Position numbers and translations under genes: made by a program
NCBI GenBank assembly: GCA_030704615.1
Contig: CM060733.1
Location: 11,718,001 to 11,782,000, forward strand
Origin: Takakia lepidozioides
Lineage: Eukaryota > Plantae > Bryophyta
Direction of reading: 5' to 3'
Length of the DNA stretch: 64,000 nucleotides
Notes under the pieces: model-generated
The model's database searches: none
Told to the model about the DNA's origin: nothing
What the model saw: the letters and a program-made list of their open reading frames with translations, nothing else
Part shown: positions 1 through 64,000 of the stretch, piece after piece
Numbering within the stretch: position 1 is the stretch's first letter
Layout of the letters: each line of letters starts with the position of its first letter

Positions 1-1599
1 CTAGTGGTAGTGCTGCTCCGCACATGAATCCCATGCCTCCCATATCTCCTCCCTCAGGAGCAGGAGGTGGACCATCCCGCCTGGGAGCCGGTACCGCCTG
101 AGCTGTAGCCATGGCAGCGAGCCTCTGCTCTAGCTGCTGAAGCCGGTTGGCCATGCCTTGGTCAACACCCTGACCTCCGCGTCCTTGGCCATGTTGAGCT
201 TGCCCTTGGCCTGCACCTCGTGCCCGACCACCTCGTCCTCTCTGGGCTGGTCCACCTCGCCCCCGGCCACCATTGTTCCCTTGGAACTGGCCTGGGCGCA
301 ACTCAGGATGCAAGTCATAACACTGGGCATCTCCATGCCCATACTTGCCACAATGCCCACACTGCAACTGTGCAGGCTGTGCTTGTGCCGGCCTTTTGCC
401 ACTCTCTGGGCAATCTCTCTTGACATGGGGTCCTCCACATGTCCAACATATCACCCCTGGTTGCTGTTGGCCTGCAAAAGATGCCACGGGCCTCTGCACC
501 TGAGGTCCCCTGTAAGCTCCATGGAACTTGGGTTGGGAAACCTTGCCCCCCTGACCACGCTGTTGGGCAGTCCCTTGTGCCTGTGGGCTGGCAGCTGCGC
601 CTCGTGCAGGCATGTCCTTGCCAAATCCAATGGTAACAACTCGCTCCTCCACCATGTTGAGCTCAATCCGCTCAGCCAGCAGAAACACATCTGCTAATGT
701 GGGTTGGGCTGCTTGTAACAGGGTTGCATCCCGCACCCTTCTCCTGAGCTCCTTGTCCAAAATTCCATACCAGAACTGGATTGCCTGAGCTTCAGTAACC
801 CCTTGGGTCACACTTATCAAGCGCCTCATACGAGTGTAGGCCTCTCGCAAGCTCTCACTGGGTTTGCGCTGGAAGTCTTGCAAACTTCGCAGCTTCTCTG
901 TCCGTACACCTTGGTAGTTCCTCCGCAACTCCTGGAAGAACTCCACCACCGGGTTGAATCTAGGCACATGTGTTGTAGTCGTGGCAGGAGGAGTAGTAGC
1001 ACCTTTTGAACTGGTACCACCTGCAGAAGTACCGGCACTACTTGTTCCACTACTAGTGCTGGCAGTGGGAGATATTGGTACTGATGCAGCTACTGGTCGC
1101 GTCGTGCCTCGAGTAATGGAGACGTAGTCAGGTGACCAATACATCCTCCACTCCTCAATCTCTGCTTCATGTCCTCGCCTGAACTCGTGGTAATCGTCCA
1201 TAGGCGGGCCTTCCAAATGCTGGAACAGTCCCTTCCACGCCATGAATGGGGTGAATAGCTGTGGATTGCGCATCTGCTGCAAATCACACCAGCTGTCGAA
1301 CTCCTGGATAAAGTCATCCAACTCGATTGTGCCCACAGCTCCAGAGTACCTACGAGGCCCCTTGGTAGCTCCATACATCTCCTCCATGTCGTCCCACAAC
1401 AATGGCGAATGAAACTGCACACCTGTTGATGAAGCCTCCGAGTCTGTGTCTGACTCTGCACTAGTTGAGGGTGGAGGTGAAGGTGGTCTGAACGAACACC
1501 TCGTCTGTGAACCCACTCTCACTGTTACTGCCTGTAGCCGTACTCCCCTCAAACCCTGGGTAACTCCGTAATGACACTCACAATGTGCACCTCCCCCAC
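1..1599 (-). pseudogene. gag: gag of copy A, with small indels near its 5' end relative to copy B; runs off the window
   Basis: Near-identical to 15211-16813; indels around 1490-1560. Confidence 0.8.
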
Positions 1600-2127
1600 G
1601 TGACACTATAAGGCTCTAGTACTAATTCTAATAGTGACACGGGTAGGCACGGGTGGGCACCTGTTGCAGTAAGGGTCATATCCCAGTGGCTCAGGGCACC
1701 TGCACCTGCATCCACCGCAAGAACTCCTATGGTTGGCTGGTCATCAACCCAGTCTCACCATAGAAGAAACACTGGTGGTCTTGCTGGTCATCACTCCAGC
1801 CTCACCACCGACAACATACTCTAGGATTGACCGGTGATCAAATCCGGCCTAATCCCTATGAAAGCAAGCGCCCACACAAAACCAACATGGCGCACAGTCA
1901 AGCATGCAGGTGTTGGGGGGGATCCAAACACAAGAAATCAAAACATCAACACCCCCACACCAAAATCCAGCTACAATGCTGATCCTGCAGAATATCCCAG
2001 CCCAAAACCCCGGACTGACTGGCCTCCATGAAGAGAGGCTTTGGCAACTACGAGTACAAGGTAATGAAAATAGTACAGAGATGGAGGGAAAGAATAGAAG
2101 CCCGCCCAAGCAAGATCTAATCCTGAT

Positions 2128-2663
2128 TTATGCTATCAACTGCCAGACTTCTCTCAAAGTGCCTCGCTCTGCATGATGGTAAGGTGTAGAAGGTATATCT
2201 ATGTCCAGAAACCTGCCACTAACCTTGTCCCAAGCTACAGTAGCTCGCTCTAACCAACCCTCCTCCTCTTTCTGCCAGGTAGAGACAAAGCAATACTCCC
2301 CTATCTCCCGCTCACTGAACACTAAAGAAAACAAAGGTAGGGTCTGATAGTCTCTCAACTCGAAAGCTTTGAGACGGTTGCGGGTGTCCTCATCGCGAAT
2401 GACTGCATCTCCTTCAAGCAAAACAAACTTGTCATTGCTAATGAACCCCCGCTCGTGGTTGCCTTGTGCAGAGCGTATCCGGCTGCAACCATGTCTGATT
2501 GCACAAACTTGTGCAGCTCCTGCTCCTCTGCTCCAGTACACCACGGCCTTGTGGCTGAACACCTTGGTCCCTGGGGCTGTCTTTGGCTGTGTTCCAAGCC
2601 TAGCTTTCACCCACTTTGGTATTTCACTTACAGCTGCAGAACTGCTGGCTCCAACAGAGTTCT
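2128..2663 (-). pseudogene. Accessory ORF of copy A, N-terminally truncated by a deletion
   Basis: About 13 aa differences over 160 aa versus the C-terminal part of ORF 17334-18083. Copy A lacks ~17870-18175 (3-bp TCT microhomology at the junction). Confidence 0.75.
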
Positions 2664-4774
2664 AAAAATTCCATAGATTTTTAGCAGAGTCCCAAAAACA
2701 AAAACCAGGTCTAGATAGGTAGATTTCCCCTTTCTGCAGCTATCCCCTCAAAAACTGGGTCAAACGGAGCTCATTTAACAAAGATATGACCAACCAGGCT
2801 CTTTAAACATAACACATGTTTTTTTGTTTTTTTTTAACAAGACAAAACAAATACAAGGAAAACTCTTTTTCTTTTTTTTTTCTTTTTTTTTTAATACTTG
2901 TCTTGGTTCCCTGTTCCCTGGTTCCCTAAGAATTCCTTAGATTCTTAACTCAATCTCTCCACAGTGGAATTACCATGATAAAGGTAATGTCCTCATTGGT
3001 ATGCCAGATTTTCAGAATGAGAACACCTTGTTGAAGCTGCTGCTATCAATGCCATCTTATCGTTGTTGTATGAGAGCCCATGTCTAGTGCCCTGTCAGAG
3101 TGACCACAACCAGGATGGCTTTCCGCAACCATTCATGTACTGGGCAAATACATATCAACCACAACAATAAGACCATCACGTTCAATTTGTGATTTCCAAG
3201 GTGGTGCTAATACCTTCATCGACCATTGGCATATACCCCAAGAGCAGCCTGAAGATCGCCATAGCAGAGAGGGTTACAGTATACGCTGGTGCTGTAAACG
3301 CTCAAGCTCTCCAGGACCTCAAACACCACTCTAAACTGGGGTGGTTATTACATCCCCGTGACCAGGGACATGCACAGAACCAAGGCGATGGGATGAAGTT
3401 GCCCCATCTTGAGAACTGATAGCGGGCTTCCAACTAAACGCAAAATCAAAAGGGAGAAGCTCGGCCTGGTGTACCACTTCAAGGACCAAGTGATATAATT
3501 GGACCTGCACCTGCTGGTGGCCGAAATGCCAAATGTACTACAATGTTTTTTTCCTTTTTGTCTCACAATTTCTAACTGCAACTCCGGATCAAAGCACCGC
3601 TGGTCATGTATGTAGAGCCTCACCTGGTCTTCCTTCACTAGGCTGCAATGTTAATATATGAGATCACCCCGTCTCACAAACATTAATGCCGCCACTGTCG
3701 CCTAGACCTGATGCAAGATCTGATCGCAAAGCAGGCTACGCGGCTGGTCCTTCCCTGTGTACATCTATCTCAAGTCACACACGCCGCATCTCATGCTTCT
3801 ACTGCTGATCAGCTTTTCCTTGCTGGACAGCAGCTTACGCACTTGCTAGAAAATCTAGCCTGACCCTGTCCATCCATTTGCTAAGATAAGAAAGCTTGCT
3901 TCCTCGCAATGTGCAGCTAGACAACCTCACATCAACCAGCCCACAACTACTCCTTCATAGTGGCTGGCTATAGTCCAATTTGACAGTGTACTTGAAAAAC
4001 GGGCTGTGTTTCTTGTCTTTCCACACCCAGTCCCCGGAATCAAATTGGCGAAGGTAATTGGCGCCTGAAGGAACCAATGCAGGAAGGGGTTGGTGTGTAG
4101 GCCGTTCACGAGAGAAGGGTTCACGTGGCCTGTTGCTAAGCAGAAAACCCTGATAGCATAGTATGGATTTTCCGGAATGTCAGCAAAGATTGGCCCGAAA
4201 AGGGAACCTGAGGGCCTGACCTTGAACTTCCAACCCTGCAGCAAATGGCCATTGCGAGAGATAGCAAACAATGCAGACTTGCTGCCCTGCAAATCCGAAC
4301 TAACCCAAGCCGGGAGAGACCTAATATTTCATGGAAAGGAAGCCAGTCCCACTCATGCTGGCGGAATATCGCTGGTCACCAAATCCCAGCCAGCGTTTTA
4401 CCTTCGGTGGAACAATCCAACTCACAAAGAATAGGCAGAGCAGAGTAGAGGAGAGGCTAGAGCAGAGGCTGATAGGTGGCAGACCTCCTAGCTCTCCAGC
4501 AGCCCGCCGTAGGTTGAACCTTCCACCCTGAGCCTAGCATGCTTGAAGAAGGCGGGAATCTTCCAGCTCACTCCTTCTTCCTAGCCTCTACCAGCACCAG
4601 CGCAGGTGTAAAACGGCTGTTAAGTAATGCTCAGCAGCCACCTGCAGTTGAGATAACATCAACTGCACCTTCTCCAATTGGGTTTACCAGCAACCTCATT
4701 TCCATTCGGCTGTGGCTCGACCTACTGTCGACTGCGAAAGACCATCGGATGCGCTGCAACACTACATCCCGAGC

Positions 4775-4882
4775 TTAGTCGAAAAGACTGAAACCCATGT
4801 CATCATTAGACTCCTCCTTCGCTTCCTCCTTTTCTCCGGCAGGTGCAGCAGCAGCACCTCCACCAGAGGAAGCCACCACAAC
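4775..4882 (-). pseudogene. Captured fragment of a 60S acidic ribosomal P-stalk protein (P1/P2-type C-terminus)
   Basis: Manual translation of a frame not in the ORF track: VVVASSGGGAAAAPAGEKEEAKEESNDDMGFSLFD*, matching the conserved EESDDDMGFSLFD tail. Confidence 0.9.
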
Positions 4883-5819
4883 CAGGGATGACGCCACCCC
4901 AAACTGTTTGCACTTCGTGATCCAGCCACTCCCGACTGTTTTGGGTCCGAATCCAAAAGTTTACACGAGTCTCGTCTCCCTCCGTCCTAGTGAAAGAGAG
5001 TAAGGAAGCCAACTATCAAAGTCTTCAACCTCCACACCTCTTGGTTTTCAAACTCACGAGTAGAGACGACAACTAAATCTGCGCGCACAGCCCATGGAAA
5101 CAGCAGGGCCAGATGGACTCCCGCCCCAAGATATATATTATAATAATGCTAAAACAAACATTGTATCTAGCTTAGCACTAGCACACTAGATAACGCTCAT
5201 CTCTCTCGAGTGATAAACAAGCTAAAAAGGACACACACTCTCAACACAAGAAATATAAAATCCATCGCTATCACTCTTTAAAATAGAAGTCGAGCCAGGG
5301 GCGCCCCACGCTATGGGGACTCCACCCCACAACAACCTACACTCCCATCATAAGCACACTCAGATCTAAACGCATGAAGGAGCTCGGTCGCGCAGGCTCA
5401 ACTCGAGAGAGATGAGCTGCGCGACTGTCGCTCTCGTGAAGATAAGGCGGTTCAGGTGTCAAACTAAACTTGACACCTGATTTAACACTTGACCTAAATC
5501 CAAGTGTTAAATACAAATAACTAGCTTTATTCTAGTTTTTTTCACACTGTGCTTATTTAACTTGACACCCTGTTTTTAAAGATGGCAGCCTGATAAGGCA
5601 ATGACAGGCCTCTTTCATACCTGGATTTGGTGTGGAATGGAGCATAATGAGGTTTTATTTGCAAAACCTGGCACAAAGCCTCTTGGAAAACAGTGTTGGT
5701 AAGCTCTACTGGACCTTGGCCAGTGATTATTTGCCTTATTTTGCCATCAGACCAGCCACCTGCAATGTATGATTGTTTTTTTGGCCAAGTAGGCTTGGTC
5801 TCGGGCACTCAAAGTGTAT

Positions 5820-6460
5820 GTGTGTCCATATCTTGAGACTGTAACATGGCAAGCCTTTCTTCCATGCCAAGATGCCTTACATGATGCATGTCTTGGGGCA
5901 ACTGTACATGGTGTAGAATGAAGTTGCACTCTGTCTTGTCATGCCCAAGTGGGTCACTTGGTTGCATGTTTGGAGTCTGATAAACTGCAGGCTGGTCCAT
6001 CAAGATGCTTGTGTACACATGTCTTGAATCTATACAATGACAGGCTGTTCTTACCTACCCAAGAGGCCTTGCATGATGCATGTCTTGGGGTACTTACAAA
6101 TGGCAAAGAACAAAGCTGCAATATGTTTTGTCATGCCCAAAAAGATTACTAGGTTGCGTGTTTGAAATCTGGTAAATTGCAGGCTGGTCCTTCAAGCTGC
6201 TTGTATAGACATACCCTGAATCTATTATAGGGCAGGCTGTTCTTACCTACCCATGGAGCCTTGCATGGTGCATGTCTTGGGTCACTTCAAGGTACCTGTG
6301 TATACATATCTTGGATTTGTCATGTGGCAAGTAGTTCTTACATGCCCATGATATGTTGCATGATGCATATCTTGTGGATAATTATGGATGATATAATCTA
6401 AGGCTGCAATTTGACTTGTATTGTGCAAGAGGGTCACTTGGGTACATGTCAGGAATCTGA
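5820..6460. repeat. Diverged tandem repeat, ~190-bp period
   Basis: TGATGCATGTCTTGGG-like block at ~5882, 6075, 6265, 6361; CAGGCTGTTCTTACCTACCC at ~6041 and ~6233. Confidence 0.7.
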
Positions 6461-6700
6461 ACATGAATAAACCCTGCCCTCCCACCCTGTTTTATCATGA
6501 CTGAATGGGTGTCGTCACTTGGTATGCTATGACAAGACTGGAAGTGTTAGATGGTGCCCTGTCATGGGCTGTTTATGTCTTTAATTGACAATGACCCTAG
6601 TGGGTCTTGTCCATGTCTTGACATGACATGAATATCTTCCCTCTCCCTCTCTCTTTTTAACTTTTTCTGCAGAGGGGTCAACTCTGAGGTTAAGAAAACC

Positions 6701-6760
6701 ATGCTTTGTCGCATTATTAGACCTGCCTTGGAGTACGGATCTGCAATATGGGTTGATAAA
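6701..6760 (+). mobile_element. Tiny non-LTR (LINE) ORF2 remnant
   Basis: IIRPALEYGSAIW resembles the post-RT IRPxLEYxxxVW motif of LINEs; nothing else recognisable. Confidence 0.35.
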
Positions 6761-7247
6761 TCTGACTTAGAGGCTGTAGTGTCCAAAGCCATGTCTGTTG
6801 CTATGAGATTGTCTGATGAAAATGAAGTTAGGCAGAAAACTTCCCTGAACTTGTTTCCAGTCAGTGACATGGGGGAGGACATCTTGGATGACCTCAAGGG
6901 TCTACCCACTCTCGGCCCTTGATAGATTTGAAGAGAGCGTCTCTTTGGTGAGAGAACCCCGGATAGTGTATCAGAAAACGAGTACTGTCTTCAGATTGCC
7001 CACACAATGGGCAATTGCACTCTCCCTTTCCTCTCTGCTTCTGTTTGATGTTCAAAGGTAGGTTTCCTGCAGACACACCCCCCCCCCCCCCCCCCCCTCC
7101 CCCTCCCTCCATCCCTCCATCCCCCCGTCCCTCCCCAAGCATCACACATCACATCAAATAACCACCCCATGTAGCTGCACTGATTGCCCTCCTGAAATAA
7201 AGAAAGGAAAAAAAACATCCAGAAAAATCGAGAAACCCAAGCCCTCC

Positions 7248-9164
7248 TTAGGCCTCTCTTAGTCTCCTCAGCACTTGGCATGCATCCTTCAGGCTCCCGC
7301 ATTTAGCATACATGTTCACTAAGGTATTCTCCAAATTAATATATGACCCAGTTCCAGTTTTGATAATGTCAGCATGAACCCTTTTGCCCTTTTCCAGGGC
7401 ACATGCATTGAGAATGCAAATGAAGGTGACCAAATCAGGGGTCACCCTTGCCTGTAGCATTTGCTCATAGATCTCAAAAGCTTCCTTACCAAACCCATGC
7501 TGAGCATATCTTGCAATCATCGCACTCCATAACAAATCCCATCTTCAAAGTGGTGAAAGCGGTTGGCGTCCCATACAAAAAATTGCTCGGCCAGCAATCT
7601 TTGAGATGAATTTGGTGGAGGTGTGGCAGTCACCACACACTCGAAGATTCTTGATGAGACGGAGAGGCGTCCTAGGGGTCGTGCTGATCAGCCCAAAACC
7701 ATTGGCCAGCTTCTCACTGTGGTGGCAAGGAGAAACTCCTTTTCCTCCTCCCCCATTTCGCAATACAAAGCGCGTGTCAGGCACATACCCCGCCTCCTTC
7801 ATCTGCCCAGACAATCTTCTCAGCTCAGCATGGATTTCCTTAATTCTGGGATGCAACTTGTCATCTACAATGAAGGTGTGCACCTTGTTGCCAACCTCAA
7901 TGCAGCAGCGACCTGGCTCCTGGCTCCTTTCTAACCCCTTCTGACCTTGATCATTCTTCTCACCTTTGCAGTATCATCCCACCTGCCAACTGCGGCATAG
8001 ATGTTTGATAGCAACACATAAGTCGCGCCATCCTGTTCATCCCGCTAGAGGATAGATGTTGCCGCACGTTCAGCAATCTCCACATTGCCATGGATTTTGC
8101 AGGCACCAAGCAAGGCCTTCCACACCACAACATCTGGATTTCAGTAGGCCAGTGTGGCTGCATACAGTGAGAACACATATAAAGGTGATATTGTCCGGCT
8201 TCAAGCCTTTCTTTTGCAGTCCTTCAAATAGTTGTAGGACCTCTCTATGACAACCATGCTGGGCATATCCTGCAATCATTGCATTCCACGACACCACATT
8301 TCATTTAGCCATATTGTCAAATACTCACTTTGCATCCTCACTGCACCCACATTTCACATACATGTCCACCAGGGCAGCGTCCAGAATGACATTTGGTACA
8401 ATTCCAGCTTTGATGATGTCACCATGGCGCACCTCTTTGCTGGAACGCCACGAAATGCCATGCATCCATGCCTCCATGGAACGCCATGCTCTGCCAGGCT
8501 TGCAAACGCACACAAACATGATGTGGTCGGGCTTCACCCCTTCCCCCAGGCCTCCATCCCGCGCTCTTGCTATGCATATCCTGCAAGCATGGCGTTCCCA
8601 AATCTCATTCAGCCATATTGTTGAACACTCCCTCCACATCCTCAATGCTCCCACATTTGGCATACATGTCTACGAGGGTATTGTTCATAATCACATCTGG
8701 TAGAATTCCAGCTTTGGCGATGCAACCATGCACCTCTTTGCCCTTTTCCAGGGCTGCCAGGCTTGCACACGCAGTGCAAACGCACACAAACGTGATGTGG
8801 TTGGGCTTCACCCCTTCGCACATCATTCCAAGGCCTCCATCCCGCACCCTGCTGTGCATAGCCTGCAAGCATTGAGGTCCATGACACCACATCTCATTCA
8901 GCCATAGTCTTGAAAACTCCCTTCGCATCCTTAATGCACCCACATTTGGCATACATGTCCACCAGGGCAGTGTTCAGGATGACATCTAGTACAATTCTAG
9001 CTTTGACGATGTCGCCATGGACCTCTTTCCCTTTTTCCAGAGCTGCCAGGCTTGCACACACACTGCAAACACAAACAAATGTGATGTGGTTGGGCTTCAC
9101 CCCTTCGCACATCATTTGCTTATAGGTCTGCAAAGCCTCCATCCCGCACCCTTGATGTGCATAT
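7248..9164 (-). pseudogene. PLS-class PPR-E-DYW RNA-editing factor pseudogene, 3' part
   Basis: Frameshifted PLS repeats (WNAMIAGYAQHG, GVKPNHITFVCV, ALVDMYAKCG); E motifs; PG box (EPGRCCIEVGNKVHTF); DYW domain with HSEKLA, KNLRVCGDCH and RFHHFEDG at ~7536-7930. Confidence 0.9.
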
Positions 9165-9509
9165 TGTCGTGCGCATACATATCGCTACACAACTACATCG
9201 CTGTCCAAACCACACCACACATATATGCACAATAAAGTAGTCTACCCCAATCGCCCCCCTAGCTGGTGGATAGGTCCCTCTACCTCCAGATAGCTACAAG
9301 ATGTAATAGCCACAGCCGTACTAAGTCCTCTATCACTGTCCCTATTGTACTCAAACTCTATAGACCAAGAGGCCGGGTACAAGAGTAGCCCCATCGTTAG
9401 TCGCCATCTTGCAATCTGTGAACTTGAGCCAGGACCTCGTGTGTTCAAGGTCTCCTAGTAGCTGGGCCTTGCGTTTCTTGTTAGCCTTCCATGGTTGTAT
9501 CCACTCCCA

Positions 9510-12479
9510 CTATCCAATGCAATGTGGACATAACCAATCCCCATCCGGAACCATCTCAAGAGGTGGAGTCAAGCACCCCATATGCCAACCTCTAGAGCAT
9601 CGATCACACACCAGCATGGTGGCTGCCCCTTTAGCAGACCCACACAACATGCACCTCAAACCTGCAGATACCACTGCCAGGTTTGGGTCAATCCTGCCAT
9701 CGACATTCGGAAGGTGACATGGCGCACAATTACGCACATGGTCCTTCCAAGCTATGCCATCCCGACCCTCCAAGACCAAGACGCCTGAGGGCAAGACCTC
9801 TCGAACCCTCAAAATAACACGTCCTGCAGTCACATCCAGGGTCGTAGGAGCAGTCTGCTGCAGATAGACATAGTCACCAGGGTTGAATCTCCGAACCCCA
9901 GGATGATAGCCCCCACCACGTATGGTAGCATACCTCAACGTATCACGGTGTTGTGCAATGGCAAGGTTCTCGAAAGCCATGGGCATGACTCTCTTGAACA
10001 ACTCTGCACGCTGCTCACATGCACGTGCCCACACATCCGGATCGTCAAGGTTAAGAACGGTAGCAGCTTCTCTGCGAATGGATGTAGGCAAATCCGGCTC
10101 TCGGCCAAAGAGAAGAAAGTATGGTGAGAAGGAGGCAAGTGATGCTTGCTTGCTGAACCTGTAGCCCATGGCTAACCAGGGTAACTGAAGGTCCCAATCT
10201 CCTAGGTGTCCCTTCTGCAAGCCATACTTGCGCAAACCCCTCTTTACTGTCTGAACAACTCTCTCTGCCAAGCCATCGGCCTCAGGATGATCCCGAGAAG
10301 TGGTGCGGTGGTCTATCAAGGCCTTGTCACACAAAGCCTGAAACTCCCCCAAGAACTCTCTCCCTTGGTCCGTGAGTACCTCAGCTGGAGCACCGAATCG
10401 GCTAAGCACACAATCCAAGAATGCATACGCAGCTCCCTCACTAGCCTTATCAGGCAATGGAACCAATTCAATCCACTTGGAGAAGTGCTCCACCATCACC
10501 AACACGTACTTGTTGTGGCGCATGGTCAGTGGCAACGGCCCTGCGAAGTCAAGACTCCACCTGTAGCCCAATCCCATGATCGGAAGAGGGTGCAATTGTG
10601 GAGTAGGGGCGTTGAATGAAGCACGCACCCTGTCACACACCATGCACCTAGCCACAAATTGTTGCACCTCTGTGTGCATACCACGCCACCAATACTGCCC
10701 CTGCAGTAGACTATGAGTGCGTCGCACCCCAAAATGCCCCAACTCCTCATGGGCATGCCGCACTAACCGTGCCCGCTGTGTTGGGTGAGGCACAATCCTC
10801 ACTCGACCATCCTCCCACACTCGGAGCAGGTGTGTCCCCTCCCACCTGAACCTCTTGGCTCGTTGTAGGATCCGATCCCTCTCCTTGGCAGTCATAGTGG
10901 CTGCCGTGTCTCCACTGCGGAGGTCCAACACAACTGTCCTCATGTATACTTTGCCACTCCTCTCTTGCTCATTGGCCTCAGGGTCCTCAGACACTTGATC
11001 TACAGTCATCCCTGTTGTAGGTCCAACCTGGCCTTCCGCTGCCAAGATACACAGAAATGCAGATGCATGCCATCCGGGCACCATCTCCTCGTCCGTCTCA
11101 CCATGCCACCGAGCTCCAGTGTCATCCTGCTGGCTCGTGCATGGATTGCGACTCAACCCATCTGCATTTCGATTGACCAAACCCGGTCGATGCACCACCT
11201 GAAAGTCATACTCTTGAAGGATGAGTGCCCACCGTGCAAGCTTCCCCGTAAGCTTGTCTGACTCCATCAACCACTTGAGTGGTTGGTGATCCGTGACAAG
11301 GGTGAAGAGATTGCCGTATAGATAGCACCTGAAGTGTGCCACGGCCCACACTGCAGCTAAGCATTCTCCCTCATATGAGCTATACTTAGACTCTGCAGCA
11401 TTGTTCGAGCGGCTAGCATAAGCCACTACGAACTCTCTTCCCTCATCATCCACCTGTGTGAGCACCGCTCCAAGCCCCAGCATGCTCCAATCTGTATGCA
11501 GCTGAAAAGGACGCCCCCTGATAGGTCGTCTCAAGATGGGCGCCGAGGTCAACCTCGCCTTGAGCTCTTGAAAAGCTTGTTCTTGCTCATCTTCCCACTG
11601 CCACTCCTGGTCCACCTTGGTCAGCTTGGTTAGAGCCTTTGCAATGGCACTAAATCCCTTAACAAACCGTCTGTAATAGTTTGCTAACCCCATGAAAGCT
11701 CGAACTCGGCTCACATCCGTGGGGCGTGGAACCTGTGCAATGGACTCTACCTTAGTCTGCTGTACCCCCAATCCTCCAGGATATATCATGTGACCCAGAT
11801 ACTCAATCTGGTTGTGGAAAAACTTGCACTTGCCCGGATGTAACTTCAATCCGTGCGTCCTCAAGCGCTCAAATACCCCCTGAAGGTGTCTCTCATGCTC
11901 CTCCACCGTAGCACTAAAGATGATGATGTCATCTATGTAGCACCGAGCAAACTCCACCCCTGCTAGAATCCTGTCCATGACTCTTTGAAACTCAGCGGGA
12001 GCGTTTTTAAGCCCAAATGGTAAGAACCGCCACTGGTATAGGCAATCCTTCCCGTGCTCATTGATCCCCCAGAATGCCGTCTTTTGCTTATCCGCCTCCT
12101 TGATCGGCAACTGGTGATATCCGGATCGTAAATCCAACGTGCTAAAGACCTTGGAATGCCCAATGGCATCAAAGATCTCCTCTGGTGTTGGCATGGCATA
12201 CCTATCGGACTTGGTCTGACGATTTACAGGCCGGTAATCACCGCACATACGTCTCTCCGTCCAATTGCCATAGACATCCTTCTTAGCTGGCATCACTGTG
12301 GCTGAAGCATACTCTCCACCAGAGAGCTCCACCAAACCTGCCTCCCAGAGATCTTGAGTCCTCATCTGAATCAAAGACCTCTCCATGTCACTGTATCTAT
12401 AGGGTCTCCGAAAGATTGGCGTGTCAGTGGCCAACTCAATACGGATCTCTTGACCCTTCAGTGCTCCCAAGTCCTTCAA
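9510..12479 (-). CDS. pol: pol C-terminal part: reverse transcriptase, RNase H, integrase, PHD finger
   Basis: [32 protein letters not shown]; RNase H TDWS/YEGECLA/TDH/NADGLSR; integrase H-H-C-C and D(SLDF)-D(TDQG)-E(GLAER). RT-RH-IN order indicates Ty3/Gypsy. C4HC3 PHD at 9519-9653. Confidence 0.95.
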   Translation of the reverse strand: MKDLGALKGQEIRIELATDTPIFRRPYRYSDMERSLIQMRTQDLWEAGLVELSGGEYASATVMPAKKDVYGNWTERRMCGDYRPVNRQTKSDRYAMPTPEEIFDAIGHSKVFSTLDLRSGYHQLPIKEADKQKTAFWGINEHGKDCLYQWRFLPFGLKNAPAEFQRVMDRILAGVEFARCYIDDIIIFSATVEEHERHLQGVFERLRTHGLKLHPGKCKFFHNQIEYLGHMIYPGGLGVQQTKVESIAQVPRPTDVSRVRAFMGLANYYRRFVKGFSAIAKALTKLTKVDQEWQWEDEQEQAFQELKARLTSAPILRRPIRGRPFQLHTDWSMLGLGAVLTQVDDEGREFVVAYASRSNNAAESKYSSYEGECLAAVWAVAHFRCYLYGNLFTLVTDHQPLKWLMESDKLTGKLARWALILQEYDFQVVHRPGLVNRNADGLSRNPCTSQQDDTGARWHGETDEEMVPGWHASAFLCILAAEGQVGPTTGMTVDQVSEDPEANEQERSGKVYMRTVVLDLRSGDTAATMTAKERDRILQRAKRFRWEGTHLLRVWEDGRVRIVPHPTQRARLVRHAHEELGHFGVRRTHSLLQGQYWWRGMHTEVQQFVARCMVCDRVRASFNAPTPQLHPLPIMGLGYRWSLDFAGPLPLTMRHNKYVLVMVEHFSKWIELVPLPDKASEGAAYAFLDCVLSRFGAPAEVLTDQGREFLGEFQALCDKALIDHRTTSRDHPEADGLAERVVQTVKRGLRKYGLQKGHLGDWDLQLPWLAMGYRFSKQASLASFSPYFLLFGREPDLPTSIRREAATVLNLDDPDVWARACEQRAELFKRVMPMAFENLAIAQHRDTLRYATIRGGGYHPGVRRFNPGDYVYLQQTAPTTLDVTAGRVILRVREVLPSGVLVLEGRDGIAWKDHVRNCAPCHLPNVDGRIDPNLAVVSAGLRCMLCGSAKGAATMLVCDRCSRGWHMGCLTPPLEMVPDGDWLCPHCIG

Positions 12480-12939
12480 ACTGAAGGCAAAGCAATTCCT
12501 GTAAGCCCTCAGGAACCGCCGTATACGTCGTCTCTCTCCTCCGGTGACAATGGGTCCAATGTCAGGCTCCCAATTGTCCTCCGTAACTGCAACCTGAAGT
12601 CCAGTGGGCTTAGAGGTAGAGGACGCGTCCCGTGGTTGCTATGCTGCAACCTCTTGAGCAGTACCCCCTTCCTGCTCAGTCAATGACAAGGCCTCATCCT
12701 GCCCCATCATCTCATCATTGAGAACCTCCTCATCCCGAGAAGAATCCCCAACCTCATCCATCACAGCTGCCTTCGCTGCCAACTCCCTCTGAACCTCGAG
12801 CACCTCCCACGTGTGCCATGGATGTCTACACCTCGTGGTCCTCACCGGCTCGCCCCCACTCGCTGCCTGTACCGTCTCGGTAGGCAGAGAGACCGTCAAG
12901 GGAAGTGCACTCCGCACTCTACGTTGCTCAGCCATAGCC

Positions 12940-13885
12940 AAGCTGACAATCCAGGTCAAGCAATTGAGATCCATTGCTTGCCCCAGCACCTGACGACGTG
13001 ATGCCTCAGAAAGAGAAGGCACCGCCGTGGTCCCAGTGGAAAACCCCATAGCCCGCTCTCGCTCGTCGGCATTAGGCTCCACTAACTGCTGCAACTGAGC
13101 ATCCCACAAGAGGCCAGGTCCACCATCCCGAAAAGCATGGGATCCTGGGAAGCTGAGCAGTGTAGGTAATGCTGCTCGTGGTTGACCCACCCTGTTGACC
13201 ACTGCCAAAGGCGAACGGTCATCGTGTCTCACACGTTGAGACTGCCTTCCTGTGTCCAAAATGCCATCCACGGTGAGGTGTGCTGGCGCTGCACCCCATC
13301 AAATGCACGCTTGAGCAGTGCGGGTGGCATCAAGTTAGTCCACCATAGTCGTGGACGATGAGCCCGTGACCCCACTGCAGCTGCATCCAGCAACACTGCT
13401 GACCCAAGCCACGACCGGACTTGATGCACACTGGCCATCACCCTGGCCCGAGAATCACCCATCAGTGGTACATTCTCCAAGATGTATGCTGGAGATACAG
13501 GTTGATGAAGCTGCAAGCAGCGCAAAATCCGCATCATCTCCCAAAACAGACCCATCCTCGAGTCTCGCAATCCATTGCCATGCCTGGCTGATGAATGCCC
13601 TTGGCAGGGCCAACCTGCCACTACCAGATCAATGGAGCCAACCCGCTCCAAATCCTGCGCCCCCAGCAACGCAATGTTGCTGGCAAGGCCTGCTGATATC
13701 CACGAACTGCAGACACCGGCAACAACTCAGGGTACTGCTGCACCATCTGAGCAACATGGCGCAGTGAGACGCGTCGTTCAGTCTCATCCCTCTCCACATA
13801 CAGGTAACGTCGAACTCGTACACCTGCCTGCAGCACTGCAGCCAATCCAGTGCTGATCCCGCCAAATAAGTCCAGAAGGCATATG
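12940..13885 (-). pseudogene. DNMT3-like C5 DNA cytosine methyltransferase domain within pol (two frameshifts)
   Basis: Motif I LLDLFGGISTG; motif II YVERD; motif IV IDLVVAGWPCQG (Cys at 13604-13606); motif VI YILENV; motif VIII AHRPRLWWTN; motif IX ERERAMGF; motif X RRQVLGQAM. Spread over ORFs 13621-14241, 13229-13669 and 12639-13271. Confidence 0.92.
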
Positions 13886-14173
13886 CCTTCATCCGGCCGC
13901 TGCCACACAAGAGGTGTGGTGTCCAATGGCGACAACTGAGGTGGCCCTCGTACAATTACCGCACTCTCCTCCTCTCCTGACGGTACAAAAGCTTCTACCC
14001 AAGCTTGTTGCACCCGTCCATCAGCAGCGTGCTGCAAATCCTTGCTCGTACCCCACAATGGAGTGTGAGCAACCATGACAGGCAACTCCGCCGTACCATG
14101 CATATCATCCTGCTCTGCTGGAGGTGGCACATCCTCTGCATGGGCATTGCCTTCCAGCAACTCTCCAGGCCAG

Positions 14174-15205
14174 CTAACTGCAGCTGTGAAGGCGGCTAGT
14201 GTTGGCATTTGCCCGCTGCTGAGCAGCTGCAATACCCCCAATGAATGTCACAGGGAGCTGTGCACGGCGACCATCCCCTGACTGCCATCCAGGCCTGTAG
14301 GATGCTGACTCCTCCCAGAAATCCAGGGTGAAGCCCATGGGGTATAACACTGCCCCACCAACGAGGACATCGTAAGAGACCGCGTCTGTCACAATGGCCT
14401 TGGCTCGCATTACTGAGCCATTTACAGGATGATCCGGTTGCACTCTAATAGCCAACTGATGCCGTGTCATGCCGCGAGCCTGCTCTGATCCTCCCAGAGA
14501 TGTCTGTATCTGGAAAGGACAAGACTCCATATCCGCCTCCATGAGGCCCAAACCTGCAATAGCAGCTCTGCCCAACCGGTACTCTTGACCCCTGTACTTC
14601 TTGCCTGCCGGTCCACTCAAAGTGAAAATGCCTCCCTGGTTATCTAACAAGACAACTCCAGGTGTCACCATGGCACACTCAATGGCTGGCCTAGCTGGCA
14701 GCTCCGTCAATCTGGCAGCTGCAGCTTGCCAGGGCGCTGCCGTGGCAGTCTTGACCCTCAAATCCGAGGATCCCTCTGCCACTACACCTTCCAGTAACTC
14801 CGCAGAAGATGAAGTGACCTCTCCACTCTTGCAGAGTGTTGCTGCTAGTCTGAACACTGCAGCTGGTCTCACTCCCGGCGTCGCAATCATGGTCGCCGAG
14901 AACAGTGGGGCTTGACACACAGAGGTGGCTGCTCCCAATAACACACCGGCTGCACTAGCCTTGGTAGCAGGTGTCAGTGCTGCACGTGTAGGTCTCCCCA
15001 ATGGCATAGTAACCTCCGCCTCGGTAACAGTCGGGCGAGAACTAGGTGCCATGGATGGCGTTGACACTGTCTCCGCCAATGTGAATGACTGGGGAAGCCT
15101 CGCCTGACGGCTTGCCTCCCCACGCTGTGGATCCAATTCCACCTCTGCACCTCGTGGCTCAGGAACTCGTGCTGCTCCTCGAGTCACGGCTGCAGCAGAC
15201 TCCAC
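14174..15205 (-). CDS. pol N-terminal linker plus retropepsin-like protease region (catalytic D-S/T-G not found)
   Basis: In frame with gag after one TAG. Flap-like QIQTSLGG and YDVLVG motifs present; position between gag and RT. Confidence 0.6.
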   Translation of the reverse strand: MESAAAVTRGAARVPEPRGAEVELDPQRGEASRQARLPQSFTLAETVSTPSMAPSSRPTVTEAEVTMPLGRPTRAALTPATKASAAGVLLGAATSVCQAPLFSATMIATPGVRPAAVFRLAATLCKSGEVTSSSAELLEGVVAEGSSDLRVKTATAAPWQAAAARLTELPARPAIECAMVTPGVVLLDNQGGIFTLSGPAGKKYRGQEYRLGRAAIAGLGLMEADMESCPFQIQTSLGGSEQARGMTRHQLAIRVQPDHPVNGSVMRAKAIVTDAVSYDVLVGGAVLYPMGFTLDFWEESASYRPGWQSGDGRRAQLPVTFIGGIAAAQQRANANTSRLHSCS

Positions 15206-16813
15206 CTACTCTAGTGGTAGTGCTGCTCCGCACATAAATCCCATGCCTCCCATATCTCCTCCCTCAGGAGTAGGAGGTGGACCATCCCGCCTGGGAGCCG
15301 GTACCGCCTGAGCTATAGCCATGGCAGCGAGCCTCTGCTCTAGCTGCTGAAGCCGGTTGGCCATGCCTTGATCAACGCCCTGACCTCCGCGTCCTTGGCC
15401 ATGTTGAGCTTGCCCTTGGCCTGCACCTCGTGCCCGACCACCTCGTCCTCTCTGGGCTGGTCCACCTCGCCCCCGGCCACCATTGTTCCCTTGGAACTGG
15501 CCTGGGTGCAACTTAGGATGCAAGTCATAACACTGGGCATCTACATGCCCATTTTTGCCACAATGCCCACACTGCAACTGTGCAGGCTGTGCTTGTGCCG
15601 GCCTTCTGCCATTCTCTGGGCAATCTCTTTTGACATGGGGTCCTCCACATGTCCAACATATCACCCCTGGTTGCTGTTGGCCTGCAAAAGATGCCACGGG
15701 CCTCTGCACCTGAGGTCCCCTGTAAGCTCCATGGAACTTGGGCTGGGCAACCTTGCCCCCCTGACCACGCTGTTGGGCAGTCCCTTGTGCTTGTGGGCTG
15801 ACAGCTGTGCCCCGTACATGCATGTCCTTACCAAATCCAATTGTAACAACTCGCTCCTCCACCATGTTGAGCTCAATCCGCTCAGCCAGCAGAAACACAT
15901 CTGCTAATGTGGGTTGGGCTGCTTGTAACAGGGTTGCATCTCGCACCCTTCTCTTGAGTTCCTTGTCCAGAATTGCATACCAAAACTGGATTGCCTGAGC
16001 TTCAGTAACCCCTTGGGTCACACTTATCAAGCGCCTCATACGAGTGTACGCCTCTCGCAGGCTCTCATTGGGTTTGCGTTGGAAGTCTTGCAAACTTCGC
16101 AGCTTCTCTGTCCGTACACCTTGGTAGTTCCTCCGCAACTCCTGGAAGAACTCCACCACCGGGTTGAATCTAGGCACATGTGTTGTAGTCGTGGCAGGAG
16201 AAGTAGTAGCACATTTTGAACTGGTACCACCTATAGAAGTACCAGCACTACTTGCTCCACTACTAGTGCTGGTAGCGGGAGCTATTGGTACTGATGCAGC
16301 TACTGGTCGCGTCGTGCCTCGAGTAATGGAGACGTAGTCAGGTGACCAATACATCCTCCACTCCTCAATCTCTGCTTCATGTCCTCGCCTGAACTCGTGG
16401 TAATCGTCCATAGGCGGGCCTTCCAAATGCTGGAACAGTCCCTTCCACGCCATGAATGGGGTGAATAGCTGTGGATTGCGCATCTGCTGCAAATCACACC
16501 AGCTGTCGAACTCCTGGATAAAGTCATCCAACTCGATTGTGCCCACAGCTCCAGAGTACCTACGAGGCCCCTTGGTAGCTCCATACATCTCCTCCATGTC
16601 GTCCCACAACAATGGCGAATGAAAGTGCACACCTGTTGATGAAGCCTCCGAGTCTGTGTCTGACGCTACAGTAGTTGAGGGTGGCGGTGAAGGTGGTCTG
16701 AACCGAATACCTCGTCTTGTGAACCCACTCTCACTGTCACTGCTTGTAGCCGTACTCCCCTCAAAACCCTTGGGTAACTCCGTAATGACACTCACAATGT
16801 GCACCTCCTCCAC
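15206..16813 (-). CDS. gag: gag with capsid-like region and two zinc knuckles
   Basis: FQRKPNESLREAYTR major-homology-like motif; CWTCGGPHVKRDC and CGHCGKNGHVDAQC; RGG-rich tail. ORF is called from GTG; first ATG at 16597. Confidence 0.85.
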   Translation of the reverse strand: MEEVHIVSVITELPKGFEGSTATSSDSESGFTRRGIRFRPPSPPPSTTVASDTDSEASSTGVHFHSPLLWDDMEEMYGATKGPRRYSGAVGTIELDDFIQEFDSWCDLQQMRNPQLFTPFMAWKGLFQHLEGPPMDDYHEFRRGHEAEIEEWRMYWSPDYVSITRGTTRPVAASVPIAPATSTSSGASSAGTSIGGTSSKCATTSPATTTTHVPRFNPVVEFFQELRRNYQGVRTEKLRSLQDFQRKPNESLREAYTRMRRLISVTQGVTEAQAIQFWYAILDKELKRRVRDATLLQAAQPTLADVFLLAERIELNMVEERVVTIGFGKDMHVRGTAVSPQAQGTAQQRGQGGKVAQPKFHGAYRGPQVQRPVASFAGQQQPGVICWTCGGPHVKRDCPENGRRPAQAQPAQLQCGHCGKNGHVDAQCYDLHPKLHPGQFQGNNGGRGRGGPAQRGRGGRARGAGQGQAQHGQGRGGQGVDQGMANRLQQLEQRLAAMAIAQAVPAPRRDGPPPTPEGGDMGGMGFMCGAALPLE

Positions 16814-17333
16814 GTGACACTATAAGGCTCTAGTACTAATCTAATAGTGACACGGGTGGGCACCTGTTGCAGTCTAAGGGTCATATCCCAATGGCTCAGG
16901 GCACCTGCACCTGCATCCACCGCAAAAACTCCTATGGTTGGCTGGTCATCAACCCAGCCTCACCATAGAAGAAACACTGGTGGTCTTGCTGGTCATCACT
17001 CCAGCCTCACCACCGACAGCATACTCTAGGATTGACCGGTGATCAAATCCGGCCTAATCCCTATGAAAGCAAGCGCCCACACAAAACCAACATGGCGCAC
17101 AGTCAAGCATGCAGGTGTTGGGGGGGATCCAAACACAAGAAATCAAAACATCAACACCCCCACACCAAAATCCAGCAGCCACGCTGATCCTGCAGAATAT
17201 CCCAGCCCAAAAACCCCGGACTGACTGGCCTCCACCAAGAGAGGCTTTGGCAACTACAAGTATAAGGTAATGAAAATAGTACAAAGATGGAGGGGAAGAA
17301 TAGAAGCCCGCCCAAGCAAGATCTAACCCTGAT

Positions 17334-18083
17334 CTATGCTATCAACTTCCAGACTTCTCTCAAAGTACCTCGCTCTGCTTGATGGTAAGGTGTAGGAGGT
17401 ATATCTATGTCCAGAAACCTGCCACTAACCTTGTCCCAAGCTACAGTAGCTCGCTCTAACCAACCCTCCTCCTCTTTCTGCCAGGTAGAGACAAAGCAAC
17501 ACTCTGCTATCTCCCGCTCACTGAACACTAAAGAAAACAAAGGTAGGGTCTGATAGTCTCTCAACTCGAAAGCTTTGAGACGGTTGCGGGTGTCTTCATT
17601 GCGAATGACTGCATCGCCTTCAAACAGAACAAACTTGTCCTCGCTAATGAACCCCCGCTCGTGGTTGCCTTGTGCAGAGCGTGTCTGTCTGCAACACTGT
17701 CTAATTGCACAAACTTGTGCAGCTCCTGCTCCTCTGCTCCAGTACACCACGGCCTTGTGGCTGAACACCTTGGTCCCTGGAGCTGTCTTTGGCTGTGTTC
17801 CAAGCCTAGCTTTCACCCACTTTGGTATTTCACCTACAGCTGCAGAACTGCTGGCTCCAACAGAGTTCTGACTGTCCAAGGCGATATTGAGGCCCTCAAT
17901 GCCAACTACAGCAGTCTGTTGTCTACTGCTAATGCCTGACTCCCAGTATGCAATCAACTCGTCCAACTGTTCTCCACTCAAATCAGTCTGAGTTCCTTGG
18001 GAAACATAGATCCTGTCCCCTTGTGTGCACAGGCTAAGAGAAGAGACCTGCCCTTCAATTACGTCCTCATTTCCCCCAGCCAT
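17334..18083 (-). CDS. Accessory ORF of unknown function upstream of gag (249 aa)
   Basis: ATG-initiated, same strand as gag-pol, C-terminal 160 aa and stop position shared with copy A. Confidence 0.65.
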   Translation of the reverse strand: MAGGNEDVIEGQVSSLSLCTQGDRIYVSQGTQTDLSGEQLDELIAYWESGISSRQQTAVVGIEGLNIALDSQNSVGASSSAAVGEIPKWVKARLGTQPKTAPGTKVFSHKAVVYWSRGAGAAQVCAIRQCCRQTRSAQGNHERGFISEDKFVLFEGDAVIRNEDTRNRLKAFELRDYQTLPLFSLVFSEREIAECCFVSTWQKEEEGWLERATVAWDKVSGRFLDIDIPPTPYHQAERGTLREVWKLIA

Positions 18084-20699
18084 ACAGGGAGTACATCCAC
18101 AGGTTTGTCTCTCATATAGGCCAGCACAGGTTCTAGAAACAGGATTGTGGATATTTTATGGCACACTCACACTCTAAAAATTCCATAGATTTTTAGCAGA
18201 GTCCCAAAAACAGAAACCAGGTCTAGGTAGGTAGATTTCCCCTTTCTGCAGCTATCCCCCCAAAAACTGAGTCAAACAGAGTCCATTTGACAAAGATATG
18301 ACCAATTTGGCTTTAAATCATTTAAATTAGATCAAAAGGGCCCTTTTTTTTTTTTTTTTTTTTTTAAAGGGTTTTCAAATTTAAAAATTTAAAGTTACAC
18401 CCAAAACATTTGGTAACTGGTTCCCGGTTCCCTAAGTTCTATATGGTTTCCTAGGTTCCCTAGCCACGTGCCCTATAATTTATAGGATTTAGTTGTGTTT
18501 ACAAATGCACCCCCCACAGCTCTTGGTTACCAGTGACCTGCTCTCCTCCAGTCGAGATCCGTAGCTATGCCGAGCCTTAATCCTTTGCACCAATATTCCC
18601 AACAAAAGCAAGAGCACTTACAATGCAACCCCGAAAAGCACCAGAGCTAACTAGCTTGATCAAGAACGCTTACAGCCCTTCATGCGTGCTGATTTTTCAA
18701 GGTGACAACAACAGATCTGCTATCACTGATTGTGAAAGCCTTTCCATGGAGTTGGCACAGGCTGCCCTCAAGTTCTGGATTGTTCACATAGACCGAGCAT
18801 GTCATGTAGTGAGCTGGGCCCCTTCTGTCTTCAAGGGACCGGCAGTTTCAGATGACACCACATTAATGCCTAAATTGTCATCCTTCCCTGCTCCTTTTTA
18901 TCTGATTCCTCCACGGTCAGATTCTTCAAGCCGCATCAGATTCCAGCTTACAAGCCTTTCAATTGACGCTCAAAGTGCCACATCCACACTTGCTTGGTTA
19001 TTGGGCAGAACTGACGTCGATCAGGCAAGAAGAGAAATTTCTGGATCAGACCAGTGCATTGATCATTTCCCAAGACCACGTATGCTGCTTCTTTCGGCGC
19101 TTCTCCAGAAGCCAGAGTCATTAAGTTATGGCGCTCCCCTCAGCAAACCATCCGCCAGCGAGCCTATTCACAGTTCTGCTCTGTCCATCTTTCGCAACAG
19201 CAGTTTTGCTCTCTTGCAAACCCTAGCTTCTAGTCAGCGCAAGTCATCCCTTCAATTCTTGATGGCCTTGCTCCCTCCTCTGGCAGGTGCATAAGTTACA
19301 AGGCTGCTTCACATGTTTGCTCATCCTCCAGCATTCAATGAATGGACGAATGGCTGCACTGCAGGACACCACCAGGCAGTAGAATACGCCAAGTTCCTTG
19401 GTATTCCTATCTCTTGCTCATTCCACAGCCCCTCAACATTACCAATCATATTCGAAGCTCTTGGAGTTCCTGCTCCTGGTCCGATTCAATTGCAGCAAAA
19501 GCCAGACATGCTAGAAAAACTGCCAGACTCTGATCAGGCTAAGAAAGAAGATACAGCCACTGTGACAGCTGCCAATGTGCCCACATGCGTCAAGAAAAGC
19601 TACAGCCCAACTTCAGTGGAAAGATGTGCTTTGCCTGCAGAGGAGCCTGATACAGACAGTATGTTCAGTTTGCCACTTGCAGGACCAGGCTCTCTAATTG
19701 AGGAGCCAGAATGTGGAAATGATGAAAATGGAGAGAGTGAGGTGTGCTCTACTGCAAAGGATGTTGGAGTGGGCATCTTTCAAATTGCTACCCCAGGTAC
19801 AGAGGAAGCGAAGAGAAGTTCGGAGGAAGGAAACATGCGGGTTGCCAGTGATGGTATTGCTATTGACCAGGATGCTACCTCAGAAAATCAATTAGATTCT
19901 GCTCTTCCGCTGCCTTTCCTGACCGCACAATACGTCACTCTTTCCCATTTCTTCCTTAACGGCTGCTGCGCCTCACTGAGGCTCGAAGAACTGCTACGAT
20001 CACATGTTCGATCTCCAAGTCTTTACGTCCGCTTCCACCTCATTTCTTCCCTGCGTTTGTGTGGGTGTGACGAGCAGCAAGGTAAGAGGCACTTGCAGTT
20101 ACCCTGCACACGACCTCACTGACCGCTTCTGGTCGGTGCACATCGAACTAAGGCGAGCAGCCCATACTCTACCTCCTGACTGCCCCACCTCGCCCTCTCT
20201 GCACGCCGTTCCATTCTCCCTCATCTCCATCTCCAGGCACGGAAGTTCTACTCATCTGCTCGATTACAGGTACCCCTTTAAGTCTCGCACTTGGTCAGTT
20301 TCCGAACGGCCAATCGCTGCTACACCATGATATCTCCTCACCGACCAAAACGAAGGCTGCTTCCCCGCAGTATAGCTCCGTCCTGGCCCGGCGGCCTCAT
20401 GCCAGAACCAACGCTATCCTCAACCAGTAGAACAAGACCAGTTCTTTGCCCCTGCTTGCCATGCAGCCTGCCTCCATGGACCATCTATATACCCAGAAAC
20501 CAACGATGATCGAAACCAGCATGTTTTTTTTTTTTAAAGCTTCTCAAACTAAGCATTACTTACACACATGTAATCATACAAGTGCTAACCCTCAACTCCT
20601 ACCTTGCACTCACAGGTAAGAGGTGATCTTTCTCGAGTGATAAGAAGCATAGAAACACTGTTGACACAAAACATGTGAAATCCATCTCTATCACTCGTT

Positions 20700-20987
20700 A
20701 TAATAGAAGTCGAGCCAGGGGCACCCCAAGCTATGGGGACTCCACCCCACAACAACCTACACTCCCATCATGAGTACACTCAGATCTAAACGCATGCAAG
20801 AGCTCGGTCGCGCAGGCTCAACTCGAGAAAGATGAGCTACGCGACTGCCGCTCTCGTGAAGATAAGACGGACCAGGTGTCAAACTAAACTTGACACCTGA
20901 TTTAACACTTGACCTAAATCCAAGTGTTAAATACAAATAGCTAGTTTTATGCTAGCTGTTTTCACACTGTGCTTATTTAACTTGACA
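20700..20987 (-). other. Hairpin-rich 5' terminal region of the DNMT element (copy A equivalent 5280-5567)
   Basis: Stems at 20724-20738, 20807-20845, 20873-20899 (perfect 10 bp), 20900-20932 (perfect 12 bp) and ~20935-20960. Confidence 0.8.
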
Positions 20988-21480
20988 ATATCAATCATTG
21001 CACTCCACAACACCACCTCTCGTTCAGCCATACTGTTGAACACTTCCTTGGCATCCTTAATGCACCCACATTTGACATACATGTCCACCAGGGCAGTGTT
21101 CAGCATGACACCGGGTACAATTCCAGATTTGACGATGCAACCATGGACCTCTTTGCACTTTTCCAGGCTGCCAGGTTTGCACACGCATTGCAAACACACA
21201 CAAACATGATGTGGTCGAGCTTCACCCCTTCCCCCATCATTTGCTGATAGGTCTCCAAAGCCTCATCCCGCGCCCCTGCTGTACACACCCTGCAAGCATC
21301 GCGTTCCACGACACCACATCTCGTTCAGCCATAGGTTGAACACTCCCTTGGCATCCTCAATGCTCCCACATTTGGCATACATATCCACCAGAGTAGTATT
21401 CAGGATGACATCTGGTACAATTGATGATGTCACCATGGATCTCTTTGCCAGGGCTGCCAGACGCACTGCAAACATACACA
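20988..21480 (-). pseudogene. PLS-PPR pseudogene, 5' part (same gene as 7248-9164)
   Basis: Frameshifted PLS repeats ending at the insertion junction in VVLWSAMI. Confidence 0.85.
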
Positions 21481-22133
21481 AACCTCTGTTTACCAACTTT
21501 GAAAGTCTCAAGGCTGAGCCAAAAGCCCAGGCCCTCCTGAGGCCTAGTTATTGGGCAAATCACACACAGCAGATTGATGCTTGTGTGAAGGGATTTCTAG
21601 AGGATATCTGGAAAACCCGGATTAATTCTATATAGGAAGGTAAGTCTTACTACCAACGTCAGCCCTTGAGCCGTTACACAGTCGGGGGAACTGCCTGGAG
21701 GGCGATGTCCGCAGCCGGCCGGTGAAGAGAAGAATTGAGGACATGCCCGGAGGCGACGGTGATTCATGGAGATCAGAGATGAACATCCGCACTCAACCTC
21801 GGGGCGCAACAATGTTGCATCCGACGCCTCCTCCCAGTAGGACTTGTACCCCCTCTCCTACAACATCCATGGAATCGCTGCCAGACTCGGGACAACATCC
21901 CGAGGATGAGCATGCTGCTCCTATTATCGTTACCCAATACAACATCCTAGTCGTGGAGCGAGATGTGTCGGCCTCACAGTGGAGAATTGCACGGACCCTG
22001 TTAGAGGGCTGCTTGGGACTTAGACGCTTTTACGGGTTCTGTGGGGTACCCTTAATTTTGCGCAGACTTATGAATGGTAGACTGAGACCAACATGAGCCT
22101 TAGGGGTGGCAAGCGCAGGCTTTAGGGGGGGTA

Positions 22134-22250
22134 GACAGCTTGTCACAGTCTATCACAGCCCGACACAGCTTCGCACAGCCAGTCACAGCCCGACACAGCT
22201 TTACACAGCCAGTCACAGCTTGGCACAGCTTGACACAGCCTGTCACAGTG
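22134..22250 (+). repeat. 10-bp-period minisatellite (nnnCACAGCy)
   Basis: About 12 units such as cgacacagct, agtcacagcc, tggcacagct. Confidence 0.85.
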
Positions 22251-23960
22251 TACACGGGGAACAATTATCATTGACAAGGAATGACTGTGTGGGAACAACA
22301 TCTGCAGAGGGAACATGTTACTTCAGGGGTGACGGTTAGTTAGTTAGGTGGTTAGAACAGCTTGCGGGTAGATTAGGCACGGCGGCAACAGGAAGAGGAT
22401 CACTTCTTGAGGAGGGCGACTTGTTTAGGAGAGGAGGAGACGTAACGGAGAGCGGAAACAGTGAAGGGGAGATGATGACTTGATTGAGGCTTAATTCATG
22501 CAAGCTGTAAAATTATACAGTAGGGTAGATTAGGGACACCATGGCATAGGCATGATACATGATTAATCTTAATCCGATACTGAATCGATACAAACATACT
22601 GTGTAGAGAGACATGAGAGAAGCTGTGGAATGAATGCATGATTAATTGGAACTTAGTAGATACTGAAGCAATCTGATGCTTCAGTATACACGGTAAAAAA
22701 AATTGATAACATGAAGGCAAGAAGGAATACAAATAGGAATCACAACCATGATTCACTAGCTGTAGGTCATGACTGATTGTTCTGAGCGGGCTGAGTGCTT
22801 AGAGATATCCAACTCTTCTATCTTGGAGTTTCCACCTCAGATAGCAAAGGGATGGGTGAGTAAAAGCCGCTCGACAGACCCGTCCGTCATTTCATGGCAA
22901 ATGTTGTGCTGTTCGTGTCGACACCAACCAGAGATGCAATGAGATGATTCGGAGGAGCCTGCAGGGCGGTGTGCCTACCCCTTGCTTCACAGGGAGATTT
23001 GTGTGCGCAAAGTTTGTGGAGACCACACTGAAGGAGTTATGGTTCTGCAGGCACGACATCATGTCGTGTGTGTTTGGCAAGCCCAAGTATGGTGTACAAG
23101 GTATGCCTCAACCACTAGCAGTCTGGCATGTGGCAACTGGTACAGATCTTACCCTGGAGGAGGCACACGCTCTAGGATGTGCAGGGTTTCGACTGGTGCA
23201 GAGGACAGACGTTCCACGGAAGTCGTCATCCTCCTCCCACGAGAAACTCTTCACCCCGCATACCAGTGGGTGACCCCGTAGCTTGGCCCACCCATCGGTG
23301 GGGGAAATTGAAAAGACGGTGGCCACCAATAAAGGCGAATGACACCAGGATGGCCAACGCTCTTGCAATGCCCTACATAGTGCAAGGTTGCAGGGATGTT
23401 GAGGGGCTTTTTGTCCTCTCCTCCGAAGGTTGATGCAAGGGTTTGTAGAAACAATTTTCAATAGATGGCCAAGAGGTTGTTTGAATGTGTGCATTTCTCG
23501 CTTGCTATCCCTATCTAGTTTTCTTCTTATCAGCCCTGCTTTTCTTGTTTCTTTCCTCCTCTCATTTTGGTGGCCATTCCTTGGAGGACCCTCAGTATGA
23601 GCACCCAGTTCACATCAGTTGGAAAACTCTGATACCTCTATCTCTACATAAGGTAATTTGTTGGGGTCATGTGATGCTTTCCTGACTGGTTCTTGTTTTA
23701 TTGCCCAGAGGCAGGTTCTGTCCCTTTTGTTTCCGCTCAAACTGAGCGCGGGGTCAATGGCCACAAGGCTACCGCAAACACATCTTATGAGTACAATCTT
23801 TTTAACTTTTTCTGCACCCTCTCTCCCTTGCGGTTTGTTTATTTTTGGGAGCAGCAAAAAAACGAGGGAGATACTTTTTGTCATGTCAAGACAAAGACAG
23901 GACCCCTAGGGTCATTGTCATGATAGAATAATCAGACATATCAGCCACTTAACAGTGGCA

Positions 23961-24464
23961 TCATCCATCAATCATCAAGCTTAGAAAATCCATAATTAGA
24001 TCTATGCACAGTAATGTGTTCATGTTCATATGAGAGTGAGAGTGAGTGTGAGTGTGAGAGTCACCAGGCATGTGGAATTCTTCCAGAGTATCACTGTCGC
24101 AAAACATTTTAAATCTATTGGTGCTCTCACATAGACATGGATGATTGGGTGTCAAATCCTGTGAGAAACTGAAGTTACGGAAGACAGAAGCAGGTTGGTA
24201 GTATTCTAGATTGCACTGCTTGTGATAAGTCCATCCAAACACAACATCATCAAGCAATAGACATAAACCAGGCTGTTCAAAAAATTCCAAAGCTTCTTTG
24301 ATGAGACCTTTGGCACTGACCCATTCCATTCCTCTGTTGGGATAGAGCATATGAACATATCCCAAGGGAGCAGGTTTTTTAGTGTGTGTGAGAAACCGTC
24401 TACCATGTGCATGGTGATCAATTACTCTGGTTTTTTGTTCCTCCATCACAACCAGAATCTGCAT
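23961..24464 (-). mobile_element. Degenerate retroelement ORF remnant, possibly Penelope-like
   Basis: WTYHKQ...VFRNF...PCLCES..RF..FCD...H resembles the CxC...H segment preceding RT in Naiad/Chlamys Penelope-like elements; RT core not seen. Confidence 0.3.
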
Positions 24465-24850
24465 TCAAGGAAAAGATTATGTATCATCAGCAAATTGCTT
24501 AGAGAATTGTTTAACAAGGGCTAAATACCCTGTTATGTGCTTGGTTCGGTGCGAGCCAAGTCTGCCAACAATGTCCGTACGGCTGGAATTCTCCAGACTC
24601 CGAAACGGTTTTTTTTTGAAAAAAATCATGGCATTCTCTTTAAGAATCAAGGCCAAACAAAGCGTTGGGCTTTATTATGTACTTTTCAGTTTCTTTTCCA
24701 AAGCGTGACCGCTTAACCCACTCTGAAAAAGTAGGGGTTTAAAGCATCAAAGATGGATTGTAATCACCTGGTTCAGGGGGTCTTGTCTCAAGTACTTGGT
24801 CAGTATCTTGGGAATCTGGTAGCGTTGTATGCTCCAACACTGCCTGAATT

Positions 24851-26215
24851 GGGACGTGACTTCCGCGTGAGCGTGAGAGCGTACGCTCACGCGATGGTGA
24901 CGTGGCGTGAGCGCAGGCTCACACCAGCTGATGTGGCGTGAGCGTGCGGTCACGCTGACGTGGCGTGAGCATGAGGCTGAGATGTCGTTATCCTACTGAT
25001 GTGCCAGTCGTCTGAATGACGTGGCATTTGGACAACTTGCCAGATGCCATGTCATCAGAAATATATAGCACCTATAGCCGAGGGGCCTATAGCCGTGGCA
25101 TTCATTCATCCAAAACACCAAAAATTAAAATGCAGAAACGACTTGTGAAAGCATTTGCATCCATTCCATTTATTTTCGAACGACTTCACACAAGAAAGAA
25201 ATGGCACACATTGCTCAACATAATTGGAGGCTGCACTGGCACCAAATATACGAAGGGACATCAAGTTCAAGTTTCAATTCTTGTGAATCCAGTAATTGAA
25301 ATTGCAGATGACCAAAGTGAAGAGGATGCTATGTGCTCCTATCCCGCTGCATAAGTGTATTCATCTCGTTGAAACTCATGGTGGCCTGGTGAATGAAGAT
25401 GTTGCGTCTGGGATCACAAACCATTTTGTTCAAAAGATAAAATACAAATTCTTAGGGTGGTGATCTGGTGTGTTGCAGGAAGTATGGTGCTGAAATGGCT
25501 CACAATGTGTCGACACTGAAGAAGAAAGCGAAAGTGGAGCGTGCTGCACAGTGGAATGTTACAGTAACCAGTGGGAGAAAATAAAAAAATCAAAGATCTG
25601 TCTCACATCTGCTGTGTTGTCTTATTCTACGTTGCTTTCATCAGTCTACCTTTCCCCAAATGGCAGACATCATGGATTAAATCTTATCATCTGCTTCATG
25701 AGGGATTTTCTCCAATTTGTGATGTTTGTGCAAACGACATTGATTGTTGTGCTTGGTTCAGATAAATGTTAGAATGACATCCTCATTCAACATTCATCCA
25801 CTCTCATATATCCACATTCATCCACAACTTTTCATCCATATTCATCCATATTCGGAGCGTGTTGACTCTCCTTCATCTTCATTAATTCATCCACATCCAT
25901 TCTTCTATATTCGGTCTCTGCAAACACAAACATTCAGCAACATTCAGTATAAGCTCTCTTCTGCACTTCGCCTCGTCGCCCACATATGGTTCCCTATGCT
26001 GAATGCGCAAGTCCGCGGCTATAAGCACCCTTCTGCCTATTCGGTCCACGGTTATAGGTCCGTGCCTATGGAAATGACATGGCGTCAACCACGCTGGCAA
26101 GGTCTGCTGACATGGCGTCAGACCCGTGAGCCAACGTGACAATAACTGCTGACGTGGCATGAGCCTGGCTGCGCTCACATGCTCACGCTCACACGCTCAC
26201 GCGGAAGCATCCCCC
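24851..26215. mobile_element. Non-autonomous TIR DNA transposon (MULE/hAT-like MITE)
   Basis: TSD CCTGAATT at 24843-24850 and 26216-26223. Imperfect TIRs GGGACGTGACTTCCGCGTGAGCGTG versus revcomp GGGGGATGCTTCCGCGTGAGCGTG; inverted similarity extends ~250 bp (CCTATAGCCGTGG / CCACGGTTATAGG). Confidence 0.85.
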
Positions 26216-28069
26216 CCTGAATTGCAGGGATCGTAGTGGGCAGTGGGTACTGGTATCCCAAATTCTGCATCTCATCAATCCACTCCGAGTTGGTCATGAT
26301 GGACTTCTACAAAAAATGAATGTTAGTGTGTTCTCTTGGATTCAAACCACATTACAGGGTATGCTGGAAGCTCAACATGATAGTCAATGGATAGTGTATA
26401 CAGAAACCACTAAGCATACTGGACAAGGAGAGAGGGAAGATACTTTTTGTCATGTCAAGACAAAGACAGGACCCCTAGGGTCGTTGTCATGAAAGAATAA
26501 TCAGACATATCAGCCACTTAACAGTGGCACCATCCATCAATCATCAAGCTTAGAAAATCCAGAATTACATCCATGCACAGTAATGTGTTCGTGTCTGTAT
26601 TATTCATAACCCAAAGAGTATGCCACTAATGCTGATTGACCACCAGTCATGATCATGATACACATTCAGAGGTCTGGGTGGGATGGCGGGTACTTGGCCA
26701 TATTTTGGCCTTGATGTGGTGCAGGTCAAATGGTCATACAGATTTACTGTCCGCAAGCTATAATCCAAGCACACTTACTCAAACCCCATGGGTGTCATGG
26801 AGGGTTTTTAAAAAAAAACAAAGCAAAAGAACACTTGGATATCACAGATTTAAATACCTTGCCCTACCAGTATTTGTTTAGAGTGGTCTGCGGCACAGCT
26901 TGCCCCCACAGGGGAGGTGGATATGTCTGGTAAGTTTTCCAGAATACCCCTATACATTTATTTCTTGCTACAGCTGAAAATCAAAGTTCATGACACAACA
27001 AGGTAAATATAAATGACTGCATACACATCCTGTGACAGTATATGATACTGTCAATACACCCTATTCACATCATTCCACATTTGACCGTGTCATTACACCA
27101 TGTCCAGGGGGTATTTCCACTTGACTACCCTGGCTGCCTCAAAAACCAGTTACCAGTTATATTGCTGCCATATTTCAGTGTCAACCGAATAGCCACAGGA
27201 ACAAACTTCACCATACCCTGGCCTAAGCATCTAGCTAACAAAGCCATCCGGGTTAGAACATAACAGGGGCATTTTACCAACATGGGTACCCGAGTAGCTG
27301 CAGCAAACAGTTCCTTGCAGCCTCTCAATTTGTTTCCAACTACCATAAGGTAAGCAAAGCAAACAAGGGCCTGGAAAACAGATGTGTGTCTCTCACACAA
27401 GCCATCATAAACCCGGCTGTCACAACAAAGCAGAGGTTTTCCACTGGCTGGGCCGAAATAGCCCATCGTAGAAAGCATTACACTTGTTCTTCATAAATAA
27501 AGGAAGGAAAGAGGTAGGATCAAGAAAAACCATAGAGTAGTTTAGTTTTTCAACATTTCAAGATGAGTCCCTGGCAAATGATTCCTTCCCCTGCTCTGCA
27601 ATCCCATTGGGCATCCAGCAGCACCTAGACATCAGAGTATTAAGTGGAAGCCCTCACCTGTGCCCGTCCCAAAAACAACCACAACGCATTGTGAGTTAGT
27701 GAGGATGCACGAGGTGAGTAGCAGGCTTCCTCACTTGCTATCGAGGTCAAATACACTTCAATCTAAGCGCAGAGAATGCCAAAGAAAGCAGGGAAGCAAG
27801 ACAAACAGAAAAAGAACATATTTTTTTCTGTTTGGTGGAGAGTCGTCATCTCTCCACAAGCCTAACCGTGCAGGGAGGTCTCCGCCAGCACCACAACACT
27901 GCAACCTTAACCAAAGCAGAGTCTTGCCAAACACAAAAAAAAAAAGCTTGGTCTCAAAAGGTAGGGTTTATAAAGGGAGGGAGAGAGAGACTTCCTTGTT
28001 CTACCAAGACGCCGCCATTCATCAAAGATCCAGAGGAGGGCTCCTAGGAAACTTCATAAGCAGGCAGTT

Positions 28070-28795
28070 TGTCGCGCACCTCACTCCGGTAAGCTCCCCT
28101 TCAAGTCATAGTTACTCGCTTTGATGCGCGCGCCTGACTCCCAACCTGGCCGCCCGGGCCAACTTGGAGCTTCGGCTGCTCACCGGGACATAACGGTCCC
28201 CCCTTCGCTTCCCTCTAAACCCTCCACCTCTTTGGGACTAGGAGAATTCCCTTTGGTAGATGGCAGTCCGGAACAGCTCCCCACTCTTTGGTCGCTTTCC
28301 GGCTCGCTCGCTTACTCACTAGTTTTTGGTCACCAACGGGCTTGCACCGTTCTCGGGGTTACTACTCCCTATATATACTTCTGTAGCTGTCCGCGGGGGT
28401 TTCATAACCAGCCATGCCATTTTATGGCGAACCACCACGAAAACCCTCGACTCCCGGTGGTGAGTCGCGGTGAGTCTTGGCCCACTCACCGCGGCCCCAA
28501 TGGACCGTGATGAGTCCCAAGACTCCCCACGACTCCCACCTCGAGGTCTCCACCCCATGGTGAGTCCTATGCCACCCCCACTAAGTCCCACTAAGCTACC
28601 ACCACCCCTTGTGGAGCCACCTCCACCGCAACCCGGTGTGCGGGGCTCCACCTAGTGAGCGCCTCCGCCTCCTTGAGTGCCTTGGGCACTCAAGGGTGCT
28701 TCAGCCCCCCATACCTATCGCCGCCGCTGCCCCCACCACAGGGGCAGCCCCTCATGTGTCCCGACCCCCTGCCCTCAAGGCAAAGGGCCGCGACA
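28070..28795 (-). repeat. 3' LTR of chromovirus
   Basis: No differences seen versus 34320-35045. Confidence 0.97.
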
Positions 28796-29701
28796 CACAC
28801 CCCTACCAACAGGGAGTCGATGTCCTCATCGACTTGTCCATTTTGTAGAAACGAACATCCAAGTTGTGGCGTCCCACATCAAGGAGTTTGTTTCCGTACC
28901 ATGGCGTCCCATGGCAAAGAACCAAACCCCACACTTGACTCCACTCTCCACTAGCTAGTTCGGCCGACTTCCTCCAAGTCCCGGCCAAGGGTGGAGCCTC
29001 TCCAGCTCCTCCCAGTGCACTCTTCTTGGCCTACTTCAAGGCCAAGGAACGATCCTTCCCGAGGATCGAATCGCCTTACTGCAACAACATTGCTTGCGAT
29101 CGCTCATGATGCCGCTTTTGGCATCACCTTGAGCAAGGGTTCACCTGGAACCCTCTTTGACTAGGAAGATAACCTTGAACCAACCGTGCGCCCCAATCAC
29201 TACAATTGGGTCCGCCTTGGAATGCTGGCCTGAGGTACGGGAACACGCCGAAGCCGCACTACGACTTCGTCCCGAGGCTACACGATTATAGTACGTGAAC
29301 GGAAGCACGTAGCTTCCGCGTTAGCCCGCACTACAAGGCAACCCCCTCGGTAGCGCAGTTATAGTACGCGCACGCGCCAGGTGCGCACTAGCACTTGAAC
29401 TCCCAAATAAGGCGCAAGTTTCCTTGCCCCTTGGATGGGAGTCACCCGATTTCGGCACTGCGCAAACACACGATTAACCCAATTTACCTCTCCCACTTTT
29501 GTAAGCTAGCATGCATTCTACACACCAGCCAACCACACCATGCATCACCATTCCAAACACAATAGGACGCACAATATTTGGAACCCATTTCCTTTATCAC
29601 AAATTTTTGTACAATACAAGTTTTTGCAATCGGATTCCTGAGCTAGCTAAACCGGGCTAAGCATGCATTTCCTCCCCCACGCTCCAAGGTTGATGTCCCC
29701 A

Positions 29702-32700
29702 TCAACGCTTCTTCCGCTTTTGAGGTCGCCCTTCGAACGCTGCAACTGCCTCGGATGCGTTTCCCATTTCTGAGGCACGCACCCAAGATGCCTCCACAAG
29801 ATGATAGCCCTTCCATTTGACGAGATACTCCGTTTCTCGGTTCTTGAACCTCCTCGACTTAAGTATTGCCTCCACCTCGTACTCGGGTTCATTTTCATGA
29901 TCCAACAGCATAGGTGGCGGACGCAACACTTGCTGCCGATTCGGACGTGCTTCATCTTTGAAGTAAGGCTTCAAAAGGGAGACATGGAATACTGGGTGCA
30001 CCTTGCTGTTTGCTGGCAGCTCCAATTCATACACATCCTCATTCATAACCCTCCGAATGCGAAAGGGACCCGCATACGGAGGTACGAACTTCGGACTCAT
30101 TTCCGGAGGTAGTCGAAAATTCTTGATGTTCAACCAGACCTCTGTGCCTGCCTCAAACTTCACTTCCCTCCGCTTCCGATTCGCCTGCCTTTCATACCGT
30201 TTCCTAGCTTTGGCAATGTTGTACTTTGCGAGCTTCAACAAACGCTCGCGTTCTTCCAGTACCGCCGCTACTGCCGGTTCCTCAACGTCCTGGGCGGCCC
30301 AACTTGTCGGCACCAGAGGTGCTTTTCCATAGACCAACACAAAAGGGGAAACTCCCGTCGCGGAGTGTTCTGTGTTATTATAACAGAACTCTGCCGCGTC
30401 TAAGTGTTCCATCCAGTCTGATTGGTCTGCCGACACGTAATTCCGCAAGAATTGCTTCACTACGGAATTCACTCTTTCCGTTTGGCCGTCCGTCGTAGGT
30501 CGGAAAGCGGTGCTCATCTTCAGCCTCGTCCCCATCTTCTTCCAAAGTGCTCTCCAGAATTTACTCGTAAACTTTGGGTCGCGGTCCGAGACAATATCCT
30601 TCGGGACTCCATGATGCTTTAAGACGTGGGCGAAGTAAAGTCGCCCTGTCTCCTGCGCAGTAGCCGTCTCCTTGGTGGGGATGAAATGGGCCATTTTACT
30701 GAACCTATCTACCACCACCATGATTGCATCGAATCCTTTTGACAGCGGCATAGCAGTCATGAAATCCATCGAGACGCTTTCCCAAGTCCCCTCTGGAATC
30801 GGCAAGGGTTGTAACAGCCCCGCTTGCTTTTTATACTCGCTCCGGTTTTGTTGGCATGTGGTGCATGTCTTTACATACTCCTCTGCCTCCTCCCTCAGTT
30901 TGGGCCAGAAATACTCTTTCTTCAAGAGTGCCGCAGTGCGCTTGGCTCCACCGTGGCCCGCAAGCGGGCTATCATGGCATTCTCTCAAGAGACTATCCCT
31001 GATCCCTCCCTTTGGCACATAGAGACGTTTTTGCTTATACCGGAGCAGTCCGTTTTGCAAGTGGAACTGCGATTTAACCCCCATTCTCAAGTTCTGCATC
31101 ACGCACTTTGCCAGCTCATCCTTCCGGCAAGCCTTCCGGATCTTCCTTTGGAGCGCCGTCTCGCCCTTGTACACCAACAAGAGCTGCTGCTTTCTACTTA
31201 AAGCATCGGCCACCACATTGTCCCGTCCCGGTTTGTACTGGATATCCACGTCGAACACTGCCAAAGTATCTTGCCACCTAAGTTGTTTTGGGGACAACTT
31301 GGGCTGCGTGGCAAAATACTTCACCGTGACATTGTCCGTGAACACCTTCACTGGGTTGGAACCAACATAGTGGCGCCAGAGTTCAAGGCAATGTACCACC
31401 GCCTTCATCTCTTTTTCGTGCGTCGGCCACCGTCGCTCCACTTCATTCAGTTTCTTACTTTCGTAAGCCACTGGACGTCCATCTTGCATAAGTACACCCC
31501 CAATTGCGAAGTCCGATGCATCTGTATGAATCTCAAACGGACGATCGAACTCCGGGATTTTTAAGACTGGAGCTTCCGTCATCCGCTGCTTCAATTCAGC
31601 AAAAGCTTGGCCACAAAATGTGTTCCATACCCAGACTTTGGATTTACACAGAAGGTCCGACAGCGGCCCCGCGATCTTGGCGAAATTTCTCACATACTTC
31701 CGGTAATAGGAGGCGAGTCCTAGGAAGGATCGCACTCCCGGGACCGAAGTCGGAGGCTCCCAGTCCAAGATCGCCCTCACCTTTCTGTCATCCATTTTGA
31801 TCCCATCCTGTGTAATCACGTGCCCCAAGAACTCCACTTTTGTGACCCCGAATTCGCACTTTGAAGCTTTGGCATACAGCTTCCCTTCTCGCAATTTTTG
31901 GAACACCCTTTTGAGGTGCTCCAGGTGCTCCTCCTTTGTTTTCGAGTACACCAAGATGTCGTCGATGTACACGATCACAAAGTCATCCAACCACTCCTGG
32001 AAAAGGCTGTTCATCAGCGTGCTAAATGTCGCTGGTGCATTGGTGAGCCCAAAAGGCATCACCAAGAACTCATATGAACCATACCTTGTCCTGCACGCGG
32101 TCTTCTCCTCATCTCCTTCCGCCACCCGAATTTGGTGATAGCCGGAGCGCAAGTCGATCCGGCTGAAATACTTCGCTCCTGCCAACCGATCGAAGAGGTC
32201 GTCGATCCTTGGCAAAGGGTACCGGTTTTTGATAGTCACCTTATTCAGAGCCCTGTAATCGACACACATCCGCAGCGTCCCATCCTTCTTGTCTGCAAAT
32301 AGCACCGGGGCTCCGTAAGGTGACTTACTCGGCCGGATGTACCCCTTTGACATTAGATCTTTGAGCTGAGTCTTCAGCTCGACCAACTCTTTGTGGCTCA
32401 ACCGGTAGGGCGCCTTGGCAGGCGGTTCCGATCCCGGTATCACCTCAATTTTGTGGTCAACTCCTCTTCGCGGTGGCAAGCCGCTTGGTAAATCCTCTGG
32501 CATCACATCCTGGTATTTCTCCAAAATCCCCTTGATCCAATCTGGGCTCGGCTCCCCATCGCCTTCTCCTTTCACTTCTCTAATGTAAAGCAAAAACTGG
32601 GACTCGTGTGTCTCCTCCACGGCCCACTCCTTTGCTGATAGAAGGTTTATTCGCCCTCCCACGGATTTGGGCGTTTCCGACACTCGTAAAACCTCGCCAC

Positions 32701-34264
32701 CATTCCCACATGGCAGCGTGACTACTCTCTTGCGGCCATCTATGACCGCTCCGGATTTGCTCAAAAAGGTCATTCCCAAAATGAGATCCACTCCATCGAT
32801 CTCGCAGATAGTGAAGTTCTCACGTCCCTCCCAACTCCCCAGTTGAAGAGGAACATCAAACGCCAACCTTGTCGCCAACTGAGGTTCTCCTTTGGCAGAG
32901 CGCACCTCAATAGAGGCCCCCACGTCACTTGTCGGGAGTCCCAACTTTCGCGCCGCCGCCGGCGTCATGAAGGAGTGCGACGCTCCTGTGTCCACCAACA
33001 ACGACACATTAGTTCCGGATATTATCCCATCCACGAACAATAACTGACTCCCTTTTCGTAAGGCGCCAGTTTCCTGATACAACTCACAAGAAAATTTGCC
33101 TACCTTGCAAGTCCTGGCGACCACCGCTTCCACCAAGCGACTGATGGTATCTTCCGACAGCTCCGTGGTCGCCCGAGTCATGTTCAATTGCCGGGGCTTC
33201 GTGCACTTCTTGGCCATGTGCCCGGGCTCCCCGCAATTGAAACACACTCCATCAAAGGTCGCCTTCTGTCCGCCATAAGTCGCTCCACCCGCTTTTCCTT
33301 TCGAAGCACCGGGTGCCGCCTTGACGTGTGAAGGACCTCCCTTCGATTTCCACGTGCCATTTTCGCCGCGTGGCCTATCCCACTTCTTTTCCGGTCGGGA
33401 GGAGTCCCCTTCCCGCCGGGTCTTCTTGTGGTTCAGCTCCGTACGGCCTTGTCTCTCACCCCTAGGGACATCCGAGAAACATTCAGCTCTCTCAATTGCC
33501 TCGTTCAAAGTCTTGGGTGGCTTCTCCTCCAACTTCCGCCTAGCCCATGGGGCCAGTCCCGCCACAAAGTTGAAGACCATTTCTGGTTCTGCCATGTCCG
33601 CGACTTCGAGCAACAGCACATTGAAAGCCTGGACATACCCCCGAATGTCATCTGTTTGCTTCAAATTCCTCATCTTGTCCCGGGCAAGCCAGGATGCGTT
33701 GAGGGGCACAAACTGTCTCTTCATCAATTCCTTGAACTCACTCCAGTTCAAGGTTTCCGGGCTTGGGCCTCGGTCGTGAAGGCGTTTCTGCCACCATTGT
33801 TGAGCATAGCCCCTCAAATAGGTGGGAGCCACTTCCACCCGATCCTCGTCACTCAACTTGGCCGCCCGGAAGTACTGCTCTAGCTCCAGGAGCCAGGTGT
33901 TGAGTGCCTTCCGGTTTCGAACGCCCTCGAAGGTGCCGGGTTCCTTAGGCTTCACCTTAAACTTTGCCTTGGTGGAAGTGGCATTAGCCGCCTTCAACAC
34001 GTCTTTCAACGTCCCGCCAAACTGCGCCAACAACCCTTCCCAAAAGGCTGCCGGCATGGGAGGCATCTCTTGGTTTGTCGGAGCTCTCAAAGATTCCTCG
34101 GGCTCCGACTCCTCGGATTCCTCCCGCTCCTGAGCGGCCTCGTTTTCGGAAACATTAATCGCTTCCTCAAACGGCCGCCTCGGTGACACGTCGCCCCCAT
34201 CGGGCTCACCGGGATCATCATCTTTTGGGCCGTTCCGCTTTCGCTTCGGCTTGCCCGACCCCAT
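29702..34264 (-). CDS. gag-pol: Chromovirus Gag-Pol polyprotein (gag, CCHC, PR, RT, RNase H, IN, chromodomain)
   Basis: [14 protein letters not shown]; LVDTGASH; YIDD; TDAS; SMDF/SDRD/GQTER; C-terminal YEVEAIL...YLVKWKGY...SW chromodomain and RPQKRKKR basic tail. First ATG at 34264. Confidence 0.97.
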
Positions 34265-34305
34265 GATGAGGCCAATCCCAAGGACGATCGCGTACTGAAC
34301 TCTAA

Positions 34306-34317
34306 GCTCTGATACCA
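34306..34317 (-). promoter_or_regulatory. Primer-binding site, tRNA-iMet
   Basis: TGGTATCAGAGC two nt inside the 5' LTR. Confidence 0.95.
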
Positions 34318-34319
34318 AG

Positions 34320-35045
34320 TGTCGCGCACCTCACTCCGGTAAGCTCCCCTTCAAGTCATAGTTACTCGCTTTGATGCGCGCGCCTGACTCCCAACCTGGC
34401 CGCCCGGGCCAACTTGGAGCTTCGGCTGCTCACCGGGACATAACGGTCCCCCCTTCGCTTCCCTCTAAACCCTCCACCTCTTTGGGACTAGGAGAATTCC
34501 CTTTGGTAGATGGCAGTCCGGAACAGCTCCCCACTCTTTGGTCGCTTTCCGGCTCGCTCGCTTACTCACTAGTTTTTGGTCACCAACGGGCTTGCACCGT
34601 TCTCGGGGTTACTACTCCCTATATATACTTCTGTAGCTGTCCGCGGGGGTTTCATAACCAGCCATGCCATTTTATGGCGAACCACCACGAAAACCCTCGA
34701 CTCCCGGTGGTGAGTCGCGGTGAGTCTTGGCCCACTCACCGCGGCCCCAATGGACCGTGATGAGTCCCAAGACTCCCCACGACTCCCACCTCGAGGTCTC
34801 CACCCCATGGTGAGTCCTATGCCACCCCCACTAAGTCCCACTAAGCTACCACCACCCCTTGTGGAGCCACCTCCACCGCAACCCGGTGTGCGGGGCTCCA
34901 CCTAGTGAGCGCCTCCGCCTCCTTGAGTGCCTTGGGCACTCAAGGGTGCTTCAGCCCCCCATACCTATCGCCGCCGCTGCCCCCACCACAGGGGCAGCCC
35001 CTCATGTGTCCCGACCCCCTGCCCTCAAGGCAAAGGGCCGCGACA
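34320..35045 (-). repeat. 5' LTR of chromovirus
   Basis: Direct repeat of 28070-28795, adjacent to the PBS. Confidence 0.97.
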
Positions 35046-36946
35046 CAGTTGGTACCTCCGCCATCACTGTCGTGGTTCCCTTGTGCAGCAAAAAAACAGA
35101 CAAATGAGACAGTGAATCTTCCCTCATCTCTAAGCCACCGCCATCGCTTTAAAGAGCCCGCATAGGCGGCGCTCATAGGAGCCATAAACACTCAAGGATT
35201 GGTAGCTCATGGTATCTGCAGCACGAGCACCATCGCTCCTCCCAAGCCGCCATCATGCGCACTCTCGCAGCGCAAAAAGGAAGACATTAGGGTTGCGCAG
35301 GGTTTTCCCTGTCTGGCCCGTCATTCATCCTTCTCAGGATGAAAAACATCCGCCAGCCTGTATGCCCGACGGACGTTGTCCGTTTCTCATTTGCGGAAGA
35401 TGAAAGACATCGTGCGTTCATCCTGTCTTGAACTCGACGGATGCAGTCTGCTTTTCATCTAGGTTAGATGAAAAACATCGGGGGTTTTTTTAATAAAAAC
35501 TTTTTTATACCTGTCTTGTCCCGTATTTAGGTCCTGTCAGATGAAGTCCTTTTTTCATCCAGGTTGGATTGAAAAAATAAAAACTGACGGGAGTTTTGCC
35601 ATCAGTATATTCCGGGTTGATGTTCGGATGAAGCAAAAAACCTCACAGGTATTAGTGAAGAAATGTTTCACTAGGGAAAAAAATGTATTTTGGATAAAAA
35701 ACATCCAAAATTCCCTGCAACCCAATTTTTCAAATTTTTCAAAATTTTCAAAGTTGGAATTCGGGACAACAATTCCATAAACCCAGTTTCCAGAGGGAGA
35801 GAGAGGGAGAGAGAGGGAGAGAGAGGGAAACAAAAAATAAATAAATAATATGGGGGGTGGAGTGACTGAGCCTGTGGTGCTCAGCAGTTGGTGGTGGTGC
35901 TCAGTCCCCCCCCCACCTTTTTCTTTCTCTTTGTTGCCCCCTCTCGAGACCTCGAGCACTTGCTGCTCTCAGCCCCCGACATGCTTGGTTTTTTTGTTTT
36001 TTGATCTGGAATGTAAAGGTTGTTTCCTAATGAGGCCAACTTGTGGGTTTGCATGACTGGTGCCAGCTTATGGGGAAAGAGAAGAAGTCCCTTGCCCCAA
36101 AGAAAGGGGCGGACAATCCGTTTGCTCTGCCGGCACATGTGACGTGCCAGGGCGTCTCACGATTAACTAGCCCCGTCAACAGCCGCAGCCGGAGGGCTCG
36201 TCTGCCCCCTGAGGCCAGTACCCCCCATCTTGTCCACATCTTGGATGCGCTAGGGGCCGGCTCAGCCAGCTCTCCTATTCGGGAGGTTGTTGCTGAGCCG
36301 GATGCTCAGTTGAGCACACCCCCCGGCCACCAAGACGGGTGAAATGTACCTTGGCAAGCACATCACTCGTTCAGGGGCACGGTATGGGCAACTTTTGGAT
36401 GTCACCCCCATAGCGACCCCTTCCTCTGCAGCAAAGGCTGCACTTGCCAAGGCCCAACGTCAGGTTCAAGGGCTTTGAAAGCCTTCATTTCTAGCCCAAT
36501 GTTGTCAATGAGGGAGGAGGAGACAAGGAGGGCCAATGAAGTGGTCGAGATAGCGAAGCGCCTCGAACAAGTCAAGCCGGGTGAGGGCTTCTAGCATTTT
36601 GGGGGGGGGGGAGGAGGAGGTATGGGCCGGTTTGGAGCGGCCTAGCCGATTAGCGACGCCGCCCCCTGAGCCTGAGTGGTCAGCAAAGGGGGTGCCGCCG
36701 CCGGCTATGCTCCACATCTGGAATCTACTTCCAGTGGCACTCCGGAAGGGGATAGCACGGGCACATCCGGCAACGGGGACTCGTGCCACATCGGGTGACA
36801 CCGGGGGCGAGTTGGACAAGCTTGCAAAGTTACAACTGTCGCACCTTGTTCCATGTTTTATCTTTCATGATTTTCGTTGTTGTTTGTTTCTTTTTTTGAA
36901 TTTGGAGGGGTTATTTGTCTAGGAGGCAGCAACATGGCTGGCCTCA

Positions 36947-38310
36947 TTGGTGCAGTCCGGTGGGGTTGCCAATGAGGGAGAGCACGTGGTGTTCATGAAG
37001 GACCCAAACACCAAAGGTAAGAAGAAGAGGCCTCGACCTCCCGAGATCCCTTTTACCATCAATGAAGGGGCTGCCGAGGAGAGAGAGAGAAGGGAGAGGG
37101 AGAAGGAGAGAGAGGAAGTAGCGGGGAAGGGGAAGGAGATGGTCGTGGGGAAGGGGAAGGAAAAAAAGAAGAAGAAGAAGAAGAAGAAGTCCCATGGAGA
37201 GGAAGAGGTGAGTGTGCATGCGGGGGAGGGCAATGGGGTAACAAAGAAGCAGGGGAAGGAGGCTACAAAGAAGCAGGGGAAGGAGGCTACAAAGAAGGGA
37301 GAGGGTGGGAAGAAGAACATGGCCTTGGCGATACAGGACGTGGAGTTGGCAAAGATCGTGGTGCCACCGGTGGAGGTGAATCGCCATGGTGACCCCTGCG
37401 GTGCGTTCTGGGAGGCTATGAAGAAGCCAGCCTTCGAACTCGCAATGAGGTGGTTCCCTTACATCGAGTGGGCTGATCAGCACTTTGGCGCGAAGAGGGC
37501 GTATGCCCGTGAGTTAGACTGCCGGTTTCTGGGCAATTGGAGTGACAAAAGGGTGATGGAGATGGTGGGGCGAAACTTGAAGGATAGGAGGTACCGTGCC
37601 AGACAGATCATTTGGAGGGCAATGGAAAAGGGGGCCATATCCAAACCACCTTATGGAATTACACAGGTTGGCAAATCCTAAATCATTTCACCTTCCATTT
37701 GTCGCATGTGCATTAATGAGGTGGATTCGATGCAACATATGTGTGTAATTCACTAATTGTTTGGGGGCGGGGGGGGGGGCCGGCATAAGTATCGTGGGAT
37801 GCACTAAGTGCGGGAGAGAATGATGCCGCAATCAAGTTCAAATTTGAGCGGGCACGCGAAGCAACAACAGTCCGCCTTGACAAGCACGAATCCACACACA
37901 AGTGGGGCGCCGGGGAATCCAAGGGTTTTATCTTGCGATTTGTAAGTCGTACTTCCCTATGGATTTTGTTATGTCTTCTTTCTGGCTCCATCATCGCGAA
38001 GAACTGACTTTAATTTGTGGCATGTGTAGCAACGCGCGTTTGAGAGGAAGCCATCTCCGGTAGAGTACAACTACGCCAAGGAGCATGGTTGACAATCCCT
38101 CATGAAGAAATGGCCAACACGGAGGGGATGAGTGCACTACAAGGCACTAGTATGGATGAGGTCGGGGGTCATGGCCAGGGATTGGATGAGAGCTCTGTGG
38201 GACTTAGGGGAACACCGTCTCATTTAGGTGCTCTGGCGAAGGGCACGGAGTCATCAGGCTCATCGGATAGCTCTGAGTCCTTTACTGAGGATGAGGATGA
38301 GGATGACTAG
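36947..38310 (+). mobile_element. CACTA (En/Spm) TnpA-like gene, spliced, probably decayed
   Basis: Lys-rich N-terminus, then GDPCG...W...LKDRRY...PPYGIT, putative exons SWDAL...THKWGAG and FERKPSPVEY...KEHG, resembling the Transposase_24/TnpA pattern. Element ends not identified. Confidence 0.55.
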
Positions 38311-38589
38311 TCCTAGTCCATGTAGGTCCCAGGGTCAGCCTACTGAACCCTTGTGAGTTTTTCAGCTCATTTCCTGTAAATATATTTCCATATTTCCATC
38401 TTCCATCTTATTCATGTGTCGCACCGTCCTCACCCTCGATTCATGCTTGCTCAATTGTGTACCTGCTAAATCAGAGAAATGGAAGCTATAAGGTCTCCCA
38501 TCCCCAAAAACAAAACCAGGCAAAAAATAAAAACCACCCCCAAATCACCCCCAAAATCAACCCCCAACCCCCCCCCACCAGGTTGGCCT

Positions 38590-39350
38590 CGCGACTGTAG
38601 GACGTCGCAATTGGTGACTTGTTTTTTGGGCGGGGGTCGCAATCCGCGACGGTCGGGCGTCGCAAATCCCATTTGCGGGCGGCAACGCCCGACACCCCCT
38701 GCGACGTGTTTTTTGGTCCGGCAGGGCGTCGCGGATCCCACCACCCTGCCTGCGCCACGTCTTTTATTTTTTTGATTAAATATAAAGCAAGCGACGCTAG
38801 AGCGTCGCGAAAACCCACGCCCGGGCGTGGCGGAGCCCGACTCCTGCGCCTGCTGTTTTTTTTTTTTGCCACGCCCAATAGTCGCTTGCAGGGACGTACT
38901 GGCGTCGCTTGGCATACCACCCGGCTTACGCCACGTGTTTTTGGGTTTTAGGATGGGACTCCCGGGCAGGTTAGAAAAAAAAGGGGATGCGACGCCGCGC
39001 CGTCGCCCCCACCAATGCCGTCGGTTGGAGGGCAGCGACGGCGAGACGTCGCTCGAAGGAGGCCCCTGCCATCGACGCGGACGGCCCGAAAAGTGACGTC
39101 TGGCAGTCGTGGGAGTTGGGGCGGGGGCTCGCGACCCCCATACGTTGCGACTGCCGAGTGACGGCCGGGCATCGCAAATTCGGAGCCTGCCCCATGCCCG
39201 AAATGGGCATTTTCCCGACGCGGTGGCGTGGCCCGGGCGTCGCAAAGGCCCCCCTTTTCCGGAGTGTGACGTGGCGGGATATGGGCTCACGCTGACGTGG
39301 TGTGAGCGTAGGCTCACACGCTCACACGCTATGCTCATGCCGTTGCGTCG
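38590..39350. repeat. GC-rich block of GCGACG/CGTCGC motifs in both orientations (likely DNA-transposon subterminal region)
   Basis: Many GCGAC/GTCGC words. Ends with CTCACGCTGACGTGGTGTGAGCGTAGGCTCACAC, similar to the TIR region of the 24851 MITE. Confidence 0.55.
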
Positions 39351-42300
39351 CTGCCAGCCTAGAAAAAGAAGGGAATAAAAGTTGTTACCACTGTCAGGTT
39401 CTAGAGTGTGCTTGCTTTGACAGGAAAAAATCTCCATCTGCCTCTGCCTCTGCCCTTTCTTTGCTGTACTTTCTGCCTGCAATCAATGAATCCATGTTGG
39501 TGGACATTGGCTTGTGAGTGACTGCATTAGCTGCCCACTCTTTTTTATAAATTTACAGCCTTTACATCCTATGGAGATACATTCTTTCTTCCTCAAAATA
39601 ACCATATCTTGCAAAATTCCTACTTGTCATTGCAGTTTATAGATGATATTGACTCCATTTCTAATTCTAATAGAGGGATTGACTACATTCTTACCCAAGT
39701 ATGGTTAGAAACTGAAAAAACATTCGAGGAAACAAGAAGTACTACCTTCTCAAAGTAAGGGAGATCTGCATGGGCTGCCCACACTTCAAGAGAGACGTCA
39801 TGGGGAGCTCTTGTTGCACGGTTGACAGCAAGCACAACAGCCTGGAATACATGTAAAGAAGGATTGGAAGTCATCACAAGACCTCCAAGACTCGTCAAAA
39901 GTTACTTCAAATTCAAAGAGAAGCCACACATACCTCCTCAGGCAGCTTGATGAAGTCTTCATCCTTTTGACTGGGTCTTTGGGCCTTCCCTCCCTCTAGC
40001 CCGTTCTGATCCAGCCACCTATACGCCCCACCAAAAATTAAGCTTTGCTGCCAAACCGATGATATTAGAGCTTGGCAAGTATGTACACAGTAGTCACCAG
40101 TAGGACCAAGTATGTTACACACATGACAATACCCTCACACATGTTGATGGATCTTGTTAACCTCGGCAACTACAGGAAAAAGGCCCGCTCACCACACCAC
40201 AAATATCTAACTTCCCTTTCCACAAGCACTACACAACAGTTTGCTTCCAACTACAAAGACCAACCTCTCATGTCTGAACAAGCAAATCCATTCCTACACC
40301 AGTATAAGAAACGTACAATGTGACCTGCATCCATGGAGACCAAACAGATACCAATCCACACAATCAGAAACAAAGGGCCAAAGCAGAGACCGAAGGCCAT
40401 TACATCCGTTTCATCCAAAGTGTTGATGAAATGTTCCCGCTGCTATGTGATTGGCCTCGTGCTCCGTGCATCCCATGACTACACTCGACAACATCACAAG
40501 CGATCCTCATAGCAACAGGATGACACCTTGTTTCCTCCCCTGCCTACAGTCCGTAGTTCACACGAGATTTCCATGTTTCTCTACGACAGTTTCATGGTCG
40601 GGCGTCAATGGCAGTTACTCAAACAGAGCTAGGCGGTGTGAAGAGAAGAACCACTTCGACATAAAACCTTCACCAAAATGACGAGGGAAAAGTGTACAAA
40701 TCAAGTAGACACATATACCAACTCAAGACACTGAACCAGCTGGGTCAGAGCGTGCAATCTTCGCAGAGATGAGACATAAGACAATATATAAGCTGGAGAA
40801 CGTTGGAGAACTTAGGCAAGCTATGAGAACTGCAAGGTATACATTGCCAGAGGAGTGGTCCACCCTCTCACTAAAAGCTGGAAAGTTATAGTGAATTCTT
40901 TGACCTATAGCTTTTTAGAAATTGCAGGGTTATGAAATTGGAGCATGCAAGAGGAGCCATGCAGAGCTGACTGTCTACGTGGCAAGGCATAATTAGCCCA
41001 TATTTGGCCCCACTTGGAGGCCCACATTTATAAATTCCACATTTGGATCTAGAATTTCTTTTTACCTAGGCTCATTATTGTAGTGCATTCCACACGCTCA
41101 CGAGTCACAGGCAGGATTTAGTGAAACATCTAATTATCAAGGAATCAATGGCTGGCATTGGCTCACATTGAATTGCCTAGTTATAGAGGTCATTTTGACC
41201 CCCCCCTCAAACACATACAAAAGACCCTAATCAAAGAAAATGTTGTTGACTTGAAATTTTCACAATAGTTGGCTAGGATACCATACCATATTTCCATGTG
41301 GGAGGCAGGAGCATGAAAAAGCAACCCGTCACTCAAATAGCTTGGTCAAAGCTCAAATTTCATACTTGGCAAAACCAAAAACAAAAACCTTCACACACTA
41401 AAACACTAAAATCCCTCTTGTCCTTGGGTGAACTTCGTCACAATTTGCTGAGTCGATGTACATGGTAGGCAAGGTGAACCTGATAAGGTTCATTTTTCGG
41501 ATGTAGGTGCCTCACTAAACTGACAAGAGGTTACTTTTTTGTGGGGTTGAAATTTTCCTAATGGCGGGCCCTTAAGGTTTAACTTTAAATTAAAAAGATT
41601 ATTTGATGCCACTGGCCATCCCCTGGTTTCTAATTACAGTTTTGATTATTTTGACGATGTTGTGTTTAATCGTAGTCTACAAAGACAAATGTACTTAATT
41701 TACTATTCATAAATAATATTAACAAAGGTAGTCTAGTAATGTAAATCATTGGTTCAATTTCAATACTTTGTGAAGCAATGTATAATACACAATTGAATAA
41801 ATAGTTGTATCATGATGTATAAAATGATACAAATATACATGATCAGGTTTGTTGTATTATTAATATTAATAATATGGTAGTTATCACTATGTCGTTTTAT
41901 TAGTTTATATCACTTCGGCGGGCCGATGGATCCTCAACCACCATTTATTGGCTCCTCTTTAGAACAGAGAGGCAAGTGTAAAAAATCCTGGACCCTGTTA
42001 TGCCTTCCTCAGGTGTCACCTCCTCTCCTTTGCTAAAAACTACTTTCATGATGTGCCGTCTCCAAGTAACTTCAGGTAACATCTCTATTATTGAACAAAT
42101 TATAAAAATATATGGATGAAATTTCAACTTTAATGTGGATGAAAGTAGATTTCTATTCACAAAGAGGAGCCATACCCAACTAACCGCTTGTTTCACCCAT
42201 CTCAATTTAAATCAATTTGAACAAATACAATAATCGATATAAAATGAGTGATAAGTAAGTTATGTGAGACAAAGTGCAATAACATCCTATTTTGGCGAGG

Positions 42301-42477
42301 CTATTTAGGAAGTCTCATAAACTTCCATCAATATCTTTTAGTACACCACATTAGAATAGATCATAGCTATAATTTTATTTAAAAGTAAAATTATATAATG
42401 TAGATTTACCATTTTCTATGGTATTTTCGTTATTTATATTTGTTAATTTTGTTAATATACTTTATAAACTATTTATA

Positions 42478-42718
42478 GAGAGAGAGAGAGAAGACTCCTG
42501 CCAAGGCTGACGTAACTAAGAGCTACTTCGCCTTGCGGGTACTGCCCCCTTTCGGGGGTGGGCCCTATACGTAATGCAGGTGTCCCCTTGCAGGTGTCCC
42601 CTGGACACCTGGGACCACGACCCTAGGGTATTTGGGGTGTCTGTGGGAGTTTAGGGAGCCAGGAGGGGGTTGGACTCTCGTTTTCGCTTGTTCATAATGA
42701 TAGTTGTGAGAGAGCGGA
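42478..42718. mobile_element. Short retroposed insertion with (GA)n end
   Basis: GC-richer 241-bp segment in AT-rich DNA, flanked by 12-bp AAACTATTTATA (42466-42477, 42719-42730). Confidence 0.7.
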
Positions 42719-43620
42719 AAACTATTTATAAGTAATATCCTATAAGGGACTTTTGATTAATTCTAAAAATTATGTGACATGGCATTCACTAGAACTTAAA
42801 CGAAATGCTCTATATGTGACAGCTGATAGTGATTGAAAGAGAATACATCTAGGAAAGTATTTATATTTTGGAAGAATATGTTCCTCACATTATTATAATA
42901 ACCTTTCACTAATAATTAATGTACAAAATATATAATTTATGACTTCAACTTCAACTATTAGATGGTTGAATGTACAAAAACTGCAGTGTGACATGCTTTT
43001 TGTTCTTGGGTTGCTTCGAATCAATGCCACCCAATTTGTGATAAAAGGTTTCTTCGAAACCAAGCATGAGTGTATAGGTCACATTGTCAAGGATATTTCA
43101 AATTTTAGTAAAGCCCTTCTCTCCCGCAATAGGTGACCTCAGGGCATAATTTTTTAGGCGCAAGGTGATTGCACGATAGTTTGGAAGTCATGTTCACGTT
43201 ACATAATCTGTGTTTAGAAGATATCACACAGATGACGAGTGTTTCAGTTTATGGCAGATTCACGAAACTCACCAAAGTCTTCTCATGCGCAGTTGAGCTC
43301 TATATTGCATGCACAGGCTAATGTCTCACAAAAATGTTTTCCATTCCCCCACGTCTTTTCAAGTGTGGGAATATGTACCTCCAACATTTGGATGTCTTCG
43401 ATCCAAGTCCTCCACCAGAGCAAAGAATGTTCAACCAAAAACCCACATCAATGTGTGCCTTTACTGATTGCTGCCAGAGAGTCGTGTGCAAGATGAAAGA
43501 ATACATTGCTACATGCAACATAAAAGGTGTGGTAATGAGCTTTAGGTGTCATTCCCACATGAGCATACAAGGGTAGGGAAGAATTAAGTGGTTAAGGAAT
43601 GAGAGCATCCTGTAGAACCT

Positions 43621-45162
43621 TCAAAGAGGGGCAGGAGTAGGATTAGTTGAGGTGGGATTAGTTGCATTGTAACCACCTGATATTCTTCGATTGGGCAAGG
43701 ACGTGGGTCCATGACCTGATCGAATTTCAGAGGCTGTTTCAATTTCACCAGTGTTTCTCAGTTGCTCCCGTCGCTTGAGTTCAAAATACTTTTTCTTGAT
43801 CACATCCAGTTCTTCATTCAAACGTTCAATCTCAACTTTGTACTCGTTGATTTGTATCTGCATTCACCAGATTGACTTTTTTCATCAGCAAACGAGACGT
43901 CAAGTTGGAGTATAAGTGCAAAAGAGCTTGAATCCTCAGTTGACTTGTTCCATGTGAAACATTGGCAATGATAACACTAAACAGTGACAGCTGGGAGACC
44001 ATTGATCATTGTTAGAAAGATTCACCTGAAACATATTGAGTTCAGAGGCCATAGCTTTCATTTGCCTTGTCTTTTCACTTAGGTTGCGTGAATAGGCAAC
44101 CAACTGCTCAGACAATTCGGGGCCTGGTTGGCGTGCCAATATACTGCGCAGCTCAATATACAACTTCTCTTTCTCTTGTATGAGCAAGTCCTTCTCCACC
44201 ACCTGCCACTATTAAACACCTGTATCTTTAAAGTGTAACTTCAGCACATCTCAAGAATTTCGAACTTACAGGGAACACTCTAGTTTCCTTCAATTAAGTG
44301 ACTCTTATGACAGAAAAGCTGGACGATCTTTTCTGGATGCAAGTGTTTACGTAGGGAGCAGAGGGTAAGTGACTGGCCTCCTCAGTCTTGAGAATAAGGC
44401 GCTTTTGAAGGGTTTGAATCTTCAGAATCATTTCGTAGGCTTGTGGGTCGGAGCCTTCAAGCTTGCGCCAACGATGCACATTGAGTGGGTTTTCCAGCTC
44501 CTCTGAAAGTGCTCTCACCTGTATTTGGGAACACAATCTGGTAATGAAGGAAGTTGGTTTGATACCTCCAAGTTGCTTATCCTCTCTTAATCTGTTCAAG
44601 AGACACACAAGACTTGCACAAAAAATGCATGGTGTAATGGGGGTGTAATTACCTTGGTTCGTTCTTGGTTAAGTTGCTGGCTCAAATTGTGGATTTCACG
44701 CTTCAAGATATCTAGATTTTTAATATTGTGGGAGAGGAGGGCGTGATCACGCTTGAGGTCAGTAATCTTCATCTTGAGAATGCGGAGCTCATTCAGGCGG
44801 TCGCGATACTGTGCCTGCCCCTTGACGAGAGTTGACAACTGAATCTTCATCTTCTCATACACCAGGGCCAACTCCTCGTTTCTCCGTATTAGCTGCACAG
44901 TGCGAGAGAATGTCCTCAGGGACCATTCCTTGCCAATGTTCGCTATCACAACCCTTCTTTATGCACACATGAGAAAAGAGAGATTGTACTCATAAGACGT
45001 TGTTTGCCGTAGCCTTGTGGCCATTGACCCCGCGCCCAGTTTGAGCGGGAAAAGAGAAAAGAGAGAGAGAGAGAGAGAGAGCGGGAGAGAGAGATTAATA
45101 TGCCAAATGGACAAAAGTACGACAACACAGTACAATCAGCAATCCAGGGACAACTCAGATCT

Positions 45163-45193
<31 letters not shown>

Positions 45194-48100
45194 GAACCAA
45201 TAACATCACGCTCACTTCTAGTAAGTTCAAGCTCTTTCTTCTGTTTGAAATTCTTATCGTCTGCTTCGCTAATAATGTGGTTCAAAGTGTCGATTTGGGC
45301 CAAGTGCTCCGTAATGGTGGCCTGTGCATCCTTCATCTTCACAAACGCCTTGCTGAGATCCCCCTTTAGTCCTTCCCTCTCCTTCTCCACCTGCACCCTA
45401 ATCCTACTCTTCCTTCAAAGAATGCTATCTGAAAGATGCTTCATGTCACAGGGACCAGCGAGGTGTCAAGCAAAGGAATCTGACAAACTAGAAGAGAATC
45501 GATTAGTAATCCAGACATGCCTTCATGTGGTCGAAGTGCTCCTTGATGAGAGCAACATCTTTGGAATTGAGCTCATCCTTCAACTGCTCCACTAAATGAT
45601 TCATTATCTTGAACTTGCGCTTCATTTCATCGATTTCATCTTGCGATTCGACGAGGTTTTTACTATAAAGATTGCGCTCACTCCGAACAGCCTCATAAAC
45701 ATTTTGATGTTGTTTCATCTTGCTCTCTCCCTCCCCTATCTTTTTCTGCAGGTCCAAAATTTGTACGTCTTTGTTCTTCACTTCATCTTGTGCCTGCCCC
45801 AGAAGATCTTCTTTGTCAAATCCATTGCTTGAAAGGCAACAACCAAGGAGATAAGTAAAGCATTCCAGATGTTGAAATTTCGAGATCATCATGTTCCTCA
45901 TAAAGCTTCAATCAATGCAAGTAAAAGAGATACAAACAACAAACACTGATGAGGAAGTCTTCTGAGATCACACATGCATGAACTTTGCTGCAGCAGCTGA
46001 TGCCTCTGCACCATATTTTTGACTCTGCTTCTCCAGGCTAAAAATGATTTTGTCTTGTTTCAGGGCCGCATATTTGTACTGGTTCACCTCTAACTCGAGG
46101 TTTTTGAATGTCAGAACTCCAACCTTCACCAACTCGATCTGCTTCTTTGTTGCTTCCTCAGCCTATTCCAACCAAGCCATAAAATGCATGAGCTTGCGTT
46201 CCCTCTTATTCTGTGCTCAGGCCCCTTGGTTGTCTTTTCGAGAAAAGATAAGAGGAGTGAATAACAAGAATTAGAAGCGATGGAAGCATAGAGAGAGCAG
46301 AAGCAGCACTGTCATGTCCTCAACTGACCTTTGGCACTCTTGTAAAGTGTCATTGGCCATGAAACCAAGGATGTCCCAAATAACTAAAATCTGGTGCTCT
46401 GAAAGTTTGCATTAAATATTGCACAAGATGTTTCAGGCCATCTTCATCAACTGGAGCCTTGAACATTCAACTCCATGTTCTTACTTCAGGTGAGGTAGAG
46501 CCAGAATTACCAACTGGTTTGCAGTAGGAAAGAGTGAGACAAACAAAGCAACTTATTACATGTCCAGTAGCCAGACCATGAGACATAATGTTTCTAAAAA
46601 ATGAAGTTGTCACCTGGGTTTTTGCTTTATTAAGCATATCTTTCTCCCGACTGATCTCATCCACTCGCCTCCGCTGCTGATCTACCAGCCTCTTCTGATC
46701 TTCAATCTCCTTTTCCAGCTTCATTCTCTGCTCTATCAAAAGATCCCTTTCCTTTTCCAGGTCCTCTCTAGCAAACTCAGCTGACTTAAGTTTGTTCAGA
46801 GTCGTCTCTCGCATCTACCGACCATCCCATCCATGCCCACCCAGCCAGAGGGCACATGTCAGCTCAAGGCAACTTCTGATTGATCATATCCAGCCTTCAT
46901 TCAGTCTCACTCACAAATTTCTTGATATCTAGAGCGTTTTCACTTCCTATCAAACTTTTTGAAAGTCATGACCACAAAGAAGATCATTTTGAACTGCGAA
47001 ATGTAGAACGTATCAAACAGCTTAATTTTTTTAAGAACATGATTGTCAGTAATACCTTGTTAACCCGAGAAGTCTCCTGTTTTTGGTTTTCCAATTCATC
47101 ATCCTTGATCTTCAGCTCCACCTGCTTCTCGCTGTTCTCAGCCAGTAGCTGTGTATTGTTGCTGATCTGTTCCTCCAAGTCTCCATTTAGTTTTGCCATC
47201 TGCCATAATGACCACAAAGCACCGGGCACAAAATGCGAATGAAGTCAGTAAAGAGTCCCGACTTGATCCAGATTATGATGCCTGCCAAGTTTGATCTCAA
47301 ACCCTGACCTCAAGTAACTTGAGAAGTCACTGAATTAAACTTTTGCATTCATATGTGGTTTGAGGTTGGAGGGTTACCCCAGAAAAAGAGCAGCGAAGAG
47401 ATGCTGTTGTATAAGATTGTATACCCTAAGGACCATCAATTCAAGCTCCTTTTGGGCTCTATCAGCTAGCAGTTTGTGCTCTTTGAGTGTCTCGTTCAGT
47501 TTGGTAATTTGATCTTGGCTCTCCCCAACCCGTTCCTGCTGGGCTTTCAGTTCATTGTCCCATGTTGCCATCTGAGACTTCAACTCCCTCACTTCTTTGT
47601 CCATGCGATCTTTCTTCTTCACTTCTCTGCAGGATGTTTGAGCAACCCCCTTTGTGTGTTTGCCATGATTTGTTTCTATTACTATTCCCATCATAAAATG
47701 AACGGGCCTTCCTACTTGCTCTTCAGAAAAAGGCATGAAGGAGAAGTATTGATCAATCAAGTTTGGCAACATTCATGCGGCACATGAAGGAACCCAAATG
47801 CTCCTTGGTGACCAACCTCTTTTTCCCAAAGCACCGAGGTCTCTGTTTAAAACTTCTGTTGCTTAAATGTGATTAAGAATGGCCATAATTTGATAATTCT
47901 GGACATTAGTCTAAGGAGCAACAAATAGGTAATTTGTAATCGTGTCTATAATATATGCGAGTATAACATATGTAAAGATTATGAATTTGCAGGTTCTATT
48001 ATCCACTCTACTCTTTTCCAGAATAAATAAAGTCATTTGTGGTTTGCTACAGCTTTGATATAATTGCTCTGGGTGCTGAGTGTCGCTTTGCTAGCCAAGA

Positions 48101-51100
48101 CAATGACCGAGGCTTGTAGATAGTAATAGTCTATTTTCGGATACCTGCTCCTCTCTAATTCACAGAAAAGACGAAAAAGATGCACAGGCAAAGGTCAATG
48201 AAGAATACCGCTCAAACTCAGAGCGCTTAGTAGCAAGCTGGTCTTTAGTCATGCTAAGATCCCGCTCTAGATCAATCTTCTCTTCCTCTGCTACGTTCAT
48301 TTTCTCGGCCCAGTCCTCCAGTTCCTTCTTCATGTTCTCGATCAGAGCTTTCTGTGCGTCTCTTTCCTTCATCACCTTTTCTTTATCTTTCTCCAAATCA
48401 TCCATCTGTCAACCCAACAAATTATCTGAGAATTGTCACACCACTTACTGCAGCACCATTGACACTCTTTGCCTCCCACCGACACCTCCCTGACAAACCA
48501 TCCCTTGCAAATTTGGCACATGCCTCCCTCTGTCCTCCACATTCCTTTAAGACGACCCCATTGCCACTTTTAAGTGAAAGACATTTGCCTGTACATTTCG
48601 TATAGATTGTACTCATAAGACGTTGTTTGCCGTAGCCTTGTGGCCATTGCCTGTACATTTCGTATAGAGACAGTACATATACCTGTGCGTCTTGGACAGC
48701 TGTAACAGCAGTGCCCTGATCCACAATGCCACCCAAGGCAGCAATCTCGAGCTTTAGTTGCCTACATCCAGGCCATTGTCGCAAAAAGCACAAAATAAGG
48801 ATCCCTTTGTTACTGCCCGATAAGTTGCCCATAACCAGCCTTTGGTGATGCAATCACACAGTTTTCTCAGGTGAGATCTTGATATCTGGTCTCAACAAAT
48901 TTTCCAGCACCACAGGACATGCTAATAACTCTAAGGTTACTATACCGTGTGTCGAAATTCTGTGTACTAAGACAAGGCAGGCTAGTGACTCCGACCATTG
49001 AAAAGTAAACCAATGGGAGTTGATAAGGTAACAAATGCCCACTATTCCACAATTTTCCAAGAAAGTGTGTAACTCTTCTTGCTGGAACATCTTGATGATT
49101 TAGGGAATTTTCTCATTAATGTGGTAGATGATACAGTAGAGGTCAGAGCCCAAACTAGAGAGAATGTCTTACCAGCTGCAAAGCAATCATATAATGCTAT
49201 AAATAACTTAAGGCATAAGGTAGAGTAGGGATAAAGTACATGCAGAATTCTGATAACATAACTGCCATACCATGCTTACGCCCCTGAATGAGTCCAAGGC
49301 ACTCCATGGTTCTTCTCTTGAAATAACATCTTATTTGACATAAGATACGACTGTAGCCAACAGAGAGATGGGATAACCAAATATGGGTTTAAACGAGTAT
49401 CTCTTATGAGTGGGCACATACTGGATGTTGTCCTTTGCCTTGGCCTCCTTCGCTTGTGAGGTATCCACCATCCTCCAGGCCTTGTCGATTTCTGCCTTGA
49501 GAGCAAGTATGGTGGCTGCGTCCTCCTCGTTCATCTTCAGTGCATTTGTCACTTTCTTTGCATTCCTTTGAATTTCGCCGTTGAGCTCCCGACATTTTTT
49601 AATCAGTCTTTTCTCACTCTCTGCATTTATCAAAATGTGGGACCAGAGATCATGAATACTGTTGCGAGTCAGTAACATGAAGTGGTAAGACTTCAGAGAG
49701 AACAAACAAAGGTTCCATGACTCAGAATTGGGGAAGACAAGATATGAGTGGAAGACAAGGAGCAGATATTACTCTGTGCACCACTGGCGGGGGAGCAAGA
49801 GGTGGCGAGAGCCATTTTAATATCAAGCAAAAACTTGAAAAGAAAAAAAGATATCCAGGCTTCAAGTGCCAAGCCTACTCTGCGAACCACTGCAACATAC
49901 CATGTGATTTTTTGAGTGCACGGTGTAGCTTCTCGTACTCTCCACGGAAGCGATCAAGGCTCCTGTCTCCTTCCAACTCTGTCAAGACCTGCGGCCATTA
50001 TACGCCTTCTAATAAGTTGTTGAAGTATTTACAAGAAACATGCCATGCCCAATGTATTAGGAGTGGCTGGTGGAGGCAAATTGTGCACTAGCGGCCTGAA
50101 ATCTCCAGAGGGAACAAAGAGTGATAAAAATGAGAGAGAGAGATATAGAGAGAGACAGTGCGAGATCCTTGCCCTCTTCTCCACTGCCATATCAACCCCT
50201 GAGTCAAATCATACAAGATGTAGTTAAAAGCTGCTGTGCTGCTGCAATGATATACCTTTGAAGCCACAGTACACGAAGTAGACCTCCACAGCTGTCAGTG
50301 GCTTTGCACCTGGTACCTTACCAGAAAGGAAAGCAGGAGGAGAAACAGACAGAATCCTGCCGTGACAGGCCAGTAAACTATTGACTGGGCTTTGGGACAC
50401 TCACATAACACCACCACTTTCAACCTCAAATTCTCAAAATTGCTCATGTTTTACAGGGATGAAGTGAACCCTAGATTTGAGGGCAAACTGCTGTGGCATC
50501 TGAAGACCATTCTTAGAAACAGAAAATAAGAGCTGTGGAGGATTTTAGACACAACCTTTCTTTTCAATTTTGGTCCTCTCTAAGCACGAGGTAGGGGTCC
50601 TTGAAAGGAGCTACAGATTTGTGGCAAGTGCGGCGTCATCACAGACTTAAGTACTGTCATCCATTGCAATGCACCTCTGTAGTTACAATCAGCCAGCTAC
50701 ATTTGTAGCTCTCCTATAAAATCAGGGTTTCCACAGTCCACCCCATATTTTTATTGAATTGAGTACCAGGGTTCATGAAGCTGAGCAACCTGTGCTCCAG
50801 TAATTGAGATTACAAATCTAGCGATCGAAACAGGGAACAACGTGACGGTCTTCATTGACCATGGTGGCGTGCATCGTGTGAATGGCTTGTTTGCCAGCAT
50901 GTTCCATCCTACGAAGTAATAACTAGCTTCTTCATGTTGCGTCTTTCTACAAGCCCTACATGCCGCTCTCAATCGGCTACCATGAGTTTAGAAGGATAGT
51001 ACGTGTCCACAAAGGGCTTGTGACATGTCCATTCATAACAAAGGCAGTTTCTTATTGAGATCATGGCTCGAAGTCTGTTCACAAGTCGAAAACAGACAAA

Positions 51101-51428
51101 ATTGTACACTTCCAACTCCGTTTTTGTGAATTTCCATTTTTCAAGAGAAGCATAGTCGGAAAGAGAACAAGGAGAAGACCCAAGGTCTCCGGCATAAAAT
51201 GTATAGTCATCAAGTTCCTTTGTGATGTCTCTGCAATATATCATTTTCCCTCCTCCTTGCCGAATTGTTTTTGGCCGATAATCAAGTGCTGCTCTCTTTT
51301 CGTGATGCAACATTGTGACTACATACCTCTTGGAAGTCCCGCTCGAGAGCATCAAACATCCTTGACTCCATGGTTGGTCGCATTGAGACTTCTTCCGCCT
51401 CCTTCTTTTCATCCTCGACGTCCGCCAT
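43621..51428 (-). CDS. CFAP58: Cilia- and flagella-associated protein 58 (multi-exon)
   Basis: Exons encode FDALERDFQE, FRGEYEKLHRALKKSH, EKRLIKKCRELN...EIDKAWRMVD, YEAVRSERNLYSKNL, LIRRNEELAL, LSEELENPLNVHRWRKLEGSDP, ILARQPGPE; ATG at 51428, stop at 43621. Confidence 0.93.
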
Positions 51429-52358
51429 TTTCCAATTCACTACAAGCGCCAAACAAATCCTACTCTCTCCTTCCCTCTCTCTCTTTCTCTCTCCTCTCCG
51501 ACAAAAACAACACACTCTCTAGTGCTATCTTTCCGTTGCACAATGTTGTCACTTTCACCCTCACATACCTCTCAACACAAATCTTCATAATCTTCCTCTT
51601 CCTACCGCCATTAATAACCATCGCAAGAGCATTACTACCACGGCAAACAAGACGAAGGGGGAAGCAGAGATGCAAAGGCAGGCATGGAATCGCTCGGTAG
51701 TTTCCAACTCGACAAACACTTCCCTCCTGCACACCCCAACGCTCTGTGCACAATCCCCGCGAAACAACCACACGTGGCAGCCTCGGAGAGAGACACACCT
51801 TCTGTGGGATGAATGATCTTCAATTAAGTTATGGATGAGAAGTAAAATAAACAAGGCGTGATACACACTTAGGCCCTGCCACTTACTTCCATCCCCTTCT
51901 CCAAAAACAAAAAAAAAAGGATACAATAAATAAAGGATTGGGAGGACTCACAATAGACTGAATAGAGTGCCATGCAAAAAGAAAAGAAAAAGAAAAAGAG
52001 TGCCATGCCGTTTCTAGTACGTTTTTCTTTTTCATTGCCGCTATGGTCCAGATTTGAACCCTGGGCCCGTTATAGAAAAGCGACACCTAATAATCCAGTC
52101 CGCAGAATGGAAATATTTTTTCGTTATAAGATAACCTTTATGAAGGGTATCTCTTTAAAAAAAAAGAAAAAGGGTAAGTCTTAGTAGTTCCTCAATAATG
52201 GTTTATTTCGAAAGAGGGTCAGGAGTAAATCCTCTTCTAATAAATAAAAACAAAAGAGAAAAGAATGTGCCAAGGAGGTGCGGGATATACCTAAAAGGGG
52301 ATTTGAACTGTGGGCCAGTTGCCGTCCCTAGAGGTGTAGGTAATGTTGTCTGGTGGGG

Positions 52359-52397
<39 letters not shown>

Positions 52398-53676
52398 GTG
52401 GCGTGGGAGGCGTGGGAGGCCTGGCAAGCAGGCGCAACCTTACGAGGCCGTCCATGGCGAGGATCGTGCGTGGTGCGGGTCGATGTGAAGCATGAGAGTT
52501 TGGTAGTTAGTTTAGGTGCGATCGGGAGGCTCTTTGGAGCGATTCTGGTGCTGGTGGTATTGATATGAGTATGGATGGGGCGTTGACAGTAGGGAGATGG
52601 CGAGGAAGGGAAGGCTGTCGTTGATTCTGAATAGGTCAGAAAAACATTCGAGGAATCAATTTTTGTAAGGAATATGATGATTACAACGATGTTATGTCCG
52701 TGTTTGTAGAGGTCAGAAAGAGGAGTTGAGGAGAGGTTGTTATCGAGAGGATGGCTACACATTGAGAGAAATCTATGGATAGCATAAGGATGTCGCTATC
52801 AGAAACTGGAGCTGGAGAGGAGGTGCTTACGGTGGGTAGACGGCCGTTGGAGGAACAGTAGGGGTGGGACTGTAGAAGTTGGAAGGAATCCATAGAGAAT
52901 TTTGGTGCTGATCGAAAGGAAACCTTAAAGGTAGAGAAGACGTAGGTCACAGGAAAAGGCGCGCTTGTGTGTGGGAGAGACATGTAGGCAGGGTGGGGAG
53001 AGAGCAAGGGGGCCACGTGTTACAAGAATGATCGTGAACATGAATGAGAAGCAATCTGATCACAGAGAGGAAAGGCATAATGAAAGGGTTCAATGAAAGA
53101 GGGGGATAGGGTTAGAGGATGATGGATTGCCTTTTGGCGATCTAGCAAGCATTTGACCCAGTAACTTTGCATTTGCAGGATACAGGCTTGCACTTAGATG
53201 CAGTTTGCGATGAGAGTTACTACAAAATTCCAGTCCTGTTATATTCTTCCTCACTATATTTCTCTAGGTTAGTCCTCTATGTTTCTCTCCTCTCACGGCC
53301 TCATCTTCTTCGTCCAGGGTGTGTGTGTAACCTTGTGCTCAGCATTGGATGTGTTTGCAGCGGCCTTTCTTCAAGAACAACCTGTTATCATCTTGTGGCG
53401 TCATACTGAGGTGACAGGCATGCAAAGAACTTCAAAGCCATTTCTGCCTTAAGATGTTCCAACAGAGTCTTCTTTTCTGGCTTCACTCCGGCATGACCTG
53501 TCATGCTTCAATTCAGTTTGGTGTTTGATTACAGAAGGCAGGTGGGACAAGTTTTCGGTGAATATGGCTATGTCTGTGAGGGTGCTAACAATTTTTTGAC
53601 AGGTTCAGGTATACATGGTGCACTGTCCAATCTCAGGACTTGCATACAGCATTCAAATCTTGCAGCTAATCTACAA

Positions 53677-56600
53677 ATGGCAAATGCCTGGGATGTCTTG
53701 TTACTTGAGAAAGAGAGGGGAAGGCCTCGTCCACCAGAAGGTTCTTGTAGCACAGATGGAAATGGTTCTGCAAGTTGCAGTTCCAGTGGCAGTTCGGGTT
53801 GCTACTATTCGAGGGAGGAAATGGATAGACTCTCTCCTTCACGAAGGGATGGCATTGATTCTCTTAAAGAGACATATTTGAGGCATTCTTATTGCACCTT
53901 TCTGCAGAAGGTTGGCATGCACTTGCAGCTGTAAGACCTCTTGCTCTTGGTGCCATTGCTCCTCTGGGAATCTTTCTGTTGCACCCCCTCTTTTCTACAC
54001 TCCCCAGCGTTTGATCACGGCCCAATCTCTACCTTTAAAGTCCGGTTGATCTGTTTGTCAGTTTCTCGTGCAAGTGAGAAATTTATGTCTTTGCAGCTAA
54101 AGTCATGCTGTCTACAGGTCAATATTGTCTTTGGTCACTCGATCTTTAGAGAGGTCAACAGCATAGCCTCTAGAAGGGAATTCATGTCAGGAGACCCTTA
54201 ATGACTCAGTTTATCTGTGAAGGAGCAGTGATCAGTCTTTGTTATTGTATGCTGGACACTTTTGTGCTTAGATTTTGTCTCAAAGCAAGCATGAAATCCA
54301 TCAGCTAGAATAGTTATTTTCTGGAGATGAAAGTGTGGTCTGTGGATGTACTTTGATCTATGGCAAGGGTGCAGACCTCAGCAAACTATTGCAACAGCAA
54401 TGGTGCTCTGCCATCGATTCTTCCTTCGGCAGTCCCATCATTCCAATGACAGATTTGTGAGTACCTCGTTTGGTGGGTCTTTGAGCTATAGTGGTCCGTC
54501 TGCTTTGGCAGTTTATTATCTTGTATTATTTGGGAGTTGGGAAAAAAGAGAGATGCTCCCCTTCTTTAGGTCTTGCAGAAGTTCTGTTCATGACCTGCCA
54601 AGGGGGAGGGTAGCCAGTCAAGGGGGAGGCCACAGGGAGCAGAAAGTGGGTGGGAGAAAGATAAAGAAGCATTTTTTCGGGGAAGGTTTGTGAAACAAGG
54701 CTACCTATGAGCCTTCGCATAACAAACTCAAATTTGGGGATTTGTGATGGCTTTCGCCTTTACATTTTCATGTTGTGATCATAAATTGAGATGCAAATGG
54801 TATGAATGTAGTCTTGATTGAATGGTGTTACTTCAAAGCATTGAGCATCCCGACCTCATTTTAAGAAAGAGGAAATATTCTTGTCAACATACTTGTTCCA
54901 CCCTCTAATGAATTGCATTTGGCATGCAGGTTGTTGCAACCAGCTGTTTGTTCTTGGCTGCAAAAGTTGAGGAAACTCCTCGACCATTAAACCATGTTCT
55001 TCATTTTTATGAGATTTGTCATCGGCAAGACTTCACCATACTCCCTGACAAATTGCGAAATGTTAGGCCCAATTCCTTACTCCAGCATGGCCTGGGTTGT
55101 TGTCCTGTACTTAATATTCTCGCTCTTGATAGTCTTCAAGTCTGTTCTGTGTATTGTTGCAGACCTCAGAGATTTGAATAAGTCACTCTGTGCTTAAAAC
55201 AATCTGAAGACCCTTCTGAATGCTTTCATATGCTAGTTCTGTTTGACATGTTGATATTCTAGCTTGTAAGTGCTGCCACAGTTTGACTGCTGAACTAGTG
55301 AAGGGTAATATAAGCCATAGGGTTTCTGCTGCCCTCAACCTTCTGAGCTACGAGATATATATATGAGAGAGCTACAGATTTTTCGAATGTGGAGAGACCA
55401 TGTAAGGTCGCTGGGCTAGTGGTCGCAGTAATTCATTGAAGTGTAATATATTCCATGGGGTTTCTTCCACCCTCAACAGACCTGAAGCTTCTACATATAT
55501 GTGAGACAGGTCATACAAATGTGGATAGGAATTGCTAGCAGCTTGTAGGTCACTGGGTTAGTGGTCTCTGTAATTTTTATTGAAGGAAAATATTTTCCAT
55601 GAGGTTTCTTCTGCCCTCAACAGACCCTGGGTACTATACATATATGAATTAGGTCACATGTATGTGGACAGGAATTGCTAGATAAGCACAAAGAGCTGGT
55701 GCTGGAGGCTGAGCAGTTGGTGTTGACGACACTCGACTTTGAATTGACTGTCCATCATCCATACACTCCACTTGTCTCGTTTTTCAAGAGACTAGGGCTG
55801 GCCAACAGCCCTATTCTGCAACTTGCTTGGAATTTCGTCAACGATGGGTAAGCTAAGATTTCTTTCCAAAGTCTTAGTCTGTTGTATGATACACACACTT
55901 GAGGCAATCAAGAAATGACTTGTGACTCATGTGAGCAAACAGTTGGGCATACACAACTGGAAGGTGGGTGGTGTACTTGCGTCAAGTTCATTTTCTCTTT
56001 GTTATCATGGCAGTTATGTATTTTCATGCCATTTGTATTGCATATCGATATGTGCGTCTTGTGGGGTGACAACTGATTCAACATGCACTCCTTAAGCTGC
56101 CTATGCAGGTGCTTATGATAGAGGTCCATTTTGCCATTGGAAATACTACAAACCTTCTTTGCAAAACAGAAAGACAGTTAGGAGGGGTTTAGTTGTGGTG
56201 CACTATTAGGTAGGATGGGTGGTTTATTTTATCTTCCTCCCCTTGAGCTAGTACCATAAATGGAGTAGTGTTGGGTTCAGTATTTCAATGCAGTGTGCTG
56301 CTGGTGAGGTTGCCAAAGGGCTATATGCTTTAATGTATAAGCTGCCGATGCAAGTGCTTATTACATGAGATTTTTCTTTGCATTGGAAAACAAGACAAAA
56401 TGGAAAACAGAAACTCAAGCCATCTCAAACTAGGAGGGGTTGTTGTGGTGATCAAGCCCAACTATCTCGTGCTCAACGATAGGCGGGTTTCCTCTTTTTC
56501 TCTCATCATGGTCTTTACTACCTTAACTGGAGTAGTGTTGGGCTCAAGATTTGAATACATCACGATGCTGGTGAGGTTTCCAACCTCTTTGTTCTATTAT

Positions 56601-58288
56601 GTACTCCTTAAGCTGCCTCCACAGGTGCGTATCAAATGTCCATTTCTTGGCATTGGTGATACTAAACCATTTCTGTAACAAGATGGAAACTAGAAACACG
56701 GATGTAGCAGGGGCTAGTTATGGTGGTCAAGCTCAACTATCTCTTGCTCCATGACAGGTTGGGGTTTTCCTTTTTCTATCCAATGAGCTAGTACCTATTG
56801 ATGGTTGGGCTCAGGATTTGGATGCATCGCTTTGCTGGTGAGGTTGCCCAAGCCTCTATGTACTCCTTAAGCCACCTATGGAGGTGCTTATAATGTGTTC
56901 ATCTCTTGGCCTTGGCAATATTAAAACCCTTATTTACAAATTTGAAAAAGGAAACACAGCCAACCTCTAATCCAGGAGCGACTAGCTGAGCTCAACTCTC
57001 TTGCTTTACAGTGGGTGGAATTTTTGCTTTATTAACATGAGCTAGTACCTTAACTGGAGTAATGTTGGGTTCAGGATTTGATTGCATCGCACTGCTGGTG
57101 AGGTTGCCCAAACCTCTAGGCTTTTTTATGTACTCCTTAAGCTGCCTACGAGGTGCTTATAATGTCAACTTCTTGGCATTGGCAATATTAAAGCACTTGT
57201 GTACAAGATGGAAAACCGAAACATGGCCAATCTCTTATGTAGGAGGGGCTAGCCGTGGTGGTGAAGAACAACTGTCTCTTGCTCCAGGAGGGGGTTGGTT
57301 TTTTCCTTTTTGTTCCCTATGAGCATATTGCCTTCAGTGGTGTAGTGTTGGGCTCAGTACTTGAACGCATCCCTATGGTGGTGAGGTTGCCGTATCCACT
57401 GCTGGAATTTACGGTTGCCATGAGAGTTGAGCAGAGCAACAACCGTTTCACGTAGATAGTTGTTGGACCCCGAGAAACAGGAAACCAAAGGACAGGCATC
57501 AGGATCAATGTTTTGGCGGATCCAAAGATGTTTGAACCACCTCATACATCCAGCAGCCAGAGGAGTAATCGACTTTTTTGCTACATGGGCTTTGATCAAG
57601 TGAGAGGTTTGGGGTGAGTCTTCAAAACCTCACAAAGAAATGCATGTATGACATAGCTAGCATCAAACCATCCATTGGCCAGTCACTGTTAAGTGGAGTT
57701 ACTAGGCAGATGTAGGAATTGTTGACAATGGTTGTGGTTTGCAGGCTTTGGACACCTTTGTCGTTGCAGTTCATGCCGACCCACATAGCTGCTGCGGCTG
57801 CCTCCCTTGCAGCGAGGGTGCTTAATGTGGAATTGCCCTCTAGTGGGAGCCTGGCATGGTGGCAAGAGTTCCATACAACTCCTACCATAGTAAATGGTGG
57901 GCTTCTCTATTCCTCATGAACACTCCCAACTTTTCTCTATTATATTTCTTTTTGCCAAAAATAGCAGTAGTTGTGACGGGCAAGGGGAGATAGCAAAGAA
58001 GGAATCGCAGTAACCAAGCCAATGTCTCTTTGGCTTCTCCCTGCTGCAGCTATCACACTGTACCTACAAAATACATCTGACTTTTGGAGAACAAGAGTAG
58101 TACCCAGTTATAATTCCAGAGCAAATATTTAGAGGCTTAGTTGTCTGGCTGACATTTTTCCTGGGTTTTTCTTGATTACAGATGTGATAAGTCAAATGAT
58201 GGAGCTTTACGAGCAGAATAGATTGCTTAACATCTACGATTGGAACATGGCGAATACTCGACCATCCCTCTCCCAAAAAGGATTTTAG
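53677..58288 (+). CDS. CYCT1: Cyclin T (CYCT1-like), 6 coding exons: 53677-53930, 54375-54456, 54930-55061, 55672-55847, 57745-57896, 58182-58288
   Basis: [82 protein letters not shown]; GT-AG junctions keep frame. Start codon inferred. Confidence 0.92.
55260..55681 (+). repeat. ~140-bp tandem triplication in cyclin T intron 3
   Basis: CCATrrGGTTTCT..GCCCTCAAC-like block at ~55316, 55453, 55597. Confidence 0.75.
56060..57400 (+). repeat. ~270-bp diverged tandem repeat (about 5 units) in cyclin T intron 4
   Basis: TGGTGAGGTT at ~56302, 56569, 56836, 57097, 57379, each preceded by a GTTGGGyTCA block. Confidence 0.8.
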
Positions 58289-60241
58289 TTCGATTTTGGT
58301 GTTATTGGCTTGTTCTCTTGGGTGTGGTGCTTTCACTGACTTGTTGCAAGCCCTTCAAAGAGCACTTTGAAGGGTAGCCCCAGCTGTGGATGCTACATGT
58401 AATCAAACATGGATGAAAGGATGTCCTCGTGGTGAGAAATCCTTGCGGAAGGATGAAGTGTTGCATTAAGCTGTCCCCTAGTTATTAATACAGCATTAAG
58501 ATTGAATAAGGTCCAACTATTAGTGTTAAATCCTTCACCAACCTAGCTTCTAGGTAGGTACAAAGGTTTTGAGTGTTGACCACTACTCATACTGATTTGT
58601 CTTACAACTTTTTGGAGGCGCTTTACCTATATAGGTATAGGGGTGTAAAAGGCCTCGTTGTTCGTCTTGATATTAAACGCCCTGGTTGGTTGGTCGGTCT
58701 GCTCTCAACCTGAAGAACTGTAGAGTCCAATTGCAGAGCTTAGCAGTGAAATTGGTGTCAGCTATGACTGATAAGTAGGGCCTGCAGGAAGGATAGATCA
58801 ATAAGCAGCTGGGGTGCAATTTTGCACGAAATTGGGTTTGCATTGATTCATATTGTATCAGACCAACAATATTCCAAAGATTTTGATTCAGAGATTCTTT
58901 ATCACCTCTTTAAATTCCTAGTGAGCCTGCATGTGCATTGTTAGCTTTTCAACTTTAGTACTGAAGTGAGTGACACTGGAAAGTGTTGGAAGGCGCAAAG
59001 TTAGAAGACACTTAAGGTGGTGAACTGGCTCTCTGATATGGACTCACTTTGGCATACTGGTTGTGGATGTGATGCCTCAGAAGGACAGCGCTTTGCTCAA
59101 GAAACTAGTTATGCTTTGAAGGGTCATGCAGTCTTATCTGCTGTGAGACTACAATGCGTGCAACTGAAGTCTTCATCAAGGATATTTCCAGTCCTTGATG
59201 GGAAATATGTATTTGATGCCAGGAGGCCACATTGTTACTGAGTCGTAGTTGCCCCAGAAAACCTTTAAGCATAACTCCGTGTGAGATTTCACCAAGCCAG
59301 CTTGTGACCTACCGGACAGAGCAGAATGAAGATTATATGCAGGGGGGAAGACAAAATGCTCTAAGCATTTGAGAGACAATCCTCGAAGTTGCAAATCGGA
59401 ATTCCGGTGGGGCCTGGTTTAGCTGTTGAAATGCAATTGCGTGTACTGATCGCTGCCAAGGAGTTAGACGTCAGAGCTCGTTGGACAGTCAACGATCTTG
59501 TTGTGTACAGGTGATCAAGGGTTATATGAGACAACGATGCCTGGGAGTACATACACCGTTCAACAATCCAAGGACGTTGATAGGGTAAGGAATGCCCGGC
59601 TGAGTCCACCAAATGCTTCTTTCGGTTTTTCCTGATACTGGCCAAACAACGACCCAGTCTCGATTCGTGCCCAAGTGAGTTTGGCCTACTTTTCAGCTAC
59701 GGCCCTAAGGACTGTAAGCGTCCTTCAGGAATTACAGTCTTTTGTCCAGTTTGCAGTGCTGCAGTACCTTCTTAATGGTACCCTTGCAGAAGATCAATCC
59801 TGCGTCCAATGCGTGATTTTCCAACTGCATTGGACTCGTACGAGAGAGGGAATGGAAACTTGATCTTCAAAACTCATAATTACATTCTCCTTGTGATAGA
59901 AATTACATCGGTTTGAAATCAAACACTCTGAGACACTCTCTGAAGTCTCCATCTGTTTCTTACTTGCTAGGAGCGACTGATCACACTGAAACTACCTACT
60001 GGTAATCCTCCTGAAATCTATTCTGCAAAAAGAGATGTTTGTGAGCTAAATCTCGAGAAACCAAGTTGCAATCCCAGAACAGAACACAACTTTTGTCCAG
60101 AGAACTCGATCTTTAAAGAGGGTGAAATCCTCGCTGAGGTGAAGGTGGCCCTCCTTCCACACTCTGACCTCCCTTTGTCTCTCGCTTCGCTAGCTACTTC
60201 TCTCTTCGTGGCTCTCATTCGGCAAGTTTTCCCTAAATCTG

Positions 60242-60276
<35 letters not shown>

Positions 60277-60305
60277 TTCCCAAGCAGGGTGGGAGTGGTG
60301 ACTGA

Positions 60306-61505
60306 TCAGACTGCAAATGTGAAATGAGGGTTGAATGCAAGCACCTGCCAACTGTCTTTAGGTTCGATGGTAGTTGGGTTATCAGGAAGCCATCTCCACA
60401 ACTTTTCGGAGAAGTCGAACGCAAGGATTGCAGATGCATCATCTCGCGAAGCGTAGATGAGGTCCCCTTGCCCAATGCACCGCACAAAATAATAGCGATA
60501 GGGTCCCCGAAATAGATCAGCAAACCCATCTTCTGGAGGTTTCGCGTCCACCTTCACCCACTCCATTCTTGTTTCTTCGAGCTCAAAAATTTCAATGGTA
60601 TTGGGCACATCAGACAGATCTGCGGCCGTCAAGTAGCGGCCCAAACTGTAGTTATACTCAACAGACTCATCAACTTGGGGCGGAGTGTCCTGAACAGGTC
60701 CGACAATAAGAAGACGACCATTTCGCTCCACCAATCCTGGGTACCTCATGAAAGGGGGCAGTTTTGTATTCACATTGCGCCATATCCCTTCCTGGGCACA
60801 GTACTTTCTGATTGCTAAACGCGGATAGTAATTCAAGCAGTAAAAGCTTCCATTGTAGAATGTGCATTGCCGATTGAAATCACTGCTCGAATCTACGCCA
60901 CAGCCCTCCTCCCAGGACTGATTTCCCGAGTCGTAGAGATGAGTTCCCCAGTCGCCATTGCTGGACAAGTAACCCGCCACAATGAGCTTGAAGCTTTTGG
61001 TAGATTTGTCAACATGCAGGCCTGTGACCCGGGGCGGCCTGGCAGATCGACTGTTTGGGACGGAAGGGAGCTGTCTCCATGCATTAGTGATCGGATTCAC
61101 CACTATGAAGATGGTGCGTTTGCAATGTGATTCAGGAGAAACTGCAGTTGTGGTGAAGCACAGCAGCCCCGCGTCCGCTGCAATCAAGGCCTTCTGGCCA
61201 GGGGGCCACAGATGGAGATTGATCTTGGGGTGGAGGCTGCAGAGGGGAAGCTTGTACCATTGGCTCAGTGTGGGGCAGAAGGTAGAGAGAGATGCTTCAC
61301 TGGAGATGCTGTTGATTGATGGGAAGACCAGATATGGTAGCTCGGGGGGTGCATTTGAGCATAGCTCTGGAAACGATGGTGAGCGGGGTAGAGAGTCCCA
61401 CTTCTTGCAAAAGCATCTCAGTTGACATAGAATGGGGACTGGAAGCCTCGCCACTATCCTATCCAGCACGTCCACCGGGAGCTCACTCCATATCCTCTCA
61501 TCCAT
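60306..61505 (-). CDS. F-box protein with C-terminal kelch/FBA-type beta-propeller, intronless
   Basis: N-terminal WSELPVDVLDRIVARLP...LRCFCKKW F-box; AADAGLLC and VVNPITNAWRQLP motifs; 399 aa. Confidence 0.92.
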   Translation of the reverse strand: MDERIWSELPVDVLDRIVARLPVPILCQLRCFCKKWDSLPRSPSFPELCSNAPPELPYLVFPSINSISSEASLSTFCPTLSQWYKLPLCSLHPKINLHLWPPGQKALIAADAGLLCFTTTAVSPESHCKRTIFIVVNPITNAWRQLPSVPNSRSARPPRVTGLHVDKSTKSFKLIVAGYLSSNGDWGTHLYDSGNQSWEEGCGVDSSSDFNRQCTFYNGSFYCLNYYPRLAIRKYCAQEGIWRNVNTKLPPFMRYPGLVERNGRLLIVGPVQDTPPQVDESVEYNYSLGRYLTAADLSDVPNTIEIFELEETRMEWVKVDAKPPEDGFADLFRGPYRYYFVRCIGQGDLIYASRDDASAILAFDFSEKLWRWLPDNPTTIEPKDSWQVLAFNPHFTFAV

Positions 61506-62995
61506 ATATGATAGAATAAAGCTGAGCTAGAGAGGAGAGGAGAATAGCTCAGGATGGATCAGACGTTTGAACGATAGAGTACATGAAGGTCAATTGAGAT
61601 TTGGATGCAGCTCCACCTGGAGAGGGAGAAGTAGAACTATTTCATACTGATGACCAGTTGAAGCCCCGGGACTCGGGGGAGAAAGAGGAAAAGTGTGTGC
61701 CTGTGCGCGCGCGTGAGTGAGACAGAGGGAGGGAGATACTTTGTATGCATAACCAACCACAGTCAGGTGGGACCCTAGAAAAACCACAAACTTAATTAGA
61801 ACTCCATTAAAGAAGAGATTTAGAGACTGCAGCCTGGGGATAAATCGTAAGCAGCAGCAGAGCGGACGTTGGATATCAGATAGGCGCCAAACCATGCTTG
61901 AGATGCATCAAACACAGATGCGGAGGGCATGGCAGCTTCCGATCAACACAGATGAAGGTCCCCAAACGAATGAAAGGATAAAGACAATTGCTCCGCGTCA
62001 TAGTTGAAGAGAGAAAGAGAGACACAGACACAGACAGAGCACAGAGCTCAAAGGAGGAGGAGAAGATCGGGAGGAGAGAGCCCAACATAGATATCGAAGC
62101 CCAAAGAGTGAGAGGATAACAGCTCTTAAATGTCCGCCAGAATTCAGACAAAGAGAAGTTGCGAGAAGCACGCAACGGAATCTAGACTCACTCGATCACC
62201 TCGAGAGGGGGGCACTGTAAGCTCAAAGCACCTCTCCAAGTAACTCTGGACAAAGGAAGAAGACAAAGAACAGCGTAGGGAGAAAGCGATGAGGACGGGA
62301 TCTCTACCCACACCAAGTTTTAGAACTGGATAAAGTCCAAGCCCATCACTGTAGGGATGAGGGAGAGCGAGAGAGAGATACAGGAACTGGATGAGCACAA
62401 AGGAGGGGAAGGTGGCGGGGTCAAAGGTGGACCCGGAATCCATAGCCATCTCCCTCACACCCCCACCCGCAGTGACAGTAAAATACAGAGCGCAGCGTGG
62501 AAACACGCGACGCTCATAATTAAATAAAATCTTCCCTATTTGCGGACAAATCAATGCAAAAAAGCCAAACCCCCACGTGGCCCTCAGATCCCGGACGCCA
62601 CGTGCCTACCTTCCACAGGGCTTCGACGCTGCTGAATTACACTCTACCGCTCCCAATGACCCCGCTCTTTTACCTCTACCCCTCTCCTGCTAGCTTTATC
62701 CTCTCTGCGATTGGCCGGATGGTGGATGACGACTGTAGCTGTATGATGATATCATCCATCCGTTGACGTTGGCTCCTCCTGGAAATACTCTGGCTATTCC
62801 CAAGAGGTAACTTCCGGTGGTTGATTAACTTTTAGATAAAAGTATATAATGGGTGGGACCGGGATGCACAAATTGTGGCTTAATTTCCTGGCTAACTGTG
62901 GTTTCATAGATTCCAGATGCATTCCAGTCATTTTCTGTTTTACTTTGTTTTGAAAGTTTTTTGGGTCTTAATGTTTGCTTAATAAATGTTTTTAA

Positions 62996-63055
62996 GGCCT
63001 GATTTGTGAGCGGTCGCCTCCTGGTGTTTCCCTTTCTCAAAAAAGGAAAAACAAA
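62996..63055 (+). mobile_element. 5'-truncated copy of the SINE 3' end
   Basis: GGCCTGATTTGTGAGC...GGTGTTTCCCTTT plus A-rich tail, matching ~63829-63898. Confidence 0.7.
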
Positions 63056-63651
63056 ATGTCTCAACTATAGGTTATGGGAGTGAATGGCTGAGGGCAGAGC
63101 AGAACAGAAACAGAACAGTCTCTCGGGATGTGATTCCGTCGACTTTCGTCGGTCGGTCGGCGCATTGGGTTGGATCTTGGATAAAGGATCATCAACTGCC
63201 AATCACAACACTCCTGCCCAGTTTTTAAATTTGCATATTTGGGAATCTTGGACGGCCGAAGATGCTTTTCATGGCCATGGAAGTAGTATCAGCAACTTCT
63301 GGTTTCCTGTATTTCGAAAAAAGAAAAAAAGTAGGCAGAAGGTTTTCACAAACTCGTTGGATGGTGGTGTAGGTAATTGTTGTGGATGAGTACTAAACAC
63401 TAAACATCTCATATCGAGTATTAGTTTCTTGTAATTCTAATCTACTTAACGGCATCGACGCAATGCAATAAATAACATTGCTATTATTATTACACGGTAA
63501 GTAAGGAACATTTGGGTGGTGATGTTGGCGTTCGCAAGTGAGGCAGGCACCCACGATCCGGATTTGTGAGTTCGGGGAGAGGTCCCATTATTAATTGCAC
63601 CTATTTTAAGTCGCATGTAGAGTAGATCTTTGGACCAAAGTATAGTGTGAC

Positions 63652-63898
63652 CAACAGTCAGTAGCTCAGTTGGTAAAGTGCACTGAGTGCCATCCGGATG
63701 ACCCTGGGTTCAAATCCTGCTACTTGACGGGTGTGGTACGCTCTGCTCCCCCTTCCCTGCGCGGTGACGCATCTGAAAGCCTTATGGCTAGGTTACTGAG
63801 AGGTTATTTTCTCCTCTCTCTATCAAGGGGCCTGATTTGTGAGCTGTCTCTCCCAGGTGTTTCCCTTTTAAAAAAATAAAAAAATAAAAAAATAAAAA
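63652..63898 (+). mobile_element. tRNA-derived SINE
   Basis: A box TAGCTCAGTTGG, B box GGTTCAAATCC, unrelated body, (AnT)n tail, 10-bp TSD ATAGTGTGAC (63642-63651, 63899-63908). Confidence 0.88.
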
Positions 63899-64000
63899 AT
63901 AGTGTGACTAAAATATGTGCTACAGCGGCATTTTGAATGCAGCTAAACCCGTCTATTGATCTCGGATAATTGACCATGAATCATGGGTACCCATGAAATT

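Follow-up and report, generated by a model that had tools for sequence, protein, structure and literature searches.

The 5' leader of an abundant Ty3/gypsy family of the Gypsy-DNMT3 type in Takakia lepidozioides contains a hypervariable zone that holds pieces matching likely host transcripts. Two copies of the family lie in the window (the whole stretch of 64,000 nucleotides analysed here), and two unrelated versions of the zone occupy the same position in them. The zones are mosaics, with a ribosomal-protein piece and a nested insert, and their parts are shared stepwise with other copies. Repeated capture by reverse-transcriptase template switching, followed by passive copying, is the probable origin of this zone; the features described below suggest both an RNA route and a neutral cargo.

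Layout of the two copies and their ends

The window is plant nuclear DNA; besides PPR-DYW and F-box genes it contains a complete chromovirus (28070-35047). Copy B (9165-20987, minus strand) represents an entire insertion within a gene with PPR-DYW domains, flanked by a 4-bp target-site duplication (9161-9164 and 20988-20991, plus strand). Copy A (1-5567, minus strand) is cut by the window edge, so that the window includes just the 5' part of this second copy.

Both copies were compared with sequencing contigs from four runs, two of DNA (X1 and X5) and two of probable RNA (X6 and X9, whose RNA status is a program's guess, as none of the ten listed runs is recorded as RNA), with a match threshold of 80% for A and 88% for B. 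Contig depth sums overlapping contigs and is not equal to copy number, and only its direction is interpreted. The matching runs are exceptionally rich in PPR motifs, which suggests a seed-free plant. The flank control is a PPR repeat with a depth above 10^6, and X1 comprises 3.0 million records and 253 Mb.

Copy B presents the order of a Ty3/gypsy element, namely an accessory ORF, gag, C5 methyltransferase, reverse transcriptase (RT), RNase H, integrase, and PHD finger, with a pol region interrupted by stops and frame changes. The gag of copy B (15206-16819, minus strand) matches PF03732 with an E value of 2e-4, under the Pfam cut-off, and the gag region of copy A (1-1600, minus strand), cut by the window edge, is 96.7% identical to it. 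Between gag and RT there is an intron-less DNMT3-related domain (13229-14247, minus strand; PF00145, E 1.8e-11), which is frame-broken in copy B, where it occupies two reading frames; all 19 of its 19 PDB matches are DNMT3A/B/C. RT, RNase H, integrase, and PHD follow at 9510-12638 (minus strand), with 1,042 codons open and homologues found, and the 3' terminal segment (9165-9250, minus strand) is a candidate repeat B, preceded by a purine tract on the sense strand. No Rfam family was matched in 1-22000.

BLAST identity between the copies is 96.0% for 1-2663/15211-17869, 94.0% for 2661-2793/18173-18305, and 89.4% for 5199-5567/20626-20987, with backbone mismatches of 3.1-8.6% by region. The similarity described in the preliminary description thus stands for gag, the conserved 133-bp block (A 2661-2793, 94% identical to its counterpart B 18173-18305, both on the minus strand), and the terminus. 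For the accessory ORF it has to be amended: the ORF of copy B (17334-18155, minus strand, 273 codons from stop to stop) has no family match in Pfam and NCBIfam profile searches, and that of copy A (2128-2663, minus strand) is about 300 bp shorter, lacking B 17870-18172. In 17 X1 contigs the B form continues where A has the gap. The T-tract followed by GGTTCCC repeats was found in both copies as described, at A 2819-2926 (with more than one T-tract) and B 18344-18460 (plus strand), where it forms the inner border of the zone and would be read in the sense RNA as A-tracts and GGGAACC. GGTTCCC occurs at 2905 and 2920 in A and at 18419, 18426, and 18454 in B, and elsewhere in the 64 kb just three times on the plus strand and once on the minus strand.

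At the outer end, both copies carry an LTR-like terminal repeat A on the minus strand (A 5211-5567; B 20638-20987) that reads TG...CA on the sense strand and is 350-357 bp long, corresponding to the terminal ~370 bp noted earlier. In copy A it has two short hairpins near the outer end, and loose ends of contigs begin exactly at 5211 in X5 and at 5567 in X9. Adjoining this repeat is a predicted self-priming primer site of 16-17 bases with a complementarity of 17-18 nt. In copy A (5195-5210, minus strand) the site is complementary to 5401-5417 within the repeat, and the fold has an energy of -89.8 kcal/mol (z -5.5, reached by 0/200 shuffles, although the folding window was picked around the repeat and z is inflated). 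In copy B (20621-20637, minus strand) it is complementary to 20821-20838 as an 18-nt inverted repeat at 89% (fold z -2.9, 2/200 shuffles). Among the 81 pairs of the predicted fold, 1 is compensatory between A and B, 62 are unchanged, 6 are one-sided, 7 are broken, and 5 are gapped. The cargo zone starts immediately behind the predicted primer site.

A window self-comparison of copy B revealed no second terminal repeat and no repeated ends. However, a loose end of two X5 contigs joins repeat A at exactly 5211 to sequence like 9227-9250 (22/24 letters, by eye). This one junction between repeats A and B would fit DIRS-like split repeats, and copy B may then be an A-coding-B form.

Two unrelated zones made of captured pieces

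The variable zone spans 2927-5194 in copy A and 18461-20620 in copy B. Measured from the primer-site arm to GGTTCCC, the lengths are 2268 and 2160 bp (5% apart), so the near-equal lengths noted in the preliminary description were confirmed, as was the lack of detectable similarity. The best local alignment between the zones scores 27, against 24.3 +/- 1.6 (maximum 27) in 30 shuffles, and the best tblastn E value is 0.27; the best blastn matches (E 3e-5 to 0.06) are T-runs. Neither zone matches the rest of the 64-kb window. Both are covered in DNA runs of two separate studies (A in 30/30 bins of X1 and 28/30 of X5; B in 30/30 bins of both), which indicates that they are not assembly artefacts. 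In both zones X1 and X5 carry the same letters differing from the window (~1% fixed differences), a pattern compatible with multi-copy subfamilies or with another individual.

The zones had been described as coding-type sequence. This holds in patches only: zone B has one plus-strand frame in which a single stop interrupts 513 codons, but zone A has 29-41 stops per frame. Both zones have a CpG observed/expected ratio of 0.51; gag, pol, and host genes span 0.44-0.58, a range that includes this value. The sense strand of the zones contains 41-46 ATGs.

Regarding the origin of the cargo, the suggestion that the zones are mosaics of host-transcript pieces is borne out by RNA-type contigs that match at least five pieces in A and at least three in B (60-444 bp). 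They cover at least ~600 of 2,264 bp in A (5 contigs, ~26%) and at least ~820 of 2,151 bp in B (3 places, ~38%). Over the A stretch, 97-100% of the matching RNA-type contigs run on into unlike sequence. Incomplete pieces of host genes, with retrotransposon sequence on either side, are found in both zones, and they come from at least two donors (at least 5 contigs in A, 3 places in B), the single named donor being a ribosomal protein.

This named piece (4775-4882, minus strand, element-sense) encodes the C-terminal end of a 60S acidic ribosomal protein, stop codon included. It matches PF00428 (E 7.4e-9, 36.5 bits, cut-off 28.1), with P0/P1/P2 tails as its PDB matches, and is the single Pfam match above the cut-off in the 130 stop-to-stop segments of the zones. 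The X6 contig on it (~4823-4882, left edge taken from bin depths) has a depth of 916; it includes a 6-nt insertion and turns into a loose end past 4882. In the same run the depth is zero on 5358-5565, where the DNA runs peak, as would be expected of an RNA-like run.

Further upstream on the plus strand, a donor piece (3979-4395, minus strand) is split into 3979-4193 and 4363-4395. Contigs of X6 and X9, from two studies, both join 4193 to 4363, which indicates that the 169-bp foreign stretch between them (4194-4362) was inserted into an earlier piece. The insertion brought no loss and no duplication (both = 0), and 0 shared letters are reported at the join, where microsimilarity would need both partners. 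An intron was ruled out because the skipped stretch ends in CC..GC. The sole open frame of 3979-4193 is on the minus strand, the sense strand of the element. The other pieces of zone A all match X6 contigs: 60 bp at 4462-4521, with loose ends of at least 255 letters on both sides; 80 bp at 4662-4741, in a 170-nt contig of low depth (4.8); and 151 bp at 4945-5095, corresponding to the end of an 871-nt contig, with 5 other letters and 7 gap letters.

In zone B, the longest piece (444 bp, 19453-19896, plus strand) matches the middle of a 2,927-nt X6 contig with 16 other letters and a 6-nt gap. One plus-strand frame has 0 stops in 147 codons and the remaining five frames have 4-9 stops, so the piece is apparently antisense to the element. 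Thirteen of the 16 differences are listed; 3 of these are silent and the other 10 alter the residue, and there is no signal of purifying selection on this piece. X1 has no separate donor contig under 19453-19778. Another piece (19928-20137) is present in contigs of X9 and X6 that hold extra sequence at 20024/20025. The third (167 bp, 20336-20502) matches a 510-nt RNA-type contig and is found in X6 and X5; it reaches a depth of ~5,600-6,000 in X1 and is widely common to the DNA contigs. Some RNA-type contigs, as in this last case, may represent transcription of the element's other copies.

Roughly 62-74% of each zone has no RNA-type match among those listed and no protein homologue; this part includes the 1 kb adjoining the T-tract in A and B. 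Among the matched pieces, the ribosomal one alone gave a homologue. No homologues were found for B 19295-20119 among proteins of length 151-482, for A 3930-4328 among longer proteins, or for the whole plus frame of B among 1.84 billion representatives. B 18581-19291 gave no usable Atlas match and a low recognition score, one minus frame per zone (2/12 frames) gave 0 PDB matches, and 13 NCBIfam queries gave two weak matches far under the cut-off. The viral contigs, searched by protein and by pattern, and the genome contigs searched gave 0 matches. Four weak Pfam matches in the 130 segments (E 0.027-0.049) were taken as chance, and a metagenome locus was discarded as a chance 21-base match in bacterial DNA.

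Turnover of the zone and its explanations

The DNA runs point to a zone that turns over far faster than the backbone, as the preliminary description had proposed from two unrelated versions. Summed X1 depth is 2-7 x 10^5 on the backbone versus 420-1,200 on the cores (650-1,200 in A and 420-820 in B), and X5 depth is ~900-1,200 versus ~2-6, so that the cores are ~200-1,500x shallower, a ratio to be read for its direction. Each version is therefore likely a small share of the family, with tens to hundreds of versions.

This turnover does not exchange the zone as a unit. Across B, X1 depth steps through 240,005, 75,150, 14,388, and 2,687 down to 420 and up again through 2,250, 5,977, 38,106, 133,991, and 593,084, and A behaves alike. 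Other copies hold just parts of A: one X5 contig has 3835-4249 in common with it and 294 unlike letters before 3835, and an X1 contig is without 3252-3697. Because of the steps at both edges and these partial copies, the zone is taken to change piecemeal, and the earlier term of an interchangeable cassette is not supported. Very short forms also exist: in one X9 contig, the final 52 bp of the terminus are followed, after 54 letters, by the GGTTCCC repeats. Equal length in two copies (n=2) is no demonstration of a size constraint when shorter forms exist.

In the template-switching explanation, host RNA would be packaged with element RNA and the reverse transcriptase would switch onto host RNA and back. 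The element RNA would start inside repeat A and prime itself just behind it, and the leader, from the primer site to the conserved block, would be the long stretch in which foreign sequence leaves every ORF intact and captures can survive. Pieces would be captured singly, carried as passengers, and reshuffled between copies, with every new capture or deletion founding a subfamily. Later captures, deletions, and inter-copy crossovers would erode the middle more than the edges, since events whose ends fall at random would take out the middle more frequently, which would give the U-shaped depth. The cargo would decay neutrally, and the DNMT, for which no link to the cargo was found, would act on the element's own cDNA.

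A plain minus-strand switch onto mRNA does not yield the apparently antisense piece at 19453-19896, which would call for a switch on the plus strand, a template in antisense, or capture at the DNA level. In such DNA-level capture, repair of breaks in a dispensable spacer would copy in filler DNA or cDNA, in a Pack-type-like manner, and the element would then copy it. This is possible but doubtful. It would accommodate an antisense piece alongside sense pieces, the 169-bp insert, and the large part of the cargo with no RNA-type match among those listed. On the other hand, no intron was recognised in the matched pieces, the one skipped stretch having CC..GC ends, and the named donor is a ribosomal-protein gene that is abundant in X6. 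Moreover, mixed orientation fails to separate the RNA and DNA routes because the captures of maize Sireviruses are described as having no orientation bias (10.1101/777037). Other transposons, nested in the element and since decayed, are very improbable as the origin of the zones; the preliminary description had named such insertions, together with an alignment of the two zones to each other, as an observation against its proposal. Some parts are deeper than the cores in X1 (A 3798-4005, ~3,000; B 20278-20501, ~5,800) and much of the cargo has no identified source, as such insertions might produce. However, the zones fail to align, no transposon domain was found in the 12 frames or the 130 stop-to-stop segments, nothing matches elsewhere in the 64 kb, the cores are among the shallowest parts covered, and a ribosomal-protein piece is present. 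The nested-transposon reading is thus largely refuted and nearly excluded.

Selection could also have acted on the cargo, as a silencing shield or as a feed of small RNAs and methylation onto donor genes, with the length held near 2.2 kb. Both versions sit at one place with similar lengths, the family is very abundant, and the maize data partly support an advantage of capture (10.1101/777037). The 513-codon frame of B was reached by 0/500 Markov controls, which would agree with a selected gene; it was also reached by 32/2,000 random mosaics of real coding pieces and by 74/2,000 when these shared one orientation. Given this frequency of 2-4%, the lack of a homologue, and the 3 silent and 10 replacing differences at 19453-19896, the frame was rejected as a selected gene. 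Furthermore, the length comparison has two copies and shorter forms exist, A has no long frame, zone CpG falls within the range of gag, pol, and host genes, and the maize authors themselves call the case not fully convincing (10.1101/777037). Selected cargo is therefore considered unlikely. A more far-reaching reading is a standing gene-sampling slot, in which every full-length copy would carry its own patchwork of host mRNA behind the self-priming site, in hundreds of versions. The element's own DNMT3 would methylate the patchwork in the particle, insertions would seed small RNAs and methylation against different sets of host genes, and selection would keep the slot filled. We regard this as improbable.

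Relation to known elements and meaning

By similarity ranks, the backbone appears to group with Klebsormidium Gypsy-Dnmt3 and with DNMT- and PHD-bearing Gypsy proteins. There are 339 matches with E <= 1e-50 among 7,997 scored, and the named homologues among 120 of these 339 are from Calypogeia, Riccia, Marchantia, Klebsormidium, Closterium, and chlorophytes. A K. nitens DNMT-RT protein (P0049) matches RT-integrase with 49% identity, the alignment covering 87% of the query. The DNMT piece is 47% identical to this same protein and 65% to a Marchantia protein, and its N-terminal piece has no significant match to P0049. Streptophyte Gypsy-DNMT3 is the name used for the group in a 2026 preprint (10.64898/2026.05.21.726589).

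KnitGypsy-Dnmt3 of Klebsormidium nitens (de Mendoza et al. 2018, PMC5890265) has a DNMT3-like domain within the Gypsy pol, as here. DIRS-like split repeats are reported for it in the same source, DIRS elements being arranged as A-coding-B-A-B, whereas copy B shows A-coding-B only. It has few copies in K. nitens (PMC5890265), in contrast to the very high abundance in the land-plant host here. The element described here also has a C-terminal PHD, a term with 0 occurrences in the main text of PMC5890265, as well as the host-fragment leader zone and the predicted self-priming, neither of which was found described for KnitGypsy-Dnmt3 in the available text of that article. A primer site complementary to the own 5' repeat, predicted here too, is described for Tf1/Sushi, Tcn1, and TAR (Neumann et al. 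2019, PMC6317226), but these are chromoviruses, and the element here is PHD-ended with no chromodomain match.

Concerning the cargo, the zone likely belongs, by analogy, to the LTR-mediated retrocopy chimeras. No DNMT is known from the gene-capturing Sireviruses of maize. Template-switch chimeras built from several genes have precedents in Tan et al. 2016 (PMC5131818) and in Bs1 (PMC13317346). These share with the present case a mosaic of several genes in an LTR element, and the secondary copying of the chimera and the template-switching model are common to them and to the reading proposed here (PMC13317346, PMC5131818). Unlike those chimeras, the gag-pol layout is kept here, the cargo is in the leader, and the copies differ from one another. 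Maize Sireviruses (Muyle et al., 10.1101/777037), the source of the camouflage and crosstalk idea, also have exon fragments in LTR elements; 3% of them carry gene fragments, and 15% of those carry at least two. Here 2/2 copies carry several pieces, and the depth ratios point to a large number of versions.

That LTR elements capture genes is already known, and no report of a variable host-fragment zone, or of family-wide capture, in a Gypsy-DNMT3 leader was found in the available open-licence PMC and bioRxiv literature. Such capture is usually seen as a rare accident of crippled copies. Here it looks family-wide and sited at one fixed place, in elements with their gag-pol layout kept. The backbone also brings into Gypsy-DNMT3 a land-plant family that is high-copy and has unusual ends, although the supplements of 10.64898/2026.05.21.726589 may list land-plant members. 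The many cargo versions represent a large natural set of capture junctions in which the RNA or DNA route, orientation, and donor bias would be countable given the genome. The same junction set would test the idea of camouflage and epigenetic conflict in an element with its own methylase.

Variable leader zone and terminal repeat

The matches to RNA-type sequences are distributed unevenly along the variable leader stretch with mosaic cargo (copy A 2927-5194, copy B 18461-20620). The half on the side of the T-tract has no such match in either copy (A 2935-3978, B 18470-19452), and the half on the side of the predicted self-priming primer site has several in each. Both copies present a splice-acceptor-like site on the sense strand at the end of the conserved 133-bp block (18174-18180 in copy B). 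A donor-like site is found immediately behind the primer site in copy B (about 20607-20612) and is absent at the matching position in copy A. The cargo may lie inside an intron.

Close to the outer end of repeat A, the 5' terminal repeat, there are two perfect hairpins with arms of 10 and 12 bp (20873-20932 in copy B, 5453-5512 in copy A), both of the same sequence in the two copies; the 9 terminal bases recur in the first.

Accessory frame and protease region

The accessory ORF of copy B (17334-18155), located upstream of gag, matched none of the Pfam and NCBIfam families searched. It may be transcribed, since a contig from X6, a probable RNA run, covers part of it. Concerning the protease, the family search found no aspartyl-protease family in copy B 14174-15205, and the expected active-site motif was not seen at 14560-14620.

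Neighbouring genes, arrays and chromovirus

Copy B interrupts a PPR-DYW gene (7283-9163 and 20988-21483). PPR motifs reach a depth, summed over contigs and not equivalent to copy number, above 10^6 in the DNA run X1, and therefore the PPR family of the host is very large. At 60306-61526, one 406-codon frame encodes an F-box protein with a KIB1-4/Kelch propeller. Tandem arrays are located to the right of copy A (192-bp units, 5867-6281) and near 56-57 kb, where the array is longer and diverged (55299-57391).

The chromovirus at 28070-35047 is very young. Its 728-bp LTRs are 100% identical, a single 1,542-codon ORF encodes gag, protease, RT, RNase H, integrase, SH3 and chromodomain, and its CpG ratio of 0.9 differs from the rest.

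Ends of copy B and integration

On joining into a circle, the copy B termini (9165-9168 and 20984-20987) would give an 8-bp palindrome. By eye, the PPR target beside the duplication (20988-20995) appears 4 bp short versus neighbouring PPR motifs. In foamy viruses, circle junctions are cleaved by integrase. The palindromic ends, the DDE integrase, the 4-bp duplication and the lack of an LTR pair suggest that copy B integrated from a circular form opened at the B|A junction, where the candidate 3' terminal segment (9165-9250) would meet repeat A.

Follow-up and report, generated by a model that had tools for sequence, protein, structure and literature searches.

KnitGypsy-Dnmt3, as found in Klebsormidium nitens, combines the domain set of Gypsy retrotransposons with DIRS-like repeats (de Mendoza et al. 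2018, PMC5890265). It resembles the element described here in its non-permuted Dnmt3 ahead of the reverse transcriptase (RT), its Gypsy domain set, its DIRS-like repeats, and the purifying selection acting on its DNA methyltransferase (DNMT). It differs in that PMC5890265 places the DNMT in the Pol ORF, whereas the DNMT described here ends ORF1, ahead of a conserved stop, and in that its host is Klebsormidium rather than, as here, a land plant. The available portion of the main text of PMC5890265 makes no mention of a PHD finger, of readthrough, of target sites or their duplications, of a palindromic junction, or of two insertion forms. In yeast the Klebsormidium domain gave no methylation, a result that its authors do not treat as decisive given that DNMT3B was likewise inactive there; the domains of SymbioDIRS-Dnmt3 do methylate CG de novo in yeast (PMC5890265). 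SymbioDIRS-Dnmt3 is alike in being a retrotransposon-borne Dnmt3, but combines a DIRS RT with a tyrosine recombinase, whereas here are found a Gypsy-like RT, a DDE integrase, and 4-bp duplications.

KnitGypsy-Dnmt3 is called streptophyte, citing de Mendoza 2018, in PMC12344493 and in bioRxiv 10.64898/2026.05.21.726589, the supplementary trees of which may hold bryophyte copies. A 2019 opinion paper has methylase-encoding transposons as absent from land plants such as tracheophytes (PMC6338049). A literature search, with subscription journals and Repbase lying outside of it, turned up no paper describing DNMT-bearing elements in land plants, nor any paper on the stop codon considered below, and the available text of PMC6317226, of PMC11982613, and of bioRxiv 10.1101/2021.02.12.428880 makes no mention of DNMT-bearing elements. 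The kind of element, that is, is already published, and what is added here is a land-plant range, a readthrough-type stop after the DNMT, and split-repeat, integrase-type ends.

The stretch of DNA that was analysed, 64,000 nucleotides in length, is referred to here as the window. Its retroelement, along with a second and truncated copy of the same family, has the following features:

9165..20987, minus strand: whole retroelement, short form A-ORFs-B, 11.8 kb, with termini TGTCA...CGACA
20626..20987, minus strand: terminal repeat A at the element's 5' end, which matches the corresponding end of the second copy (5199-5567) with 89% identity
18306..20625, no strand assigned: variable region, not alike between the two window copies, with opposite-strand ORFs 18581-19294 and 19295-20122
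16820..18305, minus strand: 5' region found in the two copies alike, within which a stop-to-stop frame of 273 codons (17334-18155) belongs to no known family
15206..16597, minus strand: gag (capsid-like and Cys/His knuckle region), PF03732 at E 2.6e-4, below cut-off
14174..15205, minus strand: protease region, lacking the LLDSG active-site stretch that relatives have (near 14590), and with a frame change near 14215
12940..13885, minus strand: DNMT3-type C5 cytosine methyltransferase, motifs I-X, with two frame changes, near 13680 and 13280
12633..12641, minus strand: in-frame TAG followed by CAA CCA (CAR-YYA), a likely readthrough signal
9510..12638, minus strand: ORF2, i.e., RT, RNase H, H2C2 and DDE integrase, and C-terminal PHD finger; an unbroken frame of 1042 codons in which the first Met is codon 85
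9254..9265, minus strand: polypurine-tract-like motif adjoining repeat B, the same motif standing before B in moss-type loci, L075 and L080
9165..9250, minus strand: terminal repeat B (3' end), with its preceding tract 68% similar to B of moss-type loci, E 4e-13
1..5567, minus strand: second copy, from the same family, of which repeat A, the variable region and gag are present before the window edge truncates it ahead of the methyltransferase

A 4-bp target duplication, ATAT, brackets the element (at 9161-9164 and 20988-20991), and PPR coding sequence lies to both sides, such that a PPR gene has been split by the element. Contigs of uninterrupted PPR alleles indeed part from the window at 9164. 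The PPR gene fragments themselves (7248-9164 and 20992-21547) contain an E+ and a DYW domain, as is usual for RNA-editing factors of organelles. Read from its 5' end, the element consists of repeat A, the variable region, gag, protease, DNMT, RT, RNase H, DDE integrase, PHD finger, purine tract, and repeat B, with repeat A resembling sequence found 3' of B in other copies, as seen in contigs of the window's species. The second copy (1-2663) is 96% identical to 15211-17869. Segmental duplication as the source of the two copies was rejected, as their shared parts stop at the element's own termini and as one of them interrupts a PPR gene. In the window's species the family is numerous: 98,895 contig pieces of run X1 aligned to 9000-18600, 30,405 of them at a level of at least 99%, a count which includes PPR pieces and which is not a copy number.

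The 2.3-2.4 kb following repeat A differ wholly between the two copies, i.e., 2794-5198 and 18306-20625 display neither DNA nor protein similarity. Within 18306-20625 two ORFs, of 237 and 275 codons, lie in frame on the opposite strand and have no known relatives; the region has no Pfam match, and ORF 19295-20119 found 0 matches among 1.84 billion representatives. This variable region may be captured host DNA or, instead, a fast-changing accessory gene. Elsewhere in the window is a very young chromovirus (28070-35047) with 728-bp LTRs that are 100% identical, an unbroken 1542-codon gag-pol-chromodomain frame, and a CpG observed/expected of 0.90 versus 0.54 for the window. Also present are degenerate tandem repeats of about 267 and 96/192 bases (56200-57400 and 5800-6460) and a single-exon F-box/KIB1-4 beta-propeller gene (60306-61505). 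The F-box/KIB gene and the PPR-E+-DYW genes mark the host as a land plant, and among named organisms it is liverworts and mosses that have the element's nearest relatives.

Motifs I, II, IV, VI, VIII, IX and X of the DNMT are all found within 12940-13885, in canonical order and on the minus strand, that is, on the gag-pol strand, just as had been claimed in an earlier, sequence-only reading of this DNA. Motif I is LLDLFGG (near 13880), motif II YLYVE, motif IV GWPCQG (Cys codon 13604-13606), motif VI ILENV (13469-13477), motif VIII SRAHRPRLWWTNL, motif IX ERERAMGF, and motif X RRQVLGQAMD (near 12980). These motifs are spread over three frames, with changes near 13680 and 13280 as seen using tblastn with an unbroken Marchantia relative (P0012). 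A match to PF00145 was a check set beforehand, and the middle frame does match (E 1.8e-11, 44.5 bits, cut-off 22), with the other two frames, taken alone, giving no Pfam match.

A likeness to DNMT3 without the permutation of DRM had been claimed as well, and profile and fold searches point the same way. Against PDB sequences, 25 of 25 matches to the middle frame are DNMT3A, 3B or 3C. A profile of 18 relatives matches DNMT3A at 1e-26, DNMT3B at 1e-23, HhaI at 1e-9 and DNMT2 at 1e-7; plant DRM is matched by the same profile at 1e-12 to 1e-17, for the first motifs only, with DRM structures matching just profile positions 40-170 and doing so via the DRM C-terminal part. The predicted model of a natural relative (P0017, mean pLDDT 75.5) has DNMT3A as its best solved-structure match (~320 columns, E 5e-16). 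By these searches the domain is assigned to the DNMT3 class, with DRM, DNMT1, DNMT2 and bacterial enzymes all appearing more distant from it than DNMT3. Plant DRM identity was rejected, as the motifs are not circularly permuted, i.e., they run from I to X. Catalytic PC is kept in 61 of 66 sequences and ENV in 57 of 70, and unbroken copies are likely to be catalytically active on DNA.

The window copy itself cannot make a DNMT protein, its first frame being dead. That frame is interrupted by a stop (15206-15208), shifts near 14215, 13680 and 13280, and lacks the LLDSG protease site. The stop is copy-specific and terminates a gag that is 58% identical to that of Marchantia P0012, which is without a stop at this place. 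Unbroken relatives (P0061 and L075) have aspartyl-protease Pfam matches, though below cut-off. At each of the three frame-change places, one-base differences occur in contigs of three runs, with single-base variants at 13286 and 13677 reaching only about half and a tenth of X1 depth; the window's frame changes may be mutations or instead assembly errors. All four frame-breaking lesions as well as the lost protease active site fall within 12642-15208, the protease-DNMT part, with gag and the 1042-codon pol open; the chance of such clustering of the four lesions is about 0.017, as calculated post hoc.

For the DNMT core there are 117 homologues, with top identities of 65-73%, and the named ones among them belong to Marchantia polymorpha, Calypogeia fissa, Sphagnum species, Riccia sorocarpa and Klebsormidium nitens. 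Relatives of the family are found in Marchantia, Calypogeia, Riccia, Sphagnum, Coleochaete, Closterium and Klebsormidium. From a metagenome set, 80 loci were kept out of 275 matches, with the 60 having at least 1200 bases downstream being testable. RT lies within 2.5 kb downstream of the DNMT in 58 of those 60, at a near-constant spacing, most metagenome loci being of one moss-type family and some of the same genomic site, such that they are not independent. Sphagnum-named proteins cluster with proteins from the moss-type contigs.

In an RT-RNase H tree (FastTree, 100 rows, at least 360 aligned residues each, SH-like support), the window joins Marchantia and Calypogeia with support of 98. That clade sits inside of a 19-row group which includes Coleochaete scutata (support 100), itself inside of a 56-row group including Closterium and Klebsormidium (support 95), with Tetraselmis next. 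The window's RT shares 70% identity with that of Coleochaete and 42-49% with that of Klebsormidium. One Klebsormidium row (P0089) is found just outside of the 56-row group, on a long branch, and the window's own chromovirus sits in another part of the tree. Within an 88-row RT group, 17 of the 18 proteins having at least 279 residues before the RT possess a DNMT there. The sequence-only reading had pointed to DNMT-carrying elements of Klebsormidium, and kinship to these is supported by the shared RT group as well as by 43-48% identity between DNMT segments of the window and Klebsormidium KFL_009030040. It had also named as a refutation that other copies of the RT family lack the domain, and this is not what the above loci and proteins display.

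Several further members of this wider group may be recorded. The chlorophyte Tetraselmis (P0197, P0210) and the zygnematophyte Closterium (P0193, P0220, P0225) lie within the DNMT-bearing RT group. A second arrangement, with the DNMT after the RT, is seen in P0168, P0170, P0176, P0181, P0183 and P0099, in the last of these before the integrase. P0232, a distant PHD-bearing relative, has a Dam-type adenine methylase (PF05869) of a kind described in bioRxiv 10.64898/2026.05.21.726589. P0238, an RT-family member, is filed under an uncultured cyanobacterium and is probably plant DNA in a bin.

Estimation of dN/dS had been put forward as a check, and its outcome is purifying selection on the DNMT in unbroken relatives. 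For DNMT segments, dN is 0.01-0.03 versus a dS of 0.23-0.29 between L075 and L077, and 0.12-0.17 versus 1.29-1.51 between L075 and L080. Across unbroken, divergent relatives dN/dS is about 0.04-0.13 for the DNMT versus 0.02-0.03 for RT plus integrase, and in decayed moss-type copies it is 0.46-0.57 versus 0.39-0.42. The DNMT in unbroken relatives is under purifying selection, that is, but is less constrained than RT and integrase.

As judged from these comparisons, this is a family of retroelements rather than a one-off, and it constitutes a land-plant branch of KnitGypsy-Dnmt3. As in the latter, an intronless Dnmt3 stands between protease and RT, and the RT groups with that of Klebsormidium. 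The DIRS-like layout is present in relatives, with the window copy being of a short A..B form and with a B-A junction occurring in contigs of its species. The DNMT does not, however, share the ORF of the RT, one in-frame stop coming between, and this marks the element as a variant.

The sequence-only reading called the element Ty3/Gypsy-type, which holds for its gag-protease-RT-RNase H-integrase order, its TG..CA ends, and its 4-bp duplication, but not for its repeats, which are split rather than ordinary LTRs. Indeed, no LTR pair is found in the window copy, i.e., two full direct LTRs are lacking, and no tRNA primer site (TGG) was seen after repeat A, where such a site would follow a 5' LTR. 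An A1-ORFs-B1-A2-B2 layout, as in the PAT/Ngaro-type split direct repeats of DIRS elements, is seen instead in L025, L029, L034 and L057. DIRS/PAT/Ngaro identity (PAT/Ngaro-type elements being named in PMC12440569) was rejected given the rve integrase and target duplications; the likeness is that of layout, with no tyrosine recombinase found in the window's family (L075 has only two ORFs of at least 200 codons), whereas TG..CA ends and target duplications are integrase hallmarks. Rejected as well were chromovirus identity, as a PHD finger instead of a chromodomain follows the integrase, and Troyka, which has CG..CG ends and a 3-bp duplication and is from animals only (PMC12440569), versus TG..CA and 4 bp here. 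The available text of the Phygy/Selgy paper (PMC6317226) makes no mention of PHD or methyltransferase, a comparison made by text.

Insertions of the moss type come in two forms. The long form, A1-ORFs-B1-NN-A2-B2, in which B is followed by two bases and then by a second A, is seen at 8 loci, and the short form, as in the window, with unrelated sequence after B, at 10; one locus that is cut at B and two that are rearranged were left out of these counts. Both ends are clear at 8 moss-type loci, 4 of the long form and 4 of the short, with two of the 8 representing one site, and all of them have a 4-bp duplication, which in 3 cases contains one mismatch. At the B/A junction the sequence is ACGACA-GC-TGTCA, or nearly so, in moss-type loci, L075, L080, and contigs of the window's species, with its core, GACAGCTGTC, being palindromic. 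A purine tract stands directly before B in all four lineages, implying that plus-strand priming would start at B and, further, that the integrase ends would lie inside of the repeat, in a head-to-tail arrangement such as that of a circle junction.

Whether the integrase cuts this internal palindromic B-NN-A junction, thereby giving short (A..B) as well as long (A..B-A-B) insertions, I consider to be evenly balanced. Foamy virus integrase is known to cleave palindromic LTR-LTR junctions (PMC1180852), and the likeness, which is an analogy only, consists of a palindromic end-to-end junction with a 2-base spacer that is cuttable by integrase. The foamy virus junction forms in circles, however, whereas that of the window's family is a built-in part of the element. 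Of 19 5' ends, not one has B ahead of it, which argues against random cutting of a two-junction circle and against the simple integrase-cut version as well. The short form could also stem from recombination between B1 and B2.

A single TAG (12639-12641) divides the DNMT frame from the RT frame, with RT following at once and in frame. The sequence-only reading had the DNMT inside of pol, between protease and RT, and it does lie between those two, but as the end of ORF1, with this TAG preceding the RT. Many database homologues similarly end about 95-100 residues past motif X. Just before the RT, a stop-CAR(or TAA)-YYN is present in 63 of 68 RT-anchored sequences (44 TAG, 19 TAA; 53 at the same distance), most of the 63 being of the moss-type family, the loci of which are one family and partly the same sites, such that independent support for the stop comes from about three or four lineages. 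The 5 exceptions are TAC in place of the stop (two), TAG TAG (one), and an insertion (two). Among 54 evaluable sequences, all 16 of the same-frame, one-stop cases have stop-CAR here. Exact CAR-YYA is found in 9 of the 68 (the window and 8 loci) under four spellings, CAACCA, CAATCA, CAGTTA and CAATTA, versus a background of 73 among 17,930 TAGs; the moss-type family has CAA CCC ATG, one base off of the motif and with an AUG directly behind. Codons upstream of the stop vary, without conservation, and single RNA folds downstream of it, for 8 sequences and with no shuffle control, gave structures that differed.

UAG-CAR-YYA is the tobamovirus type I readthrough motif (PMC3542737; PMC2194720), and it is in this context that the likeness to those viruses lies. 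The in-frame stops of MuLV, Tca2 and SIRE1 are alike in that one such stop sets a two-product ratio (PMC2194720), but here the stop comes after protease and methyltransferase rather than at a gag/protease or pol/env boundary. In L075 a 1369-codon ORF1 (protease and DNMT) is followed by TAG CAG TTA and a 1047-codon ORF2 (RT-RNase H-integrase-PHD), the two ORFs being three bases apart. Going by sequence, it is quite likely that the stop is read through into ORF2. Such a stop following the DNMT suggests that the element selects for a high DNMT dose. In several algal-type relatives a single open frame, without a stop, spans DNMT and RT, such that Gag-level DNMT dosage is not universal.

The explanation preferred here, and as a whole somewhat probable, is that of a gag-protease-DNMT3 ORF1, a readthrough stop, Gag-level packaging, and, likely, methylation of cDNA before or at insertion. 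ORF1 would end at the stop, with low-rate readthrough giving RT-RNase H-integrase-PHD, such that far more Gag-protease-DNMT than RT-integrase would be made. The sequence-only reading had the DNMT packaged along with RT and integrase; with its position at the end of the gag-protease ORF, it would be made at the Gag level instead. So packaged in the particle, and then freed by protease, the DNMT would methylate new cDNA before or at insertion, and copies would arrive marked like host repeats. The integrase's PHD finger would read histones and thereby steer insertion. That cDNA is the main DNMT substrate has about an even chance of being correct, and steering of insertion by a histone-reading PHD finger on the integrase could go either way. 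CpG depletion of the element (0.51 versus a window average of 0.54) provides no sign of self-methylation.

Alternatively, though this is unlikely, the DNMT could act after insertion or in trans, entering the nucleus with integrase-PHD or released from Gag, there methylating the insertion site, other copies, or competitors and damping expression. A histone-reading PHD finger on the integrase would fit with this, as would a Gag-level dosage exceeding the need of one cDNA, and insertion-site effects and self-restraint are both discussed in PMC5890265. The DNMT domain, however, is without a targeting module of its own. Gag products of Ty3/Gypsy elements, moreover, mostly stay in particles, which also counts against action elsewhere. 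Differences between the two window copies are enriched at CHG (26/606) and CG (10/308) over CHH (30/1887), as expected of methylated DNA, but host CMT and MET would account equally well for that mutation pattern.

It is also possible, though quite improbable, that ORF2 is expressed without readthrough, whether because ribosomes reinitiate at an AUG close by or because the RNA is spliced or starts internally, with the stop context kept for some other reason. The first ORF2 AUG is at codon 3 in the moss-type L001, 5 in L077 and 14 in L080, and reinitiation is possible there; an in-frame stop in Candida Tca2, furthermore, displayed no detectable readthrough in a yeast test system (PMC2194720). 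Against this, the first AUG comes only at codon 85 in the window and 117 in both L073 and L075, i.e., in 3 of 6 lineages there is none before codon 85-117, while conserved RT residues start near codon 23. The four hexamers, too, all fit CAR-YYA while adjoining codons vary, and ORF1 and ORF2 stay in frame.

A DNMT domain that is kept as a nucleic-acid-binding or RNA-modifying module, without methylation of DNA, seems very unlikely. The inactivity of the Klebsormidium domain in yeast would be consistent with such a role, as would a location at the end of Gag-protease, in which the domain would encounter RNA before any other nucleic acid. Conservation of the SAM-binding motif I, of catalytic PC, of ENV, and of motif VIII argues otherwise, however, as do a sequence and fold that are far nearer to DNMT3 than to DNMT2 and the de novo CG methylation by Symbiodinium retrotransposon Dnmt3 domains. 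Lastly, a host DNMT3 or DRM gene inserted just once into the window copy can effectively be dismissed, for although the breaks of this copy do cluster in its protease-DNMT part, the domain recurs at this position in 58 of 60 loci, and does so across liverworts, mosses and charophytes, no host DNMT3 is among the named homologues, and the domain is not permuted in the manner of DRM.

A bolder extension of the preferred explanation, that of capsid-level DNMT3 via a leaky stop along with cDNA pre-methylation, I put forward only tentatively and consider rather doubtful. This is that the elements form a distinct green-plant lineage, from chlorophytes to mosses and liverworts, in which a DDE integrase cuts a built-in palindromic junction, i.e., a DIRS-like path with a retroviral integrase, and which escapes LTR finders for want of an LTR pair.

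With split-repeat ends, standard LTR surveys would miss this group, and those ends point as well to an unusual integration path. Bryophyte annotations, furthermore, can mistake DNMTs of these elements for host DNA methyltransferases, and several of the homologues bear such names. In contrast with the view taken in PMC6338049, methylase-encoding elements are a family of liverworts and mosses, the model Marchantia included, and in the window's species they are very numerous. The question posed by de Mendoza 2018, of why a transposon carries its own silencing enzyme, may as a consequence be testable in a genetically tractable plant.

What the first reader, a model, noticed from the sequence alone, without database searches (positions are those of the whole stretch)
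20700..20987. 5' terminus is a run of hairpins with a compensatory base change between copies
Seen: five stems within ~290 bp, including abutting perfect stems CAGGTGTCAA/TTGACACCTG and ATTTAACACTTG/CAAGTGTTAAAT that are identical in both copies. The next stem is AACTAG/CTAGTT in A (pair 5520-5536) and AGCTAG/CTAGCT in B (pair 20940-20956), a double compensatory change. The variant in the GTCGCGCAG stem gives a U-G pair only on the element-sense strand. The terminal 9-mer AACTTGACA is repeated inside the first perfect hairpin. Inference: a functional RNA or ssDNA structure (self-priming, packaging or end definition) that could substitute for LTR/PBS.
Basis: partly seen in the sequence, partly recalled or inferred. 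Interest (0 to 1): 0.72.

Follow-up and report, generated by a model that had tools for sequence, protein, structure and literature searches.

The report
Self-primed, split-LTR gypsy retrotransposon end
These hairpins are the left end of a plant jumping gene whose end repeats are split and reordered; it likely starts copying itself with a piece of its own RNA that pairs 200 bases further on (not with the hairpins first noticed), and its DNA copy is likely cut open at an internal palindrome before insertion.

Summary
The hairpins are real (z -4.9 sense, -9.0 antisense), but the one compensatory change is weak (about 7% by chance; the G-C form is private to copy B). They lie in the left repeat (A) of an 11.8-kb Ty3/gypsy element (9165-20987, minus strand; gag, protease, DNMT3-like methyltransferase, RT, RNase H, DDE integrase, PHD) that has no ordinary LTRs. 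Relatives come as A-coding-B-GC-A-B (12 sites) or A-coding-B (23 sites, as here), mostly with 4-bp target duplications. The B/A joint is a palindrome, CGACA-GC-TGTCA, also seen in reads of this organism. One relative ends in an inverted copy starting exactly at that primer's 3' end. Best reading: an ordinary LTR (B-GC-A) with the integrase sites moved inside it. The named hairpins lie upstream of the predicted start and are not conserved between families. The repeat layout is known from Klebsormidium Gypsy-Dnmt3; I found no paper giving the mechanism. This scan reported the same reading on two other genomes.

The parts
9165..20987 (-). Element B: Ty3/gypsy retrotransposon, short form A-cargo-coding-PPT-B; ends TGTCA...CGACA
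   Evidence: 3' end aligns to the ends of relatives
9161..9164 (+). ATAT, left copy of the probable 4-bp target duplication in a PPR-DYW pseudogene
   Evidence: paralogous PPR units carry four further bases at this site that are missing here (table 7), so the site is not a clean duplication
20988..20991 (+). ATAT, right copy of the probable target duplication
20639..20987 (-). A repeat (349 bp): left split repeat, read as U3b-R-U5; inner end inferred from the primer site and from relatives
20979..20987 (-). Terminal integrase-site motif TGTCAAGTT; right half of the B/A palindrome; repeated at 20887-20895
   Evidence: table 7 (loose ends before 9165 end in ...TAACTTGACAGC)
20939..20957 (.). Hairpin AGCTAG/CTAGCT (AACTAG/CTAGTT in copy A); upstream of predicted start
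   Evidence: G at 20940 private to B
20900..20932 (.). Perfect 12-bp hairpin; upstream of predicted start
20873..20899 (.). Perfect 10-bp hairpin holding a copy of the terminal 9-mer; upstream of predicted start
20807..20845 (-). Stem-loop that encloses the predicted primer; inner GCTCA/TGAGC stem also in families of L019 and L029; variants 20839 and 20838 keep G-U pairs on the sense strand only
20821..20833 (-). Predicted self-primer (13 nt; 17 nt in copy A); 3' end at 20821
20730..20753 (-). 9-bp hairpin with G-U pairs on the sense strand, in predicted R/U5
20626..20638 (-). Predicted primer-binding site, directly behind A, complementary to 20821-20833
   Evidence: (0 of 1000 shuffles reach 13 bp)
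18345..20570 (-). Copy-specific cargo, unrelated to that of copy A, ending in a poly(A) run (18345-18366); two antisense ORFs without Pfam match
   Evidence: far lower laid depth than the rest of the element (contigs only)
17334..18155 (-). Extra 273-aa ORF upstream of gag, partly deleted in copy A, no Pfam match, no match in the 80 loci
15206..16819 (-). gag ORF
   Evidence: PF03732 below cut-off
12639..15205 (-). Protease-like region and C5 DNA methyltransferase, broken over several frames
   Evidence: (PF00145, E 1.8e-11); intact counterpart in L032 is DNMT3-like
9510..12638 (-). RT - RNase H - DDE integrase (D,D35E) - PHD
9252..9264 (-). Polypurine tract, conserved in relatives
9165..9251 (-). 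B repeat (87 bp): right split repeat, read as U3a; ends CACGACA
5212..5567 (-). A repeat of copy A (element runs off the window start)
5401..5417 (-). Predicted self-primer of copy A (17 nt)
5195..5211 (-). Predicted primer-binding site of copy A, 17 of 17 complementary

Best explanation
The hairpin-rich stretch is the left split repeat (A) of a DNMT3- and PHD-bearing Ty3/gypsy retrotransposon that likely primes reverse transcription with its own RNA and is likely opened by its integrase at a palindrome inside the LTR rather than at the DNA ends. Shown: A-coding-B and A-coding-B-GC-A-B layouts, 4-bp target duplications, the CGACA-GC-TGTCA joint, and the 13-17-bp complementarity between the inside of A and the bases right behind A. 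Inferred: transcription starts near 20833-20837; that RNA 5' end pairs with 20626-20638 and RNase H cuts after 20821 to give the primer, as in Tf1. Only the long form has terminal redundancy (R in A1 and A2), so its RNA would give an ordinary linear cDNA with the LTR B-GC-A at both ends. Inferred next: the cDNA ends (A end, B start) are joined, or the two LTRs recombine to one, and integrase cuts CA^GC^TG, giving the long form (two LTRs) or the short form (one LTR), which would be a dead end; window element B is a short form. The three perfect hairpins lie in U3b: they would be absent from the RNA 5' end and present only in the 3' copy of long-form RNA and in DNA. I read them as family-specific inverted duplications (one copies the terminal 9-mer) with an accessory role in U3, not as the primer.
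For: No repeat of the 5' end at the 3' end in the window. Loose ends before 9165 read as the A terminus plus GC in 2 of 4 runs (X5: 3 contigs, agreement 0.98; X1: 67 contigs, agreement 0.43; table 7). Among 80 related loci, the main family gives 12 distinct long and 23 distinct short insertion sites. Target duplication 4 of 4 in 7, 3 of 4 in 2, absent in 2 of 11 loci with both ends. Joint found in 24 loci of four families plus one unassigned site; spacer GC 11, AC 9, GT 3, AT 2 of 25, the variants being those expected from CHG deamination of GC (the deamination rule is established knowledge). A2/B2 joints join the A end to the base after the PPT; 2 distinct sites carry scars (L015 one PPT base; L005/L006 an insert copied from A plus two PPT bases). 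Primer/PBS duplex: 17/17 copy A, 13 contiguous in B, 17/17 L019, 16/17 L067, 16/17 L032; between families 11 of 11 (copy A vs L019), 7 of 8 (copy A vs L032) and 11 of 12 (L019 vs L032) differing primer bases keep Watson-Crick pairing, while the A repeats of these families share no alignable sequence. Within the main family the 10 pairs next to the primer end are 94% paired, sliding by 1-3 columns gives 32-49% for the whole helix. TATA lies 26 nt before the duplex in L019 and L032. L077/L079 (one insertion): A2 is followed by an inverted copy of A 1-180 that begins exactly at the primer's 3' end and stops at the terminal CA, as expected if an unremoved, 5'-extended primer was copied. Precedents: Tf1 priming (PMC7175516, passage), A-coding-B-A-B in KnitGypsy-Dnmt3 (PMC5890265, section 9), integrase cleavage of a palindromic LTR-LTR joint (PMC1905944 and PMC4372172, abstracts).
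Against: No RNA evidence: start site, cleavage and strong-stop DNA are not observed. In the window family the TATA position holds only TTATC. The A2/B2 joint and so the inner end of A were not seen in this organism. A symmetrical two-LTR circle should also give A-B-A-coding-B; 0 of 14 distinct 5' ends have B upstream, against 4-5 long forms among them. Within-family covariation is modest (8-16 of 500 shuffles reach it for the pair measures, 46 of 500 for percent paired), and related sequences can give this without structure. At 20829 80% of laid depth has the copy-A base but at its partner 20630 only 12% does; the data are unphased and cover 20630 eight times less, so this is inconclusive. L077/L079 is one event and could be a template switch through the 17-bp match or an assembly artefact. 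L032 may be a collapsed assembly. The window's target site lacks four bases present in paralogues. The four families are related, so they are not many independent events.
Confidence: 0.66

Rival explanations
1. Self-priming holds, but integration does not need a circle: integrase assembles on the internal palindrome of one LTR in linear cDNA, inserts both cut ends, and host repair closes the gap between A end and B start by end-joining (long form) or by annealing of the repeats (short form).
For: Gives the same products and the same scars. Could explain the missing A-B-A-coding-B form, because the longer A match (about 340 bp) would anneal more readily than B (87-140 bp). Inference.
Against: Needs a chromosome break at every insertion; no precedent found.
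Confidence: 0.3
2. Short forms such as window element B are not primary products but arise after insertion by recombination between B1 and B2, like solo LTRs.
For: Keeps the target duplication, as seen; established process for LTR elements.
Against: B is only 87-140 bp, yet short sites outnumber long 23 to 12. My search, anchored on pol, cannot see the A1-A2 product (solo A-B), so the comparison that would settle it was not made.
Confidence: 0.25
3. One reading: the run of local hairpins is itself the functional RNA or single-stranded DNA structure that primes, packages or defines the end.
For: Strong folding; U3 is also hairpin-rich in L032 and L036 (z -3.5 and -3.8 sense) with unrelated sequence; variants listed between 20860 and 20960 fall in loops or flanks except 20940. 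If transcription began at the element's first base, these hairpins would cap the RNA; the 180-nt inverted copy in L077 shows such longer RNAs can exist.
Against: Main metagenome family folds weakly (z +0.9 to -1.9, 5 copies; L029 -1.9); no sequence counterpart between families; stems are strand-symmetric (antisense z is stronger); one private compensatory event; the end is defined by the CA-GC-TG palindrome and priming by the long-range duplex. A packaging or 3'-end role in long-form RNA remains open.
Confidence: 0.15
4. The terminus is a separate MITE or DNA-transposon end fused to a truncated gypsy element.
For: TG...CA ends, subterminal inverted copies of the end motif, and 2.3-2.4 kb of unrelated cargo between it and gag.
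Against: Both window copies precede the same gag; it is joined through GC to the gypsy's B end in other copies; relatives have the same layout with shared target duplications; the primer duplex spans its inner end.
Confidence: 0.03

Closest known systems
KnitGypsy-Dnmt3 of Klebsormidium nitens (de Mendoza et al. 2018, PMC5890265; 'streptophyte Gypsy-DNMT3' in bioRxiv 10.64898/2026.05.21.726589)
   Same: DNMT3-like domain in a gypsy polyprotein; the legend of Fig. 4c says the repeats are arranged as in DIRS (A-coding-B-A-B) while the domains are those of Gypsy.
   Different: The passages I saw give no mechanism, no primer, no joint sequence, no target duplication, no short form and no PHD (0 occurrences in the main text). 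I could not compare sequences with the Klebsormidium element.
Tf1/Tf2 of Schizosaccharomyces pombe, Tj1, and the moss/club-moss Tcn1 clade (PMC7175516, PMC4600332, PMC6317226; passages)
   Same: Primer site right behind the 5' repeat, complementary to the predicted RNA 5' end; no tRNA match.
   Different: Those are chromoviruses with ordinary LTRs and an 11-base primer. This element has PHD, no chromodomain, a 13-17-bp duplex, split repeats, and its RT falls outside the chromovirus branch of my tree.
PAT/Ngaro/VIPER tyrosine-recombinase retrotransposons with split direct repeats (PMC6681497, passages)
   Same: A1 ... B1-A2-B2 layout; a solo A-B unit (SIRE) is known there.
   Different: They integrate by a tyrosine recombinase; this element has a DDE integrase, a PPT and 4-bp target duplications.
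Integrase cleavage of the palindromic 2-LTR circle joint in HIV-1 and foamy virus (PMC1905944, PMC4372172 abstracts; PMC1180852 search listing)
   Same: CA-xx-TG palindrome made of two integrase sites head to head, cut internally.
   Different: There it is a side route and the joint forms anew from the DNA ends; here the palindrome is a fixed part of the LTR and would be the only route.

Membership tests
Ty3/gypsy (Metaviridae-type) retrotransposon | gag, protease, RT, RNase H, integrase in that order | tested here: met
Ty3/gypsy (Metaviridae-type) retrotransposon | DDE integrase, TG...CA ends, short target duplication, PPT | tested here: met
   D,D35E; ends and ATAT; 7 of 11 exact duplications in relatives
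Ty3/gypsy (Metaviridae-type) retrotransposon | two identical LTRs at the ends of the integrated copy | tested here: not met
   repeats are split and permuted
Streptophyte Gypsy-DNMT3 (KnitGypsy-Dnmt3 kind) | DNMT3-like C5 methyltransferase in the polyprotein | tested here: met
   PF00145 in window; relative L032's best solved matches are DNMT3A/B/C
Streptophyte Gypsy-DNMT3 (KnitGypsy-Dnmt3 kind) | A-coding-B-A-B repeats | tested here: met
   at family level; window copy B itself is the short form
Streptophyte Gypsy-DNMT3 (KnitGypsy-Dnmt3 kind) | common descent with the Klebsormidium element | tested here: inconclusive
   no Klebsormidium sequence among listed hits; RT groups loosely (80/81) with DNMT-bearing Closterium and unnamed proteins (35 rows chosen by hand)
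Tf1/sushi/Tcn1 self-priming chromoviruses | at least 10 bp right behind the 5' LTR complementary to the LTR (criterion of PMC6317226) | tested here: met
   13 and 17 bp in window, 16-17 in relatives
Tf1/sushi/Tcn1 self-priming chromoviruses | primer is the RNA 5' end, released by RNase H | not testable with these tools
   TATA spacing and the L077 footprint are indirect; only contigs were available
Tf1/sushi/Tcn1 self-priming chromoviruses | chromodomain and chromovirus RT clade | tested here: not met
   PHD, no chromodomain; separate from the chromovirus rows (Tf1 and Tcn1 themselves were not in the tree)
PAT/Ngaro/VIPER (tyrosine-recombinase retrotransposons) | split direct repeats | tested here: met
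PAT/Ngaro/VIPER (tyrosine-recombinase retrotransposons) | tyrosine recombinase instead of DDE integrase | tested here: not met
   no recombinase family among the element ORFs scanned; rve present
MITE | short element with terminal inverted repeats occurring on its own | tested here: not met
   2 of 2 window copies are element ends; no whole genome was held to test further

The most novel reading that the evidence does not exclude
A lineage of green-plant LTR retrotransposons has moved both integrase sites from the DNA ends into a fixed palindrome inside the LTR, so that integration obligatorily starts from an internal, restriction-like cut of circular (or end-joined) cDNA. It combines this with tRNA-free self-priming gained apart from Tf1, and two thirds of its insertions are one-LTR dead ends. 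The L077 copy is a fossil of an unremoved self-primer.
Probability: 0.5. Interest if true: 0.82.

Novelty: new variant of a known kind. Interest (0 to 1): 0.63.

Why it matters
Whether LTR circles are dead ends or integration precursors is an old question for retroviruses; here is a natural element whose structure seems to require the internal cut, with close relatives of its methyltransferase in the model liverwort Marchantia, so it may be directly testable. It would also explain how a DDE-integrase element came to look like a DIRS/Ngaro element, and why LTR-pair finders would miss this lineage.

Tried and rejected
No whole genome is held, so no genome-wide copy count. Rfam: one chance hit outside the terminus. 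No tRNA gene in the window; the bases behind A do not begin with TGG, unlike the window's ordinary chromovirus. Viral contigs: no relative. No RNA holder listed; the one guessed RNA run hardly covers the terminus: no evidence either way. Contig depths are no copy numbers and were not used to count. RNAalifold of 14 family copies gave 10 of 112 pairs with a two-sided change and did not predict the primer duplex; not taken as support for U3 structure. The protein atlas did not answer for the 273-aa ORF. The paper on the unremoved Tf1 primer is not held; I saw only its title in a reference list. A no-duplication (Helitron- or DIRS-like) insertion between two ATAT was considered because both copies together restore the PPR frame length; rejected as less likely because relatives duplicate 4 bp. 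Loci without the family's 3' motifs (3' end missing, interrupted or another family) were left out of the 12/23 count: it rests on 46 of 80 loci; L027 (contig ends), L052, L053 (interrupted), L077/L079 (inverted end) and L029 (other family, long) were not counted.

Full report
Observation. The two perfect stems are identical in both copies. The compensatory pair is real but carries little weight: 6.6% chance given 18 differences, and the G at 20940 is found in at most 0.03% of the laid depth of three DNA runs. No Rfam family matches.

Setting. The stretch is the 5' end of a minus-strand element, 9165-20987, inserted in a PPR-DYW pseudogene with ATAT on both sides. It encodes gag, a broken protease and C5 methyltransferase region, and an open RT-RNase H-integrase-PHD frame with YIDD and D,D35E. 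Copy A (ending at 5567) shares 369 bp of this end, then carries 2.4 kb of different cargo before rejoining the shared sequence. The 5' end is not repeated at the 3' end. The host was not identified; the nearest named relatives of the methyltransferase are from Marchantia, Calypogeia and Sphagnum, so a bryophyte-type plant is likely (inference).

Split repeats. Contigs of this organism that run off the element's 3' end at 9165 continue with GC and then the 5' terminus (table 7; 2 of 4 runs; the terminus variant differs from the window's). Eighty metagenome loci with related pol (59-86% identity in the best segment) show the layout in full. After the polypurine tract comes a repeat B ending CACGACA. 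It is followed either by host DNA (23 distinct sites) or by two bases, a second copy of the 5' repeat A and a second B (12 distinct sites) (46 of 80 loci counted). Both forms carry 4-bp target duplications: exact in 7, one mismatch in 2, absent in 2 of 11 loci with both ends. The B/A joint is CGACA-GC-TGTCA in four families; the spacer variants AC, GT and AT fit methylation decay of GC. Window element B is the short form.

The priming signal. Directly behind A, 20626-20638 is the exact complement of 20821-20833; in copy A the match is 17 of 17, with its own compensatory change (20829/20630 against 5409/5203). No shuffle of 1000 reached either length. The same duplex, at the same place, exists in the main metagenome family (9-12 of the first 12 bases paired in 12 loci; 2 of 14 have the primer deleted) and in L032 (16 bp). 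The A repeats of these families do not align, yet 11 of 11, 7 of 8 and 11 of 12 differing primer bases stay paired in the three between-family comparisons. A TATA box lies 26 nt before the duplex in L019 and L032; in the window only TTATC stands there. This meets the self-primer criterion of PMC6317226 (passage) and matches Tf1, whose first 11 bases pair with the primer site and are cut off by RNase H (PMC7175516, passage). One insertion (L077, L079) has A2 followed by an inverted copy of A 1-180, starting exactly at the primer's 3' end and stopping at the terminal CA. That is what copying of an unremoved, longer primer would leave; it is one event and has other possible causes.

Mechanism (inferred). 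If the RNA starts at the primer and ends in A2, it is an ordinary LTR-element RNA and gives linear cDNA with the LTR B-GC-A at each end. The integrated forms are permutations of that: cut one LTR at CA^GC^TG after joining the ends and the long form results; cut a one-LTR molecule and the short form results. The A2/B2 joint fits: it joins the last base before the primer site to the first base after the PPT, with repair-type scars at 2 sites. HIV-1 integrase can cut such a palindromic joint (PMC1905944, abstract) and 2-LTR circles can be linearised and integrated (PMC4372172, abstract and section titles). Against a symmetrical circle: the mirror form A-B-A-coding-B was seen in 0 of 14 distinct 5' ends. 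Cutting linear cDNA followed by host repair is the main rival and would give the same products.

The hairpins. Three lie upstream of the predicted start, in U3b. They are strand-symmetric, one copies the terminal 9-mer, and no other family shares their sequence. U3 is hairpin-rich in L032 and L036 too but only weakly so in the main family and L029; RNAalifold on 14 copies gave little covariation. The fourth stem encloses the primer, keeps a GCTCA/TGAGC core in three families, and its variants preserve G-U pairs on the sense strand, so it may act in RNA, for instance by hiding the primer sequence in the 3' copy (speculation). I cannot exclude a packaging or 3'-end role for the U3 hairpins.

What is known. 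PMC5890265 (section 9 read; passages; supplement search found only review-file passages; figures not visible) reports Dnmt3 in Klebsormidium gypsy elements and, in one legend, DIRS-like repeats. PMC6681497 (passages) describes split direct repeats in recombinase elements. PMC9940879 (passages) has a PHD-bearing Chlamydomonas gypsy with near-ordinary LTRs. PMC4600332 and bioRxiv 10.64898/2026.05.21.726589 were read as passages. Seven searches on this kind of element listed no paper that describes self-priming, the internal palindrome or the two forms; the library lacks most subscription journals and repeat databases, I saw only the first 20 rows of the larger lists, and supplements of preprints were closed, so this is not proof. 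My tree (35 hand-picked rows, midpoint root) puts the RT with the metagenome relatives (100/99) and apart from chromoviruses. Two earlier notes of this scan give the same reading for other genomes; I had written mine before seeing them, and they are not independent support.

Verdict. Observation confirmed, interpretation partly supported. A new variant of a known kind: the parts are known singly, the combination and the evidence for an internal integrase cut appear not to be described. Interest 0.63.

Noticed in passing
window 4778-4960 (-), within 2793-5194: Cargo of copy A holds the C-terminal part of a 60S acidic ribosomal P protein (PF00428, E 7e-9); cargo of A and B are unrelated and both end in A-rich runs on the sense strand, suggesting capture of host transcripts behind the primer site.
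   Followed up: partly
L077 3698-3878, L079 1749-1929: Element ends in an inverted copy of A 1-180 that starts at the predicted primer 3' end.
   Followed up: yes
L032 8662-9317: B-GT-A is followed by the primer site and leader, not by B: a tandem copy, a one-LTR circle or a collapsed assembly. Its gag-protease-DNMT and pol frames are intact and separated by one stop codon.
   Followed up: partly
window 28070-35047: Ordinary chromovirus with a 1542-aa open frame, two identical 728-bp LTRs and a TGG-type primer site (initiator-Met type, recalled); a very young insertion.
   Followed up: partly
window 9145-9164 and 20988-21020: Four bases present in paralogous PPR units are missing next to the target duplication.
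   Followed up: partly
window 17334-18155 (-): Extra 273-aa ORF without family, absent from the 80 related loci; copy A lacks 17870-18172.
   Followed up: partly
window 7545-9160 and 20988-21422: Frameshifted PPR-E-DYW gene, split by the element.
   Followed up: no
window 23864-24025 and 26432-26594; 23730-23799, 44981-45052, 48604-48649: Short dispersed repeats (95% and 93-100% alike), some inverted.
   Followed up: no
window 60306-61526 (-): Intronless F-box / KIB1-4 beta-propeller ORF.
   Followed up: no
proteins P0006, P0026, P0051, P0064: Related RT-integrase polyproteins with PHD and/or DNMT occur in chlorophyte and zygnematophyte algae; whether their repeats are split is untested.
   Followed up: no
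L080 15448: A further CA-GT-TG joint 2 kb behind the element's end, of another family.
   Followed up: no
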